Shown: positions 1-64,000 of the stretch, piece after piece
Position numbering within the stretch: position 1 is the first letter of the stretch
How the letters are laid out: each line of letters begins with the position of its first letter
From: Trypanosoma brucei
Lineage: Eukaryota
Assembly: GCA_000002445.1 (NCBI GenBank)
Contig: CM000207.1
Coordinates: 896,001 to 960,000, forward strand
Direction of reading: 5' to 3'
DNA: 64,000 nt
Made by a program: the position numbers and the translations under genes
Notes under the pieces: model-generated
What the model was told of the DNA's origin: nothing
The model's input: the letters and a program-made list of their open reading frames with translations, nothing else
The model's database searches: none

Positions 1-1494
1 CGGCTCCAAAAAAAAATAGGCGAGCAAAACGCTGCGGCGCAACAGCAGCGCCAACAACAACAACAACAACCGCCGGGTCAGACACGCCAGTCTGCGTTTG
101 AGGGCAAACGCCCACCAAATTCTGTTGGCGATTCGCAGCGACCTGTTAGTCCCTCCAGTGGAGGTAACTCCCCGCTTAGTGTTTCGGGTGTTCCGGCAGC
201 GGTTTCAGTAGCTGGCGTGGAGGTCGCGGCAAGGCCAATCCAACCACCCCCTGCTGCCCGCAATAGTTTAATCCCCGCCCCGCGCAGTGCGGCGTCGCGC
301 CAGAGTAGCATTGTGGTTACGACCCCGCTTACTTCTACCGTGAGTACCTCCTTCGCAGTTAAGCAAGTGGCTACAACGGAAACTGTGGCAACTTACATGC
401 ATAACGTTACGCGGTGTGACTGCACCGTTGATATGGTCGTTGACGAAATCGCCAACGCATTTGAGAACGTCATAAGTGTTGTTGTTGTGTGGACGGAGCG
501 CTGTCTGACGGTTGTGAAGACGGCAAAGCAACGAGTTCTGTTTGGCCCTTTTCTTTGTTCCGTAGAGCGGCAGTGCGGGGGAACGTTGAAAGAGAAACTC
601 CGCCAGGTGGCCATGGATGCTTTTCGTAATGCTGTTCGGCAGAAGCTGTACGAGGATTTAGCAATCTTCAAGTATTGGACAGAGATGATCTGCAGTGATA
701 CAGCGCGAGAGGTGCTGGACGAAACCCTACTAAATGAGGGTCTAGACTGTGTAATGTCATTTGATCGATCGGCCGTGAGGATATATTTGCGCGACGTAGC
801 CATGCAATTGCAGCAGCGGTCATCTGGCCCACAGCGCGAACCAAGCCTCGAGAAGAATGATTTCATTCGATATCGTCCATTGCAGGTTATTCACGCAAAT
901 ACCGCGGAGTCTGGAGTTGAGCCAATACTGGCCTTAATTGACTATCCTGATGTGCGAAAACAATCCATCGAGATTGACTTATATTGCACAATAGTGACTG
1001 ACAATCCACCCAAGAATGTCCTATTTGACTCCTTGGCGAGTTCTCCGTGTTTGGAGTCTCCATTAGCTGCTGCAGAGGTTTTCAGTGCCCTGTTGCATGC
1101 GTGGCTTAAGAGTGGCTTCGCGAATTCCATTCAAGATCATGTTGACATATGTTTACTTGCCGTCAACAACCGAGATCGGGCTACGCGTGAGATCCTTTTG
1201 CTGATGGAACTCTATTCTGTGCTGAAGAATGTTGTTCCACCTTCGACGAGGTCGATTGAAATGGGAGAGATTGCGTTGAAGGTGTTGAAAAAAGGACTTG
1301 TCACGGAGGAAACGAGGGTGCGCGCTTACAACTATTTGGAGCCACTAGAAAGAAATCCGCATCACTTTATTGGTATACCACCCGGTTCTATCGCACGTTC
1401 CGAATTTGAAAGCAGCAAGCCGGTTATCAGCACACTTAAGGAGAGGAAATCTCACTCAGGCAATGGTTCTTCGGGCGCTGTGAGGCGGGTTTAG
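1..1494 (+). CDS. 5'-truncated CDS of a conserved hypothetical protein with an N-terminal polyglutamine tract; the window starts inside the gene
   Basis: Frame 1 is open from nt 1 to the stop at 1492-1494. I translated 1-216 by hand (RLQKKIGEQNAAAQQQRQQQQQQPPGQ...) and found no stop and no in-frame ATG, so the 217 ORF-track start is a GTG artefact. The polyQ is encoded by a CAG/CAA run at about 40-75. No recognisable domain. Confidence 0.6.
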   Translation, partial: RLQKKIGEQNAAAQQQRQQQQQQPPGQTRQSAFEGKRPPNSVGDSQRPVSPSSGGNSPLSVSGVPAAVSVAGVEVAARPIQPPPAARNSLIPAPRSAASRQSSIVVTTPLTSTVSTSFAVKQVATTETVATYMHNVTRCDCTVDMVVDEIANAFENVISVVVVWTERCLTVVKTAKQRVLFGPFLCSVERQCGGTLKEKLRQVAMDAFRNAVRQKLYEDLAIFKYWTEMICSDTAREVLDETLLNEGLDCVMSFDRSAVRIYLRDVAMQLQQRSSGPQREPSLEKNDFIRYRPLQVIHANTAESGVEPILALIDYPDVRKQSIEIDLYCTIVTDNPPKNVLFDSLASSPCLESPLAAAEVFSALLHAWLKSGFANSIQDHVDICLLAVNNRDRATREILLLMELYSVLKNVVPPSTRSIEMGEIALKVLKKGLVTEETRVRAYNYLEPLERNPHHFIGIPPGSIARSEFESSKPVISTLKERKSHSGNGSSGAVRRV

Positions 1495-1852
1495 GCGTTG
1501 GGACGTTAGACAGTCTAATGGCACTGTTTGTATGATTTGTTTGTATTTGTTTGTGAAGGAATAAGGTGATAAAAAGAGAGGAAAAAGAAAGAGCCACACG
1601 GAGACGCTTTTGTCTTCTCTTCTCTTGCCTTTGCTTTTTTTTTTTAAGGTAGAGAAATGGTTGTGCTGCAGAGAAGGAGATAAAGGGACGGAAGAATTGG
1701 AGATATGGGATAAAAGAAGAAACACACGCAAAAAAGGAATGAGGAAGGGGGGGGGAGGAGAGGGGGTTAACAGGTTACTCGTTATAATAACGTACCGCTT
1801 GGTTTCTTTTGGGGAAGCACATGCCATAATTTCTCTCTCACTTTTTTTTTCG

Positions 1853-1890
<38 letters not shown>

Positions 1891-4152
1891 ACTTGTGTGT
1901 CTTTTCGTCGTTAGTTGCGTATCGGGGTGCATGTAGGGGAAGTGCAGATGTGGAGTGCCACTCTTTTTTGCCGCTCGCGATACGTGGCGTTAGACTGAAA
2001 GTGATATGTTTTGCGGCATCTCTGTGTACGCTTACTCATCTGCGCTTGAAACTGCATAATACCACGAGTGACGAAAAGAGAGAGAGACGGATAAAAGGAA
2101 TGAATGAATGAAAAAAAACACTGAAAATACCAATAGAAGAGGAGAGGTTGAAGAGATTTTGTCATGTTATCTTTGTTGCGTATTAGTGGCTGCTTATTTC
2201 CTTTGTGGTGGCAACAGGTTTCATTTTTTTCCTTTTTTTTTTTCATTTCATCACTTACCGTTTTTTATTTATTTTAATTTGTTAACGGTCTGTCGCTGCT
2301 GCGTGTTTTCGATAGCTATGAGTTGTTACTGATCCTCCTTCCACCTCCAGAAAAAGGAACAAAATAAGGTAAACAAAACGACCACCGGAGGGGAATTGGG
2401 AAGTAAAAGCAGAGAAAAGAGAAAATAAATCTAGGGGCTGATTGATGGAGTGTTCGAGAGGTTTCGTGGCGGAATAAATTAACGTGAACCAACAACTTCA
2501 TCGTGAAAAGCAAAGCAAAAGGGAGAAGGCAAAACAAAACAGAATGGGGAAAAGAAGGGCAAAACTTTTTTATTTGTATACATTTGCGCTTGTGTTTGTG
2601 TCTGTTTGAGGGTGCGTACAAGAGGAAAATGATATTAATAATATTTAAAATCTTAACGGAGGGGCCGACGTGACGGCAGAGTTCTCCCAGGGGACAAACG
2701 TAAGCTCACACACACGCACATCAAATACACATACACATACATATGCATGGCGGGGGAAGAAAGCAAAAACAACAGCAAATAAACACATAAATTAGAAGGA
2801 GAGATTTTATTCAAAGGAAAATATGATGGAAATGGACGCAGTCCTTCCACCGCAGGAGGAGGAACTTCAAGTCTTGTTTTTCTTTTTATTCTTTCTGTTC
2901 TGTTTGTCGGCCCCGTTTCCGCGTTATTTTTGTTTGTTATTTTTGCGTTTTTTTTTTGTGAACCAACAACGAAAGACTCTGAAATGTATTTTTGGAGCCA
3001 TTTTACCGTTGTCGCATTACGTGTGTGTTCTTTTTTTTTAAAAAAATGATTAGCTTACCCGAATGTCGACTTTCCTTTGCTTGTTCAGCCCTTTTGCCTT
3101 CCGTTTCCTTCAACAAAAAGAGAGGAAGAAAAGTTAAACTGTTTCTTGTTTACTGTGTTGACGTATATATATATATATATATTTGCCCTCTTTTCGTTAG
3201 TCCCTTCTTTTTTTCCTTTTATTGTCTTTCTGTCTCTTTGCGCCCATTTTTTTTTTTTAATTCTGCTGCTGTTAGTTTCCCCCTTTCCTTTCCCTTAACT
3301 TTTCTTTTATCTTCATTCCTCACTCTCCGCTGTGTCTGTGGGATGTGTTGCGAATTGAGTAGATGGAGAGGGTGCGATCAAAATGTATGTGTCTGTGCGT
3401 ATATGGAGATGTTGTGGTAAACCGTAGTTTTGAGGTAACTGTTATCACAAGCGTTGTTAATTTTGCCGGGGCATTGTAACAATCACGATGAGTGATTTCC
3501 ATCGTTTGATTGGATGAATCTATATGTGCGTCATTACGAACCCTCCCCTTTTCGCTTCTTCTAAAATATCTGAAAATATATATATATATATATATACATA
3601 AATGTTTATTCATACGCGAACGTGCGCGTCTTTGTTTGCTTTATCAGGGTCACGCCCTCGGTATCCTGTGCTATCTTTTTTTCTCATGTTGTGAACCAGA
3701 CGGTGAAGGTTAATTGCGTTTCTTTCCTCACTTTTTCCTATTGCATTTCAATGGGTCGCGTAGTAGTGTCAACCGGGCATTTACATATTTAAGTACACAT
3801 ATCTACGTAGGCCTGACTCTTTCTTTCTTTGGAGAGTTCGCGCTACTGCAAAGATACAGTTGCGGGACCGCTGCCGGTTTTAGCTGCTTTTACCGTCAAA
3901 GCTTGTCCTAATTGTCACAGCTTCCCTCGTAAGTGGATCGAGCTTTGTGTACGTGAACTTAAGATTCTTCGGAACATTCTCTCACAAAGTAGTTCACAGG
4001 TTAGGAGGGAAGAAAAGGGGTTTTGAATTGGCGCTGCAACGGCGTAGTGACTCGTAGCGCTGCACGACCACTTGTAGCTTGCAAGCTGCACTTTTACTTT
4101 TATTATTATTATTATTATTTAAATACGCTCCTTTTGCCGTCTAAGGTACTAA

Positions 4153-6177
4153 ATGAGTGGATCGTTGAACGTGGAGCAGGGGCCGCGTGAAGCGTCACCG
4201 GGATCGGCGACACTGTTGGATTCACCGGCGGCAACAGGAATGAGTACCCGCCACGCAGAGCAAGTGGTTCAGAGTATCAAAGTCTTGTATGAGCTTCATA
4301 AAAGCGGTGCCCTTTCACTCGAGGAATTCAACGCAGCAAAACAGCAAATCCTGTTTCCACCTCATTCGTTACTATCGGTGTCGGGACGGTCAAGTGAGGT
4401 AGGGCATGCAGAATACGTGAGAAGTAGGCACATCAAAAAAAGGGAAAACCGCGGTAGCAAACGCGGTTCAAGTCACTGGAGCAGCACGAGCAGCAGCAGT
4501 AGCAGTATCAGCACAGTTAGTAACTTTATGGTCGCACCCCGCCCGAGAGTGTGGTTGCCCCTCGTTGATGAAGGATCTGGCGATGGTGTAAATCATGACG
4601 CCGTAATGAAAGAGGAGTTAGATGAGGGATTCCTCTCTGGACCCGTGGATAAGGCGGGATACTACTCGCTTCGGTCAAGAACTCTATCCCAGGACCGGGG
4701 AAGACCCTGTGCGCCGCCGAGCAGCAACGGCCATGGGAGTAACCTGAAGCGTTATGGTACATTTAGGTCCCCATGGCCCGTCGTGATTGGTGACACCAGC
4801 ATCCCCAAAGAATCTGTTCGGGCACCGATGCTCCCCGTCAATCAAGTGTTTGTGGAATACTTCAACTGCCGCGGCGAGCGGGGTCAAACGTTTAGCAGCG
4901 TGGAACTCAAGGAACATCAGTTGCGTCCACCCCTCTTTCTTCATAAGCGGTTTGCTACAGGGCAGCGTGAGAGGGTACCGGAGGCGCTAAGTACTTTGGC
5001 CCATACGCAGGAACTGGTTCCGTCTGAGTCTGCAGTTTTGCATGAAGAATATCCAGCAGCAGAACCGCCGGATGCCCCTTCCGTATCGGGGAACTCCAGT
5101 TTAGAGTTGTGCCTTAACTGGTATTGGGTAGATATGGTGGGTCGTGACCCCTCGGAGGTAATGTACAAAAATGCTCTCCGTCATTTGACGAAGCAGTTTG
5201 ATATTGCAGAATCTTTTCTACTGGACCGCGAACACCCTCTGGTGTTACCGCAGATTTGCAGTTCCCCTGAGGATCCCTCGCAGTTCCTAATTTGCCTCCG
5301 TGTTGCCACAGCTAAAATTGCGCTCGATGATGACAGTGTAAAGGAACTTACGAACCGCTGGATTCTCGTAGTAGATCTGAAGCGAAAGGTTGTCATCACC
5401 ATCCACCGCATGGATAGTTCGTATATTGCCAACATGCGCTATCACTGGAAATCATTGATGGAGCGAAGTGACATATCATTCGAAGAGTTTCTTGTGAGGA
5501 TCATGCATGACGCGGTCTGTACATACACCAGCCATCTAATTGCCCACTCCGATATTCTCGAGAAATGCGAGGCAAAGCTCTTTGTTTCCAGTCGCAGGGG
5601 GACAAATAATGTTCCGGGTACCGAGTACAGCGCTAGCAAGCAGCATGCTGAAGGGAGGATCTTCTCACTTTTTGTCGATGGTTCCTCATCACCGTTTCTC
5701 TTGAAGTTGATGGATACAAAAAATAAAGAGCCGATGGATAAGGGGCTCATGAACATTTTCCTTTATCATTTACATCGTCGTGCGAGTGTTCACCACCGTG
5801 TACTTAATATGACGAGGGTAGTGCTTTCCGAGAGCTTCACAAAACTTGGACTTTGCAGCAAGGAATATGCGGATGAGATGTGTGTACACTGCATAGAGCT
5901 GATCGACCGCGCGCTAGAAATTTGCGATGATGCCAAAACTCTCCTCGACATGCATATTTCTTTGCAATCGTTTCGAACGAACGAACTAATGGCGCTTCTA
6001 ACGAAATTTTCGGCCTTCTTCACACCTAGTTCTTTCCTTGCCGCAGTGTATGGTATGAATTTTCCCCACATACCTGAGTTGCAATGGGCATGGGGCTATC
6101 CATGCTATTGGTTGGCATGTATTGTGGCTTGTGTCCTCATATATCTTTACATGTACCGACGAGGACTTCTGGAGTAG
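4153..6177 (+). CDS. CorA/Mrs2-family (MIT) magnesium transporter-like protein with a roughly 300-aa Ser-rich N-terminal extension
   Basis: The C-terminus reads ...LMALLTKFSAFFTPSSFLAAVYGMNFPHIPELQWAWGYPCYWLACIVACVLIYLYMYRRG. That is the CorA signature YGMNF between two hydrophobic helices, followed by a basic tail. A true ATG at 4153 sits behind a pyrimidine tract (4091-4138) and an AG. Confidence 0.75.
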   Translation: MSGSLNVEQGPREASPGSATLLDSPAATGMSTRHAEQVVQSIKVLYELHKSGALSLEEFNAAKQQILFPPHSLLSVSGRSSEVGHAEYVRSRHIKKRENRGSKRGSSHWSSTSSSSSSISTVSNFMVAPRPRVWLPLVDEGSGDGVNHDAVMKEELDEGFLSGPVDKAGYYSLRSRTLSQDRGRPCAPPSSNGHGSNLKRYGTFRSPWPVVIGDTSIPKESVRAPMLPVNQVFVEYFNCRGERGQTFSSVELKEHQLRPPLFLHKRFATGQRERVPEALSTLAHTQELVPSESAVLHEEYPAAEPPDAPSVSGNSSLELCLNWYWVDMVGRDPSEVMYKNALRHLTKQFDIAESFLLDREHPLVLPQICSSPEDPSQFLICLRVATAKIALDDDSVKELTNRWILVVDLKRKVVITIHRMDSSYIANMRYHWKSLMERSDISFEEFLVRIMHDAVCTYTSHLIAHSDILEKCEAKLFVSSRRGTNNVPGTEYSASKQHAEGRIFSLFVDGSSSPFLLKLMDTKNKEPMDKGLMNIFLYHLHRRASVHHRVLNMTRVVLSESFTKLGLCSKEYADEMCVHCIELIDRALEICDDAKTLLDMHISLQSFRTNELMALLTKFSAFFTPSSFLAAVYGMNFPHIPELQWAWGYPCYWLACIVACVLIYLYMYRRGLLE

Positions 6178-6523
6178 ATACCATGATTCTGTTGCCCGCG
6201 TCGACACCAAAAGAAAAGAAAAGAGAGAAAGAAAGAAAAAAAAAAGAAGATCCAACTTGAAGGAGGCGATACCTCATTTCTTCTTTCACTCTTTTACCGT
6301 TTATGATTTTTTTTTGTTACTTTTGGGAATCATGTAATTTCGCATTACGTGTTGTTGTTTTTTTTTTAAATAAAAAAAAAGGGGGGTTCGTTCCACAGTG
6401 TGTGTTTGTGTGTGGATGGGCAGGAACGAAGTTTTTTAATTAAAAAAAAAGCATATTTGTGTGCATCTGCGTGGCTGCTCGCATCTGTGCTTATGTTTGG
6501 TCGCAATACCGATAGCAGCACGA

Positions 6524-6560
<37 letters not shown>

Positions 6561-7286
6561 GAGGGCTGATGAGGAAGTTTGACGCCAAGTCATATGTGTG
6601 AAGTCCGTTATACTTTGATTTGTTTCACATATTCCTCTCCCTTCAATCTCTTCGTAAGCGTTAATGCGCCTTCTTTGTTCATACTGCTGCTTACCACGTG
6701 GTCCCGAAATGTCACCGCTACCCTTATCACCATTCGAACTACCGTGTTCAGCAAAACTAAAACTAAGTGGTCGAATGAACATAACTTTCTTCTGTTGTCT
6801 TTTCTCCTTTACCTTCTCTGTGTCATATCAATAAATATATATATCTCCTGTTCTTGTTTTTATTAGTGACCGTCCCCCACTGCTAGTGTCAGTTGTATAC
6901 ATATATAATCATATATATATACATATACATATACTTAGGTTCGTTAGTTATATTTTACCTTAATTGCGGTTGTGGTTGTTCCAAACATTTTGTTTCTATT
7001 TGGAGGCAAAGAAAACACAAATACGCACACGAGCACCCAAATATATTACATAGAAGGGGAAAGACGTTGACAGCGAAGAAGAGAGGGAGTGTGTAAAATA
7101 TATAGTGGAGAGAGGGTGGTAACAAAAAAAATTGGTAAAGAAATTCGCGTCTGTTTCTTTTTTTTTTTGCAAGGGAGACCGTCGAAAGGAAGATAAGGAT
7201 TTTTTTTTGTGTGTGAGTGTGTTGTTGGTGTGCGTGAAGCTGAGGAAGGTAAAAAAAAAAAGTTCGTACCGTGTTACCGTAATTGC

Positions 7287-7326
7287 TTTACTTTTTTTTT
7301 TGTTTCTTTTCGCGATTTTTGTCAGT
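7287..7326 (+). promoter_or_regulatory. Polypyrimidine tract upstream of the USP7-like gene
   Basis: tttacttttttttttgtttcttttcgcgatttttgtcag, about 100 nt before the ATG at 7423. Confidence 0.45.
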
Positions 7327-7422
7327 AAGTTTGTTGTTGCATATACGTATATACTTGTATAACGTAACCTCGCGCCTGTATATTACCTACAAGTGCACGT
7401 GCGTTGAACTTAACACAGTGCC

Positions 7423-10400
7423 ATGAATCAGAACAATTTATCTTGCGAGGACAGTGATGTTTCCACTAATCCTGGAAACGCCTCACCAGGTTCTGGGGAT
7501 GATAGCGGAACATCTTCTGAGGGACATCCGTCATGTGTGGATAATTCCGTGTCGCCGTCGGTATCTTCTCTGTTATCGCAAGCGGAAAAGAGCGCCACTG
7601 ATTCAGTTCATGCAGAGGAGGAGCACTTGGAAAAAGATACGGAGTTGAGACAAGGGATGAAACAGGGAGGGTTTGTAAAGAGCGCTGGACGCGGAAGCAA
7701 GGATCCGCTCGCGCTTGACCAAGCAGTGGCACCCGCGATACCGGTGCCATTTGTTGGTCTTATAAATGAGGGTTGTACATGTTACTTGAACTCTCTTCTT
7801 CAAATGTTGTTTCACTTATGCTACTTCCGAAACGCTGTTTATCTCACACCAACGGACGCTAATGATGAGAGTTGCTCGATACCTCGTGCGCTGCAATCAG
7901 TTTTCCATGAGATGGAGATACGCCGTACCCCAGTGCATACAAAAAAGTTGACAGCCGCCTTCGACTGGACTGAGAGCGAGCTTTACTCTCAGCATGACAT
8001 TCAAGAAATGGCCACGCTGCTTCGTGACAATCTTGAGGAGCGAATGAAGGGATCTGTAAGCGAGGGCGCGATCAACCGGATGTTTGAGGGCTATGGTGAG
8101 CAAGTTGTTGCAACACTCGACAAGAGCTTTTGTTCACGCAGCCGGGACACCTTTTACGATATCCACCTCCCCCTCGAGGGGCACACCAACCTCATGGATA
8201 GTTTACGCTCGCTCACAGCGAGGGACATGCTTGTTGGGGACAACAAGTATCGCGTTGAGGAACCTGGGAGGGAGCCACAATATAAGGACGCACAGAAAAG
8301 TTATGAATTCCGTCGCTTTCCACCTGTTATTTGGTTTCATTTAAAACGGTTCGAAATGGATCTCACATCACCTATACTGGAGACGAAGAAGGTGAACAGT
8401 TACTTGGAGTTTCCCGTGGAGTTGTCCCTCGAGGAATTGGAACACGAGACTCCCTCAAATTGGGGGGAATACGCTACCCAAGTATTTGCTGGGGATATGG
8501 GTGATGAAAAGAAAATGACGGGAGATGATGGGGGTGAGAAGAGGAAGAGGAGAAAAGGAGATAATGAAGTGGCAACGGCTATTGCACGGCCCTTCAGTAG
8601 GGATACACCAGCCGTATATGATCTGCAGGGAGTTATTGTGCACAAGGGTTCTGTCCGTAGCGGTCACTACTATTGCTACATAAGGGAATGGGATGCCACT
8701 GAGAAGAGGTTTACGCGTTGGTTGGAATTTGATGATGAGAGGGTAACAGTTGTCAGCCAGGAGGTTGCAGTGAATGACAACTTCGGCGTGCCTGTTCCAA
8801 CAGAGGGAAGGCCACTCTGGCACATGCCTACTAATAATGCTTATATGCTTTCATATGTAAGACGTGCCGATTGTCAGAGGATGTTTGAACGGCCGAAGAA
8901 TAACATTGTTCCTCAGTGTGTAAGGGATCAACTTCGGGAGGAAATCCAGGAGGAGAAACGACGTGAGGAGGAGGCAAACATGCGTCGCAGAAAATTGGTG
9001 CTATACGTCCTCACGGATGAAATAATCAGTGAGCATGTCAAGCGAGTACAACGTGAGACCTTTCCATCAGATCCTCGGATTTGGGAGGAAGTTTGTTTCC
9101 GTGTCGAAGTAGAAAAAACTACTCCGCTTCAAATGGTGTATGTTTCTGTCGCTGAGTGCGTACCGAACGTTAAAAAGAGGTTCAGGTTTGACGATTTCCG
9201 ACTCTGGCTCTCTCCGTGGACAAGCCACATCCACGTTGCGGTGCCGTTGCAACTGACCGAATCAACTAAGAATTGCTCACTCACTGAATACCTCAACTAT
9301 AGGAACGATGACAAATCACCACTGATGCACTTCCTTGTGTACCTACAACGACGGACAACACTTCCGCAGCTTTATGTACCGAATACCGCTTCATTGTTTG
9401 TTAATCAACGGCTTGGGGCTGAGGCGGTGGCTGCGTGCAACGGATGCACCATTATCCTCCCCAAACCAACTCCCATCAGCAGTATTACGTTCTACACAAT
9501 TTACTTTTCTGATTATGCGGCGCCATGCAACGTGCATATTTGCCTGTACGCTGCTGATGATCAAAAAACTCCTTGTGAAAGCAAAACATGTACACTCAGC
9601 CGGGACCTATGCATGTTTGACGTGAACTCCACGGGGCAAAAAATCGCATTAATCCGGTGCGCTGTGAGAGGTTCGCTAGCGTGGGTCTATTTATTAGCAA
9701 ACGAAAGACCCTCAATGTCGTCGTTACGGGTGACATATGGGTGTGAAGGGGAGGGGATCGAAGAAACTAACATTTCGTCTCTCCCCCGTATTGACAGGTG
9801 TGCTGTTTTGGTCTTTCTCAAATATTTCAACCCCGTCACCCGCCACGTTGCCTACGCAGGATCGGCGATGATTCCACTGCACGCAACAGTTGCCGATTGT
9901 GGGCGAGTGTTGCTACGTCTTTTGGGTGAGGACCCTGACTTAGTTGATACTCTTCTAATATATGAGGAAAGCCAGTGCCAAAATGTACTACTCGATAATG
10001 AGAAGACTCTCCAGAACTCTGGTATCATAGTTGGTAGTGTACTGATTGCGCAACAACGCAATTCGCGTGTGCACTCATATACTGATGTAAACGACTATCT
10101 GCTTAGTTTGCCAAACTTTATCCATGTGAAGGCCACCCATTCCGTCTTTGAGGAGCGCTACATGTTTTCGGAAGAAGACTCGGGTTATGAGGCTGATAAT
10201 GTTGAAGGAAGTGATGATTGCGTTGTACCAGCAAGGCCAGCCGTCGTGGAGGCGTCAATTCCCATGTCCGATGCGGACAGTGAGGTTCGCGGACAGACGA
10301 CGTTCTACCCACCAAGGAACTTTCACGTCATCAAAGCATATATGCTTACATTAGATAGCCAGTTGAAGTACGATGAGGTCTGTGAAGCAATTGGTACTGC

Positions 10401-11451
10401 AAGCGGACATGACCCAGCTTTCATTCGGTTGTACAAAGGTACTTGCGGTGGCAATCCCAACTGTGGGGAGATATTAACGCCAGAGGTGGACCCTGCACCC
10501 AGCGATATGGTCCTTTCAGGGTTATTGTGGGGTAACCGTGTGGATGTCATCTTTTTTGAGGTACTGCGCGAGCCACGACGCGTGGTGGAGTGTCGCCCGC
10601 GCCTCGTAGTGACGGTACGGGGTCGGAAGAATGAGGCAATATACAAGGAGAAGCTTGTGGTTCCACAGGGTACCACAGTTGGTGATGTGGTAGAACAGGC
10701 AGTTCGGCGATGTGCGATAACTGTTGAGCGCACATTTTGTTCTGACGGGGGAGCAGGGGTCGCCTTGGATGCTGGCGGTAGTGTCAACAGATGCAGCAGA
10801 AGCAGAAGCAATAACAGTGAGGTGATAAGTTCACAGGTTATCACTCCTTTTGTCATTTCCCCTCACTACCTTGCACTTGTCGTCGACCCCCGCGAGCGTC
10901 TAATCAACTGCATCATCGAAGTGCCCGTTATGGAAGACGGCACATGTGACTGTAATTGTTTTATCGATGACTTGGTTTCACAAGCGGTGGCTGCATACGG
11001 AACCGCCGGTCTCTGTGCCCCAGTGGAGCCACTAACAATTTTTGTTGTGCCTGCTCCGCCGCTGCAGAAGGATCAGTTCCGGATTGCTTGCTGTCATGGT
11101 GAAGTATTTGCTGACCGGGATGACAGTCTCCCACTAATGTTTGGGCAGCCTTTTGTTGTTACGGCAGATTACCACGCAACTGTAGAGACACTGCGGGATA
11201 TCCTCCTTGAGTACACGGGTGTTCCCGCTAATGAAGTTGTGCCTTTACAACGTGGTGTTGTTGTCATAGCCACAAGGCGAAGCGTTTTCCTTCCTTGGAG
11301 CGAATGTTTCTTTGAATTTGTGAGGCGGGAAGAGAGAAAAAGGGGTCCATTCACTCCGTCACTGCTGCTAAACCACCGTCGGCCGAGAGAAAAACCGGGA
11401 TCGCGGTACGTGGCGCAGGCTGCTCCGGCGTTACGTATTTCAAGAAGGTGA
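7423..11451 (+). CDS. Ubiquitin carboxyl-terminal hydrolase, USP7/HAUSP-like (C19 peptidase) with a long C-terminal extension and no N-terminal MATH domain
   Basis: Cys box GLINEGCTCYLNSLLQMLFHLCYFRNAVYLTPT against human USP7 [33 protein letters not shown]. His box YDLQGVIVHKGSVRSGHYYCYIR. Similarity to USP7 continues through the catalytic core (DNKY..., KFLTLPPV-like FRRFPPVIWFHLKRFEMD). ATG start. Confidence 0.85.
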   Translation: MNQNNLSCEDSDVSTNPGNASPGSGDDSGTSSEGHPSCVDNSVSPSVSSLLSQAEKSATDSVHAEEEHLEKDTELRQGMKQGGFVKSAGRGSKDPLALDQAVAPAIPVPFVGLINEGCTCYLNSLLQMLFHLCYFRNAVYLTPTDANDESCSIPRALQSVFHEMEIRRTPVHTKKLTAAFDWTESELYSQHDIQEMATLLRDNLEERMKGSVSEGAINRMFEGYGEQVVATLDKSFCSRSRDTFYDIHLPLEGHTNLMDSLRSLTARDMLVGDNKYRVEEPGREPQYKDAQKSYEFRRFPPVIWFHLKRFEMDLTSPILETKKVNSYLEFPVELSLEELEHETPSNWGEYATQVFAGDMGDEKKMTGDDGGEKRKRRKGDNEVATAIARPFSRDTPAVYDLQGVIVHKGSVRSGHYYCYIREWDATEKRFTRWLEFDDERVTVVSQEVAVNDNFGVPVPTEGRPLWHMPTNNAYMLSYVRRADCQRMFERPKNNIVPQCVRDQLREEIQEEKRREEEANMRRRKLVLYVLTDEIISEHVKRVQRETFPSDPRIWEEVCFRVEVEKTTPLQMVYVSVAECVPNVKKRFRFDDFRLWLSPWTSHIHVAVPLQLTESTKNCSLTEYLNYRNDDKSPLMHFLVYLQRRTTLPQLYVPNTASLFVNQRLGAEAVAACNGCTIILPKPTPISSITFYTIYFSDYAAPCNVHICLYAADDQKTPCESKTCTLSRDLCMFDVNSTGQKIALIRCAVRGSLAWVYLLANERPSMSSLRVTYGCEGEGIEETNISSLPRIDRCAVLVFLKYFNPVTRHVAYAGSAMIPLHATVADCGRVLLRLLGEDPDLVDTLLIYEESQCQNVLLDNEKTLQNSGIIVGSVLIAQQRNSRVHSYTDVNDYLLSLPNFIHVKATHSVFEERYMFSEEDSGYEADNVEGSDDCVVPARPAVVEASIPMSDADSEVRGQTTFYPPRNFHVIKAYMLTLDSQLKYDEVCEAIGTASGHDPAFIRLYKGTCGGNPNCGEILTPEVDPAPSDMVLSGLLWGNRVDVIFFEVLREPRRVVECRPRLVVTVRGRKNEAIYKEKLVVPQGTTVGDVVEQAVRRCAITVERTFCSDGGAGVALDAGGSVNRCSRSRSNNSEVISSQVITPFVISPHYLALVVDPRERLINCIIEVPVMEDGTCDCNCFIDDLVSQAVAAYGTAGLCAPVEPLTIFVVPAPPLQKDQFRIACCHGEVFADRDDSLPLMFGQPFVVTADYHATVETLRDILLEYTGVPANEVVPLQRGVVVIATRRSVFLPWSECFFEFVRREERKRGPFTPSLLLNHRRPREKPGSRYVAQAAPALRISRR

Positions 11452-12493
11452 AGGAAAGGCAAAAAACAAAAAAAGCCATCAGAGTTCTTGGTTCTATGAA
11501 CTACTTCTTTGAAGTCCCTTCACCGAAGCGCCTAATCAGTGGGAATAATATAATGTGTACGTGTATATGTATGAATGTATGTGTGTTGGGGTTGGGGTGG
11601 GGTAACAGTGGGGGGAAAAAAGAATAAGAAGAGGAGGAGGAAGCGTGTGAGAACATTTGATTATTTGGGGTATGCACACCTGGGATATGTCCCCATTACT
11701 GCTGAACACTTACATGAAGACACGCGTACAGACGTGAATATATAATATGCATATATGAACTCCGTCATCAGGGATACAGAATTTCTTTTTCTTTCCTACT
11801 TTTACATTGTTAGTCTTCCGGTGTTTTTTTTTTCCCCTTTCCTGTTTGTGCTATTTTTCTGCCGTGCATTTTTTTTTGTATTTGTGTGGCAGTGGTGAAG
11901 CAGTCGCCTTTCTTTTGATGTTTGCCCACATCTTTTGCTCTGCCTCACAAAGGGCAAGTTTGTTTGTTTCTTTCTCTGTGTGTTCGTGAATAAAATTGTT
12001 ATTATTACCAATGAACTGTTTGGCTCACGGCAAAAGAGAGAGGGGGGGGAAATGCATATTTTGTCCACCTGCACTACAGCCATAGGTGAGGGAAAACAGC
12101 GGCATTGAGATCGGAGAAGGAATGGATAGTTGAATTTTGAGTTTACTTTACTTTACTTTTCTTTTTGTTTAGTTTTGCGTGCTTTTGTGGCTTCGCCAAG
12201 TAATGATGATTACTTGGACGTTTTGGCTCTTCCGTATTGCTGTTCATTATCCCTGCGTTTAAATGTTGACTTGTGATGGACAATTAACATTTGTGCAGAG
12301 GGTGAATGCATCAACGATGAAGGAAAGAAAGAAAAAGAAGAGGAGAAAAGAAAATGGGAGACAATGTTGCCCATTTTTTTTTTTTTAAAGGCCCTTCTTT
12401 CTCGTTGTTTTGTTTTTTGTTGTTGTATTGGCCCCCTCTTTGTGTGGCTCAGTGGCGCTTTTTAGGTGTGCTTACGCCTGTGTCTTTTCGTGT

Positions 12494-12535
12494 CTGCATG
12501 TGTATGTGTATGTGTATGTGTGTGCATGTGTGTTG
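12494..12535. repeat. (TG/TA)n imperfect microsatellite; a second (GT)n lies at 24565-24588
   Basis: tgtatgtgtatgtgtatgtgtgtgcatgtgtgttgtg. The second is tgtgtgtgtgtgtgtgtttgtg, directly after the stop of the 411-aa gene. Confidence 0.85.
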
Positions 12536-12806
12536 TGTTTTTTTTTTACTTTTCCTCCTAATTCTTCTCTTACTTCTTTTTCTTTTTTTTGTCTCAGCGG
12601 GAAACTCAAAGAGCAACATTCCCGCCACCTTTCATCATTATTATTATTATTGTTATTTATTTATTTATTCCTTTTACCTTCTCTTTTCTATTTGGTCCTC
12701 CTTCTCCTCTGCTGTGGGCTCCGTGGCCCATGCGTCAACACACAATAAGGTGCATGCGCACAGACGGTATACAGCTGCATATGCATACGTTCATTTATAT
12801 TTATAT

Positions 12807-12818
<12 letters not shown>

Positions 12819-12846
<28 letters not shown>
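12819..12846. repeat. (TA)n microsatellite, one of several in this window
   Basis: Perfect TA dinucleotide run. Similar runs lie at 1854-1890 (imperfect), 3164-3181, 3576-3596, 6526-6557, 41543-41556, 42496-42514 and 52299-52314, all intergenic. Confidence 0.9.
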
Positions 12847-12849
<3 letters not shown>

Positions 12850-13097
12850 TGCCTTTATTTGGTGTGTAGATCTTTATGTTTGCAATTGAGCTCGGCTCCC
12901 TTCCGTTTCCATCCTTACTTAAATTTATCAGTATTGTTATTATTATGTTGTCATTATTATCATTACTTTTTCCTTTGCTCTTTTTTTTTCGTTTTTTCTT
13001 TACTTCCTTTTCTCCTCTCCCTCACACAAATGATTTTCTTTCTGCGTTTCAACTCCTACCATTTGCGAAGGAGTTGGCGCTGGATTCCGTTGCATTG

Positions 13098-13378
13098 AGG
13101 AGTGAAAGAATACGGGGGGAAAAAAGGAGAGGTTGAGGGAGGAGGAAAGAAAAGAAAAGGGGGGAAGAAAAAGGAGCGGCGGTCCATGAAAGGTAAAGGA
13201 GAGAGATAAGGAAAAGGAGTAGGAGGAGTTCGGGGCAAGTGGTGTGGAAAAGAAAGAAATTGGTACTGGGAAGGTACTAAAAGAAAAGGGAAGAGTGAAA
13301 AGAAGGAAGGGAGAGAAGAAAGAAGGAAAAAAAACAAGAAAGGAACGAGGCTGGAGGGTTCCAAAGAAGGGAGATAAC
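13098..13378 (+). repeat. About 280-nt polypurine (GA-rich, more than 85% purine) tract on the + strand, immediately downstream of a roughly 170-nt polypyrimidine block (12890-13060)
   Basis: gggaggaggaaagaaaagaaaaggggggaagaaaaaggagcgg...gaagggagagaagaaagaaggaaaaaaaacaagaaaggaacgagg. Strong strand asymmetry with no coding potential. Confidence 0.7.
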
Positions 13379-13934
13379 GTGTTTCAGAAGAAGTTGAGTT
13401 ATACCCCCTTGGAGTGAGTTAAAGTGCGTGGGAGTGTTTCGTGACACGACGGTGACATCATTATGTGCATGGTAGTTATCGTCGCTTACTGCTGTTATTG
13501 TGTCCAGCATGTGGACTGTTTATCGAGTTTTTTTGGGGGGCGGTGATAAATCCCCTCATCAATTTAACAGTTTTCCTTATCATGCTGAATGCTTGGTTGC
13601 TCGTAGGTTCAACTATCACGGCCTTTGATACCTGATGTTTTTATTTGTCGTTCGTTCTATGTGCCTTTTCTCCCTTTCTTTTTTTTTTTGATTCTATTCT
13701 CTCTCTCATATGCTTCGCTTTTTATTGCCCACTGCGACCCCTCTATGCTTCTATTTTTACATTTACTCTACCAAAAAGAAGCTGAGGGCAACACAGAGAA
13801 AGGAACAAGCGATATAAAGTCCTCAGATCAACTGGTTGTGCGAGCGCCTGTTAGGTACTGTTGCCAGCAGTAGGTGAGAGCCCACCGCTCTGAGTGCCAC
13901 AAGCGGGTTGCGTTAATTCTGTTTTACGCTCAAG

Positions 13935-13986
13935 TAACCACTGTCTTTTTCTTTTTGGCTTTTACCCGTACTGCTTTGCATTCAGG
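13935..13986 (+). promoter_or_regulatory. Polypyrimidine tract plus AG upstream of TOP2mt
   Basis: ctgtctttttctttttggcttttacccgtactgctttgcattcag, about 120 nt before the ATG at 14107. Confidence 0.45.
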
Positions 13987-14106
13987 ACGGTGGTAAGCGC
14001 GAAGGGAGTTCTTCAATTCTTCTTTACGCTACGCAGCTTGTAGGGGACGACTTGTGCGCATATCGTTGTTGTTATTATTATTATTTAGTTTGACTCCTTA
14101 TACACA

Positions 14107-17100
14107 ATGGCGGAGGCACACAAGTATAAGAAGCTCACACCTATTGAGCATGTACTCACACGACCAGAGATGTACATTGGTAGTCTCGACACAACGGCAA
14201 CCCCCATGTTTATATACGATGAACAGAAGGGTCACATGGTGTGGGAGACGGTGAAACTGAATCACGGTTTGCTGAAAATCGTGGATGAAATTCTGCTAAA
14301 TGCATCTGATAACATCTCCAACAGAAGTGCGCGCATGACGTATATCCGCGTGACCATCACGGACACGGGTGAGATTACTATAGAGAACGACGGCGCTGGG
14401 ATCCCCATCGTACGCAGTCGAGAGCATAAATTATATATACCAGAGATGGTATTCGGTCACCTACTTACCAGCTCTAATTATGATGACGATAACCAAAATG
14501 CAGTTGCTGGTCGCCACGGTTACGGTGCAAAGCTAACCAACATTCTTTCCCTGAGCTTTTCCGTCTGCTGCCGCACAAATGGGAGGGAGTTTCACATGAG
14601 TTGGCAGGATCACATGAGGAAGGCAACGGCTCCACGCGTTTCAAACGTCGGCACAAAAGAGAAAAATGTCACGCGTGTGAAGTTTCTCCCCGACTACGAG
14701 CGATTTGGCATGAAGGAGAAGAAAATTTCAAACGACATGAAGCGTGTGCTCTACAAGCGCATTATGGACCTTTCCGCAATGTTTCCGAATATTCAAATAA
14801 CCCTGAACGGCTCATCCTTTGGCTTCAAGTCCTTTAAGGACTATGCGACTCTGTACAGTGCCATGACCCCAAAGGGAGAGAAACCACCGCCACCATACGT
14901 ATACGAGAGTAAAAGCGGTTGCGTTGCCTTCATTCCTTCAGTAGTCCCCGGGGTGCGGCGGATGTTTGGTGTGGTCAACGGTGTGGTAACGTATAATGGC
15001 GGTACGCATTGCAATGCTGCGCAGGATATATTGACCGGCTGCCTCGATGGCGTGGAACGGGAATTAAAGAAGGAGAACAAAGTGATGGACACTAATCGAG
15101 TGCTTCGTCACTTCACTATTCTAGTTTTCCTCGTGCAGGTGCAGCCAAAGTTTGATTCTCAGAACAAAGCTCGACTTGTTTCTACCCCCACGATGCCCCG
15201 TGTTCCTCGGCAAGATGTGATGAAATATCTTCTGCGCATGCCTTTTCTCGAGGCTCATGTGAGTACTATTACGGGACAGTTAGCGCAGGAACTAAATAAG
15301 GAGATCGGCACCGGACGCCGTATGAGTAGCAAAACCCTCCTGACCTCCATAACGAAACTGGTAGATGCAACTTCTACACGCCGTGACCCAAAACATACCC
15401 GCACGTTAATTGTTACTGAAGGTGACTCCGCAAAGGCTCTCGCGCAGAACTCTTTATCGAGTGACCAAAAGCGATATACAGGCGTATTTCCGCTTCGGGG
15501 TAAGCTGCTAAACGTGCGTAACAAGAATCTTAAGCGACTGAGGAACTGCAAGGAGTTGCAGGAACTGTTTTGTGCCCTGGGACTTGAGCTAGATAAAGAT
15601 TACACCGACGCCGATGAACTACGATACCAACGCATACTTATCATGACAGATCAGGACGCAGATGGCTCACACATTAAGGGTTTGGTTATCAACGCGTTCG
15701 AGTCTTTGTGGCCCTCGTTGCTGGTACGAAATCCTGGGTTCATCTCTATATTCTCCACACCCATCGTAAAGGCACGACTGCGCGACAAGTCGGTGGTATC
15801 CTTCTTCAGCATGAAGGAGTTTCACAAGTGGCAGCGCTCAAATGCAAATACACCATACACATGTAAGTACTATAAGGGTCTCGGTACTTCTACCACTGCT
15901 GAGGGAAAAGAGTACTTCAAGGATATGGAGAAACACACAATGCGCTTACTCGTGGACCGCTCCGATCATAAGCTTCTTGACAATGTTTTCGACTCACAGG
16001 AGGTAGAATGGCGAAAGGACTGGATGACCAAGGCGAATGCTTTTACCGGCGAGGTGGATATTGATCGTAGCAAGAAAATGCTAACGGTCACAGATTTTGT
16101 GCATAAGGAGATGGTTCATTTCGCCCTTGTTGGTAATGCCCGTGCGCTTGCGCACTCTGTAGACGGGCTTAAGCCTTCTCAGCGAAAGATTATTTGGGCT
16201 CTTATGCGGCGGTCCGGTAATGAGGCGGCGAAGGTGGCACAACTATCAGGTTACATATCAGAAGCTTCCGCTTTTCATCATGGTGAGACTTCATTGCAGG
16301 AGACGATGATTAAGATGGCGCAGAGCTTCACTGGTGGTAACAACGTCAACCTTCTCGTCCCTGAGGGTCAGTTCGGTTCTCGTCAGCAACTCGGTAATGA
16401 TCATGCGGCACCCCGTTACATTTTCACAAAGCTTTCAAAAGTAGCCCGCTTGCTTTTCCCTAGTGAGGATGACCCATTGCTAGACTACATTGTGGAAGAG
16501 GGTCAGCAGGTGGAGCCGAACCATTACGTTCCAATCCTACCGCTGCTCCTCTGCAACGGAAGTGTGGGCATCGGTTTCGGTTTTGCGTCGAATATTCCAC
16601 CATTCCACCCGTTGGACGTATCTGCAGCGGTACGAGCGATGATTAGCGGCGAAGCTGCCAAGTCGGTTGTCCGTCGACTTGTGCCGTGGGCTGTAGGCTT
16701 TCAGGGTGAGATACGTCGTGGCCCCGAAGGAGAGTTTATTGCTGTGGGAACGTATACTTACTGTAAGGGTGGTCGTGTGCATGTTACGGAGCTTCCTTGG
16801 ACGTGTAGCGTTGAAGCATTCCGTGAGCACATTTCTTACCTCGCCACAAAGGATATTGTTAACCGCATTGCCGACTATTCCGGCGCCAATCACGTTGACA
16901 TTGATGTGGAAGTTGCTCAGGGTGCGGTGAACACATATGCTGAGTGCGAGTCGGAACTTGGCCTCACGCAACGTATTCACATCAACGGTACAGTCTTTTC
17001 ACCGAATGGAACTCTTTCACCTCTGGAAAGTGACCTCACACCCGTCCTCCAGTGGCACTACGACCGCAGACTTGATTTATATAAAAAGAGGCGACAACGT

Positions 17101-17772
17101 AATTTGATGCTGTTGGAGCAGGAATTGGCCAGAGAGAAGTCGACACTCAAATTTGTGCAACACTTCCGTGCCGGCCACATTGACTTTGCGAATGCTACGG
17201 AGGCAACACTTGAAAAGGTGTGTTCAAAGTTAGGGTTAGTACGTGTAGATGACTCGTTCGACTACATTTTGCGTAAACCCATCACGTTCTATACCAAAAC
17301 AAGTTTTGAAAATCTTCTCAAGAAGATCGCGGAGACGGAGCGGCGCATTGAAGCTCTCAAGAAGACAACCCCTGTGCAGTTGTGGTTGGGCGAACTTGAC
17401 CAATTTGATCGCTTCTTTCAGGACCATGAGAAAAAGATGGTGGAGGCTATTTTGAAGGAAAGAAGGCAGCGATCACCCCCGAGTGACCTTCTCCCTGGTC
17501 TTCAACAGCCGCGTCTGGAGGTGGAGGAGGCAAAGGGTGGTAAAAAATTTGAGATGCGGGTTCAGGTGCGAAAGTACGTCCCTCCACCAACCAAGCGGGG
17601 AGCGGGGGGCCGTAGTGATGGTGACGGAGGCGCAACTGCGGCCGGTGCTGCTGCAGCCGTGGGGGGAAGAGGTGAAAAGAAGGGCCCGGGACGAGCCGGT
17701 GGGGTTCGACGTATGGTACTCGACGCCCTTGCGAAGCGTGTGACACGTTTGCTGCCGCGTCTGCTGTTCTAG
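14107..17772 (+). CDS. TOP2mt: DNA topoisomerase II (type IIA), 1221 aa. The length and context fit the kinetoplast/mitochondrial isoform.
   Basis: N-terminal LTPIEHVLTRPEMYIGS. ATPase N-box EILLNASDN. TOPRIM LIVTEGDSAKA and IMTDQDADGSHIKGLVINAF. Breakage-reunion region KPSQRKIIWALMRR and the active-site Tyr context AAPRYIFTKLSKVARLLFP. 1221 aa matches the size I recall for T. brucei mitochondrial topo II. Confidence 0.85.
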   Translation: MAEAHKYKKLTPIEHVLTRPEMYIGSLDTTATPMFIYDEQKGHMVWETVKLNHGLLKIVDEILLNASDNISNRSARMTYIRVTITDTGEITIENDGAGIPIVRSREHKLYIPEMVFGHLLTSSNYDDDNQNAVAGRHGYGAKLTNILSLSFSVCCRTNGREFHMSWQDHMRKATAPRVSNVGTKEKNVTRVKFLPDYERFGMKEKKISNDMKRVLYKRIMDLSAMFPNIQITLNGSSFGFKSFKDYATLYSAMTPKGEKPPPPYVYESKSGCVAFIPSVVPGVRRMFGVVNGVVTYNGGTHCNAAQDILTGCLDGVERELKKENKVMDTNRVLRHFTILVFLVQVQPKFDSQNKARLVSTPTMPRVPRQDVMKYLLRMPFLEAHVSTITGQLAQELNKEIGTGRRMSSKTLLTSITKLVDATSTRRDPKHTRTLIVTEGDSAKALAQNSLSSDQKRYTGVFPLRGKLLNVRNKNLKRLRNCKELQELFCALGLELDKDYTDADELRYQRILIMTDQDADGSHIKGLVINAFESLWPSLLVRNPGFISIFSTPIVKARLRDKSVVSFFSMKEFHKWQRSNANTPYTCKYYKGLGTSTTAEGKEYFKDMEKHTMRLLVDRSDHKLLDNVFDSQEVEWRKDWMTKANAFTGEVDIDRSKKMLTVTDFVHKEMVHFALVGNARALAHSVDGLKPSQRKIIWALMRRSGNEAAKVAQLSGYISEASAFHHGETSLQETMIKMAQSFTGGNNVNLLVPEGQFGSRQQLGNDHAAPRYIFTKLSKVARLLFPSEDDPLLDYIVEEGQQVEPNHYVPILPLLLCNGSVGIGFGFASNIPPFHPLDVSAAVRAMISGEAAKSVVRRLVPWAVGFQGEIRRGPEGEFIAVGTYTYCKGGRVHVTELPWTCSVEAFREHISYLATKDIVNRIADYSGANHVDIDVEVAQGAVNTYAECESELGLTQRIHINGTVFSPNGTLSPLESDLTPVLQWHYDRRLDLYKKRRQRNLMLLEQELAREKSTLKFVQHFRAGHIDFANATEATLEKVCSKLGLVRVDDSFDYILRKPITFYTKTSFENLLKKIAETERRIEALKKTTPVQLWLGELDQFDRFFQDHEKKMVEAILKERRQRSPPSDLLPGLQQPRLEVEEAKGGKKFEMRVQVRKYVPPPTKRGAGGRSDGDGGATAAGAAAAVGGRGEKKGPGRAGGVRRMVLDALAKRVTRLLPRLLF

Positions 17773-18807
17773 TCGTTTCGAAAGTATATTCTTCTGGCTC
17801 AGCATTAAAGAAAAAAAATCAATGGTAAGATTTAACCATAGAGAGTTTCTCGCTATAAATCATAGAAACATGCAATAAAGAAAAAAATGAAAAAAAAACA
17901 TTTTGGTGCAAAAAAAAAAAGGGCAGTGATAGTTGTGGTGGTGGCAGAATGATGAAGAAACTGAACGGATGGGCGAGTGGGTGGGATGAAATAAATCGTG
18001 AGAATTAATACATAGAAAGAAAAAAGGCGGTTAGTGGCAGTGATGCTAATAATTTTCATAACCCATCCTCTCAGATTTTTGGTGAGCGTTGTACCGATCG
18101 TTTCCCTCCCGTATTAAATTCCACATACTCTCTCTCTCGATAATTACACGAGCGTATCCGCACTCCTGGACAACAGGTAGTGAGGGAGAGAAACATGACG
18201 AAGGGGGAAACTATAGACGTCCTTTTTTTTTTTCCTTTTTACTCGTCTTACTATTGGCATTTGTTTTTGTTTTTGTGTTCCTAGTCGGCACGCGAACACA
18301 CACTTGTACGCCCCTCCCCTTTCGTGCTCTACGTTGCGGGAAGCACGGAGAAGGCATATCTACGGGCGTTTGTTTGTTTTGTATTTATGTGTGTGGGTAA
18401 TTTTGTGGCCGTTGAAGCAATGCAATACGCATGCGGAAAGGTCGCTAGGCGTCGTATGCCTTCACGCGGCACCTTCCTTTTTTCTCCTTGATATGTTCTA
18501 CGTGCATGCGATGTGCTATTCTTTCAGATGCGTAATGTCTTCGACGATTCTCTGCTCGTCGTCACCATCGTCTGAAGTTGTTTTTCTGTTCATCCTCTGC
18601 TCTTTGTTGGAGAGCTTTTGCCAAAGAACGTTCCTTTCCACTTCCCCCTCTTTGCCTTGCTTGTCACGCGACTTGGTCTGAGTCGGTGGTGTTGCTTCCT
18701 GCGTGTTTGTGCGGGTGGGAGGCTCGGAAAACTAAGTTGGGAGGCGATTAAAGTAGCGTATCCTCTCAGCCTTGTGTGCGCATCGGCTGCACCTGTATCT
18801 ATAGGGA

Positions 18808-21800
18808 ATGGAGGCGATTTACTTTACTACTAAGCTGGATGAGGTTCGCAGTTATTATGAATCTGATACGAAAAGCGATGACGACATCGTTTACGCTGTT
18901 TACAGTTTAGTGAACGATGCGCACACCGTGTCAAAAATGTTATTGTTAGAGTCGCGTTTCGAAGAACTCCGACGCTGTCTCAGTGTGTGTTGGGTTGCCC
19001 TTGGGGAAGAGCATGTGAAGGAAGATGGTCGTATTGTGTTGGGTAATCTCACTGGCGAGGACCGCAGAATGATCGACTTACTCCTGCAGCGTACTCTGCT
19101 TCTGGAACAACAGACTGAGGAAGTTATCCAGAAGAATAAGGCACAGAACATTATGAGCTATACGGCAGAGGTAATCCGCAGCCAGCTTGCCACATTGACA
19201 AAAGAAAGCGGGCTGAAGAGTGGAATTGGCACTGCTAACGGTGATAACAAGGAGAGAGGACAGGGTGAATCAAAACCTCCCGTAACCCCACCTAAAAGAG
19301 GTTCTGCCTTTGGAAGAAGCAAATTGATGAGGCGCTGGGGAGGAGAGAGGGCTACACCTCCGCTTGTGACGTACACTCGCTTTTCCAACGCTTCTTCTGG
19401 GCTGCCTTATGAAACCGTTTCATCTCTGACGGAGAGCGATGAAGGAGCGCAACCCGAAGGTAGTTCTTCCTTCTCTCACTATACTTTGAGAGACGTCTCG
19501 GCGACCGCGATTCACAGAGTCGGCAACGGAAGCTATTCATCTTCGGTGAGTGGTGGCGCCGATGTGCGGCCCGGTGCAGCAGTATGTGTCCCGAGTGAGA
19601 ACTTTGTACCACCTGTGAACTCCTCTGAGCTGTTTGGACCCAATGCGTCGACCCTCGGCAGAGATCAGCGGGGAATTTGTAGCGGATTGGCCGAGGCATC
19701 AGCGGGCCCATCTCGGTCACCTTCAGAAAAGTCCTCCAGCTTTAGTTCGTATACCTCTGCCCTGTCGGACGTCTGGGCCGCGGACACGGGAAAGCGTATC
19801 GCTCGGACGGCAACGGCAATGAGAGTGGCAGTAGAAGAGCAGTACTTTCCTGCTGGGGTGGTTGAAGGTTTAGACAATGCAATACTTTCTGAGGTAAAAC
19901 AGGATTCTGTGAAGGGGCCACCAGAGATCCCACCGCGCTTGTCGCATACTTTGACTTGCGGTGCCTTGGTGGGACAACAGGATCACACAAAACGGAAAAG
20001 TGATGCAGCGACGGATGATGGGCTAGTGGCTTTTGATGAGTCTGTGAGTGGGGATGCGCCCGCCGATCCTCTGCGAGAAACTATGGAAACAGCGGATCAG
20101 CATGTTGAAACTGTGCCGTGTCTCCCACCGATGCAAAATGATGTCTCTCCTGGGTCATCGCAGGGATCCGTGGAACTATGCAGCGGGCAGCGGAATGATA
20201 CTCAGAGCACGAGTGGTTTTCTTCCCATGCTGACACTATGCCCGAAACTGTCCTCTGAAGCGAAAGCACATGTGGCCAAGGTGTGTAAGGAATACAAGGA
20301 AAAAATGATGGATGTTAATTTGTCCATGGAGGCCATGCGCCGTAAAACGGAGGAACAGAAACAGCTCTTAAATCCAAAGGATAAGTTTGTTCTCAAGGCA
20401 ACAAACGAGTGGATGAGAATGCAAAAAACACCGACTACGTCGCCAGGGGCCGCTGTCGAACCCTCGGTCGCAGGGCAGTCGGACTTGCCCACACCCTCAA
20501 AGGGGCCCGCCGAAGTTGCGTATAAGCAAGCTTGTTTGTCCGTTGGTCAAAGACTCCAGACCTCTCATACATGGAGAAGGAGGAGCAGCAGGATGCCAAG
20601 CTGCAGAACTGTCGAAAGCTTCGCAACTGATGAAAGTTTTTTCTCGCAAACAAACACTTTTGAATACCCCACCACTTCAAGCGCATCTCATACCGGGGTT
20701 GGTCCGTTGAATGGTATACGGGGTTCCGCGGGTAAAGCGGCCACTGATGAGACCCGCGAAAACGTCAGCCAAACAGATGGAGCGAAGGCCAGGTCATCGC
20801 CAACTCCGCGACGGAAGATTGCAGGGGTGAGGCTTACCGACGCACAGCATCAACTTAAGCGGCTGCGCTTGTTGAGTGACGAACCCTTTCCCGAGGTTCA
20901 CCGCATGGTAATTGAGCGTGCGGAGAAGATCGTGGATTTGGAACAAGGTGGTCTCAGCATTGGACGGCTGCGCTCACATCCACGTAGTTCACACAGAGAG
21001 GGGCTGCCATCCAATACTGAGAATTTTCCCGGCCTCTCTTTATCATCGGTTCAGACAAACTCTCTAACAAGGTATGGGCACGTGTTATCTTCTTTACCAT
21101 CGGGTAATATGCACCCTGGAACAGGGAGTAGTGAGCATCTTCCTTTGCTCTCGTGGATGAAACAAAATTGCGGCTCTCTTAGCGCAGCAGTGAGGAAAGA
21201 TGTCTTGGGCATTAGGCCCTCAAGCGGCGCAAATTTGGTGACCGTCGTCCGCAGCACCGACGCCAAGGTCACAGCTGAGGACCTTCAACCCACCATTCTG
21301 TCATCCATTGACGATCTTCACCGGCGCCCTAACTGGACCGTTCTAAACACTGCCACCTTAAGTATGTTTGCCCCGCTCCACCTAGCAGTAGTGCGGATTC
21401 AATTAGTATTGCGTCAGTTCATTGCCAAGCGCGAACTGAACGACCGCAAGCGTGCGGTAGAAGACCACCTTGCGCGCTTGGTTGTACGTGATGAATGCGC
21501 CATCGCCATACAGCGATGGGGACGCTGGTTGATATCACTACAGTTTGTTGCGGTACTGCTGTATCGAAGCAAAACCTATGAGAAGCTATCGGAGCGATCC
21601 TTAAACTGCGAGGCGCCGAGTTTTACCGATGTGTCGTACGAACTCATAAGGCGGTTCTCCGTTACAGGAAATCTGACAACGGCGTTCTTCACACCAACCC
21701 CTGAACCGAGAATCCGGAGTGGTAATCTCTCTAGAACGGGCAATCGCCGTGTAACGGTTGGCTGTCTCCCTTATTTCCCGCGCTCCACAGTGGGGCAAGC

Positions 21801-22848
21801 CCCTTTTGGCCTTCCATCCTCTTCGTGCACAACTATGTGTCAGGCGAGCGTATCTTTGTCACGAGAATCCTCACCGGTGAGGAGACAGCGGGAGATTGAT
21901 GCCTCTCGTGTAATTGTGAAGGCGTTCCGCAAGTGTAAACAAAGTAAGCTGCGTGTCTGGGAGCGGGAAATGGACAATTTTTTGCGTTTCGTCACTCGGA
22001 AAGCGAGCGCAGGTGAAACCTTCAAAGATTCCCGCTGCAAGTCGCAGCGCCAGACACAGAAGTATACTGGGGATGTTAAATGCTCGCCGCGGAGAGGTGG
22101 TCGGGCGGAAGACGCCACTCTCTTTCCAGTTTCGCCTGACCGCTTGTTGGGTGACACATACGCAGCTTGGGAGGCACGTGTCCGAAAAGCGAGGGAGGAG
22201 GGCAACTTCCTCACACCTCTCAACAGTGTGAAACTGTCCCAACTTTATTCCATCTATGAGCAGCGTCTGGAGGTTGAGGCATTGCGACGGCTGAGGGAGC
22301 TGGAGGCTCTCATAGAAGCTGAGGAAGAGCAGGTGAAGCGCGAGGAGCTAGAGCAATCATTGCAAGTGCTACAACCGTGCTTGCGGGGCTACCTCGCAAG
22401 GCGGCGTATTGCGTTCCGTTGGAAAGAACTTAAAAAGGGTAAACTTTTCTCGAATCGCCCAGCGCGACTCATCAACGTTTCTCGGAATAGAACCGCCGGT
22501 TTCCGTGGTCGTGCTGAAAGGGGAAGGACTGTCCCCTTGGAAGGAGAGTCTCTGGAGTTTGCATGTGAGGAGGAGCATCCCATTCCACCAAAAGTGGACA
22601 ATTTTATACAGCAGTCCATTAATCGCCGCAACACATTGATGATCCCAATTACAGATGAGGGGCGTACAGCCCGATTGAGGTTGGTTATAATGATGCAGAC
22701 GTGCTTGCGGCAGAAGGCAAGCCTTCTATCTGTTGCGGATCAGTATGTTACAGTTTGCGCCGTTGCAATACAGCGCTGGTGGCGCCTCATGACACTCTTG
22801 CGTAAGAGGTCCAGCGACAAAATACAAGGAGCAAATTGCGCGATTTAG
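18808..22848 (+). CDS. Conserved hypothetical protein (1346 aa) with several IQ calmodulin-binding-like motifs in the C-terminal third
   Basis: Long ATG-initiated ORF. IQ or IQ-like motifs include VLQPCLRGYLARRRIAF (LQxxxRGxxxRR, canonical), RIQLVLRQFIAKR, AIAIQRWGRWLI, VIVKAFRKCKQSK and VAIQRWWRLMTLLRKR. There is a Ser-rich low-complexity middle and no other recognised domain. Confidence 0.55.
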   Translation: MEAIYFTTKLDEVRSYYESDTKSDDDIVYAVYSLVNDAHTVSKMLLLESRFEELRRCLSVCWVALGEEHVKEDGRIVLGNLTGEDRRMIDLLLQRTLLLEQQTEEVIQKNKAQNIMSYTAEVIRSQLATLTKESGLKSGIGTANGDNKERGQGESKPPVTPPKRGSAFGRSKLMRRWGGERATPPLVTYTRFSNASSGLPYETVSSLTESDEGAQPEGSSSFSHYTLRDVSATAIHRVGNGSYSSSVSGGADVRPGAAVCVPSENFVPPVNSSELFGPNASTLGRDQRGICSGLAEASAGPSRSPSEKSSSFSSYTSALSDVWAADTGKRIARTATAMRVAVEEQYFPAGVVEGLDNAILSEVKQDSVKGPPEIPPRLSHTLTCGALVGQQDHTKRKSDAATDDGLVAFDESVSGDAPADPLRETMETADQHVETVPCLPPMQNDVSPGSSQGSVELCSGQRNDTQSTSGFLPMLTLCPKLSSEAKAHVAKVCKEYKEKMMDVNLSMEAMRRKTEEQKQLLNPKDKFVLKATNEWMRMQKTPTTSPGAAVEPSVAGQSDLPTPSKGPAEVAYKQACLSVGQRLQTSHTWRRRSSRMPSCRTVESFATDESFFSQTNTFEYPTTSSASHTGVGPLNGIRGSAGKAATDETRENVSQTDGAKARSSPTPRRKIAGVRLTDAQHQLKRLRLLSDEPFPEVHRMVIERAEKIVDLEQGGLSIGRLRSHPRSSHREGLPSNTENFPGLSLSSVQTNSLTRYGHVLSSLPSGNMHPGTGSSEHLPLLSWMKQNCGSLSAAVRKDVLGIRPSSGANLVTVVRSTDAKVTAEDLQPTILSSIDDLHRRPNWTVLNTATLSMFAPLHLAVVRIQLVLRQFIAKRELNDRKRAVEDHLARLVVRDECAIAIQRWGRWLISLQFVAVLLYRSKTYEKLSERSLNCEAPSFTDVSYELIRRFSVTGNLTTAFFTPTPEPRIRSGNLSRTGNRRVTVGCLPYFPRSTVGQAPFGLPSSSCTTMCQASVSLSRESSPVRRQREIDASRVIVKAFRKCKQSKLRVWEREMDNFLRFVTRKASAGETFKDSRCKSQRQTQKYTGDVKCSPRRGGRAEDATLFPVSPDRLLGDTYAAWEARVRKAREEGNFLTPLNSVKLSQLYSIYEQRLEVEALRRLRELEALIEAEEEQVKREELEQSLQVLQPCLRGYLARRRIAFRWKELKKGKLFSNRPARLINVSRNRTAGFRGRAERGRTVPLEGESLEFACEEEHPIPPKVDNFIQQSINRRNTLMIPITDEGRTARLRLVIMMQTCLRQKASLLSVADQYVTVCAVAIQRWWRLMTLLRKRSSDKIQGANCAI

Positions 22849-23316
22849 ATGCGTATGTTTTTGGTTGAGTTCGGAACAATGTTGTTTTGTATTTAGTCAT
22901 GTAAACTATTATCTCAGTGTCATTACCGATACTTCTATGATTTGCTCGTGCAGTTCAGTTACATTTACGCTATCTCGATGCTGTTTTGTGTATGTGTGCA
23001 ATCCTCAGAGTATTGTGGAGCTGTCACTTTCCCCCCTTTCACATGTGTATCTGCAGTTTGTTGTAATACTGTCATGGGTTGACTGCCCTTATTTACTTAA
23101 CTTTCAATTTCACAATACTTCTGCGTAGGAAAGACCATTGTACATCTGCTGGCGCAGTGCAAACAAGGTCACCGTAGGAGGGATTAGGGGTTGAGGGCGG
23201 CGCTTCACCTAAATTCAAAGTTTGCTCCCGTCTCTCAAACCACGTGGCGCAAAATTCCATACAGCGACGGCGGTACTCCTGCACAAGCACGAAGTGCAGC
23301 GTAATTAAACGACTCC

Positions 23317-24552
23317 ATGTTTCAAAAAGCACTTCGTCGACTGCAGCAACAGGCATCACAGAATCCACCAGTTGGTTCCGCCAATATTCCTTCACCCTAC
23401 GCAACGGAAGGTGGGCACGTCCCCATTTGGTCCATCGTAAACGGCTTCGTGCAGAAACGTAATTGGGTGTTCCGTAACCCTGAGTGGTGTGACCTTTGCA
23501 AAGAACCTGTGGCATTGTGGGTGAACCATCACGGTCGTAAGGACCACGCCTTAATGGACATGCACTATACACAAATGATGGAATATCCGAGGCGGTGGAA
23601 CCCCGAGGAAGTTCTCGTGGCATTTTTTGACGAACTACAACTCCCCGTAGAAACGTATCAGCGTAGCTATACATGTTACGAACGTGCCCATAGGAATGAG
23701 CTTTACTCCATGCTTGTGGAGTTGGAGGAGGCCAAAATGCTTTACTTTGGGGAGCCGCGAAACACTTACCTTCACCGAATGCAAGGTGGTTTGCGTGGTA
23801 TGGACCATCAGGGTGCACTTGTGCTGCACCGCTACATCCTAGGCCCCTTCATGCGGCTATACCCCAATGCTCACATACAGGACTTCTCAAACCTCGTGGA
23901 CTTTGTAACCTGCGCGTACAATATGGAAACTGTTTACGATTTGTGTGGTTTCTACACACTTGATAAAGTAGCATTAAAGGCCGACTATAAACCGAGCTCA
24001 CCGGCAGCTTTGGGGTTAGGAGGAATCGCCGTACACTCCTCCCCTTCGCATGGATTTGTTCAGAACGCGGCAGAGTCCCAGCAGCAGTCGAGGCGAGCGA
24101 GTTCAACCGCTTCAACGGGGTCTCGTAGTGCTGCGGACATGGATGAAGAGGCTTTTTCACGTAAGGCTGTTTTTGTTAGGCAGTTGTTAGGTCAACTGCG
24201 ATGGTTGACACTTCCATGTGAAGAGCATCCGGCAGGTTGTAAATTCCCCCAACACCTGATGCTCTTGGGTGAGATTTGCCTCAAGTATCTTGTGGTGGAG
24301 ATAATAGCGGCACGCCTGTGTGAATATATGGTGCGAGTGGAGCCGGTGTGGCGTGACCATGGTTACGAGCGGGTCAAACTCAACGTTGATAAAATCATGA
24401 AACAGGGAAGGGATATATTACCCGAGCCAATAAAGTACTTTTACCGACCAATGTCACCCAATATGGATGACTTGTACAGTACCAAAGTAGGCGTGTTGGA
24501 TGAGGCACTGGAAAAGGCTGCGGTTACTCAATCACTCTCTAAAGGTGTGTAG
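23317..24552 (+). CDS. Conserved hypothetical protein (411 aa) with a single U1/matrin-type C2H2 zinc-finger-like motif
   Basis: ATG-initiated ORF downstream of a pyrimidine-rich tract (about 22990-23128). The motif CDLCKEPVALWVNHHGRKDH fits CX2CX9HX5H. The exact start is uncertain because an overlapping 72-aa uORF begins at 23244. Confidence 0.5.
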   Translation: MFQKALRRLQQQASQNPPVGSANIPSPYATEGGHVPIWSIVNGFVQKRNWVFRNPEWCDLCKEPVALWVNHHGRKDHALMDMHYTQMMEYPRRWNPEEVLVAFFDELQLPVETYQRSYTCYERAHRNELYSMLVELEEAKMLYFGEPRNTYLHRMQGGLRGMDHQGALVLHRYILGPFMRLYPNAHIQDFSNLVDFVTCAYNMETVYDLCGFYTLDKVALKADYKPSSPAALGLGGIAVHSSPSHGFVQNAAESQQQSRRASSTASTGSRSAADMDEEAFSRKAVFVRQLLGQLRWLTLPCEEHPAGCKFPQHLMLLGEICLKYLVVEIIAARLCEYMVRVEPVWRDHGYERVKLNVDKIMKQGRDILPEPIKYFYRPMSPNMDDLYSTKVGVLDEALEKAAVTQSLSKGV

Positions 24553-24694
24553 GCGTCGAGTGATTGTGTGTGTGTGTGTGTTTGTGTAGTATCGTGGTTA
24601 TGTGGGTTATACACTGAGTCAGTGCTTACTGGGGCCGGTCGCAGTAGGTATCAGCAAAAGCCACTAACTGAAACTACTCCGCAAGCCCGAAGCT

Positions 24695-24890
24695 GTCGTC
24701 GTTGTTGTTTTATTTACCATCACTTTCTGTGAATGGAGTGTTGTTTCTCACCCTGTTGTTATTGTTGCATATGATTTGTACCATCGCCGTTTTCAACATT
24801 TTCGTTTCTTTGTTTTTGATGCAGCCGTGTTTGTCAACTCTTCTTCTCATCCTTGTGTCCTATAATTTTTTTCTTTTTACATCGCAACTG
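24695..24890 (+). promoter_or_regulatory. Extended polypyrimidine region upstream of UFC1 (SL-addition and polyadenylation signal zone)
   Basis: About 200 nt with more than 80% pyrimidine (gtcgtcgttgttgttttatttaccatc...tttttttctttttacatcgcaactgccag). The first downstream ATG in the UFC1 frame is 24945. Confidence 0.5.
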
Positions 24891-24944
24891 CCAGGAGGCA
24901 GAATAATACAGTCGCTGCCTTGAAGGTTGAGAGGGGACAGACGA

Positions 24945-25442
24945 ATGGATCCGGCGGTTAGGGAAAGCGTTTCGCGTATTCCACTGCTCAAAACTAAAGC
25001 TGGTCCTCGTGATGGGGAACAATGGACGCAACGACTAAAGGAAGAGTATACTTCTCTTATTCAGTTCGTGGAGAACAATAAAGCGAGTGATAACCATTGG
25101 TTTAAGCTCGAGAGCAATGAGGCAGGAACCCGGTGGTACGGGACATGCTGGACGTACTATAAGAATGAAAGATATGAGTTTAATATGAACTTTGACCTCG
25201 CTGTAACATACCCTCAAGCACCACCAGAGATTGCTTTACCAGAACTGGAGGGTAAAACAGTGAAAATGTACCGTGGTGGTAAAATTTGCATGACGACGCA
25301 CTTTTTCCCACTATGGGCTCGGAATGTCCCTTATTTTGGCATCAGTCATGCACTCGCATTAGGATTGGGTCCGTGGTTATCCATTGAGGTACCGGCGATG
25401 GTGGAGGATGGGGTTCTTAAACCCAAAAAAGTGGAAAGTTAG
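24945..25442 (+). CDS. UFC1: Ufm1-conjugating enzyme 1 (UFC1, E2 of the Ufm1 pathway)
   Basis: From the first ATG: [69 protein letters not shown]...[39 protein letters not shown]. This aligns nearly residue-for-residue with human UFC1 ([61 protein letters not shown]...[39 protein letters not shown]). The ORF-track start at 24927 is a TTG artefact. Confidence 0.85.
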
Positions 25443-26215
25443 TAGTTGTGCGGGAAGAGGAAAGTGAAGGGATGGCTCCAATTTTTTTCGTGTGTGGTTT
25501 ACGTGCCTGAAGTGCGTTTTTTCTTCCCCCCCCTTTGATTTTACGCTCATTTAGTTTTCATTTTTATATAGAGGGTAGTGCCATTCACATGAGTGTGGGG
25601 GCAAGGCCGACAACTGGGAGCGGACGGCACCGCACACAAAATGACTGGCTTCTCGTCCTTCCTCCTGTTTTCTTTTTCCATCAGCCCGCGGCGTTCTTCT
25701 TTTCTTTTTTTCCCATTGCAGTTTTGATCTATTCTAACTGCTGCTCGTGCCGTTGCCTGCATACAACCTCAATTCTCCACGTGTTTACACACTTAACTTT
25801 CTGTCAGTAAAAATATTTTTTCAAATTTCTTTCTTTGCTTCTGCTGCGAGTGAAACGAACAAAAAAAATGGACAAATATTTCGAATGCACTTGTTTCCTC
25901 CTCTTTTCCACACTTCTATTAAGTTGCGGTCACCTCTCCCTCATCCTCCACCGGCTCTGCGCGGGACTGACAAGGGGGGAACGGCGCCGCAAGAAAAAGT
26001 AATAATAATAATAATAGTGAAAGTGTATATCAAAAAGTGTGTTGGGAAAAAGAAGAGGGGCCAAAAAAAAAAAGCGTGAGCCACAACAGAATCAGTCAGG
26101 AGTTGCACCTGGTAGAGGGTCGTAAATATTGGCACCAAAATTAAACAGCACGGGGGAAGAAGAACAAGGAAAATAACTAGTTATTCAGCCCAAATATTTG
26201 TTTTCTTCGATTGTA

Positions 26216-28570
26216 ATGGTGAATGGTCTCCCACCGGCATTTCAGCAAACACACTATTCTTCTGACGATATTTTTGCCTTCCTGAGGACTGCTTCACCGG
26301 TGCAGAGTTCATGTGAAATACTTTTCCCTGAAGAAGTTTGGGTACAACAGGAGTTGCAGTTCTATGAGGACTCCTATACGGAACAGCAGGACCTTAGAAC
26401 ATGCATTGTTACTTTTAATGTTGCAAGTAAGAAACCACCTCAAAATTTAGCTTCGCTTATTGCACTCACCATGCCGGGTGCAGGTGGTGAGCCTGTGGAT
26501 CTCATTATGGTGAGCCTTCAAGAAGTTGACATGAGCGCCTCGGCTATGCTGAAGGATGAGACAGACGCTTCGGTAGTGTGGGTGAGTGCACTCCAAGCGG
26601 TAATTGGCGCTGACTCGCAAGCAGCCGGCGAATCTCCTTACTTTGCGTTTCCTCCCAAACAACTTGTTGGCTTACTACTCTGCGTATTCATTCGCCGCTC
26701 TTTGCTGCCGCATGCGCAGAAGATGGCCATCACAACGGTGGCGACAGGGGCACTGGGGACCATGGGAAACAAAGGTGCAGTGGGGCTCCACCTCGGGCTC
26801 TGCCGCTCTAATTTATGTTTCATTAATATGCATCTTGCGGCGGGGCAAAAGAACGTGGTGAAGCGCAACAACGACGTTAGCAAGATATTTATGGGCATGG
26901 ACTTCAACACCACGAAACGACCCATTTCGTTGGAAACCCGAGGGGGTAACAGCGCGCAATCGGAGTTGCAGTTTCAGTATCCGGAGTTTTTGCCCCACAA
27001 TAACGACGTCATTGTTGTTGCGGGTGACCTTAACTATCGGGTGAATCTGACTTACAGGGAGTCGTTGCAGTTGGCAATGAAAAAAGATTATGCGACTCTG
27101 CTGAAACATGATGAGTTTGTGAAAGAACTTGCGAACACGCATTCACCGTGGATGGGTTTCGTCGAGCTGACCCCCACGTACCCACCTACGTACCGCTATG
27201 ACATTGGTACGAATAATTACGACACAAGTGAAAAGCAACGGGTACCGAGTTACACTGACCGAATAGCAATCTGGACGAGACGGAGGGACCATCAGAGCTC
27301 TATTCGTTTGGAACGACTTCAAGCATTGACAGACGTTATGAGCAGCGACCACAAACCGGTTCAGGCGTGCCTGTGCCTTCCCATAAGCCGTGAGGTGTTG
27401 GAGAAGAAGATTTCAGTCACACAAAGTCTGCGCGACAGCGTCAAGAGAGAGGGGTTGGACCGTATTAGAAAAGCCAAAATATCGGTTAATTCACAAAGTC
27501 TCAATTTTGGGGTTCGCCAATTCGGCGATTGTGGGAGCCGTCAGCCACTTAAGATTACCAACGAAGGCGACTGTGTGGCCGTGATCAAGGCGTTTCGGCA
27601 GCAAGACGGAGATCCCAGCAAGGGTGCGTGGCTGCGTGTGTTTCCGTTAATCATCTTCATTCCTCCTCGTAAGGAAAAGGAGGTGATGATAGAGTGTCAA
27701 CTGGACCGCAACTCAACGGAATGGGTCAGAAACTGGAGGCCCTTTGAGGGTCGCGGCGAGGTAGAAATTACTTCTACGCTCGTGTTGTGTGTGCGTAACG
27801 GTGATATTCACTTTGTGGAGTGTCGCTGCACGGTAAGGCCAAGTGTGTTCGGAAATACCCTTGACAACATTTCACTTCTTCGCAATGAAGTGTGTGCTGC
27901 CGCCTACACGCTATGGGGCACGCCCGAGAGGAGATCTGGTGGATGCATGCCCCAAATCCCAAAAGAGTTGTGGTATCTTTGTGAGGCCATATATGAGCGC
28001 GGAGCTCAGCAACCGAACCTGTTCACTGAAAACCCTTCCACTGAAGTCTGCGATGCGATTATGAAGCATCTGAACACGCAGTGTAGACCACTCCCATCTG
28101 AGTACAACGTACAGTGCATTTCAGCATGTTTAATTTACTTTCTCCAGTCGCTGCAGGAGCCCGTTGTGCCCTACGAATTGTATGAAAAAGCCTTGGCAGT
28201 GCTAAAATCGAAGAGCGGGAATCCGTTTCAGTTTGTTCAGCAGCAGTTACCTCCCCTTCACGCGAATGTTTGGATATATGTCTGCTCTCTGATGAATTTC
28301 TTACTGCGACCTGTGAACACGTGCGGCAACGGACTTACCACCAAATTCCTAGCAAGAGTGCTTAGTGATGTGATGCTCGTTCGCCCCGAAGCTCTAACGC
28401 AAATGCCACCCAGTGTAGGTACGTGCACTCATCAGGAGGTAGCGTCAAATGCTCCCCCTAAGGGCGGGACCGCATTGCAGGCATTTCGGCAGCAACTGCA
28501 GCAAGAGAGGGAGGATGCTTTGCGCTTCGTCGAGTGTTTTCTTGTTCCACCCCCAGCCGTGATATTGTGA
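26216..28570 (+). CDS. Inositol polyphosphate 5-phosphatase, OCRL/INPP5B-like (5-phosphatase, ASH and RhoGAP-like domains)
   Basis: 5-phosphatase motifs VAGDLNYRVNL, PSYTDRIAIW and SDHKPV. A beta-sandwich ASH-like segment follows (SLNFGVRQFGDCGSRQPLKITNEGDCVAVIKA). A RhoGAP-like segment reads IPKELWYLCEAIYERGAQQPNLFTENPSTEVCDAIMKHL...CLIYFLQSLQEPVVPYELYEKAL. The first ATG is at 26216; the 26198 start is a TTG artefact. Confidence 0.8.
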   Translation: MVNGLPPAFQQTHYSSDDIFAFLRTASPVQSSCEILFPEEVWVQQELQFYEDSYTEQQDLRTCIVTFNVASKKPPQNLASLIALTMPGAGGEPVDLIMVSLQEVDMSASAMLKDETDASVVWVSALQAVIGADSQAAGESPYFAFPPKQLVGLLLCVFIRRSLLPHAQKMAITTVATGALGTMGNKGAVGLHLGLCRSNLCFINMHLAAGQKNVVKRNNDVSKIFMGMDFNTTKRPISLETRGGNSAQSELQFQYPEFLPHNNDVIVVAGDLNYRVNLTYRESLQLAMKKDYATLLKHDEFVKELANTHSPWMGFVELTPTYPPTYRYDIGTNNYDTSEKQRVPSYTDRIAIWTRRRDHQSSIRLERLQALTDVMSSDHKPVQACLCLPISREVLEKKISVTQSLRDSVKREGLDRIRKAKISVNSQSLNFGVRQFGDCGSRQPLKITNEGDCVAVIKAFRQQDGDPSKGAWLRVFPLIIFIPPRKEKEVMIECQLDRNSTEWVRNWRPFEGRGEVEITSTLVLCVRNGDIHFVECRCTVRPSVFGNTLDNISLLRNEVCAAAYTLWGTPERRSGGCMPQIPKELWYLCEAIYERGAQQPNLFTENPSTEVCDAIMKHLNTQCRPLPSEYNVQCISACLIYFLQSLQEPVVPYELYEKALAVLKSKSGNPFQFVQQQLPPLHANVWIYVCSLMNFLLRPVNTCGNGLTTKFLARVLSDVMLVRPEALTQMPPSVGTCTHQEVASNAPPKGGTALQAFRQQLQQEREDALRFVECFLVPPPAVIL

Positions 28571-28887
28571 AGGGGTTGTGTATTTGCTTTTTCTTTTTTC
28601 AAAAAAAAAATTATCAATGTTTATAATTGCGTGGTACTTGAAGTGTCTGATTTTGGGGAAGGGTTAGGGGAAAGGAACGAATATTTCATTTACCTCTTTT
28701 TGTGTTGCTTTTAGTTGTTGTTGTTGTTGTTTTTGGGGCTTACTAGCTTTACATTACCGTGTTGACTCGCCCATTTTTTTTCTTTTGCACTTTTATGGGC
28801 GTGACCGACCCAAGTCACACGCTTTTCGATGGGTGTGCCCGTTCCCCGAAGAAATGACTGGACTGTTTCCGCTTCTGCCTCTCAGTG

Positions 28888-29044
28888 CTATTTTCTTGCT
28901 CTTTCCCCATCATTCTTACATTGTTGCTGCTTTGTTCTCGATTCTTTTCCTTTTTCCCCCTTGTTGCTTCTTTTTTTTTGATGTGTGGGGGTTACATCTT
29001 CTCTTTTGTCAGCGGGAAGTCTTCTTTTTTTTCTCTTTTTTCCA
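28888..29044 (+). promoter_or_regulatory. Polypyrimidine tract plus AG trans-splicing acceptor region for RPLP2 (the same tract probably also directs polyadenylation of the upstream gene)
   Basis: An almost pure C/T run ends ...cttcttttttttctcttttttccag with the AG at 29043-29044. The RPLP2 ATG follows 16 nt later. Confidence 0.6.
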
Positions 29045-29060
29045 GAAAAACACCACAGCC

Positions 29061-29402
29061 ATGTCCATGAAGTATCTTGCTGCGTACGCTTTGGCGTCGC
29101 TTGCCAAACCTGCACCGACTGCCGACGACGTGAAGGCCATTTGCAAAGCCAGTGGCGTCAAAGTCGAAGAGGACTCGCTCGCGTTCGTTATGGAAGCCAT
29201 CGATGGCCGTAGCGTCAACACACTCATTGCGGAGGGTGTCGCTAAGATGAGCGCTGTGTCGGTGGCAGCCGCTCCTGCAGCTGGAGGTGCAGCGGCTCCC
29301 GCGGCGGGCGGTGCAGCAGCTGGTGGCGCGGCCGCCCCTGCAAAGAAGCAAGAAGTGGAGGAGGAAGAGGATGATGATATGGGTTTTGGCCTGTTTGACT
29401 AA
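29061..29402 (+). CDS. RPLP2: 60S acidic ribosomal protein P2
   Basis: [63 protein letters not shown]...Ala/Gly-rich hinge...[14 protein letters not shown], the canonical P-protein C-terminus. The ATG at 29061 is 16 nt after a textbook pyrimidine tract plus AG (..ttttttccag, AG at 29043-29044). The 205-aa ORF-track version is an in-frame upstream artefact. Confidence 0.9.
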
Positions 29403-29861
29403 ATCGGGCAGAGTATACTCCTGGTCTGTCGTTTCCGCTCGCTTTGCATCACGTTAGGACCTTTGACATTTTGTGTGTTCGGTGAAGTCCGCTGGGTGGT
29501 CGGAGTATCCTGGGGCGAGAGAGTGGAGGGAAGGGCGAGAGAATTCTACCCCGTTACGTTGTTTCTTCTTTTTCTTTTTTTTATATCTTAAATAATTATC
29601 TTCTGATTTGTGCATTTGAGTTTGCTTCTGTTTTACCACGTGTGAAACGACAGCCAGTGTGCAATGTACCGGCAACACCTCTCTACATCTTTCCTTTGCT
29701 CCACATCTTCTTCGCCTGCTTCAACATCAACAGTGCATCACGTGTAGTGTACGGGAAAGCTAATAAGGGATCCTACACACAAGTAGGTGGTAGCGTACGA
29801 AGCTGCACGGACGGGAGGGGAAGCGGCCGCATCCGCGGTTCTTGACTTTAACGCACCTTTC

Positions 29862-32800
29862 ATGACTTTCTTGTATCATCGGTGGTACAACGATGACTTT
29901 ACTATAGCGAATACGCCTAGTGGGAGCTTTCGTGATGTCTGCATGACTTGGTCCTATACGGATCCTCGTATCAAGGAAACGACCCTCATTTTTCTTCTTT
30001 CTCCCTCGGTTGCCCTCACCGAAGGAGCTGAGGGTTTCGTGGAACATGGACTACATGCGCTTAAAATAGTTCACATTAGAGGTGCAACCTCCCAACCAAG
30101 CAAAGGGGAGGTGGAAGAGGTAGTTTGCTGCACAGTGGTTGAAATTGTTGGCTCCATCCCTGATGGCGTTGTCCACGGTACAGGAGGCGTGATTTTCCTG
30201 TCAACGCGGCATTTTCTATTTCACATTCCGACCGGGGAACAGAGCCGTACCGGTGGAAAGGAAAGGGAAGACGCACTTGACCACTTTGTGTTTACGGAGA
30301 AGAATAGTTGGGAACGGCGGTGCGGCGTCGTTCGACCTCTTTATGACGTGGAGCCCATACGCCATGTTCTTTATGGAGCTGAAGGTAACAAAAGTCCTGT
30401 GCTTCATATCGTAACAGTGGTCTCACAGCCTTCACCATCCAGTGTGTCAATGCAGAGTGCTGTTGTTGATCTTTTAGTGGTGGCATCTAGCAGGGACGAA
30501 AGGGACATCTCTCAGTACTCGCGAACGGAGCAGGGCCTGCTAGGAAAGACAATCAGTCGGTGGCGCGGCAGTTCAAAAGCGTCCGGTGACTCCTCGGTTG
30601 CCGTTACGCATACTTTTGTGGTAGCGGTGGTACGGTGCGAGATTTCAACATCTGCCGACCGTCCAGCGGCGTGGAAACTGCTCCACCTCCACGTTGACCG
30701 CAATGTCCCATTCCAGAGGCGCCTGGAGGAGTTGACAGGGAGGGAAGACTTGTGTGGTGTTGGTTGTGATCGGAAGGGAAGTAACGCCACCGCCGCCCAC
30801 ATGGATCCGAGTAAGTGTGTTTGGTGTTACCTTCCGAACGAGGGTGGAGCGCGTGCGGGGTATTGTGGCCTCGTATTTGCTTTGGTGCCGCATAAGCCGT
30901 CAACCAAACTCACGTTAGTTTGCGGTAGTTATGACCCGTCGGGGCAGTCCTACCGGGTTGGTTTTGTGAAGGGAGACGATGCGCATGGGGTGGGCCCGCC
31001 CCTCTACGAAGAGAGGGATAATACGGAGGAGATGCTGTGGAGCCTTGCCGAAGGCACTCACACGGTGCAGATGGTCATGATTGGTAGACCGAACGAAGCC
31101 CTGCACGATAATGAAGGTACATGCGGAGGAGCCAACTTTCAAGGTCGTGAAGGGCTTCGTGCTCAGTGGAGGAAAAGCGCCAGCTCCTCCACCTGGATGC
31201 GGAAGTCCGGTTTAGCAACCGTGCTTAGCTTTGTGGTAGACTTTGTTGACGATGGGTTACATAAGAGCAGAAATCTACGGCAGGGTCTCCATGTCGCTGT
31301 TTGTACGGCGTGGGAACGCAACCGACACGGTCGCTTTCCACTACCCCGTACGGTTTGTTGGTTAGGTACCATCCCTCTACCTATTGGACAAGCTGCCACT
31401 TCCGCCGTGTTGTTTCATGCTGAAGGCAACGACGAGGGAATGAATGTGTGGCGTATGATGGATCGGGTGAATCTGTCGGACTGTGCGGCTGTTTGTGATG
31501 ACACCGTTTCGTGGTATCATGCCTTGCCAACGTCCGTTGTCCCAACCGTCGCCGCCCCCGTGAGCCGGACCAACTTGCGGTGTTTTGTCAGTGTGAATAC
31601 ATTGCTAAAAAAAACACAACTCACTTATGTGCTTGACACACGTTTTGTCGAAGAAAAAACATGTGAGGAACAGCGGCCATCTTTACTGTCATCACTGGAA
31701 CTGTCAAAATTGTTCTACACGCGCCCAGCGATCGCGGAGGAAGGACACGGAGCGATGTACAACCGAGGAGCGACCAGCGATGACTGCGCGGACCTAGCCG
31801 CGTACGTAGCCCGTAGTGTGGCGAGTTCCTCTGGACCTCTCATGGTGGCACACATTTTTAACGAGGCGTGGAGGAGTGTGGCGCTAGTGAAGCACCCAGA
31901 AACTGCCGTCCACGCGCATGATGGTGTTGCACGTGATGGATTGCTACCTTCGACAGATGGAGAGATGATTGCGCTTGGTGATACTGTGTGCCACTTCTTG
32001 TTGTTGGTTTTACAGGAGCTAGATTGGATCAATTCCCCTCAGAACACCAGGCTCCACATCCTGGTGTTAAGTATTCTTGAGGCTGTGTATGCAGAACCGC
32101 AGTTACCACCGTCGTCGAGGTGTTTTGAGGAGGCAACTAATGGGGGCGGGAAGACACAGATGCTGCTCGTCGGGGTGAATGAACAGCGCACCGTGCGATT
32201 GCTGCTTCAGGGAAGCGGTATGTGGCGACGGGTTGCACCTATGCTGTTCGCTTGGGCGAACTACCGCTTTTACGGTAACGGGTGTGAAAATGAACTGGAA
32301 GAAGATAGTGACTCCCTATTTGAAGATACTCTACGTCCGTTTATTGAAGGCTGGGAGAAACAAGAGAATATGGCGGGATTTGACTCACATGCTTGCACTG
32401 CTTCCTGCAATAACGATAGCGAAAGCGGCGAAAGTTGCCTTATTCTGAAACGGTGCGATGTGATACTGCGGCACCTACAACACTCTCAAGATTGTGACAA
32501 ATACAGAAGTGCTGTGGCTGCCCTCTTCCGAGGCGGCGTGAGCTTGAATCGAGTCACTGCACTTGCCTCATGGGCGGGCGATGTGCAAGCCGTCGACCCG
32601 GCCGTCCTTTTGTTTCAGCTGCTACTGGAAGTATGCACACAGTGCGAGGAGCATGTGCAGTTGGCTGCCGCGGTTGACCGGGAGACGATATGCCAATTGA
32701 CTGCCTTAGTGATGCAGTCACGCTTACCGCCTGTAGATACGGTTAAAAATGATGAGAATTCCCTACCCGCGGCGCCAGATGTCCTTCACTCAATGTCAGA

Positions 32801-35800
32801 GGTGCTCAGTTCGTGGAATTTTGAACTTCTTCGTGATTGGCCTCTGGGGGGCACATGCGGAGCCCTTCCCGTGGTGTATCTCTTCTATCACATGGTGGGT
32901 GCGCTTATGGCCTCTCCATGTGACAATATGGAAGATAGAAGGGAGAGATGTAACATTATTACCCATTCTGTGATGTTGCTGCAATGGCTCTGTGGGGACG
33001 ACGCGAGACAATCCACCGAAGTCTTCGGGGCACTGATTTCAGGTAAGGTTCCTCTTGTAGCACTTTGCACTGTGGGTGGATTCGCTGTACAAGCTGGTTG
33101 TGCACCGTCCTCTGGGGTGCCCCCATGCGACGCCGTCGCGCGCCGCAGTTTTAACAGAGTACTTTACCATCTTTTTGTGTCTCCCACGACATCTGTTTTG
33201 CCGCAGTTACTGCTTGCTGAATTCGGTATATCTTACGATTATGTCTCTCACGAAAAGATTGGATTCAGCGTATGGAAACGTGTGCTGGAGGGCGATGTCG
33301 CGGCAGCGTTCAGCTCACGTCTCCTTAACCAACTGCACAAATCCCTTGGTTCCTTCAGTAACAAGAAGCATCCAACTCGTGCGGTTCAGGTATCGTTGCT
33401 ACTTGAGTATCTTCGATCCGTTTTTATGGTAAGTTTGCCTCGGCTGGTGATGGCGCTCGGCGAATCGGAGGAAATCGTGGAAATTGCACTGGGCTCAACC
33501 ATACCATCCTTCATCATGTCAGAATTATCCGTAGACCCCGTTCCGCCAGTGGAGGGATGTGACAATGTTACGTGCGTTTTTTTCAATGTTACTCGTGAAG
33601 TGAAGAAGTTACTGCATTTGTACATGGAAGGAAGCGGTGAAGTGCGCTGTCTGGCGATGCTTTTCGGCGTTTTCTGTGACTCCTGCAAGTCATTGCTCGG
33701 ACACGTTGACGACACAGAAAATGTGCGGGACAGCGCTCAGCCTGGCGGCGTAGAGAGGGAACAGAGTATGTTCACTTTCACTTTACAGGAGATGTACTTC
33801 ATATCTCTTCAGGTGCTCTCAAGTGATATGGGTAGGTTTGTGGTTGTTGCAGAGCTTATCCGTCGGAGTGTTCGGCGCCAGGCAGTGCGTGACCTGGAGA
33901 AATCGCTCCACCGGTTCGATGCCTCTTGGTTGAACAATAGTTCGCGTCTCCAGGAATTCATAAGTAGTGCAGTCGCCAACCTAGATGGAGTTGTATCTTC
34001 TTTAGAAAGCGTGGCACCTCTTTATGCACACACACTGGTGATGATATTCCTTGATGAACTTGTGTTGCTTGCTGGAGAGACGACTGAAGCAGTTGGGAGA
34101 GTTGTCGCTTCTCCATCGATTCCACATGAGCAAGGAGAAGGGTATTATAAGGGTGAGGTTATTGTGGACTTGAACGATAAGTTGACCAAGTGCGTCAAAC
34201 AGATGGCGGCTGAGAAATGGAAAGGCCTGAGGAAAGAAGACAGGCGTCTCATTGCACGTGTGCTCTCCAGTTGCCTTGTTCCTTCTTCTGATGAAGCCTT
34301 TGGGGACGGAGGCTACGAGGAGAGTGATGTGCATTTGCAGATGCGCGACGTGAAAGTTCGTATGTCGAAGTCCCTGCAACGTCGTACCATTGACCCCACT
34401 GTGATGGGCATCGTTGTTGGCGAGGCGTCCGCCAATGAAAGCGATAAGTTTCCTGTGGAACTGAGGCGCAATAACGACTCAGATGGTGTTTTGAAGGTGG
34501 GGGGTGATGCAGAAAGAGCCGAATTCGCCCTACTGGTAAAGGAGGAGGCGTATGTGAGGCGGAAACTGAAGGGTCAGCTTCTTGATAGCTACGCGGAACT
34601 AATCAATGGCAATGGGGTTCATGATTCACTGGCGATTTTGTATTTGGCACTACGTGAGGAGCAGCGACGCCGCCGCTTCGTTGAGTATGTGACTGAATGC
34701 AAGGATTTCGTTCTCGATTTCGCTATTTCCCTTCACATGCTCATGCGTGAGTACTACAATGAGGGTGTTTACCACCTCCAGGAGAAGGCCTTAAGGGAAA
34801 TGGAGAGGCGCGTAGGACTTCTTCTCCTTCAAGAGCGTGAGGCGCGGACGGCTATTGAGGCGGTGCATTCTGTAGGTCGGGATATTTACTTCTGTTGGGA
34901 AAAAGAGCAAAGATCCCTATTTGAGGGTGAAAGTCGGTGCCGTTTGGCTATGTTAGAAGATGAGGAGAATACTCGCGACGCCATTTACGAGCACTTTGCA
35001 AAGGAGGAGGTAGCGGTCGTGCGGCGGTGCGAAGAGCGACTCGAGGAAGAAGCTTGGCGCCAGGAGGAAGAGCAGTGGGCCCTTGAGATGAAGCAGCGGG
35101 AAGATGAAGAGGTGAGTGCAGCACGCACGCAGAATAAGAAACCATCGGAGGGTAAGCGAACAGGTACAAGTGCGTTTACGCGGTGGCAAGAGCGCCGACT
35201 CCAAATGGTGATGGTGCATGAGGAGGTTTCCGAACCCATGGAACAGGAACGGTGTCCCACATCGTCGATTACTGAGGCGGAAGCGCTACCGACAACGAAA
35301 CCGGAAATTTTACCGAGAGAGAGAACAACAGCCTTTGTGCAAGATCCTGTGGAGGCCCTCACGTCGCTCGTGAGGACCGAACCAACTGAGGAGTCCGTGG
35401 ACGGTAGAGGTTACAGTGCGCTGTTTGACTCATCAGAGTCCCTGTTTGGTGCCATTTCGCGGTTTCAGCAGCAGATAATATCCACAGTGGCACCTCCTCC
35501 ATTGTCAGTGGCGAAACAGAAGGAGCAGGAGCAGGGAGGGGAGATGCCGCACCAAAGCCCCACCGAACTGACTGCAAATCCCCATTCTTCAACACAAACA
35601 CAGCAACCGGTGGGGTCGGAGTGGGAGTGGGGATGGGATGAGGTGCCTGACGATGCGGGTGGCTCATGGAAGGTGAGTCGAAATGACTGTAAGACTGGTG
35701 TTGCCACTGAAAATTATTTGACCACGAGGATACCAGATGAGAAGAAAGAAGAGTTCTCAGAGAAAATTATCAAGTTAGAGGCATTGTCCAAAGCAGTTAA

Positions 35801-36305
35801 ACCTCGACCACAGCGGCGGCGCCCATTTGGTGGCGTAGTCAACCTCCATGCAAAGCCGACAGAAGGTAAAGTGAGCCCAATAAACGACAGTATTCCCGAA
35901 ACTGGACAGGAAGAACAGCAAATTGGTGAAATATCTCTAAGGAGCGCCGATGAGGGTCATGCAAAGGAAGTGAGCACGCTGCTCACATCGACTGAAATGT
36001 GGAACGCCAAAGGAGAGGAGCTACACCCCTTTTCGGCAACCGTAGGTGAACCACTGGATGTGGCGACTTCGTCTTTATGGGTCGGAGAGCATCAAATGAA
36101 TTTAGCCGTTAGCGATGTGTGTGAGGAGGTGGTGTGTCACACGGAGTATCTTCCCAAGGATAGCTTGGAAATGAGTAGTGTGATTCTCTCGCTTAGCAGC
36201 TTCCACGTAATGCAAGAAGAGGAAGGAGGTGCCCGCCTTGCGCTTCTCAACGAAGAGCGGATCGGACGTGTTTTTCTCAACCGTCGACTAGTTATGGGAT
36301 TGTGA
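29862..36305 (+). CDS. Very large conserved hypothetical protein (about 2147 aa from the first ATG) with no domain I can recognise; acidic/coiled-coil segments lie near the C-terminus
   Basis: Uninterrupted 6.5-kb + strand ORF. The track start at 29787 is GTG. The first in-frame ATG is 29862 (MTFLYHRW...), which may make the 5'UTR start codon uncertain. A 67-aa uORF at 29642-29845 lies in another frame. Low-complexity E/R-rich stretch at about 34560-35100. Confidence 0.55.
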   Translation: MTFLYHRWYNDDFTIANTPSGSFRDVCMTWSYTDPRIKETTLIFLLSPSVALTEGAEGFVEHGLHALKIVHIRGATSQPSKGEVEEVVCCTVVEIVGSIPDGVVHGTGGVIFLSTRHFLFHIPTGEQSRTGGKEREDALDHFVFTEKNSWERRCGVVRPLYDVEPIRHVLYGAEGNKSPVLHIVTVVSQPSPSSVSMQSAVVDLLVVASSRDERDISQYSRTEQGLLGKTISRWRGSSKASGDSSVAVTHTFVVAVVRCEISTSADRPAAWKLLHLHVDRNVPFQRRLEELTGREDLCGVGCDRKGSNATAAHMDPSKCVWCYLPNEGGARAGYCGLVFALVPHKPSTKLTLVCGSYDPSGQSYRVGFVKGDDAHGVGPPLYEERDNTEEMLWSLAEGTHTVQMVMIGRPNEALHDNEGTCGGANFQGREGLRAQWRKSASSSTWMRKSGLATVLSFVVDFVDDGLHKSRNLRQGLHVAVCTAWERNRHGRFPLPRTVCWLGTIPLPIGQAATSAVLFHAEGNDEGMNVWRMMDRVNLSDCAAVCDDTVSWYHALPTSVVPTVAAPVSRTNLRCFVSVNTLLKKTQLTYVLDTRFVEEKTCEEQRPSLLSSLELSKLFYTRPAIAEEGHGAMYNRGATSDDCADLAAYVARSVASSSGPLMVAHIFNEAWRSVALVKHPETAVHAHDGVARDGLLPSTDGEMIALGDTVCHFLLLVLQELDWINSPQNTRLHILVLSILEAVYAEPQLPPSSRCFEEATNGGGKTQMLLVGVNEQRTVRLLLQGSGMWRRVAPMLFAWANYRFYGNGCENELEEDSDSLFEDTLRPFIEGWEKQENMAGFDSHACTASCNNDSESGESCLILKRCDVILRHLQHSQDCDKYRSAVAALFRGGVSLNRVTALASWAGDVQAVDPAVLLFQLLLEVCTQCEEHVQLAAAVDRETICQLTALVMQSRLPPVDTVKNDENSLPAAPDVLHSMSEVLSSWNFELLRDWPLGGTCGALPVVYLFYHMVGALMASPCDNMEDRRERCNIITHSVMLLQWLCGDDARQSTEVFGALISGKVPLVALCTVGGFAVQAGCAPSSGVPPCDAVARRSFNRVLYHLFVSPTTSVLPQLLLAEFGISYDYVSHEKIGFSVWKRVLEGDVAAAFSSRLLNQLHKSLGSFSNKKHPTRAVQVSLLLEYLRSVFMVSLPRLVMALGESEEIVEIALGSTIPSFIMSELSVDPVPPVEGCDNVTCVFFNVTREVKKLLHLYMEGSGEVRCLAMLFGVFCDSCKSLLGHVDDTENVRDSAQPGGVEREQSMFTFTLQEMYFISLQVLSSDMGRFVVVAELIRRSVRRQAVRDLEKSLHRFDASWLNNSSRLQEFISSAVANLDGVVSSLESVAPLYAHTLVMIFLDELVLLAGETTEAVGRVVASPSIPHEQGEGYYKGEVIVDLNDKLTKCVKQMAAEKWKGLRKEDRRLIARVLSSCLVPSSDEAFGDGGYEESDVHLQMRDVKVRMSKSLQRRTIDPTVMGIVVGEASANESDKFPVELRRNNDSDGVLKVGGDAERAEFALLVKEEAYVRRKLKGQLLDSYAELINGNGVHDSLAILYLALREEQRRRRFVEYVTECKDFVLDFAISLHMLMREYYNEGVYHLQEKALREMERRVGLLLLQEREARTAIEAVHSVGRDIYFCWEKEQRSLFEGESRCRLAMLEDEENTRDAIYEHFAKEEVAVVRRCEERLEEEAWRQEEEQWALEMKQREDEEVSAARTQNKKPSEGKRTGTSAFTRWQERRLQMVMVHEEVSEPMEQERCPTSSITEAEALPTTKPEILPRERTTAFVQDPVEALTSLVRTEPTEESVDGRGYSALFDSSESLFGAISRFQQQIISTVAPPPLSVAKQKEQEQGGEMPHQSPTELTANPHSSTQTQQPVGSEWEWGWDEVPDDAGGSWKVSRNDCKTGVATENYLTTRIPDEKKEEFSEKIIKLEALSKAVKPRPQRRRPFGGVVNLHAKPTEGKVSPINDSIPETGQEEQQIGEISLRSADEGHAKEVSTLLTSTEMWNAKGEELHPFSATVGEPLDVATSSLWVGEHQMNLAVSDVCEEVVCHTEYLPKDSLEMSSVILSLSSFHVMQEEEGGARLALLNEERIGRVFLNRRLVMGL

Positions 36306-36856
36306 GATAACCTCAGCCTGGTGTCCTTCCCTCCTGATGGGGAAGTGGCAATCCACCTTCTTTGCTATGATTCGTCGTGTCTCTCGAAAGGAAAGTTAAC
36401 TTCTTAATAGCCACAGTAACGCATGGATGCAATCCTGCTGTGCGCTCTGTGTAAAATCAGGGCTACTTGACTCTCGTCATTGTCGTGTATTCGGATCGTG
36501 TAGTTCTTCACTTCGGGTGGTTGTCTGTGATCGAACGTGGTTTCGGTAAATTATTATTGGATCGGAGGCGTTATTGGCCGTATTTCCAATGCCTGAGCAG
36601 GGGTTTCAAAGCAACATTTGTGTTTGGACCTCTTCCATATTTTTTTTTACCAATTAGGGGATGTCGTGCCTAACTTCGTGCATCCATTGTTGATCATTTG
36701 TACCATTGTTATTTTTTTTTTTAATTTTGGTTTTGTATCAAGGAATTAGTCGATATATACCTCTTCTTGTAATACGTTGCTGCTCAGAGGCACGCGCGCA
36801 CGACGCTGACCGCACCGCACCGCACCGCACAGGCGGTGAAGGAAGCTGGTTAAGTC

Positions 36857-37894
36857 ATGTCGACTACCACAGATTTTGTTGGGCGGAACTGTCCTCATTG
36901 CAGTGCAGTGGATAGTTTGCAGACAGATGATGTCATGGGCGAAGTAGCTTGCACGGCGTGTGCACTAGTTGTGGCAATGGGACTCGAAGAGAACGTTTTT
37001 ACACGGTACAATGAGAATGCCACGTATGAGGACGTTGATCACCATCGTGAGCGAAATGCAAATCCCACAGCCGCTACTTCCGCTGCGGGTTCTCTTTCAG
37101 CAGCGGACCCTCACATGTCGTCGACCTCTTCGAAGGTTGTGTTACATCCAACCATGCTGAATTGTATGCGAGGCCTTCACAAAAAGGCAGTATTACCAGA
37201 GCCAGTACTCGATCGCGGTATTGAGCTCGCGCGAGCCTTTGTTGGTGGGCGGCGGGCACGTGGGCAGCGGGTGGAACGACAACCGGATGTTGCTGCCGCT
37301 TGTCTTATGATCGCTGCTGAAGAGGCTCAGCAGCCGCTACCGTTGGCCGAAGTGCGGTGTCTTGATTCATCACTTGGCGATGTGGAACTGCGTCGCGCGG
37401 ATATTGTGCGCGAGTTACACCTAGAAGATAGCGAGCGGCGGTTACGCGACACCTTTGCTGATAACCTTCTTGTGAAGTACATTCTGAAACTTGGTCTGCA
37501 AGTCTCATTATACCTACCGCATTGCAAGCGGCTGTTGACGGCACTTGGTCGCGTAGAGGCGTTGGCAGGTTTAACAGTTGCAGATCGAGTAACGACAGCG
37601 CTTCTGTTGGCAAGAACTGCGCAAACACTTTCCTGGGAACAGGGAACGCACATTAGTAAAGGCAAAGAGTGTGACCTTGGTATGGAGGCTATCTACGCTA
37701 ATTTTTCATCCAAAGCTCATTTGGAAGTGACCAAAGTCAACAAAATCATGCACCTGGCCGTAGATGTATTGCCTCTTATCCAGGCAGCGTTTCAAGACTG
37801 TGGAGAGCCCACGGCTGGTAAGAGAAAGGTAGACAAGAACAGTGAGCCAGAAGCGAGTGGTAGCACTAAACGCGTGAAGAGGGAGGAAACATGA
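36857..37894 (+). CDS. TFIIB: Transcription factor IIB-like protein (345 aa)
   Basis: An N-terminal zinc ribbon CPHC-x16-CTAC (MSTTTDFVGRNCPHCSAVDSLQTDDVMGEVACTACALV) is followed by a core of about 300 aa. The size matches the 345-aa TFIIB-like factor I recall for T. brucei SL RNA gene transcription. The cyclin folds are divergent, so the call rests on the ribbon plus length. Confidence 0.7.
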   Translation: MSTTTDFVGRNCPHCSAVDSLQTDDVMGEVACTACALVVAMGLEENVFTRYNENATYEDVDHHRERNANPTAATSAAGSLSAADPHMSSTSSKVVLHPTMLNCMRGLHKKAVLPEPVLDRGIELARAFVGGRRARGQRVERQPDVAAACLMIAAEEAQQPLPLAEVRCLDSSLGDVELRRADIVRELHLEDSERRLRDTFADNLLVKYILKLGLQVSLYLPHCKRLLTALGRVEALAGLTVADRVTTALLLARTAQTLSWEQGTHISKGKECDLGMEAIYANFSSKAHLEVTKVNKIMHLAVDVLPLIQAAFQDCGEPTAGKRKVDKNSEPEASGSTKRVKREET

Positions 37895-38439
37895 AGGTGT
37901 GGAGAGAAAGGAGGGAGATGACAATGGAGAAGAGACTGTTTTGTGGAAGGCGTGCTTTTTAAAAAACCTTCGATTTATGACGTGGAGTATTTTTTTTACT
38001 CTTTTTTTTTGTTATCTTTGCTTATCCATTAGCGTTTCTTAGGTGCTTCTCGTCATCGGCACTGCTCTCCTACGCGAGTCAACCTACGGTGGCTAACCGT
38101 TTGTCCTTGGTGGCCGTGAAACCGCGACGCTTTTCTTTGTTTTTTTTTCTCGTTACACGTTTTTGTGGTTATCCGGTGGTTGCGGCGTTAATATGAAACT
38201 ATATAATTTTTCCCGATGTTTTTTTTACCGCGTTAATAATTTTTCAACAATGTTAGAGAGGTGGAGGCGCCCCTTCATTATCTTCTCCATATACTCCATT
38301 TTGTTGTGTCATTTTTTATTTTTATTTTTTACCAAGCTAGTTGTGATACGCCGCGTATCGTTAAGTGGCGAAGGAGGAAGAAGGAACGAAAGCGAAAAAT
38401 AAAGTTTGAATCCGTTTGAGATACAGACACAACAAAACT

Positions 38440-39708
38440 ATGCCCCGTGAGAACTTCTCACCGAAGCACGTTGATCCTGTGAACTTCCACAACGACGATG
38501 ACGAAGACGAAGAAGAATTCGATCTCTTAAAAGTGATGAATGATATGAAGGTGCACGAACGCCGTAATGTGTATGCTCTGAAAGGTTTACTTAATGAATA
38601 CAAAAGTGTACGGGCGAAGTTCCGTGAAGAGCTCAGCCGGCTTGAGGTGGAGCATCTGCGTGACGCCCAGCATTTCCACGATATTCGCGCTGCCATCGTG
38701 TGTGGAACGCGCGACATCACTGATGAGGAAATAGCTGCTGCCCAGGCATCGTTGGCGGCTGAGACGACGTCTTCTGGTGTTCGTGCAATTTCCTCCAGCG
38801 ATGAAGAACCCGACGCGGGTGATGCAAAGCGGGATGAAAATAAAGCCGGAAAGAAGTCCGTTCGTGTGGTGTCTCCTCAGGAAGATCCCGGCCGCCTCGA
38901 GAAGGCTGCTGCCGCACCTGATGGCGGCATTCCTGACTTTTGGCTCACAGCCATGTGCAACGCCGAGGTGTTGGACTCAACCATTACGGAGCGAGATCGC
39001 CCAGCGCTAAGTCACCTGCAAGACATTCAGTTAGAGCACATTGATGGGGATCCACATAAAGGAGTTCGTATTAACTTCCACTTCTCACCGAATGAGTACT
39101 TTACCAACGAGGTCCTTAGCAAAACATACCGGATGGCCTTTGATGAAGACAGTGGTGAAGTAGAGATTGATTCCATGAGCGCCACTCCCGTTGACTGGAA
39201 GTCGCGTGAGAAGAACCTTACCGTTATCCTTAAGAAAAAGAAACAACGACACAAGACCAAGAGGGAGATTCGTGTGGTGACGCGCGAGGAGAAATGCCCG
39301 TCGTTTTTCAATTTTTTCACCAACCCTCTGGGCGGCGAGGACGAGGACGAGGACGAGGACGGGGACGGAAAAGAGGATGAAAAAAGGGATGAAAAGGAAA
39401 AGGGAAAGAAAACTGACGACGATGACGATGACGATGATGATGATGAAGAAGAGACGGCAGAGTTGCACATTGAATTGGGGCAGGTGTTGATGGAGGAACT
39501 CGTGCCAAAGGCCGCCTTCTACTATACAGGTAAGTCCGTTGAGGAAACGGCACTGGCACTCATAAAGAAATTTAGCGTTGAATCAGATGACGAAGACGGG
39601 GACGAAGATGATGACAGTGATGACGGAAGCGACATCGGTGGTAAATCATCTAAGAAACCCGCACCCAGTGGTGGTAAAACTAATCAGCCGGAGTGCCAGC
39701 AGCAGTAA
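38440..39708 (+). CDS. Nucleosome assembly protein (NAP1-like histone chaperone) with long acidic tracts
   Basis: NAP signature segments ALKGLLNEYKSVRAKFREELSRLE, GIPDFWLTAMCNAEVL and FHFSPNEYFTNEVLSKTY. Poly-D/E runs (GEDEDEDEDGDGKEDE..., DDDDDDDDDEEE, DDEDGDEDDDSDDG). The first ATG is at 38440; the 38416 start is a TTG artefact. Confidence 0.8.
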   Translation: MPRENFSPKHVDPVNFHNDDDEDEEEFDLLKVMNDMKVHERRNVYALKGLLNEYKSVRAKFREELSRLEVEHLRDAQHFHDIRAAIVCGTRDITDEEIAAAQASLAAETTSSGVRAISSSDEEPDAGDAKRDENKAGKKSVRVVSPQEDPGRLEKAAAAPDGGIPDFWLTAMCNAEVLDSTITERDRPALSHLQDIQLEHIDGDPHKGVRINFHFSPNEYFTNEVLSKTYRMAFDEDSGEVEIDSMSATPVDWKSREKNLTVILKKKKQRHKTKREIRVVTREEKCPSFFNFFTNPLGGEDEDEDEDGDGKEDEKRDEKEKGKKTDDDDDDDDDDEEETAELHIELGQVLMEELVPKAAFYYTGKSVEETALALIKKFSVESDDEDGDEDDDSDDGSDIGGKSSKKPAPSGGKTNQPECQQQ

Positions 39709-40570
39709 AAAAGGAAAATAAAAAACAAACTAACAGACAAAGAGGTATTTCCCCCTCGCAATCCCTCAAAGCGGGTGGTAAAGCAGGGAAAATAAGCAAG
39801 GCGTCTTTGTTCCGAATAAAAGGTTGGTACCCAAATAAGCAATTAACAGTCGCCATATAGTTCCTGTCTGTTTTTAATTCACTTTACGTCTCTTAGTTTT
39901 TGAGCTGAATGTTCTCACCGCCCCTTCTCCTTCCCTTGGACTTTCGCGTCTGCCATTCCCCCACAGGGCGTAACGTTGGAACCTCCTACAATCAGATACA
40001 ACCACAATGGAAGTGTTTTGAATGCGTTGGTCGGACCGAGTTATCGTAAATCCCATCTAAAAAGGAGTAAAAGAGGAGGAAGATAGCAAAAGAAAAGCCA
40101 TGGAAAAGACAGGAAAAAAAGGAATGAAGTGAGGAAACGGAAGGGGAAGTGCGTATTTGGGTTAAATACTATAATTATATTGTGTGACATTCTTTTTTTT
40201 TTTTTTAGTGCGTGTGTGGTTGTTTGTCGGGGGTTCAAGGGAGGGGGGAAGGGGGGAAAGAGAAAACACAAAGAAAAAACAAATAAACATTAAAGGAAGA
40301 TGCAAAGAAGTGCAGGAGATGGTAGTGGCGTGGATGTTCGGAAGCGAAAATGATAATAACAATGATAATGATAATGGTAATGCGCAAACGAAGTAAACGA
40401 GAAGGGATGGCTTCCGCATATCTCTTTTCGGTCTCATCTTCCCTGAAAACAAAGTTTCCTTGTTATTACTCGTCTGGTTCCATATTTCATCCTTTTCATT
40501 ACACTACCTGTATGTGGCCAAGTATCCGCTGTTAAATTTTGTTAGCGCCATGTCCACAGTTACATTCTGT

Positions 40571-40626
40571 GTCCCGTATTTCTCCTTGAACTTCTGCTAC
40601 TTTCCTCCTCTTGTGTTTTGGTACAG
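40571..40626 (+). promoter_or_regulatory. Polypyrimidine tract plus AG acceptor upstream of TXNPx copy 1 (duplicated at 42818-42873 for copy 2)
   Basis: gtcccgtatttctccttgaacttctgctactttcctcctcttgtgttttggtacag. AG at 40625-40626, about 120 nt before the ATG. Confidence 0.55.
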
Positions 40627-40745
40627 AAAAAGCAACTCATAGCTAGCAAGTCAGTTTTTCACCAGCTAACTTCAAGTATTCGGCATATACCCATATCAAG
40701 GTAAAAAGGGAGAAAAAGAAAAAAGAAATAAAGATACAATTAAAC

Positions 40746-41345
40746 ATGTCCTGCGGTGATGCGAAACTCAACCACCCTGCGCCTCACTTCAATGAGGTGG
40801 CGCTGATGCCTAATGGCACTTTCAAGAAAGTTGATCTCGCCTCTTACAGGGGAAAGTGGGTGGTACTATTCTTTTATCCTCTCGACTTCACGTTTGTGTG
40901 CCCTACTGAAATCTGCCAATTCTCTGACCGCGTGAAGGAGTTCAACGACGTCGATTGTGAGGTTATTGCATGCTCAATGGACAGCGAATTCTCACATCTT
41001 GCATGGACAAATGTTGAACGCAAGAAGGGTGGATTGGGGACGATGAACATTCCCATCCTCGCTGATAAAACGAAATCAATCATGAAGGCTTATGGTGTAC
41101 TTAAGGAGGAAGACGGTGTTGCATACCGCGGTCTTTTCATCATTGACCCCCAACAGAACCTTCGTCAAATTACCATCAACGATCTTCCAGTTGGTCGTAA
41201 TGTTGACGAAACACTTCGACTTGTGAAGGCCTTCCAGTTTGTGGAAAAACACGGTGAGGTGTGCCCCGCTAACTGGAAACCTGGAAGCAAGACAATGAAG
41301 GCTGATCCCAACGGATCCCAAGATTACTTCAGCAGCATGAACTAA
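40746..41345 (+). CDS. TXNPx: Tryparedoxin peroxidase (cytosolic typical 2-Cys peroxiredoxin), copy 1
   Basis: 199 aa. Peroxidatic Cys context FTFVCPTEI and resolving Cys context [12 protein letters not shown]. The whole protein is the 2-Cys Prx fold ([10 protein letters not shown]...[25 protein letters not shown]). Confidence 0.92.
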
Positions 41346-42992
41346 AATGGACTTGTTTCTAAGTTTGCAGTGTATTTCGTTCCTTTCACGAAGCGAGTCA
41401 CGCTGTTTTGGGAGTTCCTGTAGGAGCAATTACGGAAGCACATAAAATTTTCTATAGCCATGAAGAGGAGGATTACCTCCTGTAACGATGGGGTGATGCT
41501 TTCCCTTTTCGTGGTTTAATGCAAGACAGGGAGAGAATTACTATATATATATATATTTTCGTATTGAATATTAAGGTTACGATTTTTGTCACTATCTTTT
41601 TTTTTTATGGCACTGCAGTGTCTTATTGTTTGACTTCGTTCGAGTGCCGCAGCGTGGGAAAGGCAATGTGAAACACGAAAGGAAGGATAAACTTATAGGG
41701 TATTAGGAGTGAAAAATAGGGAAAAAGAGAATAGGCGGGGAGCCTGCTCAGTTTTAGCGAGAAGGCGTTGATATATGTCCGTCGGCAACTCTCATTTTCT
41801 TTCTTCTTTTTTTTTCCTTCTTTGCGTGTTTGCCAGTAGCTAACTCAACAAGATGCTTGTGCTTGTGATTTCGCACTTCACTATGAAGTCTGAGAAGGGG
41901 TTTAGCGATGGGTTCCTCCCAATACTGGGTCATCTCATTTTACACCATGCCTTGCCGATTTTTTTTTGTTCCTTTCCTCTCCACCCACCATTTACCCCTG
42001 GATCCTTACTTTTACCTTCCCCTTCCCTACATGCAAAAGCACAAACCTGTAATTGGTGCAGCTGAAGTAACGGAATAGGGTTTAAATACCCCCAATAGAT
42101 AAGTGCAAAACATACTTGTTACTCACCTATGTTAGTCCACTTGGATAAATGGTGGAAAAGCAAGGCCCATCGTCGCATAAAAGGTGCTCGCGGGGCCCGT
42201 TTTGCGAGTCTTAAGTTTCATGTTCTATTCCTTGGCAGTGTTATTTGTTTTGTTGAGTGGGTGATGCGATCGACTGACTGCTACGAGGATCCCTCTTACC
42301 ATATTGCTCCACCACCAGTCGCGCCTCCTCCACCGTTGGCTGCGTCGATTGGATATGCACTGAGTCGGGAAATGCCACATCTGCGTGTCATGGAACTAGA
42401 GAAAGGGATACCGTCACATTTACCGAAGACGCGGGGTGTTGACTACGTGTTGCTGCGAAGCGAAGGGAGGTTTGTTTAACACCTCAGGTGCACAACATAT
42501 ATATATATATATATGTTTGTGCTAGTGTTACCGTGTTCATCAAGTTTATGTGCATGCAATTTGGTTAGTGGTTTACTTAGGAAGGGGACAACATTTTGTA
42601 CGCAACGTAAGTCGCTTCACTCCTTTGTGAGGGCCAAACCCCCACTCAGGATCTCGCAATGGCGTAAGTGAATAAAAACTGGCAATAACCGCTCTTGTTT
42701 AATTTTACTCTGATTCGCATCTGGACTTCCTCCCCTCTGCACCGTTTCTCTTATGACCGAGAGGTATGTGGTCAAGCACACAATTTTGTTAGCGCCATGT
42801 CCACAGTTACATTCTGTGTCCCGTATTTCTCCTTGAACTTCTGCTACTTTCCTCCTCTTGTGTTTTGGTACAGAAAAAGCAACTCATAGCTAGCAAGTCA
42901 GTTTTTCACCAGCTAACTTCAAGTATTCGGCATATACCCATATCAAGGTAAAAAGGGAGAAAAAGAAAAAAGAAATAAAGATACAATTAAAC

Positions 42993-43592
42993 ATGTCCTG
43001 CGGTGATGCGAAACTCAACCACCCTGCGCCTCACTTCAATGAGGTGGCGCTGATGCCTAATGGCACTTTCAAGAAAGTTGATCTCGCCTCTTACAGGGGA
43101 AAGTGGGTGGTACTATTCTTTTATCCTCTCGACTTCACGTTTGTGTGCCCTACTGAAATCTGCCAATTCTCTGACCGCGTGAAGGAGTTCAACGACGTCG
43201 ATTGTGAGGTTATTGCATGCTCAATGGACAGCGAATTCTCACATCTTGCATGGACAAATGTTGAACGCAAGAAGGGTGGATTGGGGACGATGAACATTCC
43301 CATCCTCGCTGATAAAACGAAATCAATCATGAAGGCTTATGGTGTACTTAAGGAGGAAGACGGTGTTGCATACCGCGGTCTTTTCATCATTGACCCCCAA
43401 CAGAACCTTCGTCAAATTACCATCAACGATCTTCCAGTTGGTCGTAATGTTGACGAAACACTTCGACTTGTGAAGGCCTTCCAGTTTGTGGAAAAACACG
43501 GTGAGGTGTGCCCCGCTAACTGGAAACCTGGAAGCAAGACAATGAAGGCTGATCCCAACGGATCCCAAGATTACTTCAGCAGCATGAACTAA
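42993..43592 (+). CDS. TXNPx: Tryparedoxin peroxidase, copy 2 (nucleotide-identical to copy 1)
   Basis: The CDS is identical to 40746-41345 at the nucleotide level, and so is about 211 bp of 5' flank. The repeat offset is 2247 bp. Confidence 0.92.
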
Positions 43593-44659
43593 AATGTGTC
43601 TCGTTTTAATTTTTGTTTTGACTTCTACCTGTGATTTATTATTAATTGTTTTGTTGGGTCGTTCTTCTGGTGTATACAAGGTTTTGTCGTCTCTCCTGTG
43701 TGCCTTACCGGCTTTACTGTTCGTGACGCGTTAAAGCAGCCGCGGAGTGAACAAGTAGCGGTGTTTGGGAAATGGGTTTGGCGGCACTGGATTTACTTTT
43801 CCCTTCCCCCTCTGAGTTTTTTAGCGATCTTTACTTGTTTCCTTTTTGATTGCCCATCACTGCCACTGATATGATACTCACGTTATTCTATTGTGAGATG
43901 TATCAGGTGTGCTGGAAACGCTTTCAGTGGTTCTGATGTTGTAGGGTAAACGATTTCGGCGGCTTTATATCTAAGTTCCACTATGTATGAGGATACTTTG
44001 CATTACTTATATATACATATCTATACTTTTCGTTTTATCTCTTTTTTTTTCTAATTTACCACAATATGTTCGATTTCCCACATGTGTAGACACGCCATTA
44101 GGGAGGCGGAAAGCGAAAGCGTGCGTAATATTTATGTGGGGAAGCGTGGTAAGTTTGATTTGGATAGCCAGTCGGGAACAAATGACGAGGTCTCGGGAAG
44201 GGAAAGGGGAAACGGATGGAGAAGTACAAACTTTTAACGTGTGGTGACTGCATTTTTTTTTCCTTTGAGGGAAGACAGGGAGTTAACTGACACACCGAGA
44301 ATGGTGACGGAAACTATTCCAGTCACACGAACACCAGGGAGGGTATATGCTCGTCGCACTTTTCTTGTGCCCCCGCTGCATATATGCGTGTGTGCATGTA
44401 TAGTAGGTAATCTCTTTCTACTTCATCGCTTCTTGCATTTACATTGTCGTTTTTGTATTATTATTATTATTTTTTTTTTTTTTTGGTATACGTGATTGTA
44501 TACATTTGTACGCACGCGCCGGATGGTGATAATTTTTGTAGAAGTAAGGAGATAACTGGAGTAGGAAGCCCAGACGTGAAGTGTTGCGCCCGATCAGGCC
44601 TTCACGCACTGGATTTATTTTTCTTTTGGCGTTTACTTCTCGACGGTGCCTCTGGGTGG

Positions 44660-46036
44660 ATGTATGGCATTAGTGAAGATGGTGGGGCTTTTGCTGAGTG
44701 TTATTTTGCACAGTACCCACTAGGAATGGGCAAAACGCCACCACCGCCATTTGTTCGCGAAGCGGTTCTTGCCCTACGGAAACATACAGACCGCTCTCCA
44801 CCTTCTTCTACAGATAAATCGCTAGCACTTGTACCGGCGACGGCAGCACTTTCGAGTCACGAAGCCACAGAGGGTAATGTTTCGGGTAATTCGGACAAGC
44901 TTGCGCAAACAACGGAGAGGACACGTGAGGCGTTAGAACTGGTGTTGCAGGAGCGCCGGAAAGAAGAGGAAGAAAGGGACTTCAGTGGCCGAAACCTAAA
45001 GCGTGGCCAGCGAAAAAAGCCAGCACTTGAGTTGACCCTCTCCGCTGACGTTGCAGCCGTTGGGATGCACGACCCGGCACCCATTGTGCGATCTCCTACC
45101 AAAGTCCCAAAAGAGCCAGCAGATTTCTCCGGCGATCGTAATGGAAATACATCTTCTGCCAGTACCACCGTCGTGCCGTTCAGCATTAGCAACTGGAAGA
45201 ATAAACGCAAGTTGATCATATCCCTGGAGCAGCGCATTGCTCAGCACGCCGAGGCTCGACCGGTGGGTGGTGAGAGTATTAGCGATAATGTGATGCAGCT
45301 GGCCGTTGCGATGCAGCAGGCAAGAAAAGAGGTGGAAGCCGAACAACTTGCCCGTGAGAAGGCGCGAATGGAAGAAGAGGAACGACGGCAGGCGGAGCGG
45401 GAGGCCGAAGCTACCCAGCGGGCGAAAGAAATACTGGAGAAAACGGCATCAGATGCATTGCATTCATCAGGTGACAGAAAGAAAGAAACTCGAGAAGAAC
45501 GGCTTGAGCGTATTCGGCTGGAGAGGGAGCTGCGGGAGCGAGAGAAGCAGCAAGAATTGCGGCAACGTCGTTTGGCCAAGGCTGCCACGCGCTTAGGCAT
45601 GTCAGTGGAGGCGCTTGAAGCCGATGAGGAACTGTTGAAGAATATTGATAACCCAACAACTACCCGTATTGGCGCTGGTTCCGACTATATTTGCCCTCCT
45701 AGTGGTGGCGGCGTATCGACAGGGAACAAAGCCGCTGGAGCAGGCCAAAGTGAATATGGTGAGCGCCCGCCAACGCTACACGCTGACGAATTGGAGGAGG
45801 ACACTCGCCCCCCTGGAACCTGCGGCATCCGTAAAGGTGTTTTTGGCTCAGCGGTCATAAGTAACGAGGGTATCCGTCGCGAGATGGAAGCACTGGCTAA
45901 GTTGGAAGAGGGAGGGAGTGAGCCAAAGGATGGGCTGCGGCTTGTCGGTGACGATGACCTGTCAAGCGGCGATGATGAAGATGATGGGTTAGGAATGGAC
46001 AAACTCATGAAGAAGAAAAAGAAGCGCCGTCTGTAG
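44660..46036 (+). CDS. SNW/SKIP-domain spliceosomal protein (Prp45/SNW1 homologue)
   Basis: N-terminal MYGISEDGGAFAECYFAQYPLGMGK aligns with human SNW1 LLEDFGDGGAFPEIHVAQYPLDMGRKK. The invariant SNWKN signature is present (VPFSISNWKNKRKLIISLEQRIAQ). An R/E-rich helical region and a polybasic C-terminus (KKKKKRRL) are typical of the family. The ORF-track start at 44444 (TTG) lies inside the upstream poly-T splice tract. The first ATG after the tract and AG is 44660. Confidence 0.7.
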   Translation: MYGISEDGGAFAECYFAQYPLGMGKTPPPPFVREAVLALRKHTDRSPPSSTDKSLALVPATAALSSHEATEGNVSGNSDKLAQTTERTREALELVLQERRKEEEERDFSGRNLKRGQRKKPALELTLSADVAAVGMHDPAPIVRSPTKVPKEPADFSGDRNGNTSSASTTVVPFSISNWKNKRKLIISLEQRIAQHAEARPVGGESISDNVMQLAVAMQQARKEVEAEQLAREKARMEEEERRQAEREAEATQRAKEILEKTASDALHSSGDRKKETREERLERIRLERELREREKQQELRQRRLAKAATRLGMSVEALEADEELLKNIDNPTTTRIGAGSDYICPPSGGGVSTGNKAAGAGQSEYGERPPTLHADELEEDTRPPGTCGIRKGVFGSAVISNEGIRREMEALAKLEEGGSEPKDGLRLVGDDDLSSGDDEDDGLGMDKLMKKKKKRRL

Positions 46037-46612
46037 CGGCACAATTGTTTCTTCTTCCAGTGTGTATACTTGTGTGGTCGTTCCTTATTTGTTACTTCCC
46101 TTTGGCAGTGTTGGAGTTCTTTATGAGGGTACAGACATCTGGCTCTGCTTTAGGTTGTGTTTGGTTGAGCGTTTTTTTTTTTTTAGAATTCCTTTTCCGT
46201 TGGGTATTCCCATTTCCTCTTTCTGTTGAACTGTTTTTTTTTCTCCATCATAAGAAAAGGGAGAAGAGTTGTAGGGCTAGTGTGTGAAGAGTTTGTTTAC
46301 CAATAGGAGACACACACTTGAGGAAATAAAAGACGCGTATCGTACGGCAGGTAATTAAAGGCTAAAGTGTAATAGACGGATACAAGAAAGTGTGTGGACT
46401 CAGATCACTCTCACGGGCTCGCACACTCTCTGCATTACAATATTTTTCTTTTTATCACTGTCCTCCATTGGATTTTGGTATTGTCACTACTCTTGACATC
46501 ACGGGCCACCAGACATATTTAACCGGACCTAGCCTCGGCTAACTGTTTAATACACCGAAGACGACGACGGAGGACGCTTAAATCTTCGTGTTGTTTCTTT
46601 CGGCGTGTTGTA

Positions 46613-47692
46613 ATGCACCGTGCTAATATTATATTACGCACTGCGGTCACGGCCGCCAATGCCAATGCCGTATTGACAGGGGAAGGTCGGCCCTTCTCTA
46701 TGGTGACACGGGAGGTTAAGGCCATGCAGAATCACATTTCCAGCCTTGTCGCTAACAAGGAAAATGAAGTGCTGGATTACGCCGGTAAGTACGTGCTGTC
46801 GTCTGGGGGAAAGCTGCTGCGGCCCACATTAGTAGCAATGATGGCCCATGCACTCGTGCCGCCGCACATGAGTCAGCAGTTTCAGGCCAGTGATATTGGA
46901 TCACTAGACGATATTCCTTCCGGCACGATCCGCCCCTTTTTGCGGCTTGGGGAGGTTACAGAACTTATACACACCGCTGCGTTGGTACACGATGATGTGA
47001 TTGACGATAGTGAGATGCGCCGCGGGAAGCCTGCACTGCATTGCGTGCACGATGTCAAGCGTGCCGTGCTCGCGGGTGACTTCCTGCTAGCGCGGGCCTC
47101 ACTGTGGATTGCTTCCCTATGTGTCCCTCGCATAGTGGTGTTGATGACCACAGCTTTAGAGGACTTAACGCGTGGGGAGATGATGCAAATGGAGGGCTGC
47201 TTTGATCTTGAAAGGTACGAAGAGAAGACGTACTGTAAGACGGGTTCGCTTATTGCTAATTCCCTAGCAGCCACGGCGGTGCTTGCGGATCCCTCGAACT
47301 CTGCCCATGAAGTCGCTGCTGGGGAGTATGGCAGGCGGTTAGGCATTGCATTTCAAATCGTGGACGACTGCCTCGACATCACAGGAGATGAAAAAAACCT
47401 TGGAAAACGGACAATGGTGGATATGAAGGCAGGAATCGCCACCTTACCCACTCTTCTCGCCGCGAGGCAGGACAGTAAAGTGGATGCCGCAGTGCGCCGC
47501 CGCTTTAAGGAGCCCGGCGACGCGGAGATTTGTGTGGAGGCTATCGAGCGTCACGGTTGTGTTATGGAGGCGTTACAGCACGCAGATCAGCACTGCCGAC
47601 GTGGCATTGCGGCGCTACGCACTCTGCATGAGTCGCCTGCTCGTGAGCGGCTAGAAGCGGCGATGAATCTCCTCCTGACACGGGAATTGTGA
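46613..47692 (+). CDS. SPPS: trans-Polyprenyl diphosphate synthase (solanesyl-diphosphate synthase type, ubiquinone side chain)
   Basis: First Asp-rich motif LIHTAALVHDDVIDDSEMRRGKP and second Asp-rich motif FQIVDDCLDITGDEKNLGK. GKxxR and KT motifs are present. The 359-aa length fits a long-chain E-polyprenyl synthase. Confidence 0.85.
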   Translation: MHRANIILRTAVTAANANAVLTGEGRPFSMVTREVKAMQNHISSLVANKENEVLDYAGKYVLSSGGKLLRPTLVAMMAHALVPPHMSQQFQASDIGSLDDIPSGTIRPFLRLGEVTELIHTAALVHDDVIDDSEMRRGKPALHCVHDVKRAVLAGDFLLARASLWIASLCVPRIVVLMTTALEDLTRGEMMQMEGCFDLERYEEKTYCKTGSLIANSLAATAVLADPSNSAHEVAAGEYGRRLGIAFQIVDDCLDITGDEKNLGKRTMVDMKAGIATLPTLLAARQDSKVDAAVRRRFKEPGDAEICVEAIERHGCVMEALQHADQHCRRGIAALRTLHESPARERLEAAMNLLLTREL

Positions 47693-48347
47693 GCGCATCA
47701 TTTTTACTCTTTCTTCCCTCCCCCCCCCACACACTCGGCAACAGTTCCCCCTCTCTGTTAAGATCTGCTGCGATTTGGTTCAGCGACATTTTATTTGTAG
47801 GCCCGTGCCACCTTTTCCTTCCAAGTTTTGGTTCTATGGATAACATGAATACGTGTAATTCGTCCACACTTGTCCTACATTTTTGTTCCTTTTCAATTTT
47901 GTTTACCCTGTACTGTTAATCCGCATTGGCGCGCTTTGGAGAGTTACATGAGGGAAGAGAGGCGCTTGTGTCTTATTTCTTATTCCAATCTGTTGCAGGA
48001 TTGTGCGTGGATTTAGGCCTCCCCGTATCGTCCGTCGTTGGATCCTGGTTTAGTATCTGCTGTCACTATTTTGCACCCTTTTACCTTTTTTCTGGTGTCC
48101 CATTTGTTAAGTTGGCTGTAATCGGCTTTTAAACCTCAAGGCGCTTTGAAAGAATAGTTTACAACTTTGTTTCCTATTGAACCATTCGTTTAGTACTGTC
48201 AAAGGAAGCAAAGGTGTGAAGAAGAAGAAAGGACAAAAAACCGAAGAAGCGTATTATTTATTCATCTATTTATTTATTAGTTAGTGATACCACGCAGATT
48301 CAATATCGAAGCATTGATCAACCGTGATTGAACATTTAAAAAAATCA

Positions 48348-51326
48348 ATGATGCGCCGTGCTTCTTACTGCGCGGGCCATGCCTTCACTTCGCTCACCGT
48401 CGTTGGGTCCCGTCGATTCTTTCAGGGTGAAAGATGTGAAGCGGAAATTGTAAAACTGACAAAGGAGCGCGGCATCTTCAGTGATGCCTCAGTCGAAGCT
48501 TCTGTGCACCAGTTGATGTCTCGACTCTCCGACAGCCCATATGTTCGTCATTACACGGATGCAGAAGTATCGGCGCATGCTCACGGGTTTCTTTGTGCAA
48601 AGGCAAGGAGTGCACTGGGTGAGCCGTTTGAGCATTTTCACGAAAGTGACGATTCGGCCTTCTACATTTGCCGAAAGGACCAGGCAAGTCAGCTGCGAGC
48701 CGTGCGGCAGTTGACCAAGTTTGTCAGCCGCGAAAGGGAAACCAAACAATCTGTCTCTGTGCGTTGTTACACTGCCGGTGACAGTGACATTGCCGTCTTC
48801 ACCGCCAAAATACGTCCTTTTGTGAACCCCAATCCGGAAAAGGGTGAAACGGACATCGGACAACTTGCGAGTTCCGCTTTTTTGGAGGAGCGTTCACCAG
48901 AGATGCAGGAGCGATATCAGGACCTCATCAACCGCTTCCACGAATCAGTTGTTCCAGTTCACACTGTGCGCGAAGTGGATGGTGAAGTTTGTTTTTCCAT
49001 GATCATGGCCGCAGACCGCTCCTACTACATCGCGACGTTGCAGACAGTCATACAGGAGATCCCCGGCGCTGTCGTCACACGCTGTTTCTCGGAGACTTTT
49101 TCCAATGACACTCATGTTTACACGTATTTTGTTCGAGGTGCTACAAGTCAGCAGCTTAGCGATCGCGCCTCTCTAGTGCCCTTCCTTCCCACCCGCCCCC
49201 GCAGTTTGATTACGCGCCTTCACGAGGATATGGTGTTCAACACGGAACAAACAGTGTACACGGATGCTGCAGTCATTTTCGCCTTCTACTTTACCCCACA
49301 GCCGACATCCGAAGATTATCGTCATCTACGCAGTTTGGTGTCGAAGGAACCCAACGGATTGAGTCGTCTCAACAATCTTCGCACAACACTCAGTCTCGAG
49401 ATGATGTCGGAGCGGTATATCCTCACACTCATCTCCACTTACCCCGAGTTCATGAAGGAGATATATGAGGATTTCCAAGTTGGCACCACACACGAGCGAC
49501 GCTGTGCAATCCGGGAAAAAATCACCACCCGCTTCAGGGAGGATCAGCGCTCCGAGCACGACTTGGGCATCTTCAATGCATTTCTGCAGTTCAACGAGGT
49601 GGTTTTAAAGCACAATTTCTTTAAACAGCATAAGGTGGCGCTCTGTTTCCGCCTCGACCCTTCTTTTCTTCGTTCATTGGGGTACCCACGAGTACCACAT
49701 GGTGTTTTTCTTCTCGCTGGCGCGCAGTGGCGTGGATTCCATGTGCGCTTTACCGACATCGCCCGCGGCGGTGTGCGCATGATTATTTCGAAGGACACCA
49801 TGTACCGCCGAAACAAGCGCTCTGTTTTCCAGGAAAACTACAACCTTGCCCTCACCCAGTTGCTGAAGAATAAGGACATACCGGAGGGTGGCAGCAAGGG
49901 AACCATTCTTGTCTCATCTCGCTACCTGAATACATTCAACCAGCCTCTTTGTGAGAGGATTTTCTTGCAGTATGCTGATGCACTATTGGATGTTGTCATT
50001 CCAGGAGAGGAAGGTATCGTCGATCGACTGAAGACACCAGAGATCATTTTCCTTGGGCCTGATGAACACACGGCAGGCACTTTCCCGTCCGTTGGCTCTC
50101 TGTTCAGCAAGAAGCGCGGGTACAGTGCGTGGAAATCCTTTACAACTGGTAAGGATGCTTCACTGGGAGGTATTCCTCACGATACTTATGCCATGACAAC
50201 TCGTTCAGTCCGTACGATGGTTCGTGGGGTGTATGAGAAACTTGGACTCGATGAAGCAAGTCAGACAAAGTTTCAGACAGGTGGCCCGGACGGTGATCTT
50301 GGCTCCAATGAGATTCTGCTGAGCAAGGAAAAGACACTGGCGGTATTGGATATTTCAGCCTCACTTTTTGATCCCGAGGGACTCAACAAGGAGGAGCTGA
50401 AGCGCCTCGCAACTGCGCGAAAACAACTGCGGGACTTTGATAAGTCCAAATTGTCATCGAAAGGTTTCCTTGTACTGACAGGGGATAAGAACGTGACGCT
50501 CCCAGATGGTACACACGTCAGCGATGGCGTCTCATTCCGTGATGAGTTCCATCTTACGAAGTACAGTGCCGCCGATGTGTTTGTGCCATGCGGTGGGCGT
50601 CCCCGCAGCGTTACGCTTGCAAATGTTGGTCGATTCCTCAACTTAAGCGCCGCTGACAACGACTCTCTACTTGCTGGGGGCAGCATTCAGCTAAAAACCC
50701 CGAAATACAAGATAATTGTGGAGGGTGCCAACCTTTTTATATCGCAGGATGCGCGTCTTGCTATCGAGCGCTGCGGTATTGTTTTGATTAAGGATGCATC
50801 TGCAAATAAGGGTGGTGTCACTTCCTCATCACTTGAGGTGTATGCGGGGCTGGCGCTTTCCGACGAGGAGCACGCGCAGCACATGTGCGTCAAGGATCCT
50901 AACAATGTGCCGGAGTTCTACAAGAAGTATGTGCTAGACATTATTGAGCGCATTGAAAGTAACGCCCGCCGTGAGTTTGAGGCCATCTGGCGTGAACAAC
51001 AGGTACAAGAAGGGATGCCCAAGACTCTCATTGCCGACTCACTAAGCGAGAAAAATGTAAGAGTGCGTGCCAGTATTCTTTCGAGTGACATGTGTGAGAA
51101 CAAAGAACTCGTTCGCTACGTTCTCAGCAAGTACACCCCCAAAACTCTACTTGAAGTGGTCCCACTCGAAACACTAATGGAGCGCGTGCCCCTCGAGTAC
51201 CAAAAGGCCATTTGTGCAATGTGGCTTGCATCGGAGTATGTGTATACCACCGGCATCAGCGGTAATGAATTTGACTTCTTTACTTTCATGACAAAACACA
51301 TGGAGCAGGCCAAGCACATCTCTTAA
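48348..51326 (+). CDS. GDH: NAD-specific glutamate dehydrogenase, large (about 110 kDa) class
   Basis: 992 aa from the first ATG. The catalytic-lysine region DIPEGGSKGTILV corresponds to GGGKGG. Dinucleotide-binding glycine loop TGGPDGDLGSNE. FVPCGGRP and IIVEGANLFISQDAR are the ELFV-dehydrogenase C-domain. The track start at 48324 is GTG. Confidence 0.8.
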   Translation: MMRRASYCAGHAFTSLTVVGSRRFFQGERCEAEIVKLTKERGIFSDASVEASVHQLMSRLSDSPYVRHYTDAEVSAHAHGFLCAKARSALGEPFEHFHESDDSAFYICRKDQASQLRAVRQLTKFVSRERETKQSVSVRCYTAGDSDIAVFTAKIRPFVNPNPEKGETDIGQLASSAFLEERSPEMQERYQDLINRFHESVVPVHTVREVDGEVCFSMIMAADRSYYIATLQTVIQEIPGAVVTRCFSETFSNDTHVYTYFVRGATSQQLSDRASLVPFLPTRPRSLITRLHEDMVFNTEQTVYTDAAVIFAFYFTPQPTSEDYRHLRSLVSKEPNGLSRLNNLRTTLSLEMMSERYILTLISTYPEFMKEIYEDFQVGTTHERRCAIREKITTRFREDQRSEHDLGIFNAFLQFNEVVLKHNFFKQHKVALCFRLDPSFLRSLGYPRVPHGVFLLAGAQWRGFHVRFTDIARGGVRMIISKDTMYRRNKRSVFQENYNLALTQLLKNKDIPEGGSKGTILVSSRYLNTFNQPLCERIFLQYADALLDVVIPGEEGIVDRLKTPEIIFLGPDEHTAGTFPSVGSLFSKKRGYSAWKSFTTGKDASLGGIPHDTYAMTTRSVRTMVRGVYEKLGLDEASQTKFQTGGPDGDLGSNEILLSKEKTLAVLDISASLFDPEGLNKEELKRLATARKQLRDFDKSKLSSKGFLVLTGDKNVTLPDGTHVSDGVSFRDEFHLTKYSAADVFVPCGGRPRSVTLANVGRFLNLSAADNDSLLAGGSIQLKTPKYKIIVEGANLFISQDARLAIERCGIVLIKDASANKGGVTSSSLEVYAGLALSDEEHAQHMCVKDPNNVPEFYKKYVLDIIERIESNARREFEAIWREQQVQEGMPKTLIADSLSEKNVRVRASILSSDMCENKELVRYVLSKYTPKTLLEVVPLETLMERVPLEYQKAICAMWLASEYVYTTGISGNEFDFFTFMTKHMEQAKHIS

Positions 51327-53689
51327 ATGTTTCACCAATTCGATGAAATTAGTGAGTTAACAAACCAATCATACGGGAGGAAACTGCAGCAGTATCTTTA
51401 TACACGCACATAGTTATGTGCATGTATATTTGTATATGCGTGTGTGTGGGAGACATTTGAGGGAAGAAGATACAAATTTGAAGATGGGAAGGAAACAAAA
51501 TTCAAGAAGAAAAACGAGTGAAAGGGCATTAGCTAAAGAAAAAGACGATAAACGCACACAAAAAAAAATACACCAGTAGATGGAGAAAACGTTTATTTAT
51601 TTTTTTTTACTTTTTTTTACTTGTTTGAAGTGTGAACGGGTGGCACGTAACCAGTGGGGCAGGGGGGGGGAAACAAATGGAAATGTTTAAAATTTAAAAA
51701 AAAACTGAAACCCGCTAAAGTTTAGGTGGTGAATTTGTGCTTGCGTTTGTAACCAACTGTAAATATGTATAGAAAATATCCATGCATATTTATTTTTTTA
51801 ATTAAATTATGGTTTATGCATGTAATAATGCAGTGAAACATGAAGAGATGAAATTGTATTGGTATATGGGCCCTGGTTTTCAGGTAACAGAATCTGTACG
51901 CGTGTTTAGTGGGTTACTTTTTCTTCTTTTCTCCCGTTTCCCTTTCTCTTTTAGTGATGGTGCTAACAATAATTATAAATATATTTATATTTCTTTACTT
52001 TATTCCGTCTTCCACCTGATCATTATGTTCAGGTGTAGGCATTAGGGAGGGGCGGGTGATGTGATGTGTGTGGTGTGTATGTGGGGAAGACAACACATAA
52101 ATTTCATTTGTGCATTTCCCCCTCCCCCCCCTCTCCTTCTTCCTCCTTTCTTTCCTTCGAAATCTGCAGAAACAAAAAATAATGGTTATGATGACGATAC
52201 GGAAGAAGACGGAAGGGTGGATGCACTGGTAGAAGTAAAAGTAGTGGGAAAGGGGGAGAACGTTAAGTTAAGGTAACGTGAGACAGGGTAAAGAAGAATA
52301 TATATATATATATAATTTGATAAACAAATGTTGAAAAAAAAACGCAACGACGCCATGCAATTTGAGCGTGTACCAGTTCTCCATTGGAGTGATAAACGGC
52401 ATCAGGTCTAGTTTACAGCTTTAACTTTTTTTTACTTTTTGTGTGCTATTTTCTTTCTCTTTTTCGTTCTCTTTTTACTATTATTATTATTTTGTTTTGA
52501 GGGTAGAACTTCTCCGACTTTATCGTTTCTTCCTTTGGTAGAAGGTTATCCACCATTTATTATTATTTTTTTGTTTTCCCTCTTTTTTCTTTATTTTCTC
52601 CTTATTTTTCATGTGGAGTACCGTTTCATTGAGTTTTTATGCAAAGAAAATGAAACTGGCTAAAGGGAAGAGAGAAAGCAACAAACAGTGAAGGAAAAGA
52701 AGAGGAGGGAATCGAATGAATGAATGAATGAATAAACAGGCATTGGCATATAACTTATAACCGCAATAGAAGTATTCCCAATTTTTATGCCACTTGCCTT
52801 CTGTTTTGACTATTAAAGTAATTTTGTTTTTATTTTACTCTTTTTATTTTGTTTTAATTCTTCATTCATTCTTATTCTGACTTTCCATCCCCTCTCCTGC
52901 TTTCGTTTTCATTTTATATCAGCTTTACACACTCAGCAGCCACTCAATAAAATTAGCGAAAAAATGTCGATTACTGTGATGACACCGAAAGAGTTGTAAT
53001 GATCATTTGTCTATGAAATATATATTTGGGGCCGCGCGTGTTTATGTATGCTGAGTGTGTGGATATTTTTTTCTTTTCCTCCCCCATCTAAAGCGTTGTG
53101 GGGGATAAATAATTAGTTTCAGGGATTGAAGGAACGGTGATTGTGTGTGAGAGGAATTGTTTTGGTGTTGTGACAAATTCCGCTGCTATTCAAATTCATT
53201 TATTGCGTTTCGGAGATTGACAGTTGAATCGGCGTTTTGGTGCCGGTGAAACTGCATGCGCAAATAGGAGGACTGTTCTTTTATACCTTTTGGTTTTATT
53301 ATTTTATTTTCCTCACCCATACCCTACGCTTCTTGTTATCGTTTCCCAATTCACTGCGATTGTTAAAGATTAATAAATTCTGCGCGCGGTTGAGTGGTTC
53401 TAGGCAACCTTCTTTTTTTTTTTCTTGTAGTCTCACGCATATAAACTGAACATCGTTTTTTTTTTTGCTCCCTCTTTTTTTTTTGAAAAAAAAAAAGAAG
53501 TTTCATCGGTAAAAGGTCAGAAAAGTGTCATCTTAGCTTGAGAAGTAGGAAAGCAAATAGTAAGGAAGATAAAAATATCAAACAAACAGTCGTAAGCATT
53601 GGTGTAGACAAATATATATACCATCAGAGGTTGTAGTAGAACCTTCTTTTTCATTAAAAACAAAAATCCAAAAAAAAAAGACAAAAATA

Positions 53690-54256
53690 ATGCCTGCTGC
53701 ACCGCTTCCCGGCGAGGTTGCGAAGTTCTGCAGCCCCCTTTACATGCACAAGAGAATACTTAGAGCCGCCGCTCCTAAACCGCCGACAGTTTTCACCGCG
53801 AAAGACAACTCAAAAACGGCTTTTCATGTGGTAACGCAACGACCAGGATTTGCAACCACTCCTTACACTGTCAGTCGTTGGTATCTTAAAGAAAAGGTTC
53901 ACAGCAGCAATAGGAACCGTTTGGAAGGATTGTACGAATGTGTACTTTGCGCCTCATGCACGGGAAGTTGCCCTCAGTATTGGTGGAATCGCGAACTTTT
54001 CCTCGGCCCTGCGGTGCTTCTTCAATCGTACCGGTGGCTGATTGAACCCCTCGACCGTGATTTTGACAGTCGGGTAAAGATGTTTGAACATGGCCCGCTT
54101 GTGAACTTTTGTCATAATATCTTCAACTGCAGCATCACATGCCCAAAGTTTCTCAACCCGGGAATGGCTTCGAAGGAAATTAAGCGCCTTTCATCACCAG
54201 CAACGCTGCGTGTGGGGCCACCGCTGGAGGATGCAAAAGTCGCCTCCAAGTATTAA
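53690..54256 (+). CDS. SDH2C: Succinate dehydrogenase iron-sulfur subunit, C-terminal half (SDH2C) as a separate gene, with a kinetoplastid-type N-terminal extension
   Basis: CVLCASCTGSCPQYWWNRELFLGPAVLLQSYRWLIEPLDRDFDSRVKMFE...FCHNIFNCSITCPKFLNPGMASKEIKR carries the [4Fe-4S] and [3Fe-4S] cysteine clusters of SdhB (CxxCxxCxxxCP ... CxxxxxCxxxCP). It lacks the N-terminal [2Fe-2S] ferredoxin half. Confidence 0.85.
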   Translation: MPAAPLPGEVAKFCSPLYMHKRILRAAAPKPPTVFTAKDNSKTAFHVVTQRPGFATTPYTVSRWYLKEKVHSSNRNRLEGLYECVLCASCTGSCPQYWWNRELFLGPAVLLQSYRWLIEPLDRDFDSRVKMFEHGPLVNFCHNIFNCSITCPKFLNPGMASKEIKRLSSPATLRVGPPLEDAKVASKY

Positions 54257-55419
54257 AAGCTGTTTGGTATAGTCAAGTAGCTTATTTGTGCCGTCTATAC
54301 TGTGATATGACCGCTCATAGGAATGTTAGTGAAGTGAAGGTTGCCCTTTTTTTCTTTTTCTTTCTTTTTTTTTTTGATTCATTATGAGTGTACGCGATTT
54401 CCGGTGACCATGTCGGCTTATGCCCTATGTGTGTGAGTGTGTGGGTTTCTTCTTCGTTGTTTTTTTTTTCGACCCAACCTCCTGATGTAAGTGGGTCAAG
54501 GGTGTTTATATGTTGGTGTGTAGGAAGGTGTTTATGTTGAACTGAACGTTTATTTGGTTTGGTTCACATTTGATGATCGTGTAGTGTGTTCCTCTTTCTT
54601 CATTTTGTTTGGTTTACCTTTTCTTCTGCCTTAGCGCAACCACCGTCCTTAACTACATTGGTGCATTCATATGTTCGTATATATTTTTATATGTATGAAA
54701 AAGTGTGTTTGCACATACGCGTGTGTGCATTTTTCTTTTGGCATGTCATGTGTTGCTGTTGCTCTATTTTTTGCAAGTGTTGCCACTACTATTACTTTGT
54801 ACGCAATGCATCTGCCTCAACTTTTAGCAGTAGTTGATCCGCGCGTTTTAGTGGGTGATTTGTTGCATTAGCTTTTTGGGGAAAGGAGAGGGAAAGGTTT
54901 TACCATTATTATCAGCATAATTATACGTTCTCACTTACTTACTATCATCATTATTAGTCATTATTTATTAATGAATTTAGTGTTAGTATTATTACCGTCC
55001 ATCTCTCGCTTTCACTTTATCTTCCTTGTGATTTATCTTACCCCTAGTGTTTTGGCGCTGTGTTGAAGGGAGGGGGAGTGCGGCATCTCAGATCTTTGTC
55101 CTTTCATGCCCTTCAACGCACTGCATTGTGTTATTTCATTTTCTACGTTTCTGACTGTCACCTTTCTGTGCCTTCTTTTTGTCCTGTCTTATTTTACTAA
55201 TTGCCGGGGACGTATATATATGTATGTATATATAATCATTCATTTATTCATTTGACATTACATGTTTGCTTCTCCGGACTTGTGCTTCTTCTGTTTTTAT
55301 TCTTGGTTATCATCTCTGAGGCGGCTGTAACTTAGGTTGCTGCGAGTCCGCCGACCTTGTAATTAAAGGGAATAGTATCGAACGCTAAAGGCGTGCTCGC
55401 ATACAGGAAGGAGGGGGAA

Positions 55420-57288
55420 ATGCTTCTAAAGTTCACGGCAACTGGAGATTTTCTCCGTCCTTTCATTAATCTACTTCAAGCCACGACAAAACAAGGGGTG
55501 GTGCTGTTTTTCCAACCACTTGATAATGTGTTGGTTCTTCGCACGGTGGGGCCAAACAGTACCTTGTATTTAGTTGCTAGTGTTGGCACGGAACATTTCC
55601 ATGAGTATCGTTATGACAAAGGGGATGCTACTGCGGACTCATTTGCGGTCGATGGTATTTTAGAGGCGGGGAAGGACTCTTCAGCAGAAGTTAACAACAT
55701 GGAACATCATGTTCCTGTTTTGAGTAGAGCGTTACTTGCCACAGTGTTGCGGCAACCGCAGGGCCTTCACTTGATTAGTGTTCAGTATAGCTCTAGAGAC
55801 GGTGATGGTATTTCTAAGGATGTGATGCAGTGGGAATGCGTTTGTGGGGATGGAATTGTAAAGGTGTTTATGTTGCCGCTAGTGCGAGAGAAACTGGAGC
55901 GGGCGTATGTTAACCCTGAAAGGTATGTTTTTGACGCGTGTGCGTCTGCGAAAACGTGGGGTCACTTCTTGCGGCACCTACCAGGATCGCAATTCATTGT
56001 TGTTCAACCACATGATACACATCTTGAGCTTCTGGTGATGAATTGTTCGGAGGCCGCCGGACACGAAGTTGACTCGAAGGTGCTAGTTCGACAGGGGGAT
56101 TTACTTTTTATGCGCCGGATACACCGAGCAACAGAAGGTAATGATGATGGATATTCGTTATTACCCGGCAAATACGCAGAACTTAAACCCCTCAAGCATA
56201 TTTGTCTCTTGGCCGATCAACTTGGTATGATGATCCGCCTGCGCTCTGCCATGGGGGGCGTTCCCCTCTTCGTGGAAACACTTACAATGCAAGAAGCTCA
56301 GTCCCTGAAGGCTGGAGGTGCTCCAACGGTCTCAATGGATACCGTGATAGATACTACGGCACCCGATTTGTATAATCGAGGCATGGCACCCATAAGCAGT
56401 TCTCTCCGAATAAGATACGCGGTGTACATTCCCGCAATCGACATTTGGCCATCATCCGCGGATAGTTTCGACGCGCCGACAGATGGTGGTCGCCGCTCGG
56501 TTGCCTCCACAGCAACAAGTCACAGAGATAGTCGCGATTTGACTAACATAGCGTCGCCGCGTGGATCTGTTGGGCTTCCTCAAGCAGATCCATGTCTCGG
56601 CTGTGCTGAAACCCCGGTAGCAAGTGCAACAACCGCAGTCAATGGGGTAACATCTGCCCCATTGCCGACGGGTTTGCATTTTGGTACAAACCAAGTGGGT
56701 ACAGGCGGTGGACTCAACCCGCAGACATTGGCTAGCCCAACACCTGCTCCACTTACTTCAGGTTATTCTGTGGGGTCCCCTGTGATTTCAGCGCAGTCAG
56801 CTCCATCGTATGACCCTCCCCCCTCGGGAGTTGTGATCGACGGTAACATGATGATGGTGAGGTCAACATTTCAGGTAGGCAACTCCGTTGGTTCGGAACA
56901 TACTAACTATAAGCGCTCTCGTGACAACGTGACGTCTGAAAGGTCTTCTGCGTTGCCCTTTTCACTCAGTGAGAGGGTACCGTGTACCGATAATTTTGGT
57001 CCCCAACCCATCGAACAGCGCGGGCACGAATCGACAACTTGGAGCACACTGACGCCGGAAAGACGCAGCTCCTTTCAACTCAATCACGATGAACAGTCGA
57101 AATTGCCTCCCATGGGAAGCAGGCAGCTTCCACTCGACGCACGGTACCCTTTGGATTTTAACGCTTATGTGCTGGAGTTGGACGAGGGCCGGTGTGAAGA
57201 TGACTTGGATGAAGATGATGAGGATCTGCAGCGCTTCCTTGATAGTTGCGCCTCAGTGCTTGTTGTCCCCCAAACACAGAGTTACTAA
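55420..57288 (+). CDS. Conserved hypothetical protein (about 622 aa) with a Ser/Pro/Gly-rich low-complexity C-terminal half and an acidic tail
   Basis: ATG at 55420 (MLLKFTATGDF...). The track start at 55393 is GTG. An upstream pyrimidine tract lies at about 55085-55200. No recognised domain. Confidence 0.5.
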   Translation: MLLKFTATGDFLRPFINLLQATTKQGVVLFFQPLDNVLVLRTVGPNSTLYLVASVGTEHFHEYRYDKGDATADSFAVDGILEAGKDSSAEVNNMEHHVPVLSRALLATVLRQPQGLHLISVQYSSRDGDGISKDVMQWECVCGDGIVKVFMLPLVREKLERAYVNPERYVFDACASAKTWGHFLRHLPGSQFIVVQPHDTHLELLVMNCSEAAGHEVDSKVLVRQGDLLFMRRIHRATEGNDDGYSLLPGKYAELKPLKHICLLADQLGMMIRLRSAMGGVPLFVETLTMQEAQSLKAGGAPTVSMDTVIDTTAPDLYNRGMAPISSSLRIRYAVYIPAIDIWPSSADSFDAPTDGGRRSVASTATSHRDSRDLTNIASPRGSVGLPQADPCLGCAETPVASATTAVNGVTSAPLPTGLHFGTNQVGTGGGLNPQTLASPTPAPLTSGYSVGSPVISAQSAPSYDPPPSGVVIDGNMMMVRSTFQVGNSVGSEHTNYKRSRDNVTSERSSALPFSLSERVPCTDNFGPQPIEQRGHESTTWSTLTPERRSSFQLNHDEQSKLPPMGSRQLPLDARYPLDFNAYVLELDEGRCEDDLDEDDEDLQRFLDSCASVLVVPQTQSY

Positions 57289-57814
57289 GATTGATAGCCT
57301 TCTCTTTATATATCTTCCCTCGAAGCGCAGTGACGAGCGACTCAATGAGAGGCGAAGGCGGTGATATTGACAGTGGTGAGAAATGTGGGAGACACGTAAA
57401 TTATGGGAGTCCCCTTGCCTCCTTTGTTGTTGCGCAGCGAATGGTATTAGTGCCCACATGCCCGTTCTAGTGGGTTGAATGCATTTAAAAATAACATTCA
57501 CTTCGTGTCACAAGCGCATAAATGTGCGAGCAGATAGAGGTATATGCACACGTGTTCACTTATGTTTGTATTGTACTCCTATGCCGTTTCAGCAGTGTCA
57601 CTGATCTGTCTTTTACACTATTCGCGTGACCGGCCCTTCACCTTCCTCCCAGCCTTTTCCTGATTGTCTAATGAACGAAAGGGAAGAGAAAAAATAAAGG
57701 GAATTAATACACTCATACATATATACATAAATATTAATACATATCATATATACGTGTCAGTAACCTCAGCGTAAAGGCAAAAAAAAAGTGAAGCAAGAAG
57801 AGGGGAGTGTCATT

Positions 57815-58978
57815 ATGAGTCAGGATAGGGGCAAGCGGCAGGTTTTGGATGCTACAGTGCGTGATGACAACCCGTATAGCCGGCTCATGGCACTTCAGCG
57901 GATGGGTGTTGTGGAGAATTACGAGGCCATCCGCCAAAAATCCGTTGCAATAATCGGCGCTGGGGGTGTTGGCAGTGTCGTAGCAGAGATGCTCACGCGT
58001 TGTGGTATTGCGAAAATCCTTTTGTTTGACTACGATAAAGTGGAGCTCGCCAATATGAACCGGCTCTTTTACAGGCCCGAGCAGCAGGGGATGTCAAAGG
58101 TGGCGGCGGCAAAACAAACACTGGAAGGAATCAACCCAGACACCGAAATTGTGCCTTTCGACTTCAGTATTACAGCAGCGGAACACTGGCAGGACTTCGC
58201 TGATGCGTTAACAAAGAACGGTGGTGTAAAGCCCAGCACTCCGGTAGATTTACTGCTGTGTTGTGTTGATAACTTCCAAGCCCGCCTAACGGTCAATTAC
58301 GCTTGTTTACTGTTCAACATTCCGTGGATGGAAAGCGGTGTTGCAGAAAATGCGGTGAGTGGTCACATCCAGCTACTCCTTCCCGGTGTGACACCCTGCT
58401 ACGAGTGCTGTCCACCCCTTGTCGTGGCGACAGGAATGCCAGAGGCCAAGCGTGAGGGCGTTTGCGCTGCGTCTCTTCCAACCACGATGGGCATCGTAGC
58501 GGGGTTTCTCGCACAGAACGCCCTAAAGTACCTGCTGAATTTTGGAACTGTTAGTGAATACATTGGATATGACGCAGTGAGAGATTATTTCCCCTCTGTT
58601 ACAATTAAAGCGAATCCCGACTGCCGCAACGCCACCTGCGTTGAGAAGCAGCGGGAGTACGCGGAACGGAAGGCGAGGTTGGGTGACGCAGCCCATCCCC
58701 TACACAACGCTGCCAAACATCGCACCGAGCGGGAGGCGAAGGAACGCGAGGCGGCAAAAGCAAGGGCAGCAGCATCAGCGAAAGAGTGGGGAATAGTAGT
58801 TGAAGAACACGGGAAAGATGATCTTTCCGTAAACACAAAGGGAGACACAGGTGGTGTGGAATACGCGTATGGCGCCGGCGGTAAAGCGGAGGGGAATGCC
58901 CCAAGGGAAGACGAGTTTGTTGCCGCGGATAGCGGGGAGTCGCTGGAGGCACTTATGGCCAAAATGAGAGCCATGTAG
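57815..58978 (+). CDS. UBA5: Ubiquitin-like modifier-activating enzyme 5 (UBA5, E1 for Ufm1)
   Basis: [80 protein letters not shown] matches human UBA5 ([79 protein letters not shown]). The catalytic Cys context [18 protein letters not shown] and the zinc site [13 protein letters not shown] are present. The first ATG is at 57815. Confidence 0.85.
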
Positions 58979-59623
58979 TAGTGATAATCTCTTGACGTGA
59001 GCAAGCGCTACGTCAGGTCACATATTTTATTCGTTTTACTCTTTCGCTGTTTTGCTCTCCTCTTGGACGTCGGTGTGGGCGTGTGTGTGTGGCGAGGGGT
59101 GGCAAGGGAAGTGGAGGAGGGAGGAAAATGGGGTCGGATTCAAGCTGTTTCGGTGGAGTTGGCAAGTGTGAACTTTTGTTGCGTTGAAATTTGTGAGTGT
59201 GTACCGACATCTTCCACCAAAGAAGATTGGCGGAACAGCTGCGGCTTCTCCTCTCCTTTTTGTGTCGTCAGAGTAAAGAAGTATCCCATTGCAAATCGGA
59301 AGAAAGGGAAGTTGGGATCAGTGTTTTTCTGCCTGCCGCCACAGTGTCTAACGGCCACCGGTAACCCTTCCACCTGTGCTTTTCTGGAACTTTCCATCTC
59401 TTCCTTAATCGATTCTATCAACCGCACGGTATTTGTCCGTGACCCGCAAATACCTGTTGTTCCTGTTGCAATAGATACTTTCCCCCCCCCCCCCCATAAA
59501 TAAAAAAATATATATATCTTTGAATTTAGTTTACTGAAATCTGCTGAAACGAAAAAGGACAAGAGGGAGGGAAAACAAACAACGAGAAAAGATACTTTAT
59601 CGTAGGAACTTTCCTGACTCAAC

Positions 59624-60445
59624 ATGTCGAAACAGGAGCCGTTGCAGAAGATTCCCGGTGAGTGTCCGACGCCCCGAGAACTGGGTAAGGCAGGCTGGAT
59701 TATACTCCACAGTGCTGCCGCTGTGTTTCCGTACAACCCTACACCCACACAACAGGAGGCATTCCGCAACTTTTTACACGGCTGGTCCCACGCGTATGCT
59801 TGCAGCCATTGTGCATACCACATGCGACGTTACTTTCACCAGAATCCACCCGTCGTCACGGATAAGTTGGCACTCAACCGATATCTCTGTGAATTTCACA
59901 ACGCTGTAAATGAGAGAGTTGGAAACAAGATATATGATTGTGACCCCATGAATGTTCTCCGCCGGTGGCACCCAACGTTTCCAGATATGGAGGATCAACC
60001 TACAATCGAGGAACAGGTGAAGTCACTCGAATTAAAGGAAAAGAATGAGACACCGCAAGGCGTTAGTGATCGATGGCGACAGCAGAACTCTTCCGCGTCA
60101 CCAGATGGTAACGTTGGTCGATGGTCAGTGGGGGACGCGCGGTGGACCGATACAACTAGCGAGTCGCGTAGGACTAATGTCGGTGAGATCTCAGCGGGAT
60201 GGGGAACCGCTGGTGAGAAGATGAAACAAAGAAATAGTGCGGGGGACGGAGTCAGTGATGCGGGTGCGAGCGAAAAGAAGTGGTGGCGATGGGGAAACTC
60301 CACTTCGAGTTCCACTACCGCAACCATCGCAACACCTTCTGCAGCTGAACCTGCCGAGGATGTTGAGGCTAGCGTTACCTCTATATTGAGTAAACTAAGG
60401 GCTTGCATGGTTTACTGCCCTGATGATAAGAAATCATCAGCGTGA
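59624..60445 (+). CDS. ERV1: Erv1/ALR-family FAD-linked sulfhydryl oxidase with a kinetoplastid-type C-terminal extension and a C-terminal CxxxC arm
   Basis: Erv core WIILHSAAAVFPYNPTPTQQEAFRNFLHGWSHAYACSHCAYHMRRYF...YLCEFHNAVNERVGNKIYDCD carries the active-site CxxC (CSHC) and the structural Cys pair. About 150 aa of extension follows, ending RACMVYCPDDKK (C-x3-C). Confidence 0.85.
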   Translation: MSKQEPLQKIPGECPTPRELGKAGWIILHSAAAVFPYNPTPTQQEAFRNFLHGWSHAYACSHCAYHMRRYFHQNPPVVTDKLALNRYLCEFHNAVNERVGNKIYDCDPMNVLRRWHPTFPDMEDQPTIEEQVKSLELKEKNETPQGVSDRWRQQNSSASPDGNVGRWSVGDARWTDTTSESRRTNVGEISAGWGTAGEKMKQRNSAGDGVSDAGASEKKWWRWGNSTSSSTTATIATPSAAEPAEDVEASVTSILSKLRACMVYCPDDKKSSA

Positions 60446-61412
60446 TGTCGAATTGATGATGCCCTTCACTATTTAATATTGGTGCGCATTCGTTGTTTGG
60501 GGTTCGGACTAGGTCGGCGCAGTGCAGTGCACTGTGAGTAACTGTGCGGTTATTGGGAAAACTGTGGTTGACATATTTGTTTTGCGGCGGCGAGGTAAGT
60601 GGATGTAACCGCATCCACCAATGGTGGTACGTGATGGAAGTGCTGAATGCCCGAGGTTGGGTTCAGATGTGCCAAACCATTAATGACACATCGATGCCTG
60701 TTAACAGGGGGAAATTAGCGCACTGGACGCCAATTTTATTTTTATTTTTGAGGGGGATGAATTCAGCATGACGTTTCTTTAAAAGAAAAATAAGGTGGAA
60801 GGGAGAGGGTGAAATGCCAATAACTCACTCTCCTAATTACAGGTATTATTCATTTTTACCTTCAGTTTTCGCATATCAGGCGGCGACGTCACAGAAGACG
60901 GGCCGCATACCACGATCGGCATTTTTTTTTTTTTGCGAACGGCTGCATTTATGTATATGCATGTTTTTTAGATTCAATTAAACGTTCATATGAGAAGAGC
61001 AAAGTATGCCCTATGGAGGTTCCTTAACAAGTCATCTCTTACTACCGCATTCACGTGCCGAATTAGGAGCAGTAAACACTGGGCCCCTTCGTTTTATCTT
61101 TAACTTTTACTGTACGTGTTTTAGAACACGAACTGGAACTCAAAAAGGTACAGACGCAAGGTGCATGGGTGGCATAAATATTTGCGAGTTGGGAGGTAAG
61201 GAGAGGGGAAGGAGCCTTCAAAAAGTCGGCGTGTACCAGAGACGGTGTGGCCTCGTATGTTTTTATTTTCGTACACCACTTCTGTACTCACACTCTTTTA
61301 CTTCCCAATTGCGCGTGTGTGCGAATACCCCTACAACTACTCATTGCACCCTCCTATTTGTTTACGCTCATACACCCAATGCGAAGAAACAGGTAGGCAT
61401 ACTACAATAAAA

Positions 61413-62057
61413 ATGGGTCCGCTCTCTAAGAAGCGCATGATGGTGCGCGATGGTGTCTTCTACGCCGAGCTCTTCGAGTTCTTAAAGCGCGAGTTGGCTG
61501 ACGACGGTTTCGCTGGCGTTGAACATCGTGTTACTCCCACTCGCACGGAGATTGTCATCCGCTCCACAAAGACCCGCGAAGTCCTCGGTGAGAAGGGCCG
61601 CCGCATCCGTGAGCTAACGGCTTGCCTTCAGCAGCGGTTTAACTACAAGGAAGGCAAACTGCAGCTGTTCGCCGAGCGCGTGGAGGTGCGTGGACTGTCC
61701 GCAATGGCGCAGGCCGAATCCCTGCGTTTCAAGCTTCTCAGCAACCTTCAAGTGCGCCGTGCGGCCATGGGCATCATCCGTTACGTGATGGAATCCGGCG
61801 CAAAGGGCTGTGAGGTGACAATTGGCGGAAAGATCAAGGGCCAGCGCGCGAAGAGTATGACATTCCGTGACGGCTACATGATTAAGTCGGGTACTGCTCA
61901 CAAACACTTCGTTGACACGGCCACCCGTCATTGCCACTTGCGTGCAGGCACCATTGGCGTAAATGTTAAAATCATGCGCCCACAGAGTATGATAGAGGAA
62001 GATGAGGTGCTACCCGACGTCATTACAGTGATTGAGCCGAAGACAATCGAGGCTTGA
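61413..62057 (+). CDS. RPS3: 40S ribosomal protein S3 (uS3)
   Basis: [70 protein letters not shown]...[23 protein letters not shown] is near-identical in pattern to human RPS3, with its KH domain and the S3 C-domain. The ATG at 61413 is about 20 nt after an AG (61391-61392) that follows a pyrimidine-rich tract. The track ORF from 61245 is an upstream artefact. Confidence 0.92.
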
Positions 62058-62794
62058 TTAAGTAACACCGAACACACAGCACAACGATACATTAACTCTA
62101 CCTCCAAGCAAAGAAAAAGTAATGCTCTTGTTGTTTTTTTTGTGTGTGTGAACTAGCGGGTAGTTTGCCTTTATTTTGCCTATTGTTGTTTCCCATTACA
62201 CTCTTGTTTCGAATAGTTTACTTTTCTTTTTCTTTTTAATAATTTTCTTTTATATTTTTCCCTTTCTGCCTGAAGAAGGTAGAGGAGGATGGAGCACGTT
62301 ACACAATAACAAACAGAGAAGCACATATATTTGTATGTGCTTTTCATTAATCCCTTTGTCAATGTTACCTCCACTTTAACCGGAGTGAAGATTTAACATG
62401 ATGCATATAAATGTTTATCAATACATGTGCTTCTCTCCTTGTTTTCTTTTTTTCATAGTTTCGCTACTAGCATTTGATATCATAGCATGTTATTACACTC
62501 CGTTATGTCTTTCTAACAACAGGAGTACAGCGACGGTTTAGTGCTTCGTTTATCTCCATCCTGTTCTCAGCAACATTTCAATGTGATATGTATCGTTATT
62601 CAACAGGTGGCTGATGTAAGTGCTTATATATATACATATATATGTGTATGTATATTTGTACATATATATTCTCCGTAACCTGTCCCCTAGTTTTTCTATC
62701 GCTAATGCCATTAACCTCTCGCATGAGTGGTGGTGCTGATATTGATGATGACAAGGGAATGTCAGGAAAGAGAAAAGGAGGAAGTGGAGGAGGG

Positions 62795-62825
<31 letters not shown>

Positions 62826-63373
62826 TGGATGATGCGACTCTTGGTCTCACCACTTTATGTTGAGTCCTAGGAACTGCTGTTGGTTTGTCACTATAATGGG
62901 AAGGTGTGTCTAGTGTGTGAGGATATGCTTGACTGTTTAATTATGCAACAACGCTTAAATTCATTCAAGTCGCATCGTTTCTTTACCACATCTAACAATT
63001 ATGAGTGTTTTTACTCTCTGTATGTTTGTTGCGTGATATGTGTGTGCTCATTATAGAAAGTGCTGCACTTGCGCTCCCATTTCAATCGTAATCCATTTCA
63101 CTCTTTTTCTTTTAATTCTTTCTTACCATTTCTCATTTTGAAACAAACAAAAGGAAGGAAAGCTTTTGTGTTTGACGAGTAATTCCCAACAGTAACAAGA
63201 CAAAATTTGGTTGATTAGGTTTCCAACGTCATAATATACGGCTGAACTTGTCGAAGGTTATATTCCTCAGGAAAAAATTATTGAAAGGATCCCAAACAAT
63301 TTAATAAAAGGATAAACCCACAGAGAAGTTGTTATTACTTTTACACGTATACCCAACTGGAACTCATTGAAAT

Positions 63374-64000
63374 ATGGTGAGGACGACACGCTTTTCACGC
63401 AACAGTTCCAAACCACTGTTTCAGCAATTACAGCTTATTACATCGTATGGACTCTTTCAGGAGTATCCACCCATTTGGTCACTTCCCCTTCCACCTCAAC
63501 AACCTCGTGATACGGGAAAACCCACACTGGTGCTTGATATTGATGAAACACTGATTCATACTGTGGGGATGCGGAATGAGGGGTCGGATTCTGTCTCCTT
63601 CAGTTTCTTCCTGCGTCCACATGCGAAGGAATTTCTCGCGGAGGTACGTGAACTGTACGAAGTTGTGTTCTGGACGGCTGGTACCGCATCCTACTGCTCA
63701 GCTGTTATGGATGCACTGGAGGTGCAGGTGTTACAACTCCCACGATCATTTTACAATATTGATGAACTCCGCGTAGAGGCACGTGGTGGAATCTCCACCA
63801 AGAATGTTAACTTCTATGCCCTTTCCCGAACTCAAACGTTACAAGGGCATAATTACATGAAATACCTTCCAATGCTTGGCAGACCATTGAATCGTGTCAT
63901 AGTGATCGACAGTGATGTACGCAGCTTTCCTCTTCATCCACGTAACGGTGTTAAGATCGAACCCTTCCTACCGAATGAACGTGTTTTATCCGAATATGCC
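63374..64000 (+). CDS. 3'-truncated CDS for an FCP1-homology (NIF/SCP-type, HAD superfamily) protein phosphatase
   Basis: I checked by hand that the frame is open from the ATG at 63374 to the window end. The DxDx(T/V) catalytic motif is LVLDIDETLIHTV. Further on come VVFWTAGTASYCSAVMDAL and ...LNRVIVIDSDVRSFPLHP, which match the CTD-small-phosphatase layout. It is absent from the ORF track because no stop falls inside the window. Confidence 0.7.
   Translation, partial: MVRTTRFSRNSSKPLFQQLQLITSYGLFQEYPPIWSLPLPPQQPRDTGKPTLVLDIDETLIHTVGMRNEGSDSVSFSFFLRPHAKEFLAEVRELYEVVFWTAGTASYCSAVMDALEVQVLQLPRSFYNIDELRVEARGGISTKNVNFYALSRTQTLQGHNYMKYLPMLGRPLNRVIVIDSDVRSFPLHPRNGVKIEPFLPNERVLSEYA

What the first reader, a model, noticed from the sequence alone, without database searches (positions are those of the whole stretch)
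26216..28570. OCRL/INPP5B-type tri-domain inositol 5-phosphatase (5-phosphatase, ASH, RhoGAP-like) in a trypanosome
The catalytic motifs (GDLNYR, P-S-Y-T-DRI, SDHKPV) are followed by an ASH-like beta-sandwich segment and a RhoGAP-like segment (FTENPSTEVCDAIMKHL...LQSLQEPVVPYELYEKAL). As in OCRL, the arginine finger appears absent: a Phe-Thr-Glu sits where GAP-active proteins have Phe-Arg. This is the Lowe-syndrome protein architecture linked to endocytic and ciliary trafficking. In a flagellated parasite whose endocytosis is confined to the flagellar pocket, it is a strong candidate regulator of PI(4,5)P2 at the pocket.
Basis: partly seen in the sequence, partly recalled or inferred. Interest (0 to 1): 0.5.

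Follow-up and report, generated by a model that had tools for sequence, protein, structure and literature searches.

The report
Known trypanosome OCRL homologue (TbOCRL)
This gene is the trypanosome version of the human Lowe-syndrome lipid phosphatase OCRL; the domain reading is correct, but the protein was named TbOCRL and studied in 2011, and those experiments did not find the proposed flagellar-pocket role.

Summary
Window 26216-28570 (+) is an intact 784-aa ORF with all three catalytic motifs. It has a 5-phosphatase domain (res 65-384, Pfam E 5e-64), an ASH beta-sandwich (res 422-541) and a RhoGAP-like helical domain (res 579-728, Pfam 43 bits against a cut-off of 24.5). ASH alone scores below Pfam's cut-off (21.3 against 27). 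However, a kinetoplastid-only profile hits human OCRL ASH+RhoGAP (3qis) in one stretch at E 9e-40. The AlphaFold model (pLDDT 89) superposes on 3qis with TM 0.87. Thr604 sits in the arginine-finger column, where OCRL has Gln and p50RhoGAP has Arg. The F&H-pocket Trp (OCRL W739) is kept as W586. There is no PH domain and no clathrin or AP-2 motif.

The window comes from T. equiperdum OVI. The protein is identical, over the published part (about residue 264 to the C-terminus), to T. brucei Tb09.160.4180, which is TbOCRL (Abbasi et al. 2011). That study reported the only RhoGAP-domain protein in the genome, a yeast two-hybrid partner of TbRHP, an RNAi multinucleate and cytokinesis phenotype, no flagellar-pocket enlargement, and puncta not at the pocket. 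So the architecture is right, the pocket-regulator idea is unsupported, and the finding is already known. Low interest.

The parts
26216..28570 (+). Complete CDS of the OCRL/INPP5B-family inositol polyphosphate 5-phosphatase (784 aa plus TGA). It is the T. equiperdum copy of TbOCRL (Tb09.160.4180).
   Evidence: ORF and translation. The exact protein lies on NCBI contig CZPT02000860.1 of GCA_001457755.2, which is the T. equiperdum OVI assembly. It is identical to every Tb09.160.4180 block in Fig S3 of PMC3214021.
26216..26407 (+). Short N-terminal region (res 1-64) with no PH domain. It contains a helix at res 38-53 that packs before the catalytic domain.
   Evidence: No PF16776 (OCRL clathrin-binding/PH) hit even at E<=10, whereas metazoan homologues carry it. 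AF2 secondary structure.
26408..27367 (+). Inositol polyphosphate 5-phosphatase catalytic domain (res 65-384).
   Evidence: Pfam PF22669 E 4.9e-64. PDB sequence hits: SPsynaptojanin 3e-35, INPP5B 3e-33, OCRL 1e-30. Foldseek TM on target is 0.91 for INPP5B 3mtc and for OCRL 4cmn. All family-invariant residues are present: N68, E103, D105, H206, D271, N273, R275, D348, R349, D378, H379.
27023..27040 (+). GDLNYR catalytic motif (res 270-275).
   Evidence: G270, D271, N273, Y274 and R275 are invariant in 65 homologues.
27245..27265 (+). PSYTDRI catalytic motif (res 344-350).
   Evidence: P344, D348 and R349 are invariant. R342 just upstream is the inositol-phosphate-binding Arg marked in Fig S3 of PMC3214021.
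27344..27361 (+). SDHKPV catalytic motif (res 377-382).
   Evidence: S377, D378 and H379 are invariant.
27398..27466 (+). Linker helix between the phosphatase and ASH domains (res 395-417).
   Evidence: AF2 helices at res 395-412 and 414-417 with pLDDT >95. In human OCRL the equivalent helix contributes to Rab binding; that point rests on my own knowledge and was not tested here.
27479..27838 (+). ASH (immunoglobulin-like beta-sandwich) domain (res 422-541).
   Evidence: Pfam PF21310 at 21.3 bits, below the cut-off of 27. The kinetoplastid profile hits OCRL 3qis/2qv2 across ASH+RhoGAP at E 9e-40 and the ASH-only chain 3qbt_B at 6.5e-5. AF2 shows all-beta structure at pLDDT 88-97. Foldseek match to 3qis_A has TM 0.87 on the target.
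27950..28399 (+). RhoGAP-like helical domain (res 579-728), predicted to be GAP-inactive.
   Evidence: Pfam PF00620 at 43.3 bits against a cut-off of 24.5. OCRL 2qv2/3qis E 5e-14 by single sequence. The profile also hits p85alpha BH (4e-11), ARHGAP5 (3e-8) and p50RhoGAP (4e-5). AF2 helices at res 583-728.
27971..27973 (+). [quoted passage not shown]
   Evidence: The pairwise alignment to 3qis_A puts W586 on chain residue 204, which is OCRL 739. W739/W620 is required for F&H binding (PMC6743453). The column is near-invariant.
28025..28027 (+). T604, the residue occupying the arginine-finger column.
   Evidence: Fig S3 of PMC3214021 shows the same column, with Q in mammals and T in Tb and Tc.
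28409..28468 (+). Disordered, kinetoplastid-specific insertion (res 732-751).
   Evidence: AF2 pLDDT <50 at res 732-752. It appears as a gap in metazoan sequences in Fig S3.
28469..28534 (+). C-terminal helix (res 752-773), the last helix of the RhoGAP-like domain.
   Evidence: AF2 helix at res 752-773. It aligns with the C-terminal 'KKAQEFIHQFL' of INPP5B in Fig S3 and is conserved in kinetoplastids.

Best explanation
This is the Trypanozoon orthologue of the OCRL/INPP5B family, already published as TbOCRL. It has a catalytically intact type II inositol polyphosphate 5-phosphatase domain, which most likely removes the 5-phosphate from PI(4,5)P2 (and PI(3,4,5)P3 or soluble IP3/IP4) on endomembranes. 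That domain is fused to an ASH-RhoGAP-like module that serves as a targeting and binding platform and does not act as an enzyme. The RhoGAP-like domain has Thr604 in place of the arginine finger, so it should bind a Rho-type GTPase without stimulating hydrolysis. The published partner is the single trypanosome Rho-like protein TbRHP. The domain keeps the F&H-motif pocket (W586) for an adaptor that has not been identified. Shown here: the domain folds, the intact catalytic residues, the missing Arg finger, the conserved F&H Trp, the absence of PH, clathrin and AP-2 elements, and identity with Tb09.160.4180. Taken from the literature: the TbRHP interaction, the RNAi cytokinesis and mitosis phenotype, and the cytosolic plus punctate or endocytic localisation. 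Inferred: PI(4,5)P2 as the substrate, Rab binding through ASH, and GAP inactivity.
For: Pfam domains. PDB sequence hits to 5-phosphatases and to OCRL ASH-RhoGAP. The kinetoplastid-only profile against OCRL 3qis gives E 8.9e-40 in one stretch. The AF2 model has pLDDT 89.4. Foldseek gives TM 0.91 to the INPP5B and OCRL catalytic domains and TM 0.87 to OCRL ASH-RhoGAP. Every family-invariant catalytic residue is present. The 4-phosphate/inositol-binding positions marked in Fig S3 are kept as R/Y and R342. T604 sits in the Arg-finger column. W586 corresponds to OCRL W739. The best non-kinetoplastid homologues are all 5-phosphatase+ASH+RhoGAP proteins from Naegleria, fungi and metazoan INPP5B/OCRL. 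The sequence is identical to the published Tb09.160.4180 blocks. Functional data come from PMC3214021 and PMC7595295.
Against: I found no enzymology for this protein, so the substrate is inferred from homology. Cestari and colleagues label it 'inositol polyphosphate 5-phosphatase 2', a soluble-substrate name, in one paper and 'PIP5Pase 2' in another. The tagged protein was essentially all soluble after hypotonic lysis, so any membrane association is transient. Essentiality reports disagree: RNAi gave a strong growth defect in PMC3214021, while PMC7595295 Table 1 says 'No (BF)'. The F668-equivalent Rab-contact position appears to be Val, not Phe, in my alignment, so Rab binding is not assured.
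Confidence: 0.88

Rival explanations
1. One reading: the protein is the principal PI(4,5)P2 5-phosphatase acting at the flagellar pocket. It would oppose the pocket-adjacent PIP kinase and so control endocytosis there.
For: Homology to OCRL, which acts at late clathrin-coated pits and cilia (PMC4278560). PI(4,5)P2 is reported at the flagellar pocket, and PIP5K knock-down impairs endocytosis (PMC7595295). TrypTag localisation is 'cytoplasm/endocytic'. Puncta lie 'near' the pocket.
Against: TbOCRL RNAi caused no flagellar-pocket enlargement, and the authors concluded there was no major block in general endocytosis. Puncta did not co-localise with the ConA-marked pocket. The protein lacks the PH domain, clathrin boxes and AP-2 motifs that take human OCRL to coated pits. 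Three synaptojanin-like 5-phosphatases exist in T. brucei and could do this job.
Confidence: 0.15
2. The protein works mainly as a soluble inositol-polyphosphate (IP3/IP4) 5-phosphatase in inositol phosphate signalling, not as a membrane lipid phosphatase.
For: It is listed as 'Inositol polyphosphate 5-phosphatase 2' in the T. brucei PI-system table. The protein fractionates as soluble. INPP5B and OCRL hydrolyse soluble substrates in vitro (own knowledge).
Against: The same group elsewhere calls it 'phosphatidylinositol 5-phosphatase (PIP5Pase 2)'. The ASH-RhoGAP-like targeting module and the F&H pocket make sense only for recruitment to membranes or GTPases. Its closest structural matches are the lipid-preferring type II enzymes.
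Confidence: 0.1
3. The RhoGAP domain is a working GAP for TbRHP despite lacking the arginine finger, for example by using another basic residue. The protein would then be primarily a Rho regulator.
For: It is reported as the only RhoGAP-domain protein in the genome, and it binds TbRHP in yeast two-hybrid. RNAi phenocopies TbRHP RNAi. The T. vivax orthologue carries Arg at the finger column, and Leishmania has Arg one residue later.
Against: T604 occupies the finger column, and no family member except T. vivax has Arg there. Human OCRL, with the same fold, is catalytically inactive (PMC4278560). If loss of a GAP raised TbRHP-GTP, one would not necessarily expect a phenocopy of TbRHP loss.
Confidence: 0.05

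Closest known systems
TbOCRL (Trypanosoma brucei Tb09.160.4180; Abbasi et al. 2011, PLoS One 6:e26890, PMC3214021)
   Same: It is the same gene. Every sequence block of Tb09.160.4180 printed in the paper's Fig S3 (about residue 264 to the C-terminal PPPAVIL) is identical to the window protein. The window comes from T. equiperdum OVI, a Trypanozoon very close to T. brucei.
   Different: It is the T. equiperdum copy. The paper describes only phosphatase plus RhoGAP domains, without naming ASH, and speaks of an 'R to Q' change. Its own alignment and mine show Thr, not Gln, at that column in trypanosomes.
Human OCRL1 / INPP5B (Lowe syndrome protein and its paralogue)
   Same: The order 5-phosphatase - ASH - RhoGAP-like is the same. 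The tandem ASH-RhoGAP unit superposes at TM 0.87. The arginine finger is lost in both. The F&H-pocket Trp is conserved. The catalytic motifs are intact.
   Different: Overall identity is about 26-28%. There is no N-terminal PH domain. There is no clathrin box or AP-2 motif, which makes it closer to INPP5B than to OCRL in this respect. There is no C-terminal CAAX. The finger column holds Thr, not Gln. A roughly 20-residue disordered insertion precedes the last helix. The known F&H partners APPL1 and Ses1/2 are reported absent from T. brucei.
Dictyostelium Dd5P4 (OCRL homologue)
   Same: It is the single OCRL-type protein of a protist, with the same three domains and a functional F&H pocket (W620) (PMC6743453).
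   Different: Dd5P4's partners and its roles in the contractile vacuole and in phagocytosis are defined experimentally. No F&H partner is known for the trypanosome protein.
Synaptojanin-type 5-phosphatases (SPsynaptojanin 1i9y, SYNJ1)
   Same: They are the best single-sequence and structural matches for the catalytic domain alone.
   Different: They have no ASH or RhoGAP-like domains, and synaptojanins carry a Sac1 domain instead. T. brucei has separate SYJ1-3 genes.

Membership tests
OCRL/INPP5B family (type II inositol polyphosphate 5-phosphatases with ASH-RhoGAP-like tail) | 5-phosphatase (IPPc) catalytic domain with intact catalytic motifs | tested here: met
   PF22669 E 4.9e-64. TM 0.91 to INPP5B and OCRL catalytic domains. 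GDLNYR, PSYTDRI, SDHKPV and all invariant residues are present.
OCRL/INPP5B family (type II inositol polyphosphate 5-phosphatases with ASH-RhoGAP-like tail) | ASH (Ig-like) domain directly after the catalytic domain | tested here: met
   The single sequence scores below Pfam's cut-off (21.3 against 27 bits). The kinetoplastid profile hits OCRL ASH+RhoGAP at E 9e-40 and ASH-only 3qbt_B at 6.5e-5. The AF2 beta-sandwich at res 422-541 superposes as part of 3qis_A. Many orthologues pass PF21310.
OCRL/INPP5B family (type II inositol polyphosphate 5-phosphatases with ASH-RhoGAP-like tail) | C-terminal RhoGAP-like domain | tested here: met
   PF00620 at 43.3 bits against a cut-off of 24.5. OCRL 2qv2/3qis E 5e-14. 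Canonical RhoGAPs are hit by the profile.
OCRL/INPP5B family (type II inositol polyphosphate 5-phosphatases with ASH-RhoGAP-like tail) | Catalytic arginine finger of the RhoGAP domain replaced (GAP-dead) | tested here: met
   T604 aligns to OCRL Gln, to p85alpha Arg and to p50RhoGAP R85. 64 of 65 family members lack Arg in this column. GAP inactivity itself was not measured.
OCRL/INPP5B family (type II inositol polyphosphate 5-phosphatases with ASH-RhoGAP-like tail) | F&H-motif binding pocket (Trp equivalent to OCRL W739) | tested here: met
   W586 in PKELW aligns to chain residue 204 of 3qis_A, which is W739. The column is near-invariant. Conservation in T. brucei was already noted by Pirruccello 2011, as cited in PMC6743453. 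Only the Trp was checked, not the whole patch.
OCRL/INPP5B family (type II inositol polyphosphate 5-phosphatases with ASH-RhoGAP-like tail) | N-terminal PH domain (a feature of metazoan members) | tested here: not met
   Only 64 residues precede the catalytic domain, and there is no PF16776 hit at E<=10. This is a lineage-specific accessory, also missing from other kinetoplastid members. It is not a core defining feature.
OCRL/INPP5B family (type II inositol polyphosphate 5-phosphatases with ASH-RhoGAP-like tail) | Clathrin-box and AP-2 binding motifs (OCRL-specific; absent from INPP5B) | tested here: not met
   A regex scan finds no L[LIVMF]x[LIVMF][DE], FxDxF or DP[FW].
OCRL/INPP5B family (type II inositol polyphosphate 5-phosphatases with ASH-RhoGAP-like tail) | Rab GTPase binding through the linker helix and ASH | not testable with these tools
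   The fold is conserved, but interface residues are not clearly conserved (alignment). This needs pull-downs or complex modelling.
OCRL/INPP5B family (type II inositol polyphosphate 5-phosphatases with ASH-RhoGAP-like tail) | PI(4,5)P2 / PI(3,4,5)P3 5-phosphatase activity | not testable with these tools
   This rests on homology only. I found no enzymology for this protein in the searched literature.
Active RhoGAP family | Arginine finger in the (G/L)(I/L)FR motif | tested here: not met
   Thr604.

The most novel reading that the evidence does not exclude
The most novel reading that my evidence does not exclude has two parts. First, TbOCRL, stripped of PH, clathrin and AP-2 elements, is targeted only by its GAP-dead RhoGAP-like domain (binding TbRHP) and by its conserved F&H pocket (W586) binding a still-unknown trypanosome F&H adaptor. 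Second, through that adaptor a sub-pool acts on PI(4,5)P2 in the endocytic system next to the flagellar pocket, linking phosphoinositide turnover to cytokinesis.
Probability: 0.2. Interest if true: 0.4.

Novelty: already known. Interest (0 to 1): 0.15.

Why it matters
It matters little as a discovery. The gene is annotated in all trypanosomatid genomes. It was named TbOCRL in 2011 with interaction, RNAi and localisation data. Its F&H pocket conservation was noted in 2011 and again in 2019, and it appears in reviews of OCRL and of the T. brucei phosphoinositide system. What remains open is modest but real: the substrate has never been measured, the F&H partner is unknown, and the reports on essentiality conflict. 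It also corrects a detail: the arginine-finger column holds Thr in trypanosomes, not Gln.

Tried and rejected
1. Single-sequence Pfam for ASH scored below the gathering cut-off (21.3 against 27 bits), so I did not rely on it. I replaced it with a kinetoplastid-only profile against PDB and a structure prediction with fold search.
2. A scan for clathrin boxes, W-box, FxDxF, DPF/W and CAAX found none. An NPF at residue 669 lies inside a RhoGAP helix region and is not conserved in orthologues (GKAPL in T. cruzi and Leishmania), so I rejected it as an EH-binding motif.
3. I tried to read Demmel et al. 2014 (flagellar-pocket PIP kinase, PMC4021478) for any mention of a pocket 5-phosphatase. The paper is not held.
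4. Two paper look-ups failed on the '&' character and one search failed on 'PI(4,5)P2'. The look-ups were repeated without the offending terms.
5. The Rab-interface residues (F668/G664 of OCRL, recalled from memory) could not be mapped confidently, because the local alignment is ambiguous by one residue. I left this as untested.
6. The antisense ORF at 26813-27142 (109 aa) lies inside the CDS on the opposite strand of a unidirectional gene cluster. I treated it as a chance ORF.
7. The mapping of Tb09.160.4180 to Tb927.9.5680 comes from my memory of the chromosome 9 renumbering and was not verified by a tool. Statements from PMC7595295 and PMC5921579 depend on it.
Full report
THE OBSERVATION. 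Window 26216-28570 (+) is an uninterrupted ORF of 784 codons ending in TGA. The mechanical ORF list starts six codons earlier at a TTG. The ATG at 26216 is the real start, because Met1 is a near-invariant column in an alignment of 65 homologues. The quoted RhoGAP strings are present too. The upstream and downstream intergenic regions carry the long polypyrimidine tracts typical of trypanosome gene boundaries. All large ORFs in the window lie on the + strand. The 109-aa antisense ORF inside the gene is best read as chance.

DOMAINS BY SEQUENCE. Pfam gives three hits:
- Exo_endo_phos2, the 5-phosphatase type, at residues 65-384 with E 4.9e-64.
- RhoGAP at residues 582-721 with 43.3 bits, against a curated cut-off of 24.5.
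- OCRL-like_ASH at residues 425-535 with 21.3 bits, below the cut-off of 27 (E 3e-4).

I built a profile from only kinetoplastid C-terminal halves (14 sequences, window residues 395-784), so that no metazoan OCRL sequence could bias it. I searched that profile against all PDB sequences. Human OCRL ASH-RhoGAP chains 3qis_A and 2qv2_A come first, at E 8.9e-40 and 1e-39, each as one continuous stretch spanning both domains. The ASH-only chain of the Rab8a complex (3qbt_B) is hit at 6.5e-5. Next come the p85alpha BH domain (4e-11) and canonical RhoGAPs: ARHGAP5 at 3e-8, p190 at 6e-7 and p50RhoGAP at 4e-5.

DOMAINS BY STRUCTURE. An AlphaFold2 model built from the 65-sequence alignment has mean pLDDT 89.4 and pTM 0.77. 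It shows an all-beta domain at residues 422-541 and an all-helical domain at 583-728. A disordered stretch at 732-752 is followed by a final helix at 752-773. Foldseek against the PDB matches the catalytic domain to INPP5B (3mtc) and OCRL (4cmn), both with TM 0.91 on the target. It matches the C-terminal half to OCRL ASH-RhoGAP 3qis_A at E 2.3e-18, with TM 0.87 on the 293-residue target and rmsd 3.6 Å. A TM of 0.87 over a two-domain target means that both folds and their mutual arrangement are conserved.

THE ARGININE FINGER AND OTHER FUNCTIONAL SITES.
- The finger column holds Thr604.
- Across the 65 homologues this column is Thr in most trypanosomatids, Ser in a few, Gln in metazoa and Lys in Naegleria. 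It is Arg only in T. vivax.
[quoted passage not shown] That column is near-invariant.
- All catalytic residues that are invariant in the family are present.
- The protein lacks the N-terminal PH domain, any clathrin box, any AP-2 motif and any CAAX. These are the elements that take human OCRL to clathrin-coated pits.

WHOSE GENE IS IT. The exact protein is encoded on NCBI contig CZPT02000860.1 of assembly GCA_001457755.2. The CZPT02 accession series belongs to the Trypanosoma equiperdum OVI draft genome (PMC5278650). The closest named homologues fit a Trypanozoon origin: T. congolense at 63% identity (partial), T. melophagium 60%, T. grayi 59%, T. cruzi 58%, T. vivax 53% and Leishmania 47%.

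The T. brucei orthologue, Tb09.160.4180, was designated TbOCRL by Abbasi et al. 2011 (PMC3214021). Their supplementary alignment prints Tb09.160.4180 from about residue 264 to the C-terminus, and every block is identical to the window protein. That paper reports the following:
- It is the only confidently predicted RhoGAP-domain ORF in the genome.
- It belongs to the OCRL family, with orthologues in trypanosomatids, amoebae, metazoa and fungi.
- It binds the sole Rho-like GTPase TbRHP in yeast two-hybrid.
- RNAi in bloodstream forms gives multinucleate, giant cells that phenocopy TbRHP RNAi.
- No flagellar-pocket enlargement was seen.
- Tagged protein is soluble and cytoplasmic, with one or two puncta that did not co-localise with the ConA-labelled pocket.

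The OCRL review (PMC4278560) cites TbOCRL. Luscher et al. 2019 (PMC6743453) state that the F&H patch is conserved in T. brucei, citing Pirruccello 2011. The T. brucei phosphoinositide review lists Tb927.9.5680 as cytoplasm/endocytic (TrypTag) and not essential in bloodstream forms. My equating of that id with Tb09.160.4180 rests on memory of the renumbering.

HOW IT MOST LIKELY WORKS. It is a catalytically competent type II 5-phosphatase acting on PI(4,5)P2 (inferred). It is recruited transiently from the cytosol to endomembranes through its ASH-RhoGAP-like module. The RhoGAP-like domain is GAP-dead (Thr604; shown by sequence, not by assay). It serves as a docking surface for TbRHP (published yeast two-hybrid) and for an unidentified F&H-motif adaptor (W586 conserved). 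ASH may bind Rabs (inferred, untested). The knock-down phenotype in the literature is cytokinesis and mitosis failure, not an endocytic block.

RIVAL EXPLANATIONS.
It is contradicted by the absence of a BigEye phenotype and by the localisation data, and weakened by the missing clathrin and AP-2 elements.
- A mainly soluble IP3/IP4 phosphatase (about 0.1).
- A genuine GAP (about 0.05).

COMPARISON AND NOVELTY. The protein is a bona fide member of the OCRL/INPP5B family. The core defining features were tested and met. The metazoan accessories (PH domain, clathrin and AP-2 motifs) are absent, as in other protist members. This has all been published for the T. brucei orthologue, so the finding is 'already known'. 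This check adds three small points:
- ASH, which the 2011 paper did not name, is confirmed by profile and by model.
- The 'R to Q' statement in that paper is loose. Trypanosomes have Thr at that column, as the paper's own alignment shows.
- T. vivax alone has Arg there.

Interest is low, at 0.15.

Noticed in passing
Related protein P0007 (T. vivax orthologue), the column aligned to window residue 604 (28025-28027): Among 65 OCRL-family homologues, only the T. vivax protein has Arg in the arginine-finger column (LFREKGS). Leishmania species have Arg one residue later (LFTRS). This could be a reversion to an active GAP in one lineage, or it could be neutral drift.
   Followed up: partly
Literature on the T. 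brucei orthologue of window 26216-28570: Reports on essentiality conflict. RNAi gave 'profound effects on BSF proliferation' in PMC3214021, but Table 1 of PMC7595295 lists Tb927.9.5680 as not essential in bloodstream forms. The same group names it both 'IP5Pase 2' and 'PIP5Pase 2'. The id mapping is from my memory.
   Followed up: partly
PMC3214021 text compared with its Fig S3; window 28025-28027: [quoted passage not shown] In its own alignment, and in mine, the trypanosome residue is Thr (NLFTENPS) and Gln is the metazoan state.
   Followed up: yes
window 24927-25442 (+) and 57788-58978 (+): A UFC1 gene (the Ufm1-conjugating E2; Pfam E 6e-79) lies immediately upstream of the OCRL gene. A ThiF-family E1-like gene lies 30 kb downstream in the same directional cluster. 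I did not determine whether the ThiF protein is the Ufm1 E1 (Uba5).
   Followed up: no
window 29787-36305 (+), 18808-22848 (+), 23317-24552 (+), 55393-57288 (+), 217-1494 (+): Five long ORFs (2172, 1346, 411, 631 and 425 aa) have no Pfam match at E<=0.001. They are probably kinetoplastid-specific proteins. I did not examine them.
   Followed up: no
window 1-64000: The rest of the window is an ordinary unidirectional housekeeping cluster. It holds a CorA-like Mg transporter (4153-6177), a USP7-like deubiquitinase (7423-11451), a type II topoisomerase of 1221 aa (14107-17772), ribosomal P2 (29061-29402), trypanosome TFIIB (36857-37894) and NAP (38416-39708). It also holds a SKIP/SNW protein (44444-46036), a polyprenyl synthase (46613-47692), an NAD-glutamate dehydrogenase (48324-51326), Erv1 (59624-60445) and ribosomal S3 (61245-62057).
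   Followed up: partly
Protein P0001 (Logan assemblies) compared with the window protein: A 99.5%-identical variant (A8T, R624T, E654D, V674I) exists only in unannotated Logan read-assemblies. It is presumably another Trypanozoon strain. No named T. brucei entry appeared in the protein database search.
   Followed up: no

Follow-up and report, generated by a model that had tools for sequence, protein, structure and literature searches.

Two identical tryparedoxin peroxidase genes of Trypanosoma brucei, probable first and last copies of an ancient interleaved array

The 64-kb stretch of T. brucei DNA analysed here (the window) carries two base-identical tryparedoxin peroxidase (TXNPx) units. 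They very probably open and close the TXNPx series of an ancient interleaved array, in which recombination among copies maintains uniformity. The DNA most probably belongs to chromosome 9 of T. b. brucei TREU927. The locus is laid out as NAP-[TXNPx-DRP]n-TXNPx-SKIP with n = 1, and its features are as follows.

38440..39708 (+): NAP (nucleosome assembly protein-like), upstream neighbour; translation equal to EAN76638.1 (T. b. brucei TREU927); syntenic loci match Pfam NAP
40535..41349 (+): first copy of the homogenised block, made up of 5' flank/5' UTR (211 nt), TXNPx CDS and 4 nt past the stop; 815/815 against 42782-43596
40535..40562 (+): 28-nt stretch of copy 1 with internal-copy sequence (nine aligned copies, four genomes)
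40591..40626 (+): polypyrimidine tract and, at 40625-40626, the first AG (both predicted); likely site of trans-splicing for TXNPx copy 1 (pyrimidine-tract scan)
40746..41345 (+): TXNPx CDS copy 1, 199 aa, typical 2-Cys peroxiredoxin (ORF, exact protein match, Pfam)
41350..42781 (+): 1432-bp spacer between the TXNPx copies; first-copy 3' UTR, DRP gene and DRP 3' UTR
41788-41827 (+): alternative predicted tract before DRP, AG at 41835-41836 (pyrimidine-tract scan)
41958..42039 (+): predicted polypyrimidine tracts and AG (42038-42039) before DRP (pyrimidine-tract scan)
42129..42479 (+): DRP ("developmentally regulated protein"), conserved 116-aa gene; basic N-terminus, one predicted membrane helix, proline-rich motif
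42782..43596 (+): homogenised block, copy 2, the last array copy in the GCA_000002445.1 assembly; 815/815 against copy 1
42838-42873 (+): copy 2 equivalent of the predicted tract and AG (pyrimidine-tract scan)
42993..43592 (+): TXNPx CDS copy 2, same sequence as copy 1 (ORF, exact protein match)
43597..44659 (+): 3' UTR of the last copy plus the intergenic stretch before the SKIP/SNW start codon; unalignable with 41350-42128
44660..46036 (+): SKIP/SNW-domain gene, downstream neighbour (ORF; PF02731 in syntenic genes)

An exact repeat with sharp edges

Direct comparison at an offset of 2247 revealed a single exact run of 815 nt (40535-41349 = 42782-43596, 815/815), a repeat far beyond what chance can account for, which consists of 211 nt before the ATG, the 600-nt CDS and 4 nt after the stop. 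The sequence-only reading had described two base-identical 815-bp units reaching from 211 nt upstream to 4 nt past the stop, and both points are confirmed, with the ATGs at 40746 and 42993, the stops at 41343-41345 and 43590-43592, and a pairwise comparison of the units without substitutions in 815 nt. The right edge is as abrupt as had been read (aactaaaatg before g or t), AACTAAAATG being followed by G in copy 1 and by T in copy 2. Outside the block, ungapped identity is 20 to 34%, about the random level, and blastn extends the block rightwards by just 18 weakly similar columns. The best gapped local match between the downstream regions (41350-42128 versus 43597-44659) is a 28-nt pyrimidine-rich stretch (z = 4.6, scored against mononucleotide shuffles and equalled in 1 of 200), while a 13-nt word beside the boundary, GTATGTGGCCAAG, is the sole sequence common to the two upstream regions (z = 0.6, gapped local alignment). 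The flanks on either side of the block are unalignable, and the earlier claim of unrelated 3' UTRs holds for the sequence after each stop codon, these two downstream regions giving no significant alignment. A blastn search of the 64-kb window found no third TXNPx copy.

Both genes encode the cytosolic TXNPx. The protein is an exact match to the UniRef representative TDX_TRYBR (7 Trypanozoon entries), to EAN76639.1/EAN76642.1 and to CBH14230.1/CBH14232.1, and its tryparedoxin-dependent peroxidase activity would follow solely from this sequence identity with the named protein. Three Pfam matches exceed the curated cut-offs (PF00578, AhpC-TSA, E = 2.3e-39; PF10417, 1-cysPrx_C, E = 5.9e-16; PF08534, E = 3.2e-15), and the translation places the peroxidatic Cys52 in DFTFVCPTE and the resolving Cys173 in GEVCPANW near the C-terminus. 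Trypanosomes rely mainly on TXNPx to detoxify hydroperoxides in the cytosol, and the array would serve the gene dosage of this abundant enzyme where genes lack promoters of their own.

An alternating layout shared among trypanosomatids

The sequence-only reading had pictured a plain two-gene duplication with 3' UTRs that drifted later, which is not borne out, since the spacer contains a conserved coding gene, DRP. Its homologues occur in T. congolense (84%), T. vivax, T. cruzi, Leptomonas, Leishmania and others, with 36 invariant columns in the alignment and pN of about 0.2 versus pS of about 0.75 to 0.82. The hydrophobic segment spans residues 26 to 46, and the AlphaFold model (mean pLDDT 62.5) is confident for one long helix only, at residues 20 to 50. 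DRP matched no Pfam family, and nothing specific was found in the literature under "developmentally regulated protein" or Tb927.9.5760. That the spacer is a decayed copy of neighbouring genes was rejected, because blastn (word size 7) and tblastx detected no homology to the rest of the window, the sole match being that of DRP to T. melophagium. No Rfam family reached its gathering threshold in the whole window, and Tandem Repeats Finder reported short microsatellites only at the locus. The spacer is 97 to 98% identical to those of T. b. gambiense and T. b. equiperdum, the latter having three.

The same layout is found in T. b. gambiense (2 TXNPx and 1 DRP) and in T. b. equiperdum GCA_003543875.1 (4 and 3). 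Each of two T. cruzi assemblies shows 4 TXNPx and 3 DRP, Leptomonas pyrrhocoris 2 and 1, and L. major 10 and 9; in the genomes compared, n DRP always go with n+1 TXNPx, and SKIP always follows the last TXNPx. Since [TXNPx-DRP]n-TXNPx-SKIP is thus present in T. cruzi, Leptomonas and L. major too, these comparisons indicate that the layout is ancestral and that the alternation TXNPx-DRP-TXNPx predates the trypanosomatid radiation. A Logan contig (L004) joining the TXNPx CDS and 30 nt upstream to unrelated opposite-strand genes is likely chimeric or engineered and was set aside.

Concerted evolution and the limits of one assembly

Within a genome, TXNPx CDS identity is 99.5 to 100% in Trypanosoma and 97% in Leptomonas; between species it is 68 to 80% (T. 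brucei versus T. cruzi about 76%, versus Leptomonas 68 to 70%), with 49 to 52% at third codon positions (about 49% for T. brucei versus T. cruzi). Between the two T. cruzi assemblies (L007 and L008) the CDS diverges by 0.7%, and in L008 three of the four copies are identical and the fourth is off by about two further bases. These comparisons indicate that the TXNPx array is under concerted evolution. Counted from the ATG, the block homogenised between first and last copies covers much the same span in each lineage, running from -211 (or -210) to +604 in T. brucei, from -318 to about +700 in T. cruzi, from +17 to +595 in Leptomonas and from -233 to +595 in L. major (829/829 identical).

For the T. 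brucei group we aligned nine TXNPx copies from four genomes (the window, T. b. gambiense, T. b. equiperdum and T. equiperdum OVI), and the evidence for exchange rests here on only 7 variable sites. At sites 40705 and 40904, TREU927 and OVI differ from gambiense and equiperdum, each genome being uniform across its copies, and site 41147 is mosaic, T being found in gambiense copy 1 and in equiperdum copies 2 to 4. The between-strain CDS differences are all synonymous, and the internal 2.26-kb units of T. b. equiperdum are one SNP and two microsatellite indels apart. At 40535..40562, T. b. gambiense, T. b. equiperdum and T. equiperdum OVI carry ACATTATGTGTACACTC(G/T)C and identity begins at 40563, so that its left edge lies 28 nt further out in the window than in the other strains. 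Taken across strains, the sites point to recent exchange within T. brucei. The cross-species and strain comparisons thus back the earlier proposal of recent or ongoing homogenisation limited to the CDS and 5' flank, as gene conversion or unequal exchange; with only seven variable sites among the nine copies, gene conversion is not separable from unequal crossing-over.

We propose that misaligned copies recombine, by unequal sister-chromatid exchange together with gene conversion. Since the first and last copies share only the TXNPx gene and about 200 nt upstream, homologous recombination could act only there. Repeated overwriting of the shared block would result in identity or near-identity and in copy-number change, while the flanks, tied to different neighbours (NAP or DRP before the block, DRP or SKIP after it), would diverge beyond alignment.

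A single assembly underlies the 815/815 match, the left junction peculiar to the window and the count of two copies, all of which could partly be artefacts of repeat assembly. The perfect identity and exact left edge of the earlier reading belong to this strain or assembly, as other T. brucei-group genomes show 4 differences between first and other copies. It is therefore conceivable, though we hold this only tentatively, that TREU927 truly has three or more units whose near-identical reads were pooled, so that the consensus was homogenised and units were collapsed, making the identity, the two copies and the odd left junction partly artificial. The differences just mentioned come from independently assembled relatives. 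TXNPx copies per Trypanozoon assembly number 1 in T. equiperdum OVI, 2 in the window, 2 in DAL972 (T. b. gambiense) and 4 in T. b. equiperdum, assembly counts that reflect collapse or real variation, and the T. b. gambiense genome paper (PMC2854126) notes that how many repeat units an assembly shows can be arbitrary. Moreover, three TREU927 TXNPx IDs are cited in the literature (Tb927.9.5750, Tb927.9.5770 and Tb927.9.5860), where SPPS is Tb927.9.5890; more gene IDs thus lie between the first TXNPx and SPPS than there are genes in the window. The earlier idea of a collapsed array is plausible in view of these IDs and of the four copies in another Trypanozoon assembly. In addition, the copy 1 junction, CCGCTGTTA joined to AATTTTGTTAGCG, is unique to the window among the aligned copies. 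However, a chimeric junction requires spanning reads, and here the first-copy flank and the internal-type 28 nt are cleanly joined. The same 7-site haplotype recurs in T. equiperdum OVI, hence the block sequence itself is real, and first and last copies are 829/829 identical in a long-read assembly of L. major, which argues that perfect identity is biologically normal. Pooling of reads would in any case bear on the degree of identity and on copy number only, leaving the architecture and concerted evolution untouched.

The zero differences in 815 nt could also reflect youth, that is, a very recent duplication of 815 or 2247 bp within T. brucei without gene conversion. We consider this highly improbable, as a 2247-bp period predicts 4494 nt of periodic sequence, yet 3062 nt are seen between unalignable flanks, TXNPx-DRP-TXNPx stands between the same neighbours in T. 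cruzi, Leptomonas and Leishmania, and strains share polymorphisms across positional copies. Purifying selection on protein and 5' UTR, keeping two old copies identical without exchange, would fit a conserved enzyme whose protein is 100% conserved across all Trypanozoon copies compared, but has a negligible probability, because identity within a genome extends to synonymous sites and to the non-coding 5' flank while third positions agree at about 49% between T. brucei and T. cruzi, and because between-strain CDS differences are synonymous and two substitutions are nevertheless uniform in every copy of a genome. Recombination between the copies of an old array remains our preferred account of the locus.

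Two 3' UTR classes and related arrays

Splice and poly(A) sites at the locus are predictions from pyrimidine tracts and AGs. A predicted polypyrimidine tract and AG fall inside the identical block, in agreement with the splice acceptor that had been placed there. As the block holds this predicted acceptor and the 5' UTR, all copies should share 5' UTR and protein and fall into two classes by their 3' UTR, which would be DRP-proximal in the first and any internal copies and SKIP-proximal in the last. The predicted tracts and AG at 41958..42039 would put the copy 1 poly(A) site upstream, giving a 3' UTR of roughly 300 to 600 nt. Downstream of the last copy, a predicted pyrimidine tract lies at 44464-44484 with an AG at 44540, and the 43597..44659 region is 98 to 99% identical to its equivalent in other Trypanozoon genomes.

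The two 3' UTR classes are real and old: given that the alternating layout predates the trypanosomatid radiation, the DRP-followed and SKIP-followed 3' contexts are old positional differences. Alignments of either 3' UTR class and of the upstream regions among T. brucei, T. cruzi and T. melophagium matched only T-runs and pyrimidine tracts. They hence provide no sequence evidence for conserved regulatory elements, and alignment speaks neither for nor against them. By analogy with Leishmania, the two classes may confer different mRNA fates, a proposal that we judge evenly balanced. Differential regulation is made plausible by the Leishmania precedent and by a hint from published single-cell RNA-seq (TREU927 mapping with extended UTRs), in which Tb927.9.5770 and Tb927.9.5860 are listed separately, associate differently with clusters and show day-7 versus day-23 changes of opposite sign, the IDs being unmatched to 3' UTR class. 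If regulated differently, the two classes would explain the separate context of the terminal copy. More speculatively, and in our view improbably, the strict TXNPx/DRP alternation would not be a passive relic: DRP would be functionally coupled to TXNPx, through co-dosage or through DRP processing signals setting the 3' end of TXNPx mRNA, and the 3' UTR classes would form an ancient two-channel system expressing one antioxidant enzyme under different life-cycle programmes in all trypanosomatids.

In practice, reads from the CDS and 5' UTR are unassignable to a TXNPx copy and 3' UTR reads alone discriminate. Copy numbers taken from reference assemblies are not to be trusted at this locus, and designs for knock-out, RNAi or tagging must reckon with several identical TXNPx copies and the interleaved DRP.

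Among known systems, the Leishmania HSP70 locus (HSP70-I and HSP70-II) is a head-to-tail array with identical coding regions whose last gene has an unrelated 3' UTR that alters mRNA abundance and translation. That regulatory difference has been demonstrated experimentally, whereas for T. brucei TXNPx it is one that we infer; HSP70 also belongs to another gene family and genus and has no interleaved second gene.

Another close comparison is the TRYP/Pxn1-3 peroxidoxin array on Leishmania chromosome 15, an orthologous locus with TFIIB upstream followed by [TXNPx-DRP]n-TXNPx-SKIP; NAP adjoins the array in Trypanosoma and is absent from the Leishmania and Leptomonas loci examined. The L. major block, -233 to +595 (829/829, then diverging), nearly matches the -211 to +604 of T. 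brucei, so that the same block boundaries recur in the two genera. Stage-specific expression is reported for the Leishmania copies, with Pxn1 in amastigotes and Pxn2 and Pxn3 in promastigotes (PMC4263403), and array copy number varies among isolates (PMC6262978). L. major has 10 copies, compared with 2 to 4 in T. brucei, and these fall into three 3' classes with C-termini that differ too (199 aa, 190 aa), divergence starting in the CDS at +545 or +595; the T. brucei copies, unlike those of L. major, encode identical proteins and diverge from 4 nt past the stop.

Tandem arrays of T. brucei are regarded as a means to higher gene dosage under polycistronic transcription, gene conversion or unequal exchange homogenises their copies, and subspecies-specific sequence mosaics occur (Jackson 2007, PMC1855330; PMC2854126), while first and last copies can have curtailed or entirely different non-coding flanks (PMC1855330). 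The words "tryparedoxin", "peroxidase" and "Tb09.160.42" are absent from the main text of that 2007 survey (PMC1855330), which covered arrays with more than 3 copies according to the gambiense paper (PMC2854126). The TXNPx locus shares with T. brucei arrays generally its homogenised copies, differing terminal flanks and subspecies mosaics. Array homogenisation is already known for trypanosomatids and ordinary for trypanosomes, and the current view of trypanosome genome biology is unchanged by our findings. Unlike the surveyed arrays, however, the TXNPx repeat unit has two unrelated genes, only one of them common to the terminal copies, which makes the locus a clean case in which concerted evolution is limited to just one of the two genes in the repeat unit.

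The repeated block and its neighborhood

Direct comparison within the window revealed a single exact repeat of 815 nt (offset, 2247 nt), each copy of which carries a 600-nt open reading frame (ORF) for the cytosolic tryparedoxin peroxidase TXNPx.

Features of the locus (window coordinates)
40535-41349 and 42782-43596: the two copies of the 815-nt block
40746-41345 and 42993-43592: TXNPx ORFs
40591-40619: predicted polypyrimidine tract, with an AG at 40625-40626, inside the shared block
42129-42479, + strand: 116-aa ORF, annotated "developmentally regulated protein" (DRP), inside the 1432-bp spacer between the TXNPx copies

The block begins 211 nt 5' of the ATG and ends 4 nt past the stop codon, where AACTAAAATG is followed by G in one copy and by T in the other; as assembled in the window, the left junction of copy 1 (the first gene of the array) joins CCGCTGTTA to AATTTTGTTAGCG. 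Flanks beyond the block show 20-34% ungapped identity, and blastn extends the block rightwards by just 18 columns of weak similarity. The upstream regions have in common a 13-nt word adjoining the boundary and nothing more, and gapped local alignment of the downstream regions returned a pyrimidine-rich 28-mer alone. No third TXNPx copy was found by blastn within the 64-kb window. An exact repeat from 211 nt upstream to 4 nt past the stop, with unrelated 3' regions, had been described from the sequence-only reading; the pairwise alignment that it proposed found no differences between the 815-nt units and confirmed this description in every detail.

The 199-aa product matches exactly the Trypanozoon cytosolic tryparedoxin peroxidase TDX_TRYBR, as well as EAN76639.1/EAN76642.1 (TREU927) and CBH14230.1/CBH14232.1 (T. 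b. gambiense). It contains AhpC-TSA and 1-cysPrx_C domains, and its catalytic cysteines, read off the translation, are Cys52 and Cys173. Genes in the locus follow the order TFIIB, NAP, TXNPx, spacer, TXNPx, SKIP/SNW, polyprenyl synthase (SPPS), and glutamate dehydrogenase. The NAP protein equals EAN76638.1 from T. b. brucei TREU927, which makes chromosome 9 of that strain the most probable origin of the window. This NAP-like protein has long C-terminal acidic Asp/Glu runs (39300-39700, + strand) of strain-dependent length, with a total of 422 aa for TREU927 and T. equiperdum OVI against 420 aa for gambiense and T. b. equiperdum.

The spacer gene and the layout of the array

The sequence-only reading had envisaged a plain two-gene duplication with freely diverging 3' UTRs, which was not borne out, as the spacer holds a conserved gene. 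A database search found DRP homologues in T. congolense (84%), T. vivax (74%), T. cruzi, and T. rangeli, and further ones in Leptomonas, Strigomonas, Leishmania, Porcisia, and Novymonas; the T. melophagium homologue (114 aa, 68% identity, tblastn E = 2e-42) lies immediately 5' of a TXNPx gene. Ten aligned sequences have 36 invariant columns, with non-synonymous differences of about 0.2 per site and saturated synonymous sites (0.75-0.82). Judged from these comparisons, DRP is a real gene evidently under purifying selection. No Pfam family was found for it. The N-terminus of its product is strongly basic, a hydrophobic segment spans residues 26-46, and a PPPVxPPPP motif and one predicted membrane helix are present; the structure model consists of a confidently predicted long helix and a low-confidence remainder. 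Predicted pyrimidine tracts and an AG (42038-42039) 5' of DRP suggest that it may be processed as a separate mRNA; the 3' UTR of TXNPx copy 1 would thus end ~300-600 nt past the stop. The spacer also contains (TA)n/(AT)n microsatellites at 41542-41556 and 42490-42522, whose lengths differ among units and strains, the latter being flanked on either side by a short inverted repeat, GCACAACATATATA...TATATGTTTGTGC.

Across Trypanosomatidae, DRP adjoins TXNPx in every locus fetched.

Gene counts in loci with the layout [TXNPx-DRP]n-TXNPx followed by SKIP
T. b. gambiense DAL972: TXNPx 2, DRP 1
T. brucei equiperdum GCA_003543875.1: TXNPx 4, DRP 3
T. cruzi, two assemblies: TXNPx 4, DRP 3
Leptomonas pyrrhocoris: TXNPx 2, DRP 1
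L. major: TXNPx 10, DRP 9

In all these loci, the TXNPx count equals the DRP count plus one. Had a TXNPx-DRP or DRP-TXNPx pair simply been duplicated independently, this relation would not be expected, which argues for an ancestral layout. Most parsimoniously, the arrangement would date to the trypanosomatid ancestor. The plain duplication is thus replaced by an ancient interleaved two-gene array, in which the 3' contexts are old and defined by position. The alternation is visible in the annotation, and our literature search found no paper discussing its conservation.

T. melophagium has a derived version, with TXNPx-SKIP-SPPS duplicated and DRP preceding the second TXNPx. In GCA_022059095.1 (4564-13947), the ~5.4-kb segment is repeated with 99.8% identity over >2.1 kb and a single DRP; this layout could derive from TXNPx-DRP-TXNPx via unequal exchange and subsequent loss of one unit. 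The ten TXNPx genes that alternate with nine DRP genes in L. major (GCA_916722125.1, OU755549.1, 466483-503977) fall into three 3' classes. Copies 1-3 form one class and encode 199 aa; copies 4-9 encode 190 aa and diverge at +545; the last copy, which again encodes 199 aa, diverges at +595. An apparent frameshift affects copy 6. The first Leptomonas pyrrhocoris TXNPx (7112-7710, annotated as 154 aa) is frameshifted near codon 30 relative to the second, reflecting either an assembly error or a pseudogene; further differences between the two lie at the N-terminus and in the final two residues.

Concerted evolution, recent exchange, and copy number

Although the duplication is old, TXNPx coding sequences are 99.5-100% identical within Trypanosoma genomes and 97% within Leptomonas, compared with 76% between T. 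brucei and T. cruzi and 68-70% between T. brucei and Leptomonas. Just 49% of third codon positions are identical between T. brucei and T. cruzi, and the 0.7% difference in coding sequence between the two T. cruzi assemblies is common to essentially all four copies of each. Since synonymous sites and 5' flanks are identical as well, protein selection is insufficient as an explanation.

Extent of the first-versus-last block, from the ATG
T. brucei: -210 to +604
T. cruzi: -318 to about +700
Leptomonas: +17 to +595
L. major: -233 to +595 (829/829 identical)

The similar extent in each lineage argues that what is seen in T. brucei is normal for this locus throughout the family.

Recent exchange was assessed on a small sample of nine TXNPx copies from four Trypanozoon genomes, in which seven sites vary. 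Four of these lie in the coding sequence and must be synonymous, because all proteins are identical; of the other three, one falls in the 5' UTR and two precede the predicted splice site, in the 5' flank. At 40705 and 40904, all copies of a genome agree, and the bases shared by TREU927 and T. equiperdum OVI differ from those of gambiense and T. b. equiperdum. T at 41147 occurs in gambiense copy 1 but in T. b. equiperdum copies 2-4. In gambiense and T. b. equiperdum, bases 40571 and 40575 are specific to the first copy, which also has a differing 19-nt upstream sequence, and identity starts at 40563 in both genomes; in copy 1 of the window, by contrast, 28 nt (40535-40562) are of the internal-copy type. 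This shifted left edge points to a movable conversion or crossover boundary rather than a junction fixed at duplication. On the right, the edge lies 4 nt past the stop in all four genomes. Between internal 2.26-kb units of T. b. equiperdum, the differences amount to one SNP and two microsatellite indels, a near-identity that would fit unequal exchange amplifying whole units. On the sequence of these copies, the exchange would be gene conversion or unequal crossing-over, the two being inseparable.

Consensus effects of assembly could, with rather low probability, account in part for the strain-specific perfect identity and left junction of the window; they would leave the architecture and the concerted evolution untouched. 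Copy number itself varies with the assembly, from one in T. equiperdum OVI to two in the window and DAL972 and four in T. b. equiperdum. In OVI (GCA_001457755.2, 9800-10605), the single gene has the 5' flank of a first copy and the 3' flank of a last copy, as would result from an assembly collapse or from a deletion by unequal crossover. Moreover, three TREU927 TXNPx identifiers are cited in papers (Tb927.9.5750, Tb927.9.5770, and Tb927.9.5860), which, together with that of SPPS (Tb927.9.5890), suggests that a later reference version contains more units than the window. The T. b. gambiense genome paper states that the assembled unit number can be arbitrary (PMC2854126). Altogether, the homogenization, the unrelated 3' regions, and the caution about a collapsed array in the earlier interpretation were justified; the simple duplication with freely diverging 3' UTRs was not.

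Logan contig ERR7929162_4585 (2365-2998) links the TXNPx coding sequence, with only 30 nt upstream, to unrelated opposite-strand genes, among them one for a Gly/Met-rich 262-aa protein that begins ~100 nt from it; the arrangement resembles a chimera assembled across an A-rich stretch or else a locus that was engineered.

Proposed mechanism and known systems

Homology common to the first and last copies is limited to TXNPx and ~200 nt upstream, the other flanks being those of different neighbors. We propose that misaligned copies recombine and would be homogenized precisely where homology exists, and that the same recombination would also alter the unit number. The array could provide a higher dosage of an abundant enzyme in a genome without gene-specific promoters, a rationale already put forward for such arrays (PMC1855330). 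The 5' UTR and the protein would be common to every copy, and the 3' UTR would belong to one of two classes, DRP-proximal (first and internal copies) or SKIP-proximal (last copy). No cross-species conservation was detectable in either class. We hypothesize that the two classes may be differentially regulated, as supported by the reported stage specificity of the orthologous Leishmania copies (PMC4263403) and by T. brucei single-cell RNA-seq with extended UTRs. In the latter, Tb927.9.5770 and Tb927.9.5860 have entries of their own, which are associated with different clusters and change in opposite directions between day 7 and day 23; the contrast is one between gene identifiers, either of which may carry either 3' UTR.

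Among known systems, the orthologous Leishmania TRYP/Pxn array comes closest. Its layout is the same and its homogenized block nearly so, but it contains a larger number of copies, its 3' regions fall into three classes, and its proteins vary at the C-terminus. The main text of the T. brucei tandem-array survey (PMC1855330) contains no TXNPx-related terms; the arrays that it describes resemble this locus in their concerted evolution and in terminal copies with curtailed or entirely different flanks. Hence, the TXNPx block is real, yet it is another case of already known array behavior.

What the first reader, a model, noticed from the sequence alone, without database searches (positions are those of the whole stretch)
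53690..54256. Free-standing C-terminal half of the succinate dehydrogenase Fe-S subunit (SDH2C)
The 188-aa product carries only the [4Fe-4S] and [3Fe-4S] cysteine motifs of SdhB, after an extension of about 90 aa with no SdhB similarity. The [2Fe-2S] plant-ferredoxin half is absent. This matches the unusual split Ip subunit described for trypanosomatid complex II, with SDH2N encoded elsewhere, which is a rare example of a gene fission of a core respiratory subunit. The N-terminal extension must supply mitochondrial import and the heterodimerisation interface.
Basis: partly seen in the sequence, partly recalled or inferred. Interest (0 to 1): 0.5.

Follow-up and report, generated by a model that had tools for sequence, protein, structure and literature searches.

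The report
Known split SdhB C-half, trypanosome

Summary
The ORF 53690-54256 (+) is real and encodes 188 aa. [quoted passage not shown] All seven cysteines that bind the [4Fe-4S] and [3Fe-4S] clusters are present. No [2Fe-2S] half lies in the ORF, upstream of it, or anywhere else in the 64 kb window.

The protein is 100% identical to the T. brucei-group 'succinate dehydrogenase, putative'. Two published Tb927.9.5960 primers match the ORF and span the stated 422 bp. The partner SDH2N (242 aa, Fer2_3 domain only) sits on a different chromosome in the same assemblies. Together the halves cover canonical SdhB except for a loop of about 10 residues.

The split was described by Gawryluk & Gray (2009), whose supplement prints this exact sequence, and by Morales et al. 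(2009).

- The non-SdhB extension is about 70 aa, not about 90.
- It is not a typical presequence. Its first 15 aa have zero net charge and three prolines, it is conserved from Met1, and published proteomic coverage suggests most of it stays in the mature protein.

A role for the extension in joining the two halves is plausible but untested.

Verdict: correct identification, already known, low interest.

The parts
53690..54256 (+). SDH2C (SdhB-c, Tb927.9.5960) coding sequence, 188 aa plus stop codon
   Evidence: ORF listed. The product is 100% identical to T. brucei-group protein P0001. Published gene-specific primers match at 53831 and 54252 and span 422 bp. The sequence is printed in the Gawryluk & Gray 2009 supplement.
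53690..53899 (+). N-terminal lineage-specific module (aa 1-70), not homologous to SdhB. Predicted helix 16-27 and three beta-strands at 33-39, 43-50 and 61-68.
   Evidence: hhalign probability is 0.1% against canonical SdhB and 0.9% against SDH2N. There is no consistent Pfam hit and no natural PDB match. Mean pairwise identity in the family is 0.49, against 0.27 for the C-terminal tail. The secondary structure came out the same in two AF2 runs.
53900..54211 (+). SdhB C-terminal (bacterial-ferredoxin-type) domain, aa 71-174, carrying the [4Fe-4S] and [3Fe-4S] clusters and the quinone-site residues
   Evidence: hhalign aligns aa 71-174 to canonical SdhB positions 162-263, E = 1.6e-49. phmmer against PDB gives E = 8e-34. 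The top 26 Foldseek hits are all SdhB or FrdB C-terminal halves.
53939..53974 (+). Cysteine motif C84-x2-C87-x2-C90-x3-C94-P. By homology, three Cys bind [4Fe-4S] and the fourth binds [3Fe-4S].
   Evidence: Motif found. All four Cys are invariant in alignments A1, A4 and A6. Ser89 replaces the canonical Cys (E. coli C154), as noted.
54110..54145 (+). Cysteine motif C141-x5-C147-x3-C151-P. By homology, two Cys bind [3Fe-4S] and the last binds [4Fe-4S]. Includes the quinone-site His142.
   Evidence: Motif found. The residues are invariant.
53408..53484 (+). Two polypyrimidine tracts (53408-53426 and 53468-53484), probably the signals for trans-splicing of the SDH2C mRNA (inferred)
   Evidence: Tracts found. 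No ATG lies between 53480 and the start codon at 53690. Their role in trans-splicing is inferred from general knowledge of trypanosomatid mRNA processing and was not tested.

Best explanation
This is the SDH2C (SdhB-c) gene of a Trypanosoma brucei-group parasite, Tb927.9.5960. It encodes the C-terminal half of the iron-sulfur (Ip) subunit of mitochondrial complex II.

- SDH2N (chromosome 8 in T. brucei, 242 aa) carries the [2Fe-2S] domain and the first helix that follows it.
- SDH2C (chromosome 9, 188 aa) carries the [4Fe-4S] and [3Fe-4S] clusters and the Ip part of the ubiquinone site.

The break falls in a variable surface loop, and only about 10 canonical residues are missing between the halves. 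Each half is made in the cytosol, imported separately, and assembled non-covalently. Together they restore the usual electron wire: FAD, then [2Fe-2S], then [4Fe-4S], then [3Fe-4S], then ubiquinone.

Shown here or in cited papers: the homology, the cluster ligands, the separate genes, ATOM40-dependent import, and listing as an inner-membrane complex II protein.

Inferred: the first ~70 residues of SDH2C are a conserved, lineage-specific module (one helix and three strands) that stays in the mature protein. It starts at the same loop where the ~100-residue C-terminal extension of SDH2N ends, so the two extensions probably pack together and help hold the halves. Import would then rely on a non-classical or internal signal, possibly the basic amphipathic helix at residues 17-27, rather than a cleaved N-terminal presequence.
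For: Identity of the gene:
- 100% identical to P0001, 'succinate dehydrogenase, putative', T. equiperdum/T. brucei group; the L. donovani orthologue is named SDH2C.
- Published Tb927.9.5960 primers match at 53831 and 54252, giving 422 bp as printed.
- Computed mass 21,280.5 Da against the published 21.281 kDa.
- Neighbouring genes match the published gene order: glutamate dehydrogenase upstream and the ThiF/UBA5-like gene downstream.

Homology and ligands.

The partner:
- SDH2N (P0121) is 242 aa with Fer2_3 only.
- It lies on a different chromosome record of the same assemblies: FN554971.1 against FN554972.1, and CM010679.1 against CM010680.1.
- It is absent from the window.

Split point: SDH2N covers canonical positions 31-151 and SDH2C covers 162-263 of the same reference SdhB.

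Literature:
- Gawryluk & Gray 2009 describe the split and print this sequence as T. brucei SdhB-c, 188 aa, chromosome 9.
- Later papers cite the purified T. cruzi heterodimeric SDH2N:SDH2C.
- The protein drops to 0.21 of control on ATOM40 RNAi.
- It is listed as a complex II component and as 'mitochondrion - IM'.
- Both halves are detected in T. brucei proteomes.

The extension as part of the mature protein:
- It is conserved from Met1; mean pairwise identity is 0.49, against 0.27 for the C-terminal tail.
- The first 15 aa carry +1/-1 charge and three prolines, against +5/0 in SDH2N.
- Published sequence coverage is 83.5%. If the whole 70 aa were removed, coverage could not exceed about 63% (the meaning of that column is inferred from its position).
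- The secondary structure was the same in two AF2 runs.
Against: - Nothing contradicts the identification.
- The mechanistic claims about the extension are inferences. Both AF2 models are only moderate (mean pLDDT 52 and 66).
- No complex prediction could be run, and no euglenozoan complex II structure was found in the PDB or the papers checked.
- The primary biochemical paper (Morales et al. 2009) could not be read here, so physical association of the two halves is cited second-hand and comes from T. cruzi, not T. brucei.
- The profile comparison does not support homology between the kinetoplastid/diplonemid extension and the Euglena SdhB-c N-terminus (probability 0.2%). That the module is as old as the split is therefore unproven.
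Confidence: 0.93

Rival explanations
1. The N-terminal ~70 residues are a long cleavable mitochondrial presequence. They are removed after import, so mature SDH2C is just the ferredoxin-like domain. This is the import half of the first reader's claim.
For: The protein must reach the matrix side of the inner membrane, and its level depends on ATOM40. Residues 17-27 form a predicted amphipathic helix with net charge +3. Euglena SdhB-c has a confidently predicted targeting peptide.
Against: The first 15 residues have zero net charge and three prolines, unlike the partner SDH2N (+5/0). TargetP and MitoProt gave no confident prediction for trypanosomatid SdhB-c. The segment is conserved from Met1 (MP[SA]AP...) and is more conserved than the C-terminal tail. 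Published 83.5% sequence coverage cannot be reached if 70 of 188 residues are removed (column meaning inferred). Removal of a short peptide of about 14 residues or fewer is not excluded.
Confidence: 0.08
2. The ORF is a 5'-truncated remnant (pseudogene) of a full-length sdhB, or an artefact of ORF calling, and has no function.
For: It lacks half of a normally single protein, and it sits after a long AT-rich intergenic region.
Against: At least 40 relatives of similar length have all ligand cysteines invariant. A complementary N-half gene occurs in the same genomes. The protein is detected by mass spectrometry with 14-16 peptides and is listed as inner-membrane. A functional heterodimeric Ip is reported for T. 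cruzi.
Confidence: 0.01
3. It is the iron-sulfur subunit of a different enzyme, such as a quinol:fumarate reductase (FrdB-like) or another ferredoxin-like oxidoreductase, rather than of complex II.
For: Gawryluk & Gray note some FrdB-like substitutions near the [4Fe-4S] ligands, for example Ser in place of E. coli Cys154. That Ser is Ser89 here and is invariant in the family.
Against: Matches to SdhB are far stronger than to FrdB: E = 8e-34 against 3.6e-07 in PDB, and 9.5e-30 against 2.6e-10 or weaker in NCBIfam. The published phylogeny places both halves with SdhB. The protein is listed with complex II in T. brucei.
Confidence: 0.02

Closest known systems
Euglenozoan split SdhB: SdhB-c / SDH2C (Gawryluk & Gray 2009, BMC Res Notes 2:16; Morales et al. 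2009, J Biol Chem 284:7255)
   Same: This is that gene itself. The length is the same (188 aa), the chromosome is the same (chromosome 9 in T. brucei), and the sequence matches the one printed in the 2009 supplement. The partner SdhB-n is on chromosome 8.
   Different: Nothing differs in kind. This analysis adds four refinements.
- SDH2N keeps the first helix after the [2Fe-2S] domain, so the break lies in the following loop rather than exactly at the domain boundary.
- The two halves leave only about 10 canonical residues unaccounted for.
- The ~70-aa N-terminal part of SDH2C is a conserved module with no detectable relatives.
- Published proteomic coverage suggests it is retained in the mature protein.
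Canonical single-chain SdhB (e.g. E. coli 1NEK_B, avian 1YQ3_B, yeast 9KPT_B)
   Same: Residues 71-174 have the same C-terminal domain fold and sequence: 44-52% identity over about 104 aligned columns at rmsd about 3.7 A. The seven ligand cysteines and the Trp and His quinone-site residues are the same.
   Different: There is no [2Fe-2S] domain in the polypeptide. A 70-aa N-terminal module is added. Ser89 replaces the Cys next to a [4Fe-4S] ligand. The 'LYRCH' sequence before the last cluster motif reads 'VNFCH'.
Split nuclear Cox2 (Cox2a/Cox2b) of chlorophycean algae, apicomplexans and dinoflagellates
   Same: A core respiratory subunit is split into two separately imported nuclear-encoded halves. 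The extensions at the new termini are proposed to help the halves associate, and the C-terminal half lacks a classical cleavable presequence. Gawryluk & Gray draw this analogy.
   Different: It is a different complex (IV) and an unrelated protein family with membrane-spanning halves. The comparison is by analogy only, and nothing about it was tested here.

Membership tests
SdhB/Ip subunit, C-terminal half (euglenozoan SDH2C / SdhB-c) | Sequence and fold homology to the C-terminal (bacterial-ferredoxin-type) domain of SdhB | tested here: met
   phmmer against PDB gives E = 8e-34 for aa 73-168. hhalign gives E = 1.6e-49 for aa 71-174. NCBIfam SdhB models match only their C-terminal parts. The top 26 Foldseek hits are all SdhB or FrdB.
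SdhB/Ip subunit, C-terminal half (euglenozoan SDH2C / SdhB-c) | All seven cysteine ligands of the [4Fe-4S] and [3Fe-4S] clusters (CxxCxxCxxxCP and CxxxxxCxxxCP) | tested here: met
   C84, C87, C90 and C94, and C141, C147 and C151, are present. They are invariant in the family and against canonical SdhB.
SdhB/Ip subunit, C-terminal half (euglenozoan SDH2C / SdhB-c) | No [2Fe-2S] (Fer2_3) domain in the polypeptide or in-frame upstream | tested here: met
   No Fer2_3 hit at E <= 10. In-frame stops lie upstream of the ATG. tblastn of full-length SdhB and of SDH2N finds no N-half in the 64 kb window.
SdhB/Ip subunit, C-terminal half (euglenozoan SDH2C / SdhB-c) | A separate SDH2N gene in the same genome that supplies the [2Fe-2S] half | tested here: met
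   P0121 is 242 aa with Fer2_3 only. It lies on FN554971.1 and CM010679.1, while SDH2C lies on FN554972.1 and CM010680.1 of the same assemblies. It covers canonical SdhB positions 31-151.
SdhB/Ip subunit, C-terminal half (euglenozoan SDH2C / SdhB-c) | Ip residues of the ubiquinone site are conserved (the Trp after the first motif and the His at the start of the second; E. coli W164 and H207, numbering from my own knowledge) | tested here: met
   W98, W99 and H142 are invariant in the family. They align with 'YWWN' and 'CH' of yeast SdhB.
SdhB/Ip subunit, C-terminal half (euglenozoan SDH2C / SdhB-c) | Physical association with SDH2N and SDH1 in an active succinate:ubiquinone reductase | not testable with these tools
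   This is reported for purified T. cruzi complex II by Morales et al. 2009. That paper is not held here and is cited second-hand. T. brucei lists place Tb927.9.5960 in complex II.
SdhB/Ip subunit, C-terminal half (euglenozoan SDH2C / SdhB-c) | Mitochondrial localisation and import | not testable with these tools
   From the literature only. The ATOM40 RNAi ratio is 0.21 and the protein is flagged in the importome. It is listed as 'mitochondrion - IM'.
Classical cleavable N-terminal mitochondrial presequence | An extreme N-terminus rich in Arg/Lys, without acidic residues, and poorly conserved in sequence | tested here: not met
   The first 15 aa carry +1/-1 charge and three Pro, while SDH2N carries +5/0. 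'MP[SA]AP' is conserved from Met1. TargetP and MitoProt gave no confident prediction in Gawryluk & Gray. No dedicated predictor was available here.
LYR-motif (Complex1_LYR) proteins, considered for the conserved 'L[YF]xY[RK][RK]' helix at residues 17-27 | A match to the Complex1_LYR profile and a conserved [LIV]-Y-[RK] tripeptide | tested here: not met
   No Complex1_LYR hit for the full protein or for any of 30 extension sequences at E <= 10. The residue before the Tyr varies, and T. brucei itself reads L-Y-M-H-K-R.

The most novel reading that the evidence does not exclude
The conserved ~70-residue N-terminal module of SDH2C is not a targeting peptide. It is a lineage-specific structural 'clasp' (one helix and three strands) that stays in the mature protein. 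It would pair with the ~100-residue helical C-terminal extension of SDH2N at the split loop and so replace the lost covalent link. SDH2C would then be imported through an internal, uncleaved signal. Both canonical L(I)YR co-chaperone motifs of SdhB are lost in the two halves ('LIRF' for 'IYRW' in SDH2N, 'VNFCH' for 'LYRCH' in SDH2C). The conserved 'L[YF]xY[RK][RK]' helix in the module could therefore also have taken over recruitment of the Fe-S delivery machinery.
Probability: 0.3. Interest if true: 0.3.

Novelty: already known. Interest (0 to 1): 0.1.

Why it matters
The split Ip subunit is a rare gene fission of a core respiratory protein, and it has served as a shared derived character uniting Euglenozoa. 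It also makes trypanosomatid complex II structurally distinct from the host enzyme.

All of this has been published since 2009, and this exact T. brucei sequence is in that literature. The finding therefore adds no new biology.

What remains open is structural. No split Ip has been solved. How the two halves are held together is unknown. How SDH2C is imported without a classical presequence is also unknown. The boundaries and conservation data given here would help design those experiments.

Tried and rejected
1. The extension as a decayed remnant of canonical SdhB (duplication followed by decay). tblastn of a haptophyte SdhB extended the alignment back to SDH2C residue 32, and MAFFT placed 'YVLKD' under 'VFTAKD'. 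I rejected this for two reasons. Those canonical segments ('PVIKDFVVD' and 'FFRQYAYIRPF') are present in SDH2N. Profile comparison of residues 1-72 with canonical SdhB gives a probability of 0.1%.

2. Similarity of the extension to SDH2N, Pfam families or solved structures. Nothing was found: hhalign probability 0.9% against SDH2N, no consistent Pfam hit, and only an engineered protein in the PDB.

3. An LYR-motif reading of helix 17-27. There is no Complex1_LYR hit and the tripeptide is not conserved.

4. Homology of the kinetoplastid/diplonemid extension to the Euglena SdhB-c N-terminus. Only 'SKLYHYFRV' and 'SPLFxYRKI' resemble each other by eye, and hhalign gives 0.2%. This is inconclusive.

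5. The first AF2 run on the shallow family alignment was poor (mean pLDDT 52). A full-length canonical alignment misaligned the N-domain under the extension, so I did not use it. The run with trimmed canonical rows reached only pLDDT 66. That is enough to confirm the C-domain fold but not to place the extension.

6. Reading Morales et al. 2009 by DOI and by PMC id failed because the paper is not held.

7. The supplement of the 'Lessons from the deep' review held no SDH2 sequences.

8. Rfam and tRNA scans of the window found nothing.

Full report
**1. The observation**

Pfam finds only 4Fe-4S dicluster models (Fer4_17 and Fer4_8, aa 81-155) and no Fer2_3 domain, even at E <= 10. phmmer against all PDB chains aligns residues 73-168 to positions ~139-232 of mitochondrial and bacterial SdhB chains (best E = 7.9e-34). 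FrdB chains score far lower (E = 3.6e-07). NCBIfam SdhB models match only through their C-terminal parts.

The two ligand motifs are C84-x2-C87-x2-C90-x3-C94-P and C141-x5-C147-x3-C151-P. They are invariant across 32 relatives.

No N-terminal half is hidden nearby.
- The nearest upstream in-frame stop is 40 codons before the ATG, and several more lie further up.
- No forward frame between the upstream gene and the ATG has a stop-free stretch longer than 83 codons.
- tblastn with two full-length SdhB proteins and with T. brucei SDH2N finds nothing else in the 64 kb window.

One detail needs correcting. Profile-profile comparison places the start of SdhB homology at residue 71. The non-SdhB extension is therefore about 70 aa, not about 90.

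**2. What it is**

The protein is 100% identical to a protein that NCBI names 'succinate dehydrogenase, putative [Trypanosoma equiperdum]'. The L. donovani orthologue is named 'SDH2C / succinate dehydrogenase subunit 2C'.

The gene is Tb927.9.5960. Three results show this.
- The ImportOmics paper lists Tb927.9.5960 (Tb09.160.4380, Q38EW9) at 21.281 kDa, and the ORF product computes to 21,280.5 Da.
- The two PCR primers printed for that gene match the window once each, at 53831 (+) and 54252 (-), spanning exactly the stated 422 bp.
- The neighbours fit the published gene order. Glutamate dehydrogenase (Tb927.9.5900) is upstream at 48324-51326. A ThiF/UBA5-like gene (Tb927.9.6040) is downstream at 57788-58978.

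Over 12.5 kb the window is 99.4% identical to a T. equiperdum contig. It is 98.3-98.4% identical to T. b. gambiense and to another T. brucei-group assembly. The organism is therefore in the T. brucei group, but the strain is not determined.

**3. The partner and the split point**

I transcribed the T. brucei SdhB-n sequence from the 2009 supplement and searched with it. This recovered P0121, 242 aa and 100% identical, with the Fer2_3 domain only.

In assembly GCA_000210295.1 this gene is on FN554971.1 and SDH2C is on FN554972.1. In GCA_003543875.1 they are on CM010679.1 and CM010680.1. This agrees with the published chromosome 8 / chromosome 9 assignment.

Profile comparison shows that SDH2N covers positions 31-151 of a reference full-length SdhB and SDH2C covers 162-263. 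Only a variable loop of about 10 residues is missing between them.

SDH2N retains the last strand of the N-domain ('PVIKDFVVD') and the following 'FFRQYAYIRPF' helix. The break therefore lies just after that helix, slightly inside what is usually called the C-terminal domain.

**4. Prior knowledge**

Gawryluk & Gray (2009, PMC2663770) described the split sdhB of Euglena and trypanosomatids. They listed T. brucei SdhB-c as 188 aa and printed its sequence, which is this ORF's product apart from OCR glitches.

Later papers cite Morales et al. (2009) for the purified T. cruzi complex II with a heterodimeric SDH2N:SDH2C Ip subunit. That paper is not held in the library, so I could not read it. The split has since been reported in diplonemids as well.

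T. brucei datasets give further support.
- Both halves are detected as complex II proteins.
- Tb927.9.5960 is listed as a complex II component and as 'mitochondrion - IM'.
- Its abundance falls to 0.21 of control on ATOM40 ablation.

The finding is therefore correct but already known.

**5. The N-terminal extension**

*Conservation.* Residues 1-72 are conserved across kinetoplastid and more distant euglenozoan relatives from Met1 onward ('MP[SA]AP...SPL[FY]xY[RK][RK]...YTAKDN.KTA...NRWYLK.KV'). Mean pairwise identity is 0.49. The Fe-S domain scores 0.77 and the C-terminal tail 0.27.

*No relatives.* A profile of the extension has no detectable similarity to canonical SdhB (probability 0.1%) or to SDH2N (0.9%). 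It matches no Pfam family consistently and no natural solved structure. It is not a decayed copy of the canonical region, because those canonical segments are in SDH2N.

*Predicted structure.* Two AF2 runs gave the same elements: helix 16-27 and strands 33-39, 43-50 and 61-68, at pLDDT about 60-79. The better model (mean pLDDT 66) matches SdhB and FrdB C-terminal halves in the PDB over about 104 columns at about 3.7 A. The extension matches nothing.

*Targeting.* The first 15 residues carry +1/-1 charge and three prolines. SDH2N has a classical +5/0 N-terminus. Gawryluk & Gray likewise found no confident targeting peptide in trypanosomatid SdhB-c.

*Retention.* The ImportOmics table shows 83.5% in the column after the molecular mass, which I read as sequence coverage. 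If all 70 residues were removed, coverage could not exceed about 63% (inference).

I conclude that most of the extension is part of the mature protein. It begins at the same loop where the ~100-residue C-terminal extension of SDH2N ends, so the two probably lie next to each other and may hold the halves together. This is inference from geometry. It echoes the Cox2a/Cox2b analogy drawn in 2009.

Homology of this module to the Euglena SdhB-c N-terminus is not statistically supported.

No euglenozoan complex II structure was found in the PDB searches or in the Euglena and kinetoplastid cryo-EM papers checked.

**6. Mechanism**

By homology, electrons pass from FAD in SDH1 to [2Fe-2S] in SDH2N. 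They then pass to [4Fe-4S] and [3Fe-4S] in SDH2C and on to ubiquinone, at a site built partly from SDH2C residues (W98, W99 and H142 are conserved).

Ser89 replaces the Cys that hydrogen-bonds a [4Fe-4S] ligand in E. coli, as noted in 2009.

**7. Verdict**

Two corrections apply: the extension is about 70 aa, and it is not a typical presequence.

Novelty: already known. Interest: low.

The only open aspect is how the halves are held together and how SDH2C is imported. That needs a structure or truncation experiments.

Noticed in passing
window 40746-41345 and 42993-43592 (+): Two tandem genes encode a 199-aa 2-Cys peroxiredoxin (AhpC-TSA plus 1-cysPrx_C), probably tryparedoxin peroxidase. The coding sequences are 100% identical, and the repeat extends to 833 bp at 99.4% identity.
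   Followed up: partly
L005 3001-3729 (SDH2N, P0121), residues ~140-242: The ~100-residue C-terminal extension of SDH2N is conserved in kinetoplastids and diplonemids but much shorter in euglenids. It contains a helix-turn-helix pattern ('LLxLLDAxxxxGNVTxxxxxLxxLxxxGxxLD') that looks like a pentatricopeptide (PPR) repeat by eye. No Pfam family matches it at E <= 0.01.
   Followed up: partly
window 54098-54112 (SDH2C aa 137-141 'VNFCH'); SDH2N aa 31-35 'LIRFD' in L005: Both L(I)YR tripeptides of canonical SdhB are replaced in the split halves. 'IYRW' in strand 1 becomes 'LIRF' or 'LVRF', and 'LYRCH' before the last cluster motif becomes 'VNFCH' or 'VNMCH'. In human SDHB these motifs recruit the HSC20 co-chaperone for Fe-S delivery (my own knowledge; Maio et al. 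2014). How clusters are delivered to the split subunit may therefore differ.
   Followed up: partly
window 59624-60445 (+): An Erv1/ALR sulfhydryl oxidase gene lies about 5 kb downstream of SDH2C. The ImportOmics authors list SDH2C among proteins with twin Cx9C and Cx3C motifs. In SDH2C those motifs are simply the Fe-S ligand spacings (C84-C94, C141-C151, C90-C94, C147-C151), so the listing and the gene proximity are probably coincidental.
   Followed up: no
window 1-64000: Every ORF with a Pfam match is on the + strand: a CorA-like transporter, a USP7-like ubiquitin hydrolase, topoisomerase II, an OCRL-like inositol 5-phosphatase with RhoGAP, trypanosome TFIIB, NAP, peroxiredoxin (two copies), SKIP/SNW, polyprenyl synthetase, NAD-glutamate dehydrogenase, SDH2C, ThiF/UBA5, Erv1 and ribosomal protein S3. 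This fits a single polycistronic transcription unit. No tRNA and no Rfam family was found.
   Followed up: partly
window 18808-22848, 29787-36305, 55393-57288, 23317-24552, 217-1494 (+): Five long ORFs (1346, 2172, 631, 411 and 425 aa) have no Pfam match at E <= 0.001-0.01. The 631-aa ORF directly downstream of SDH2C corresponds to a 622-aa called gene that also has no Pfam hit in public assemblies.
   Followed up: no
window 51327-53689: The intergenic region between the glutamate dehydrogenase gene and SDH2C is 2.36 kb long and AT-rich (GC 0.36-0.40). It is full of low-complexity T- and A-runs and contains only short, repetitive ORFs.
   Followed up: no
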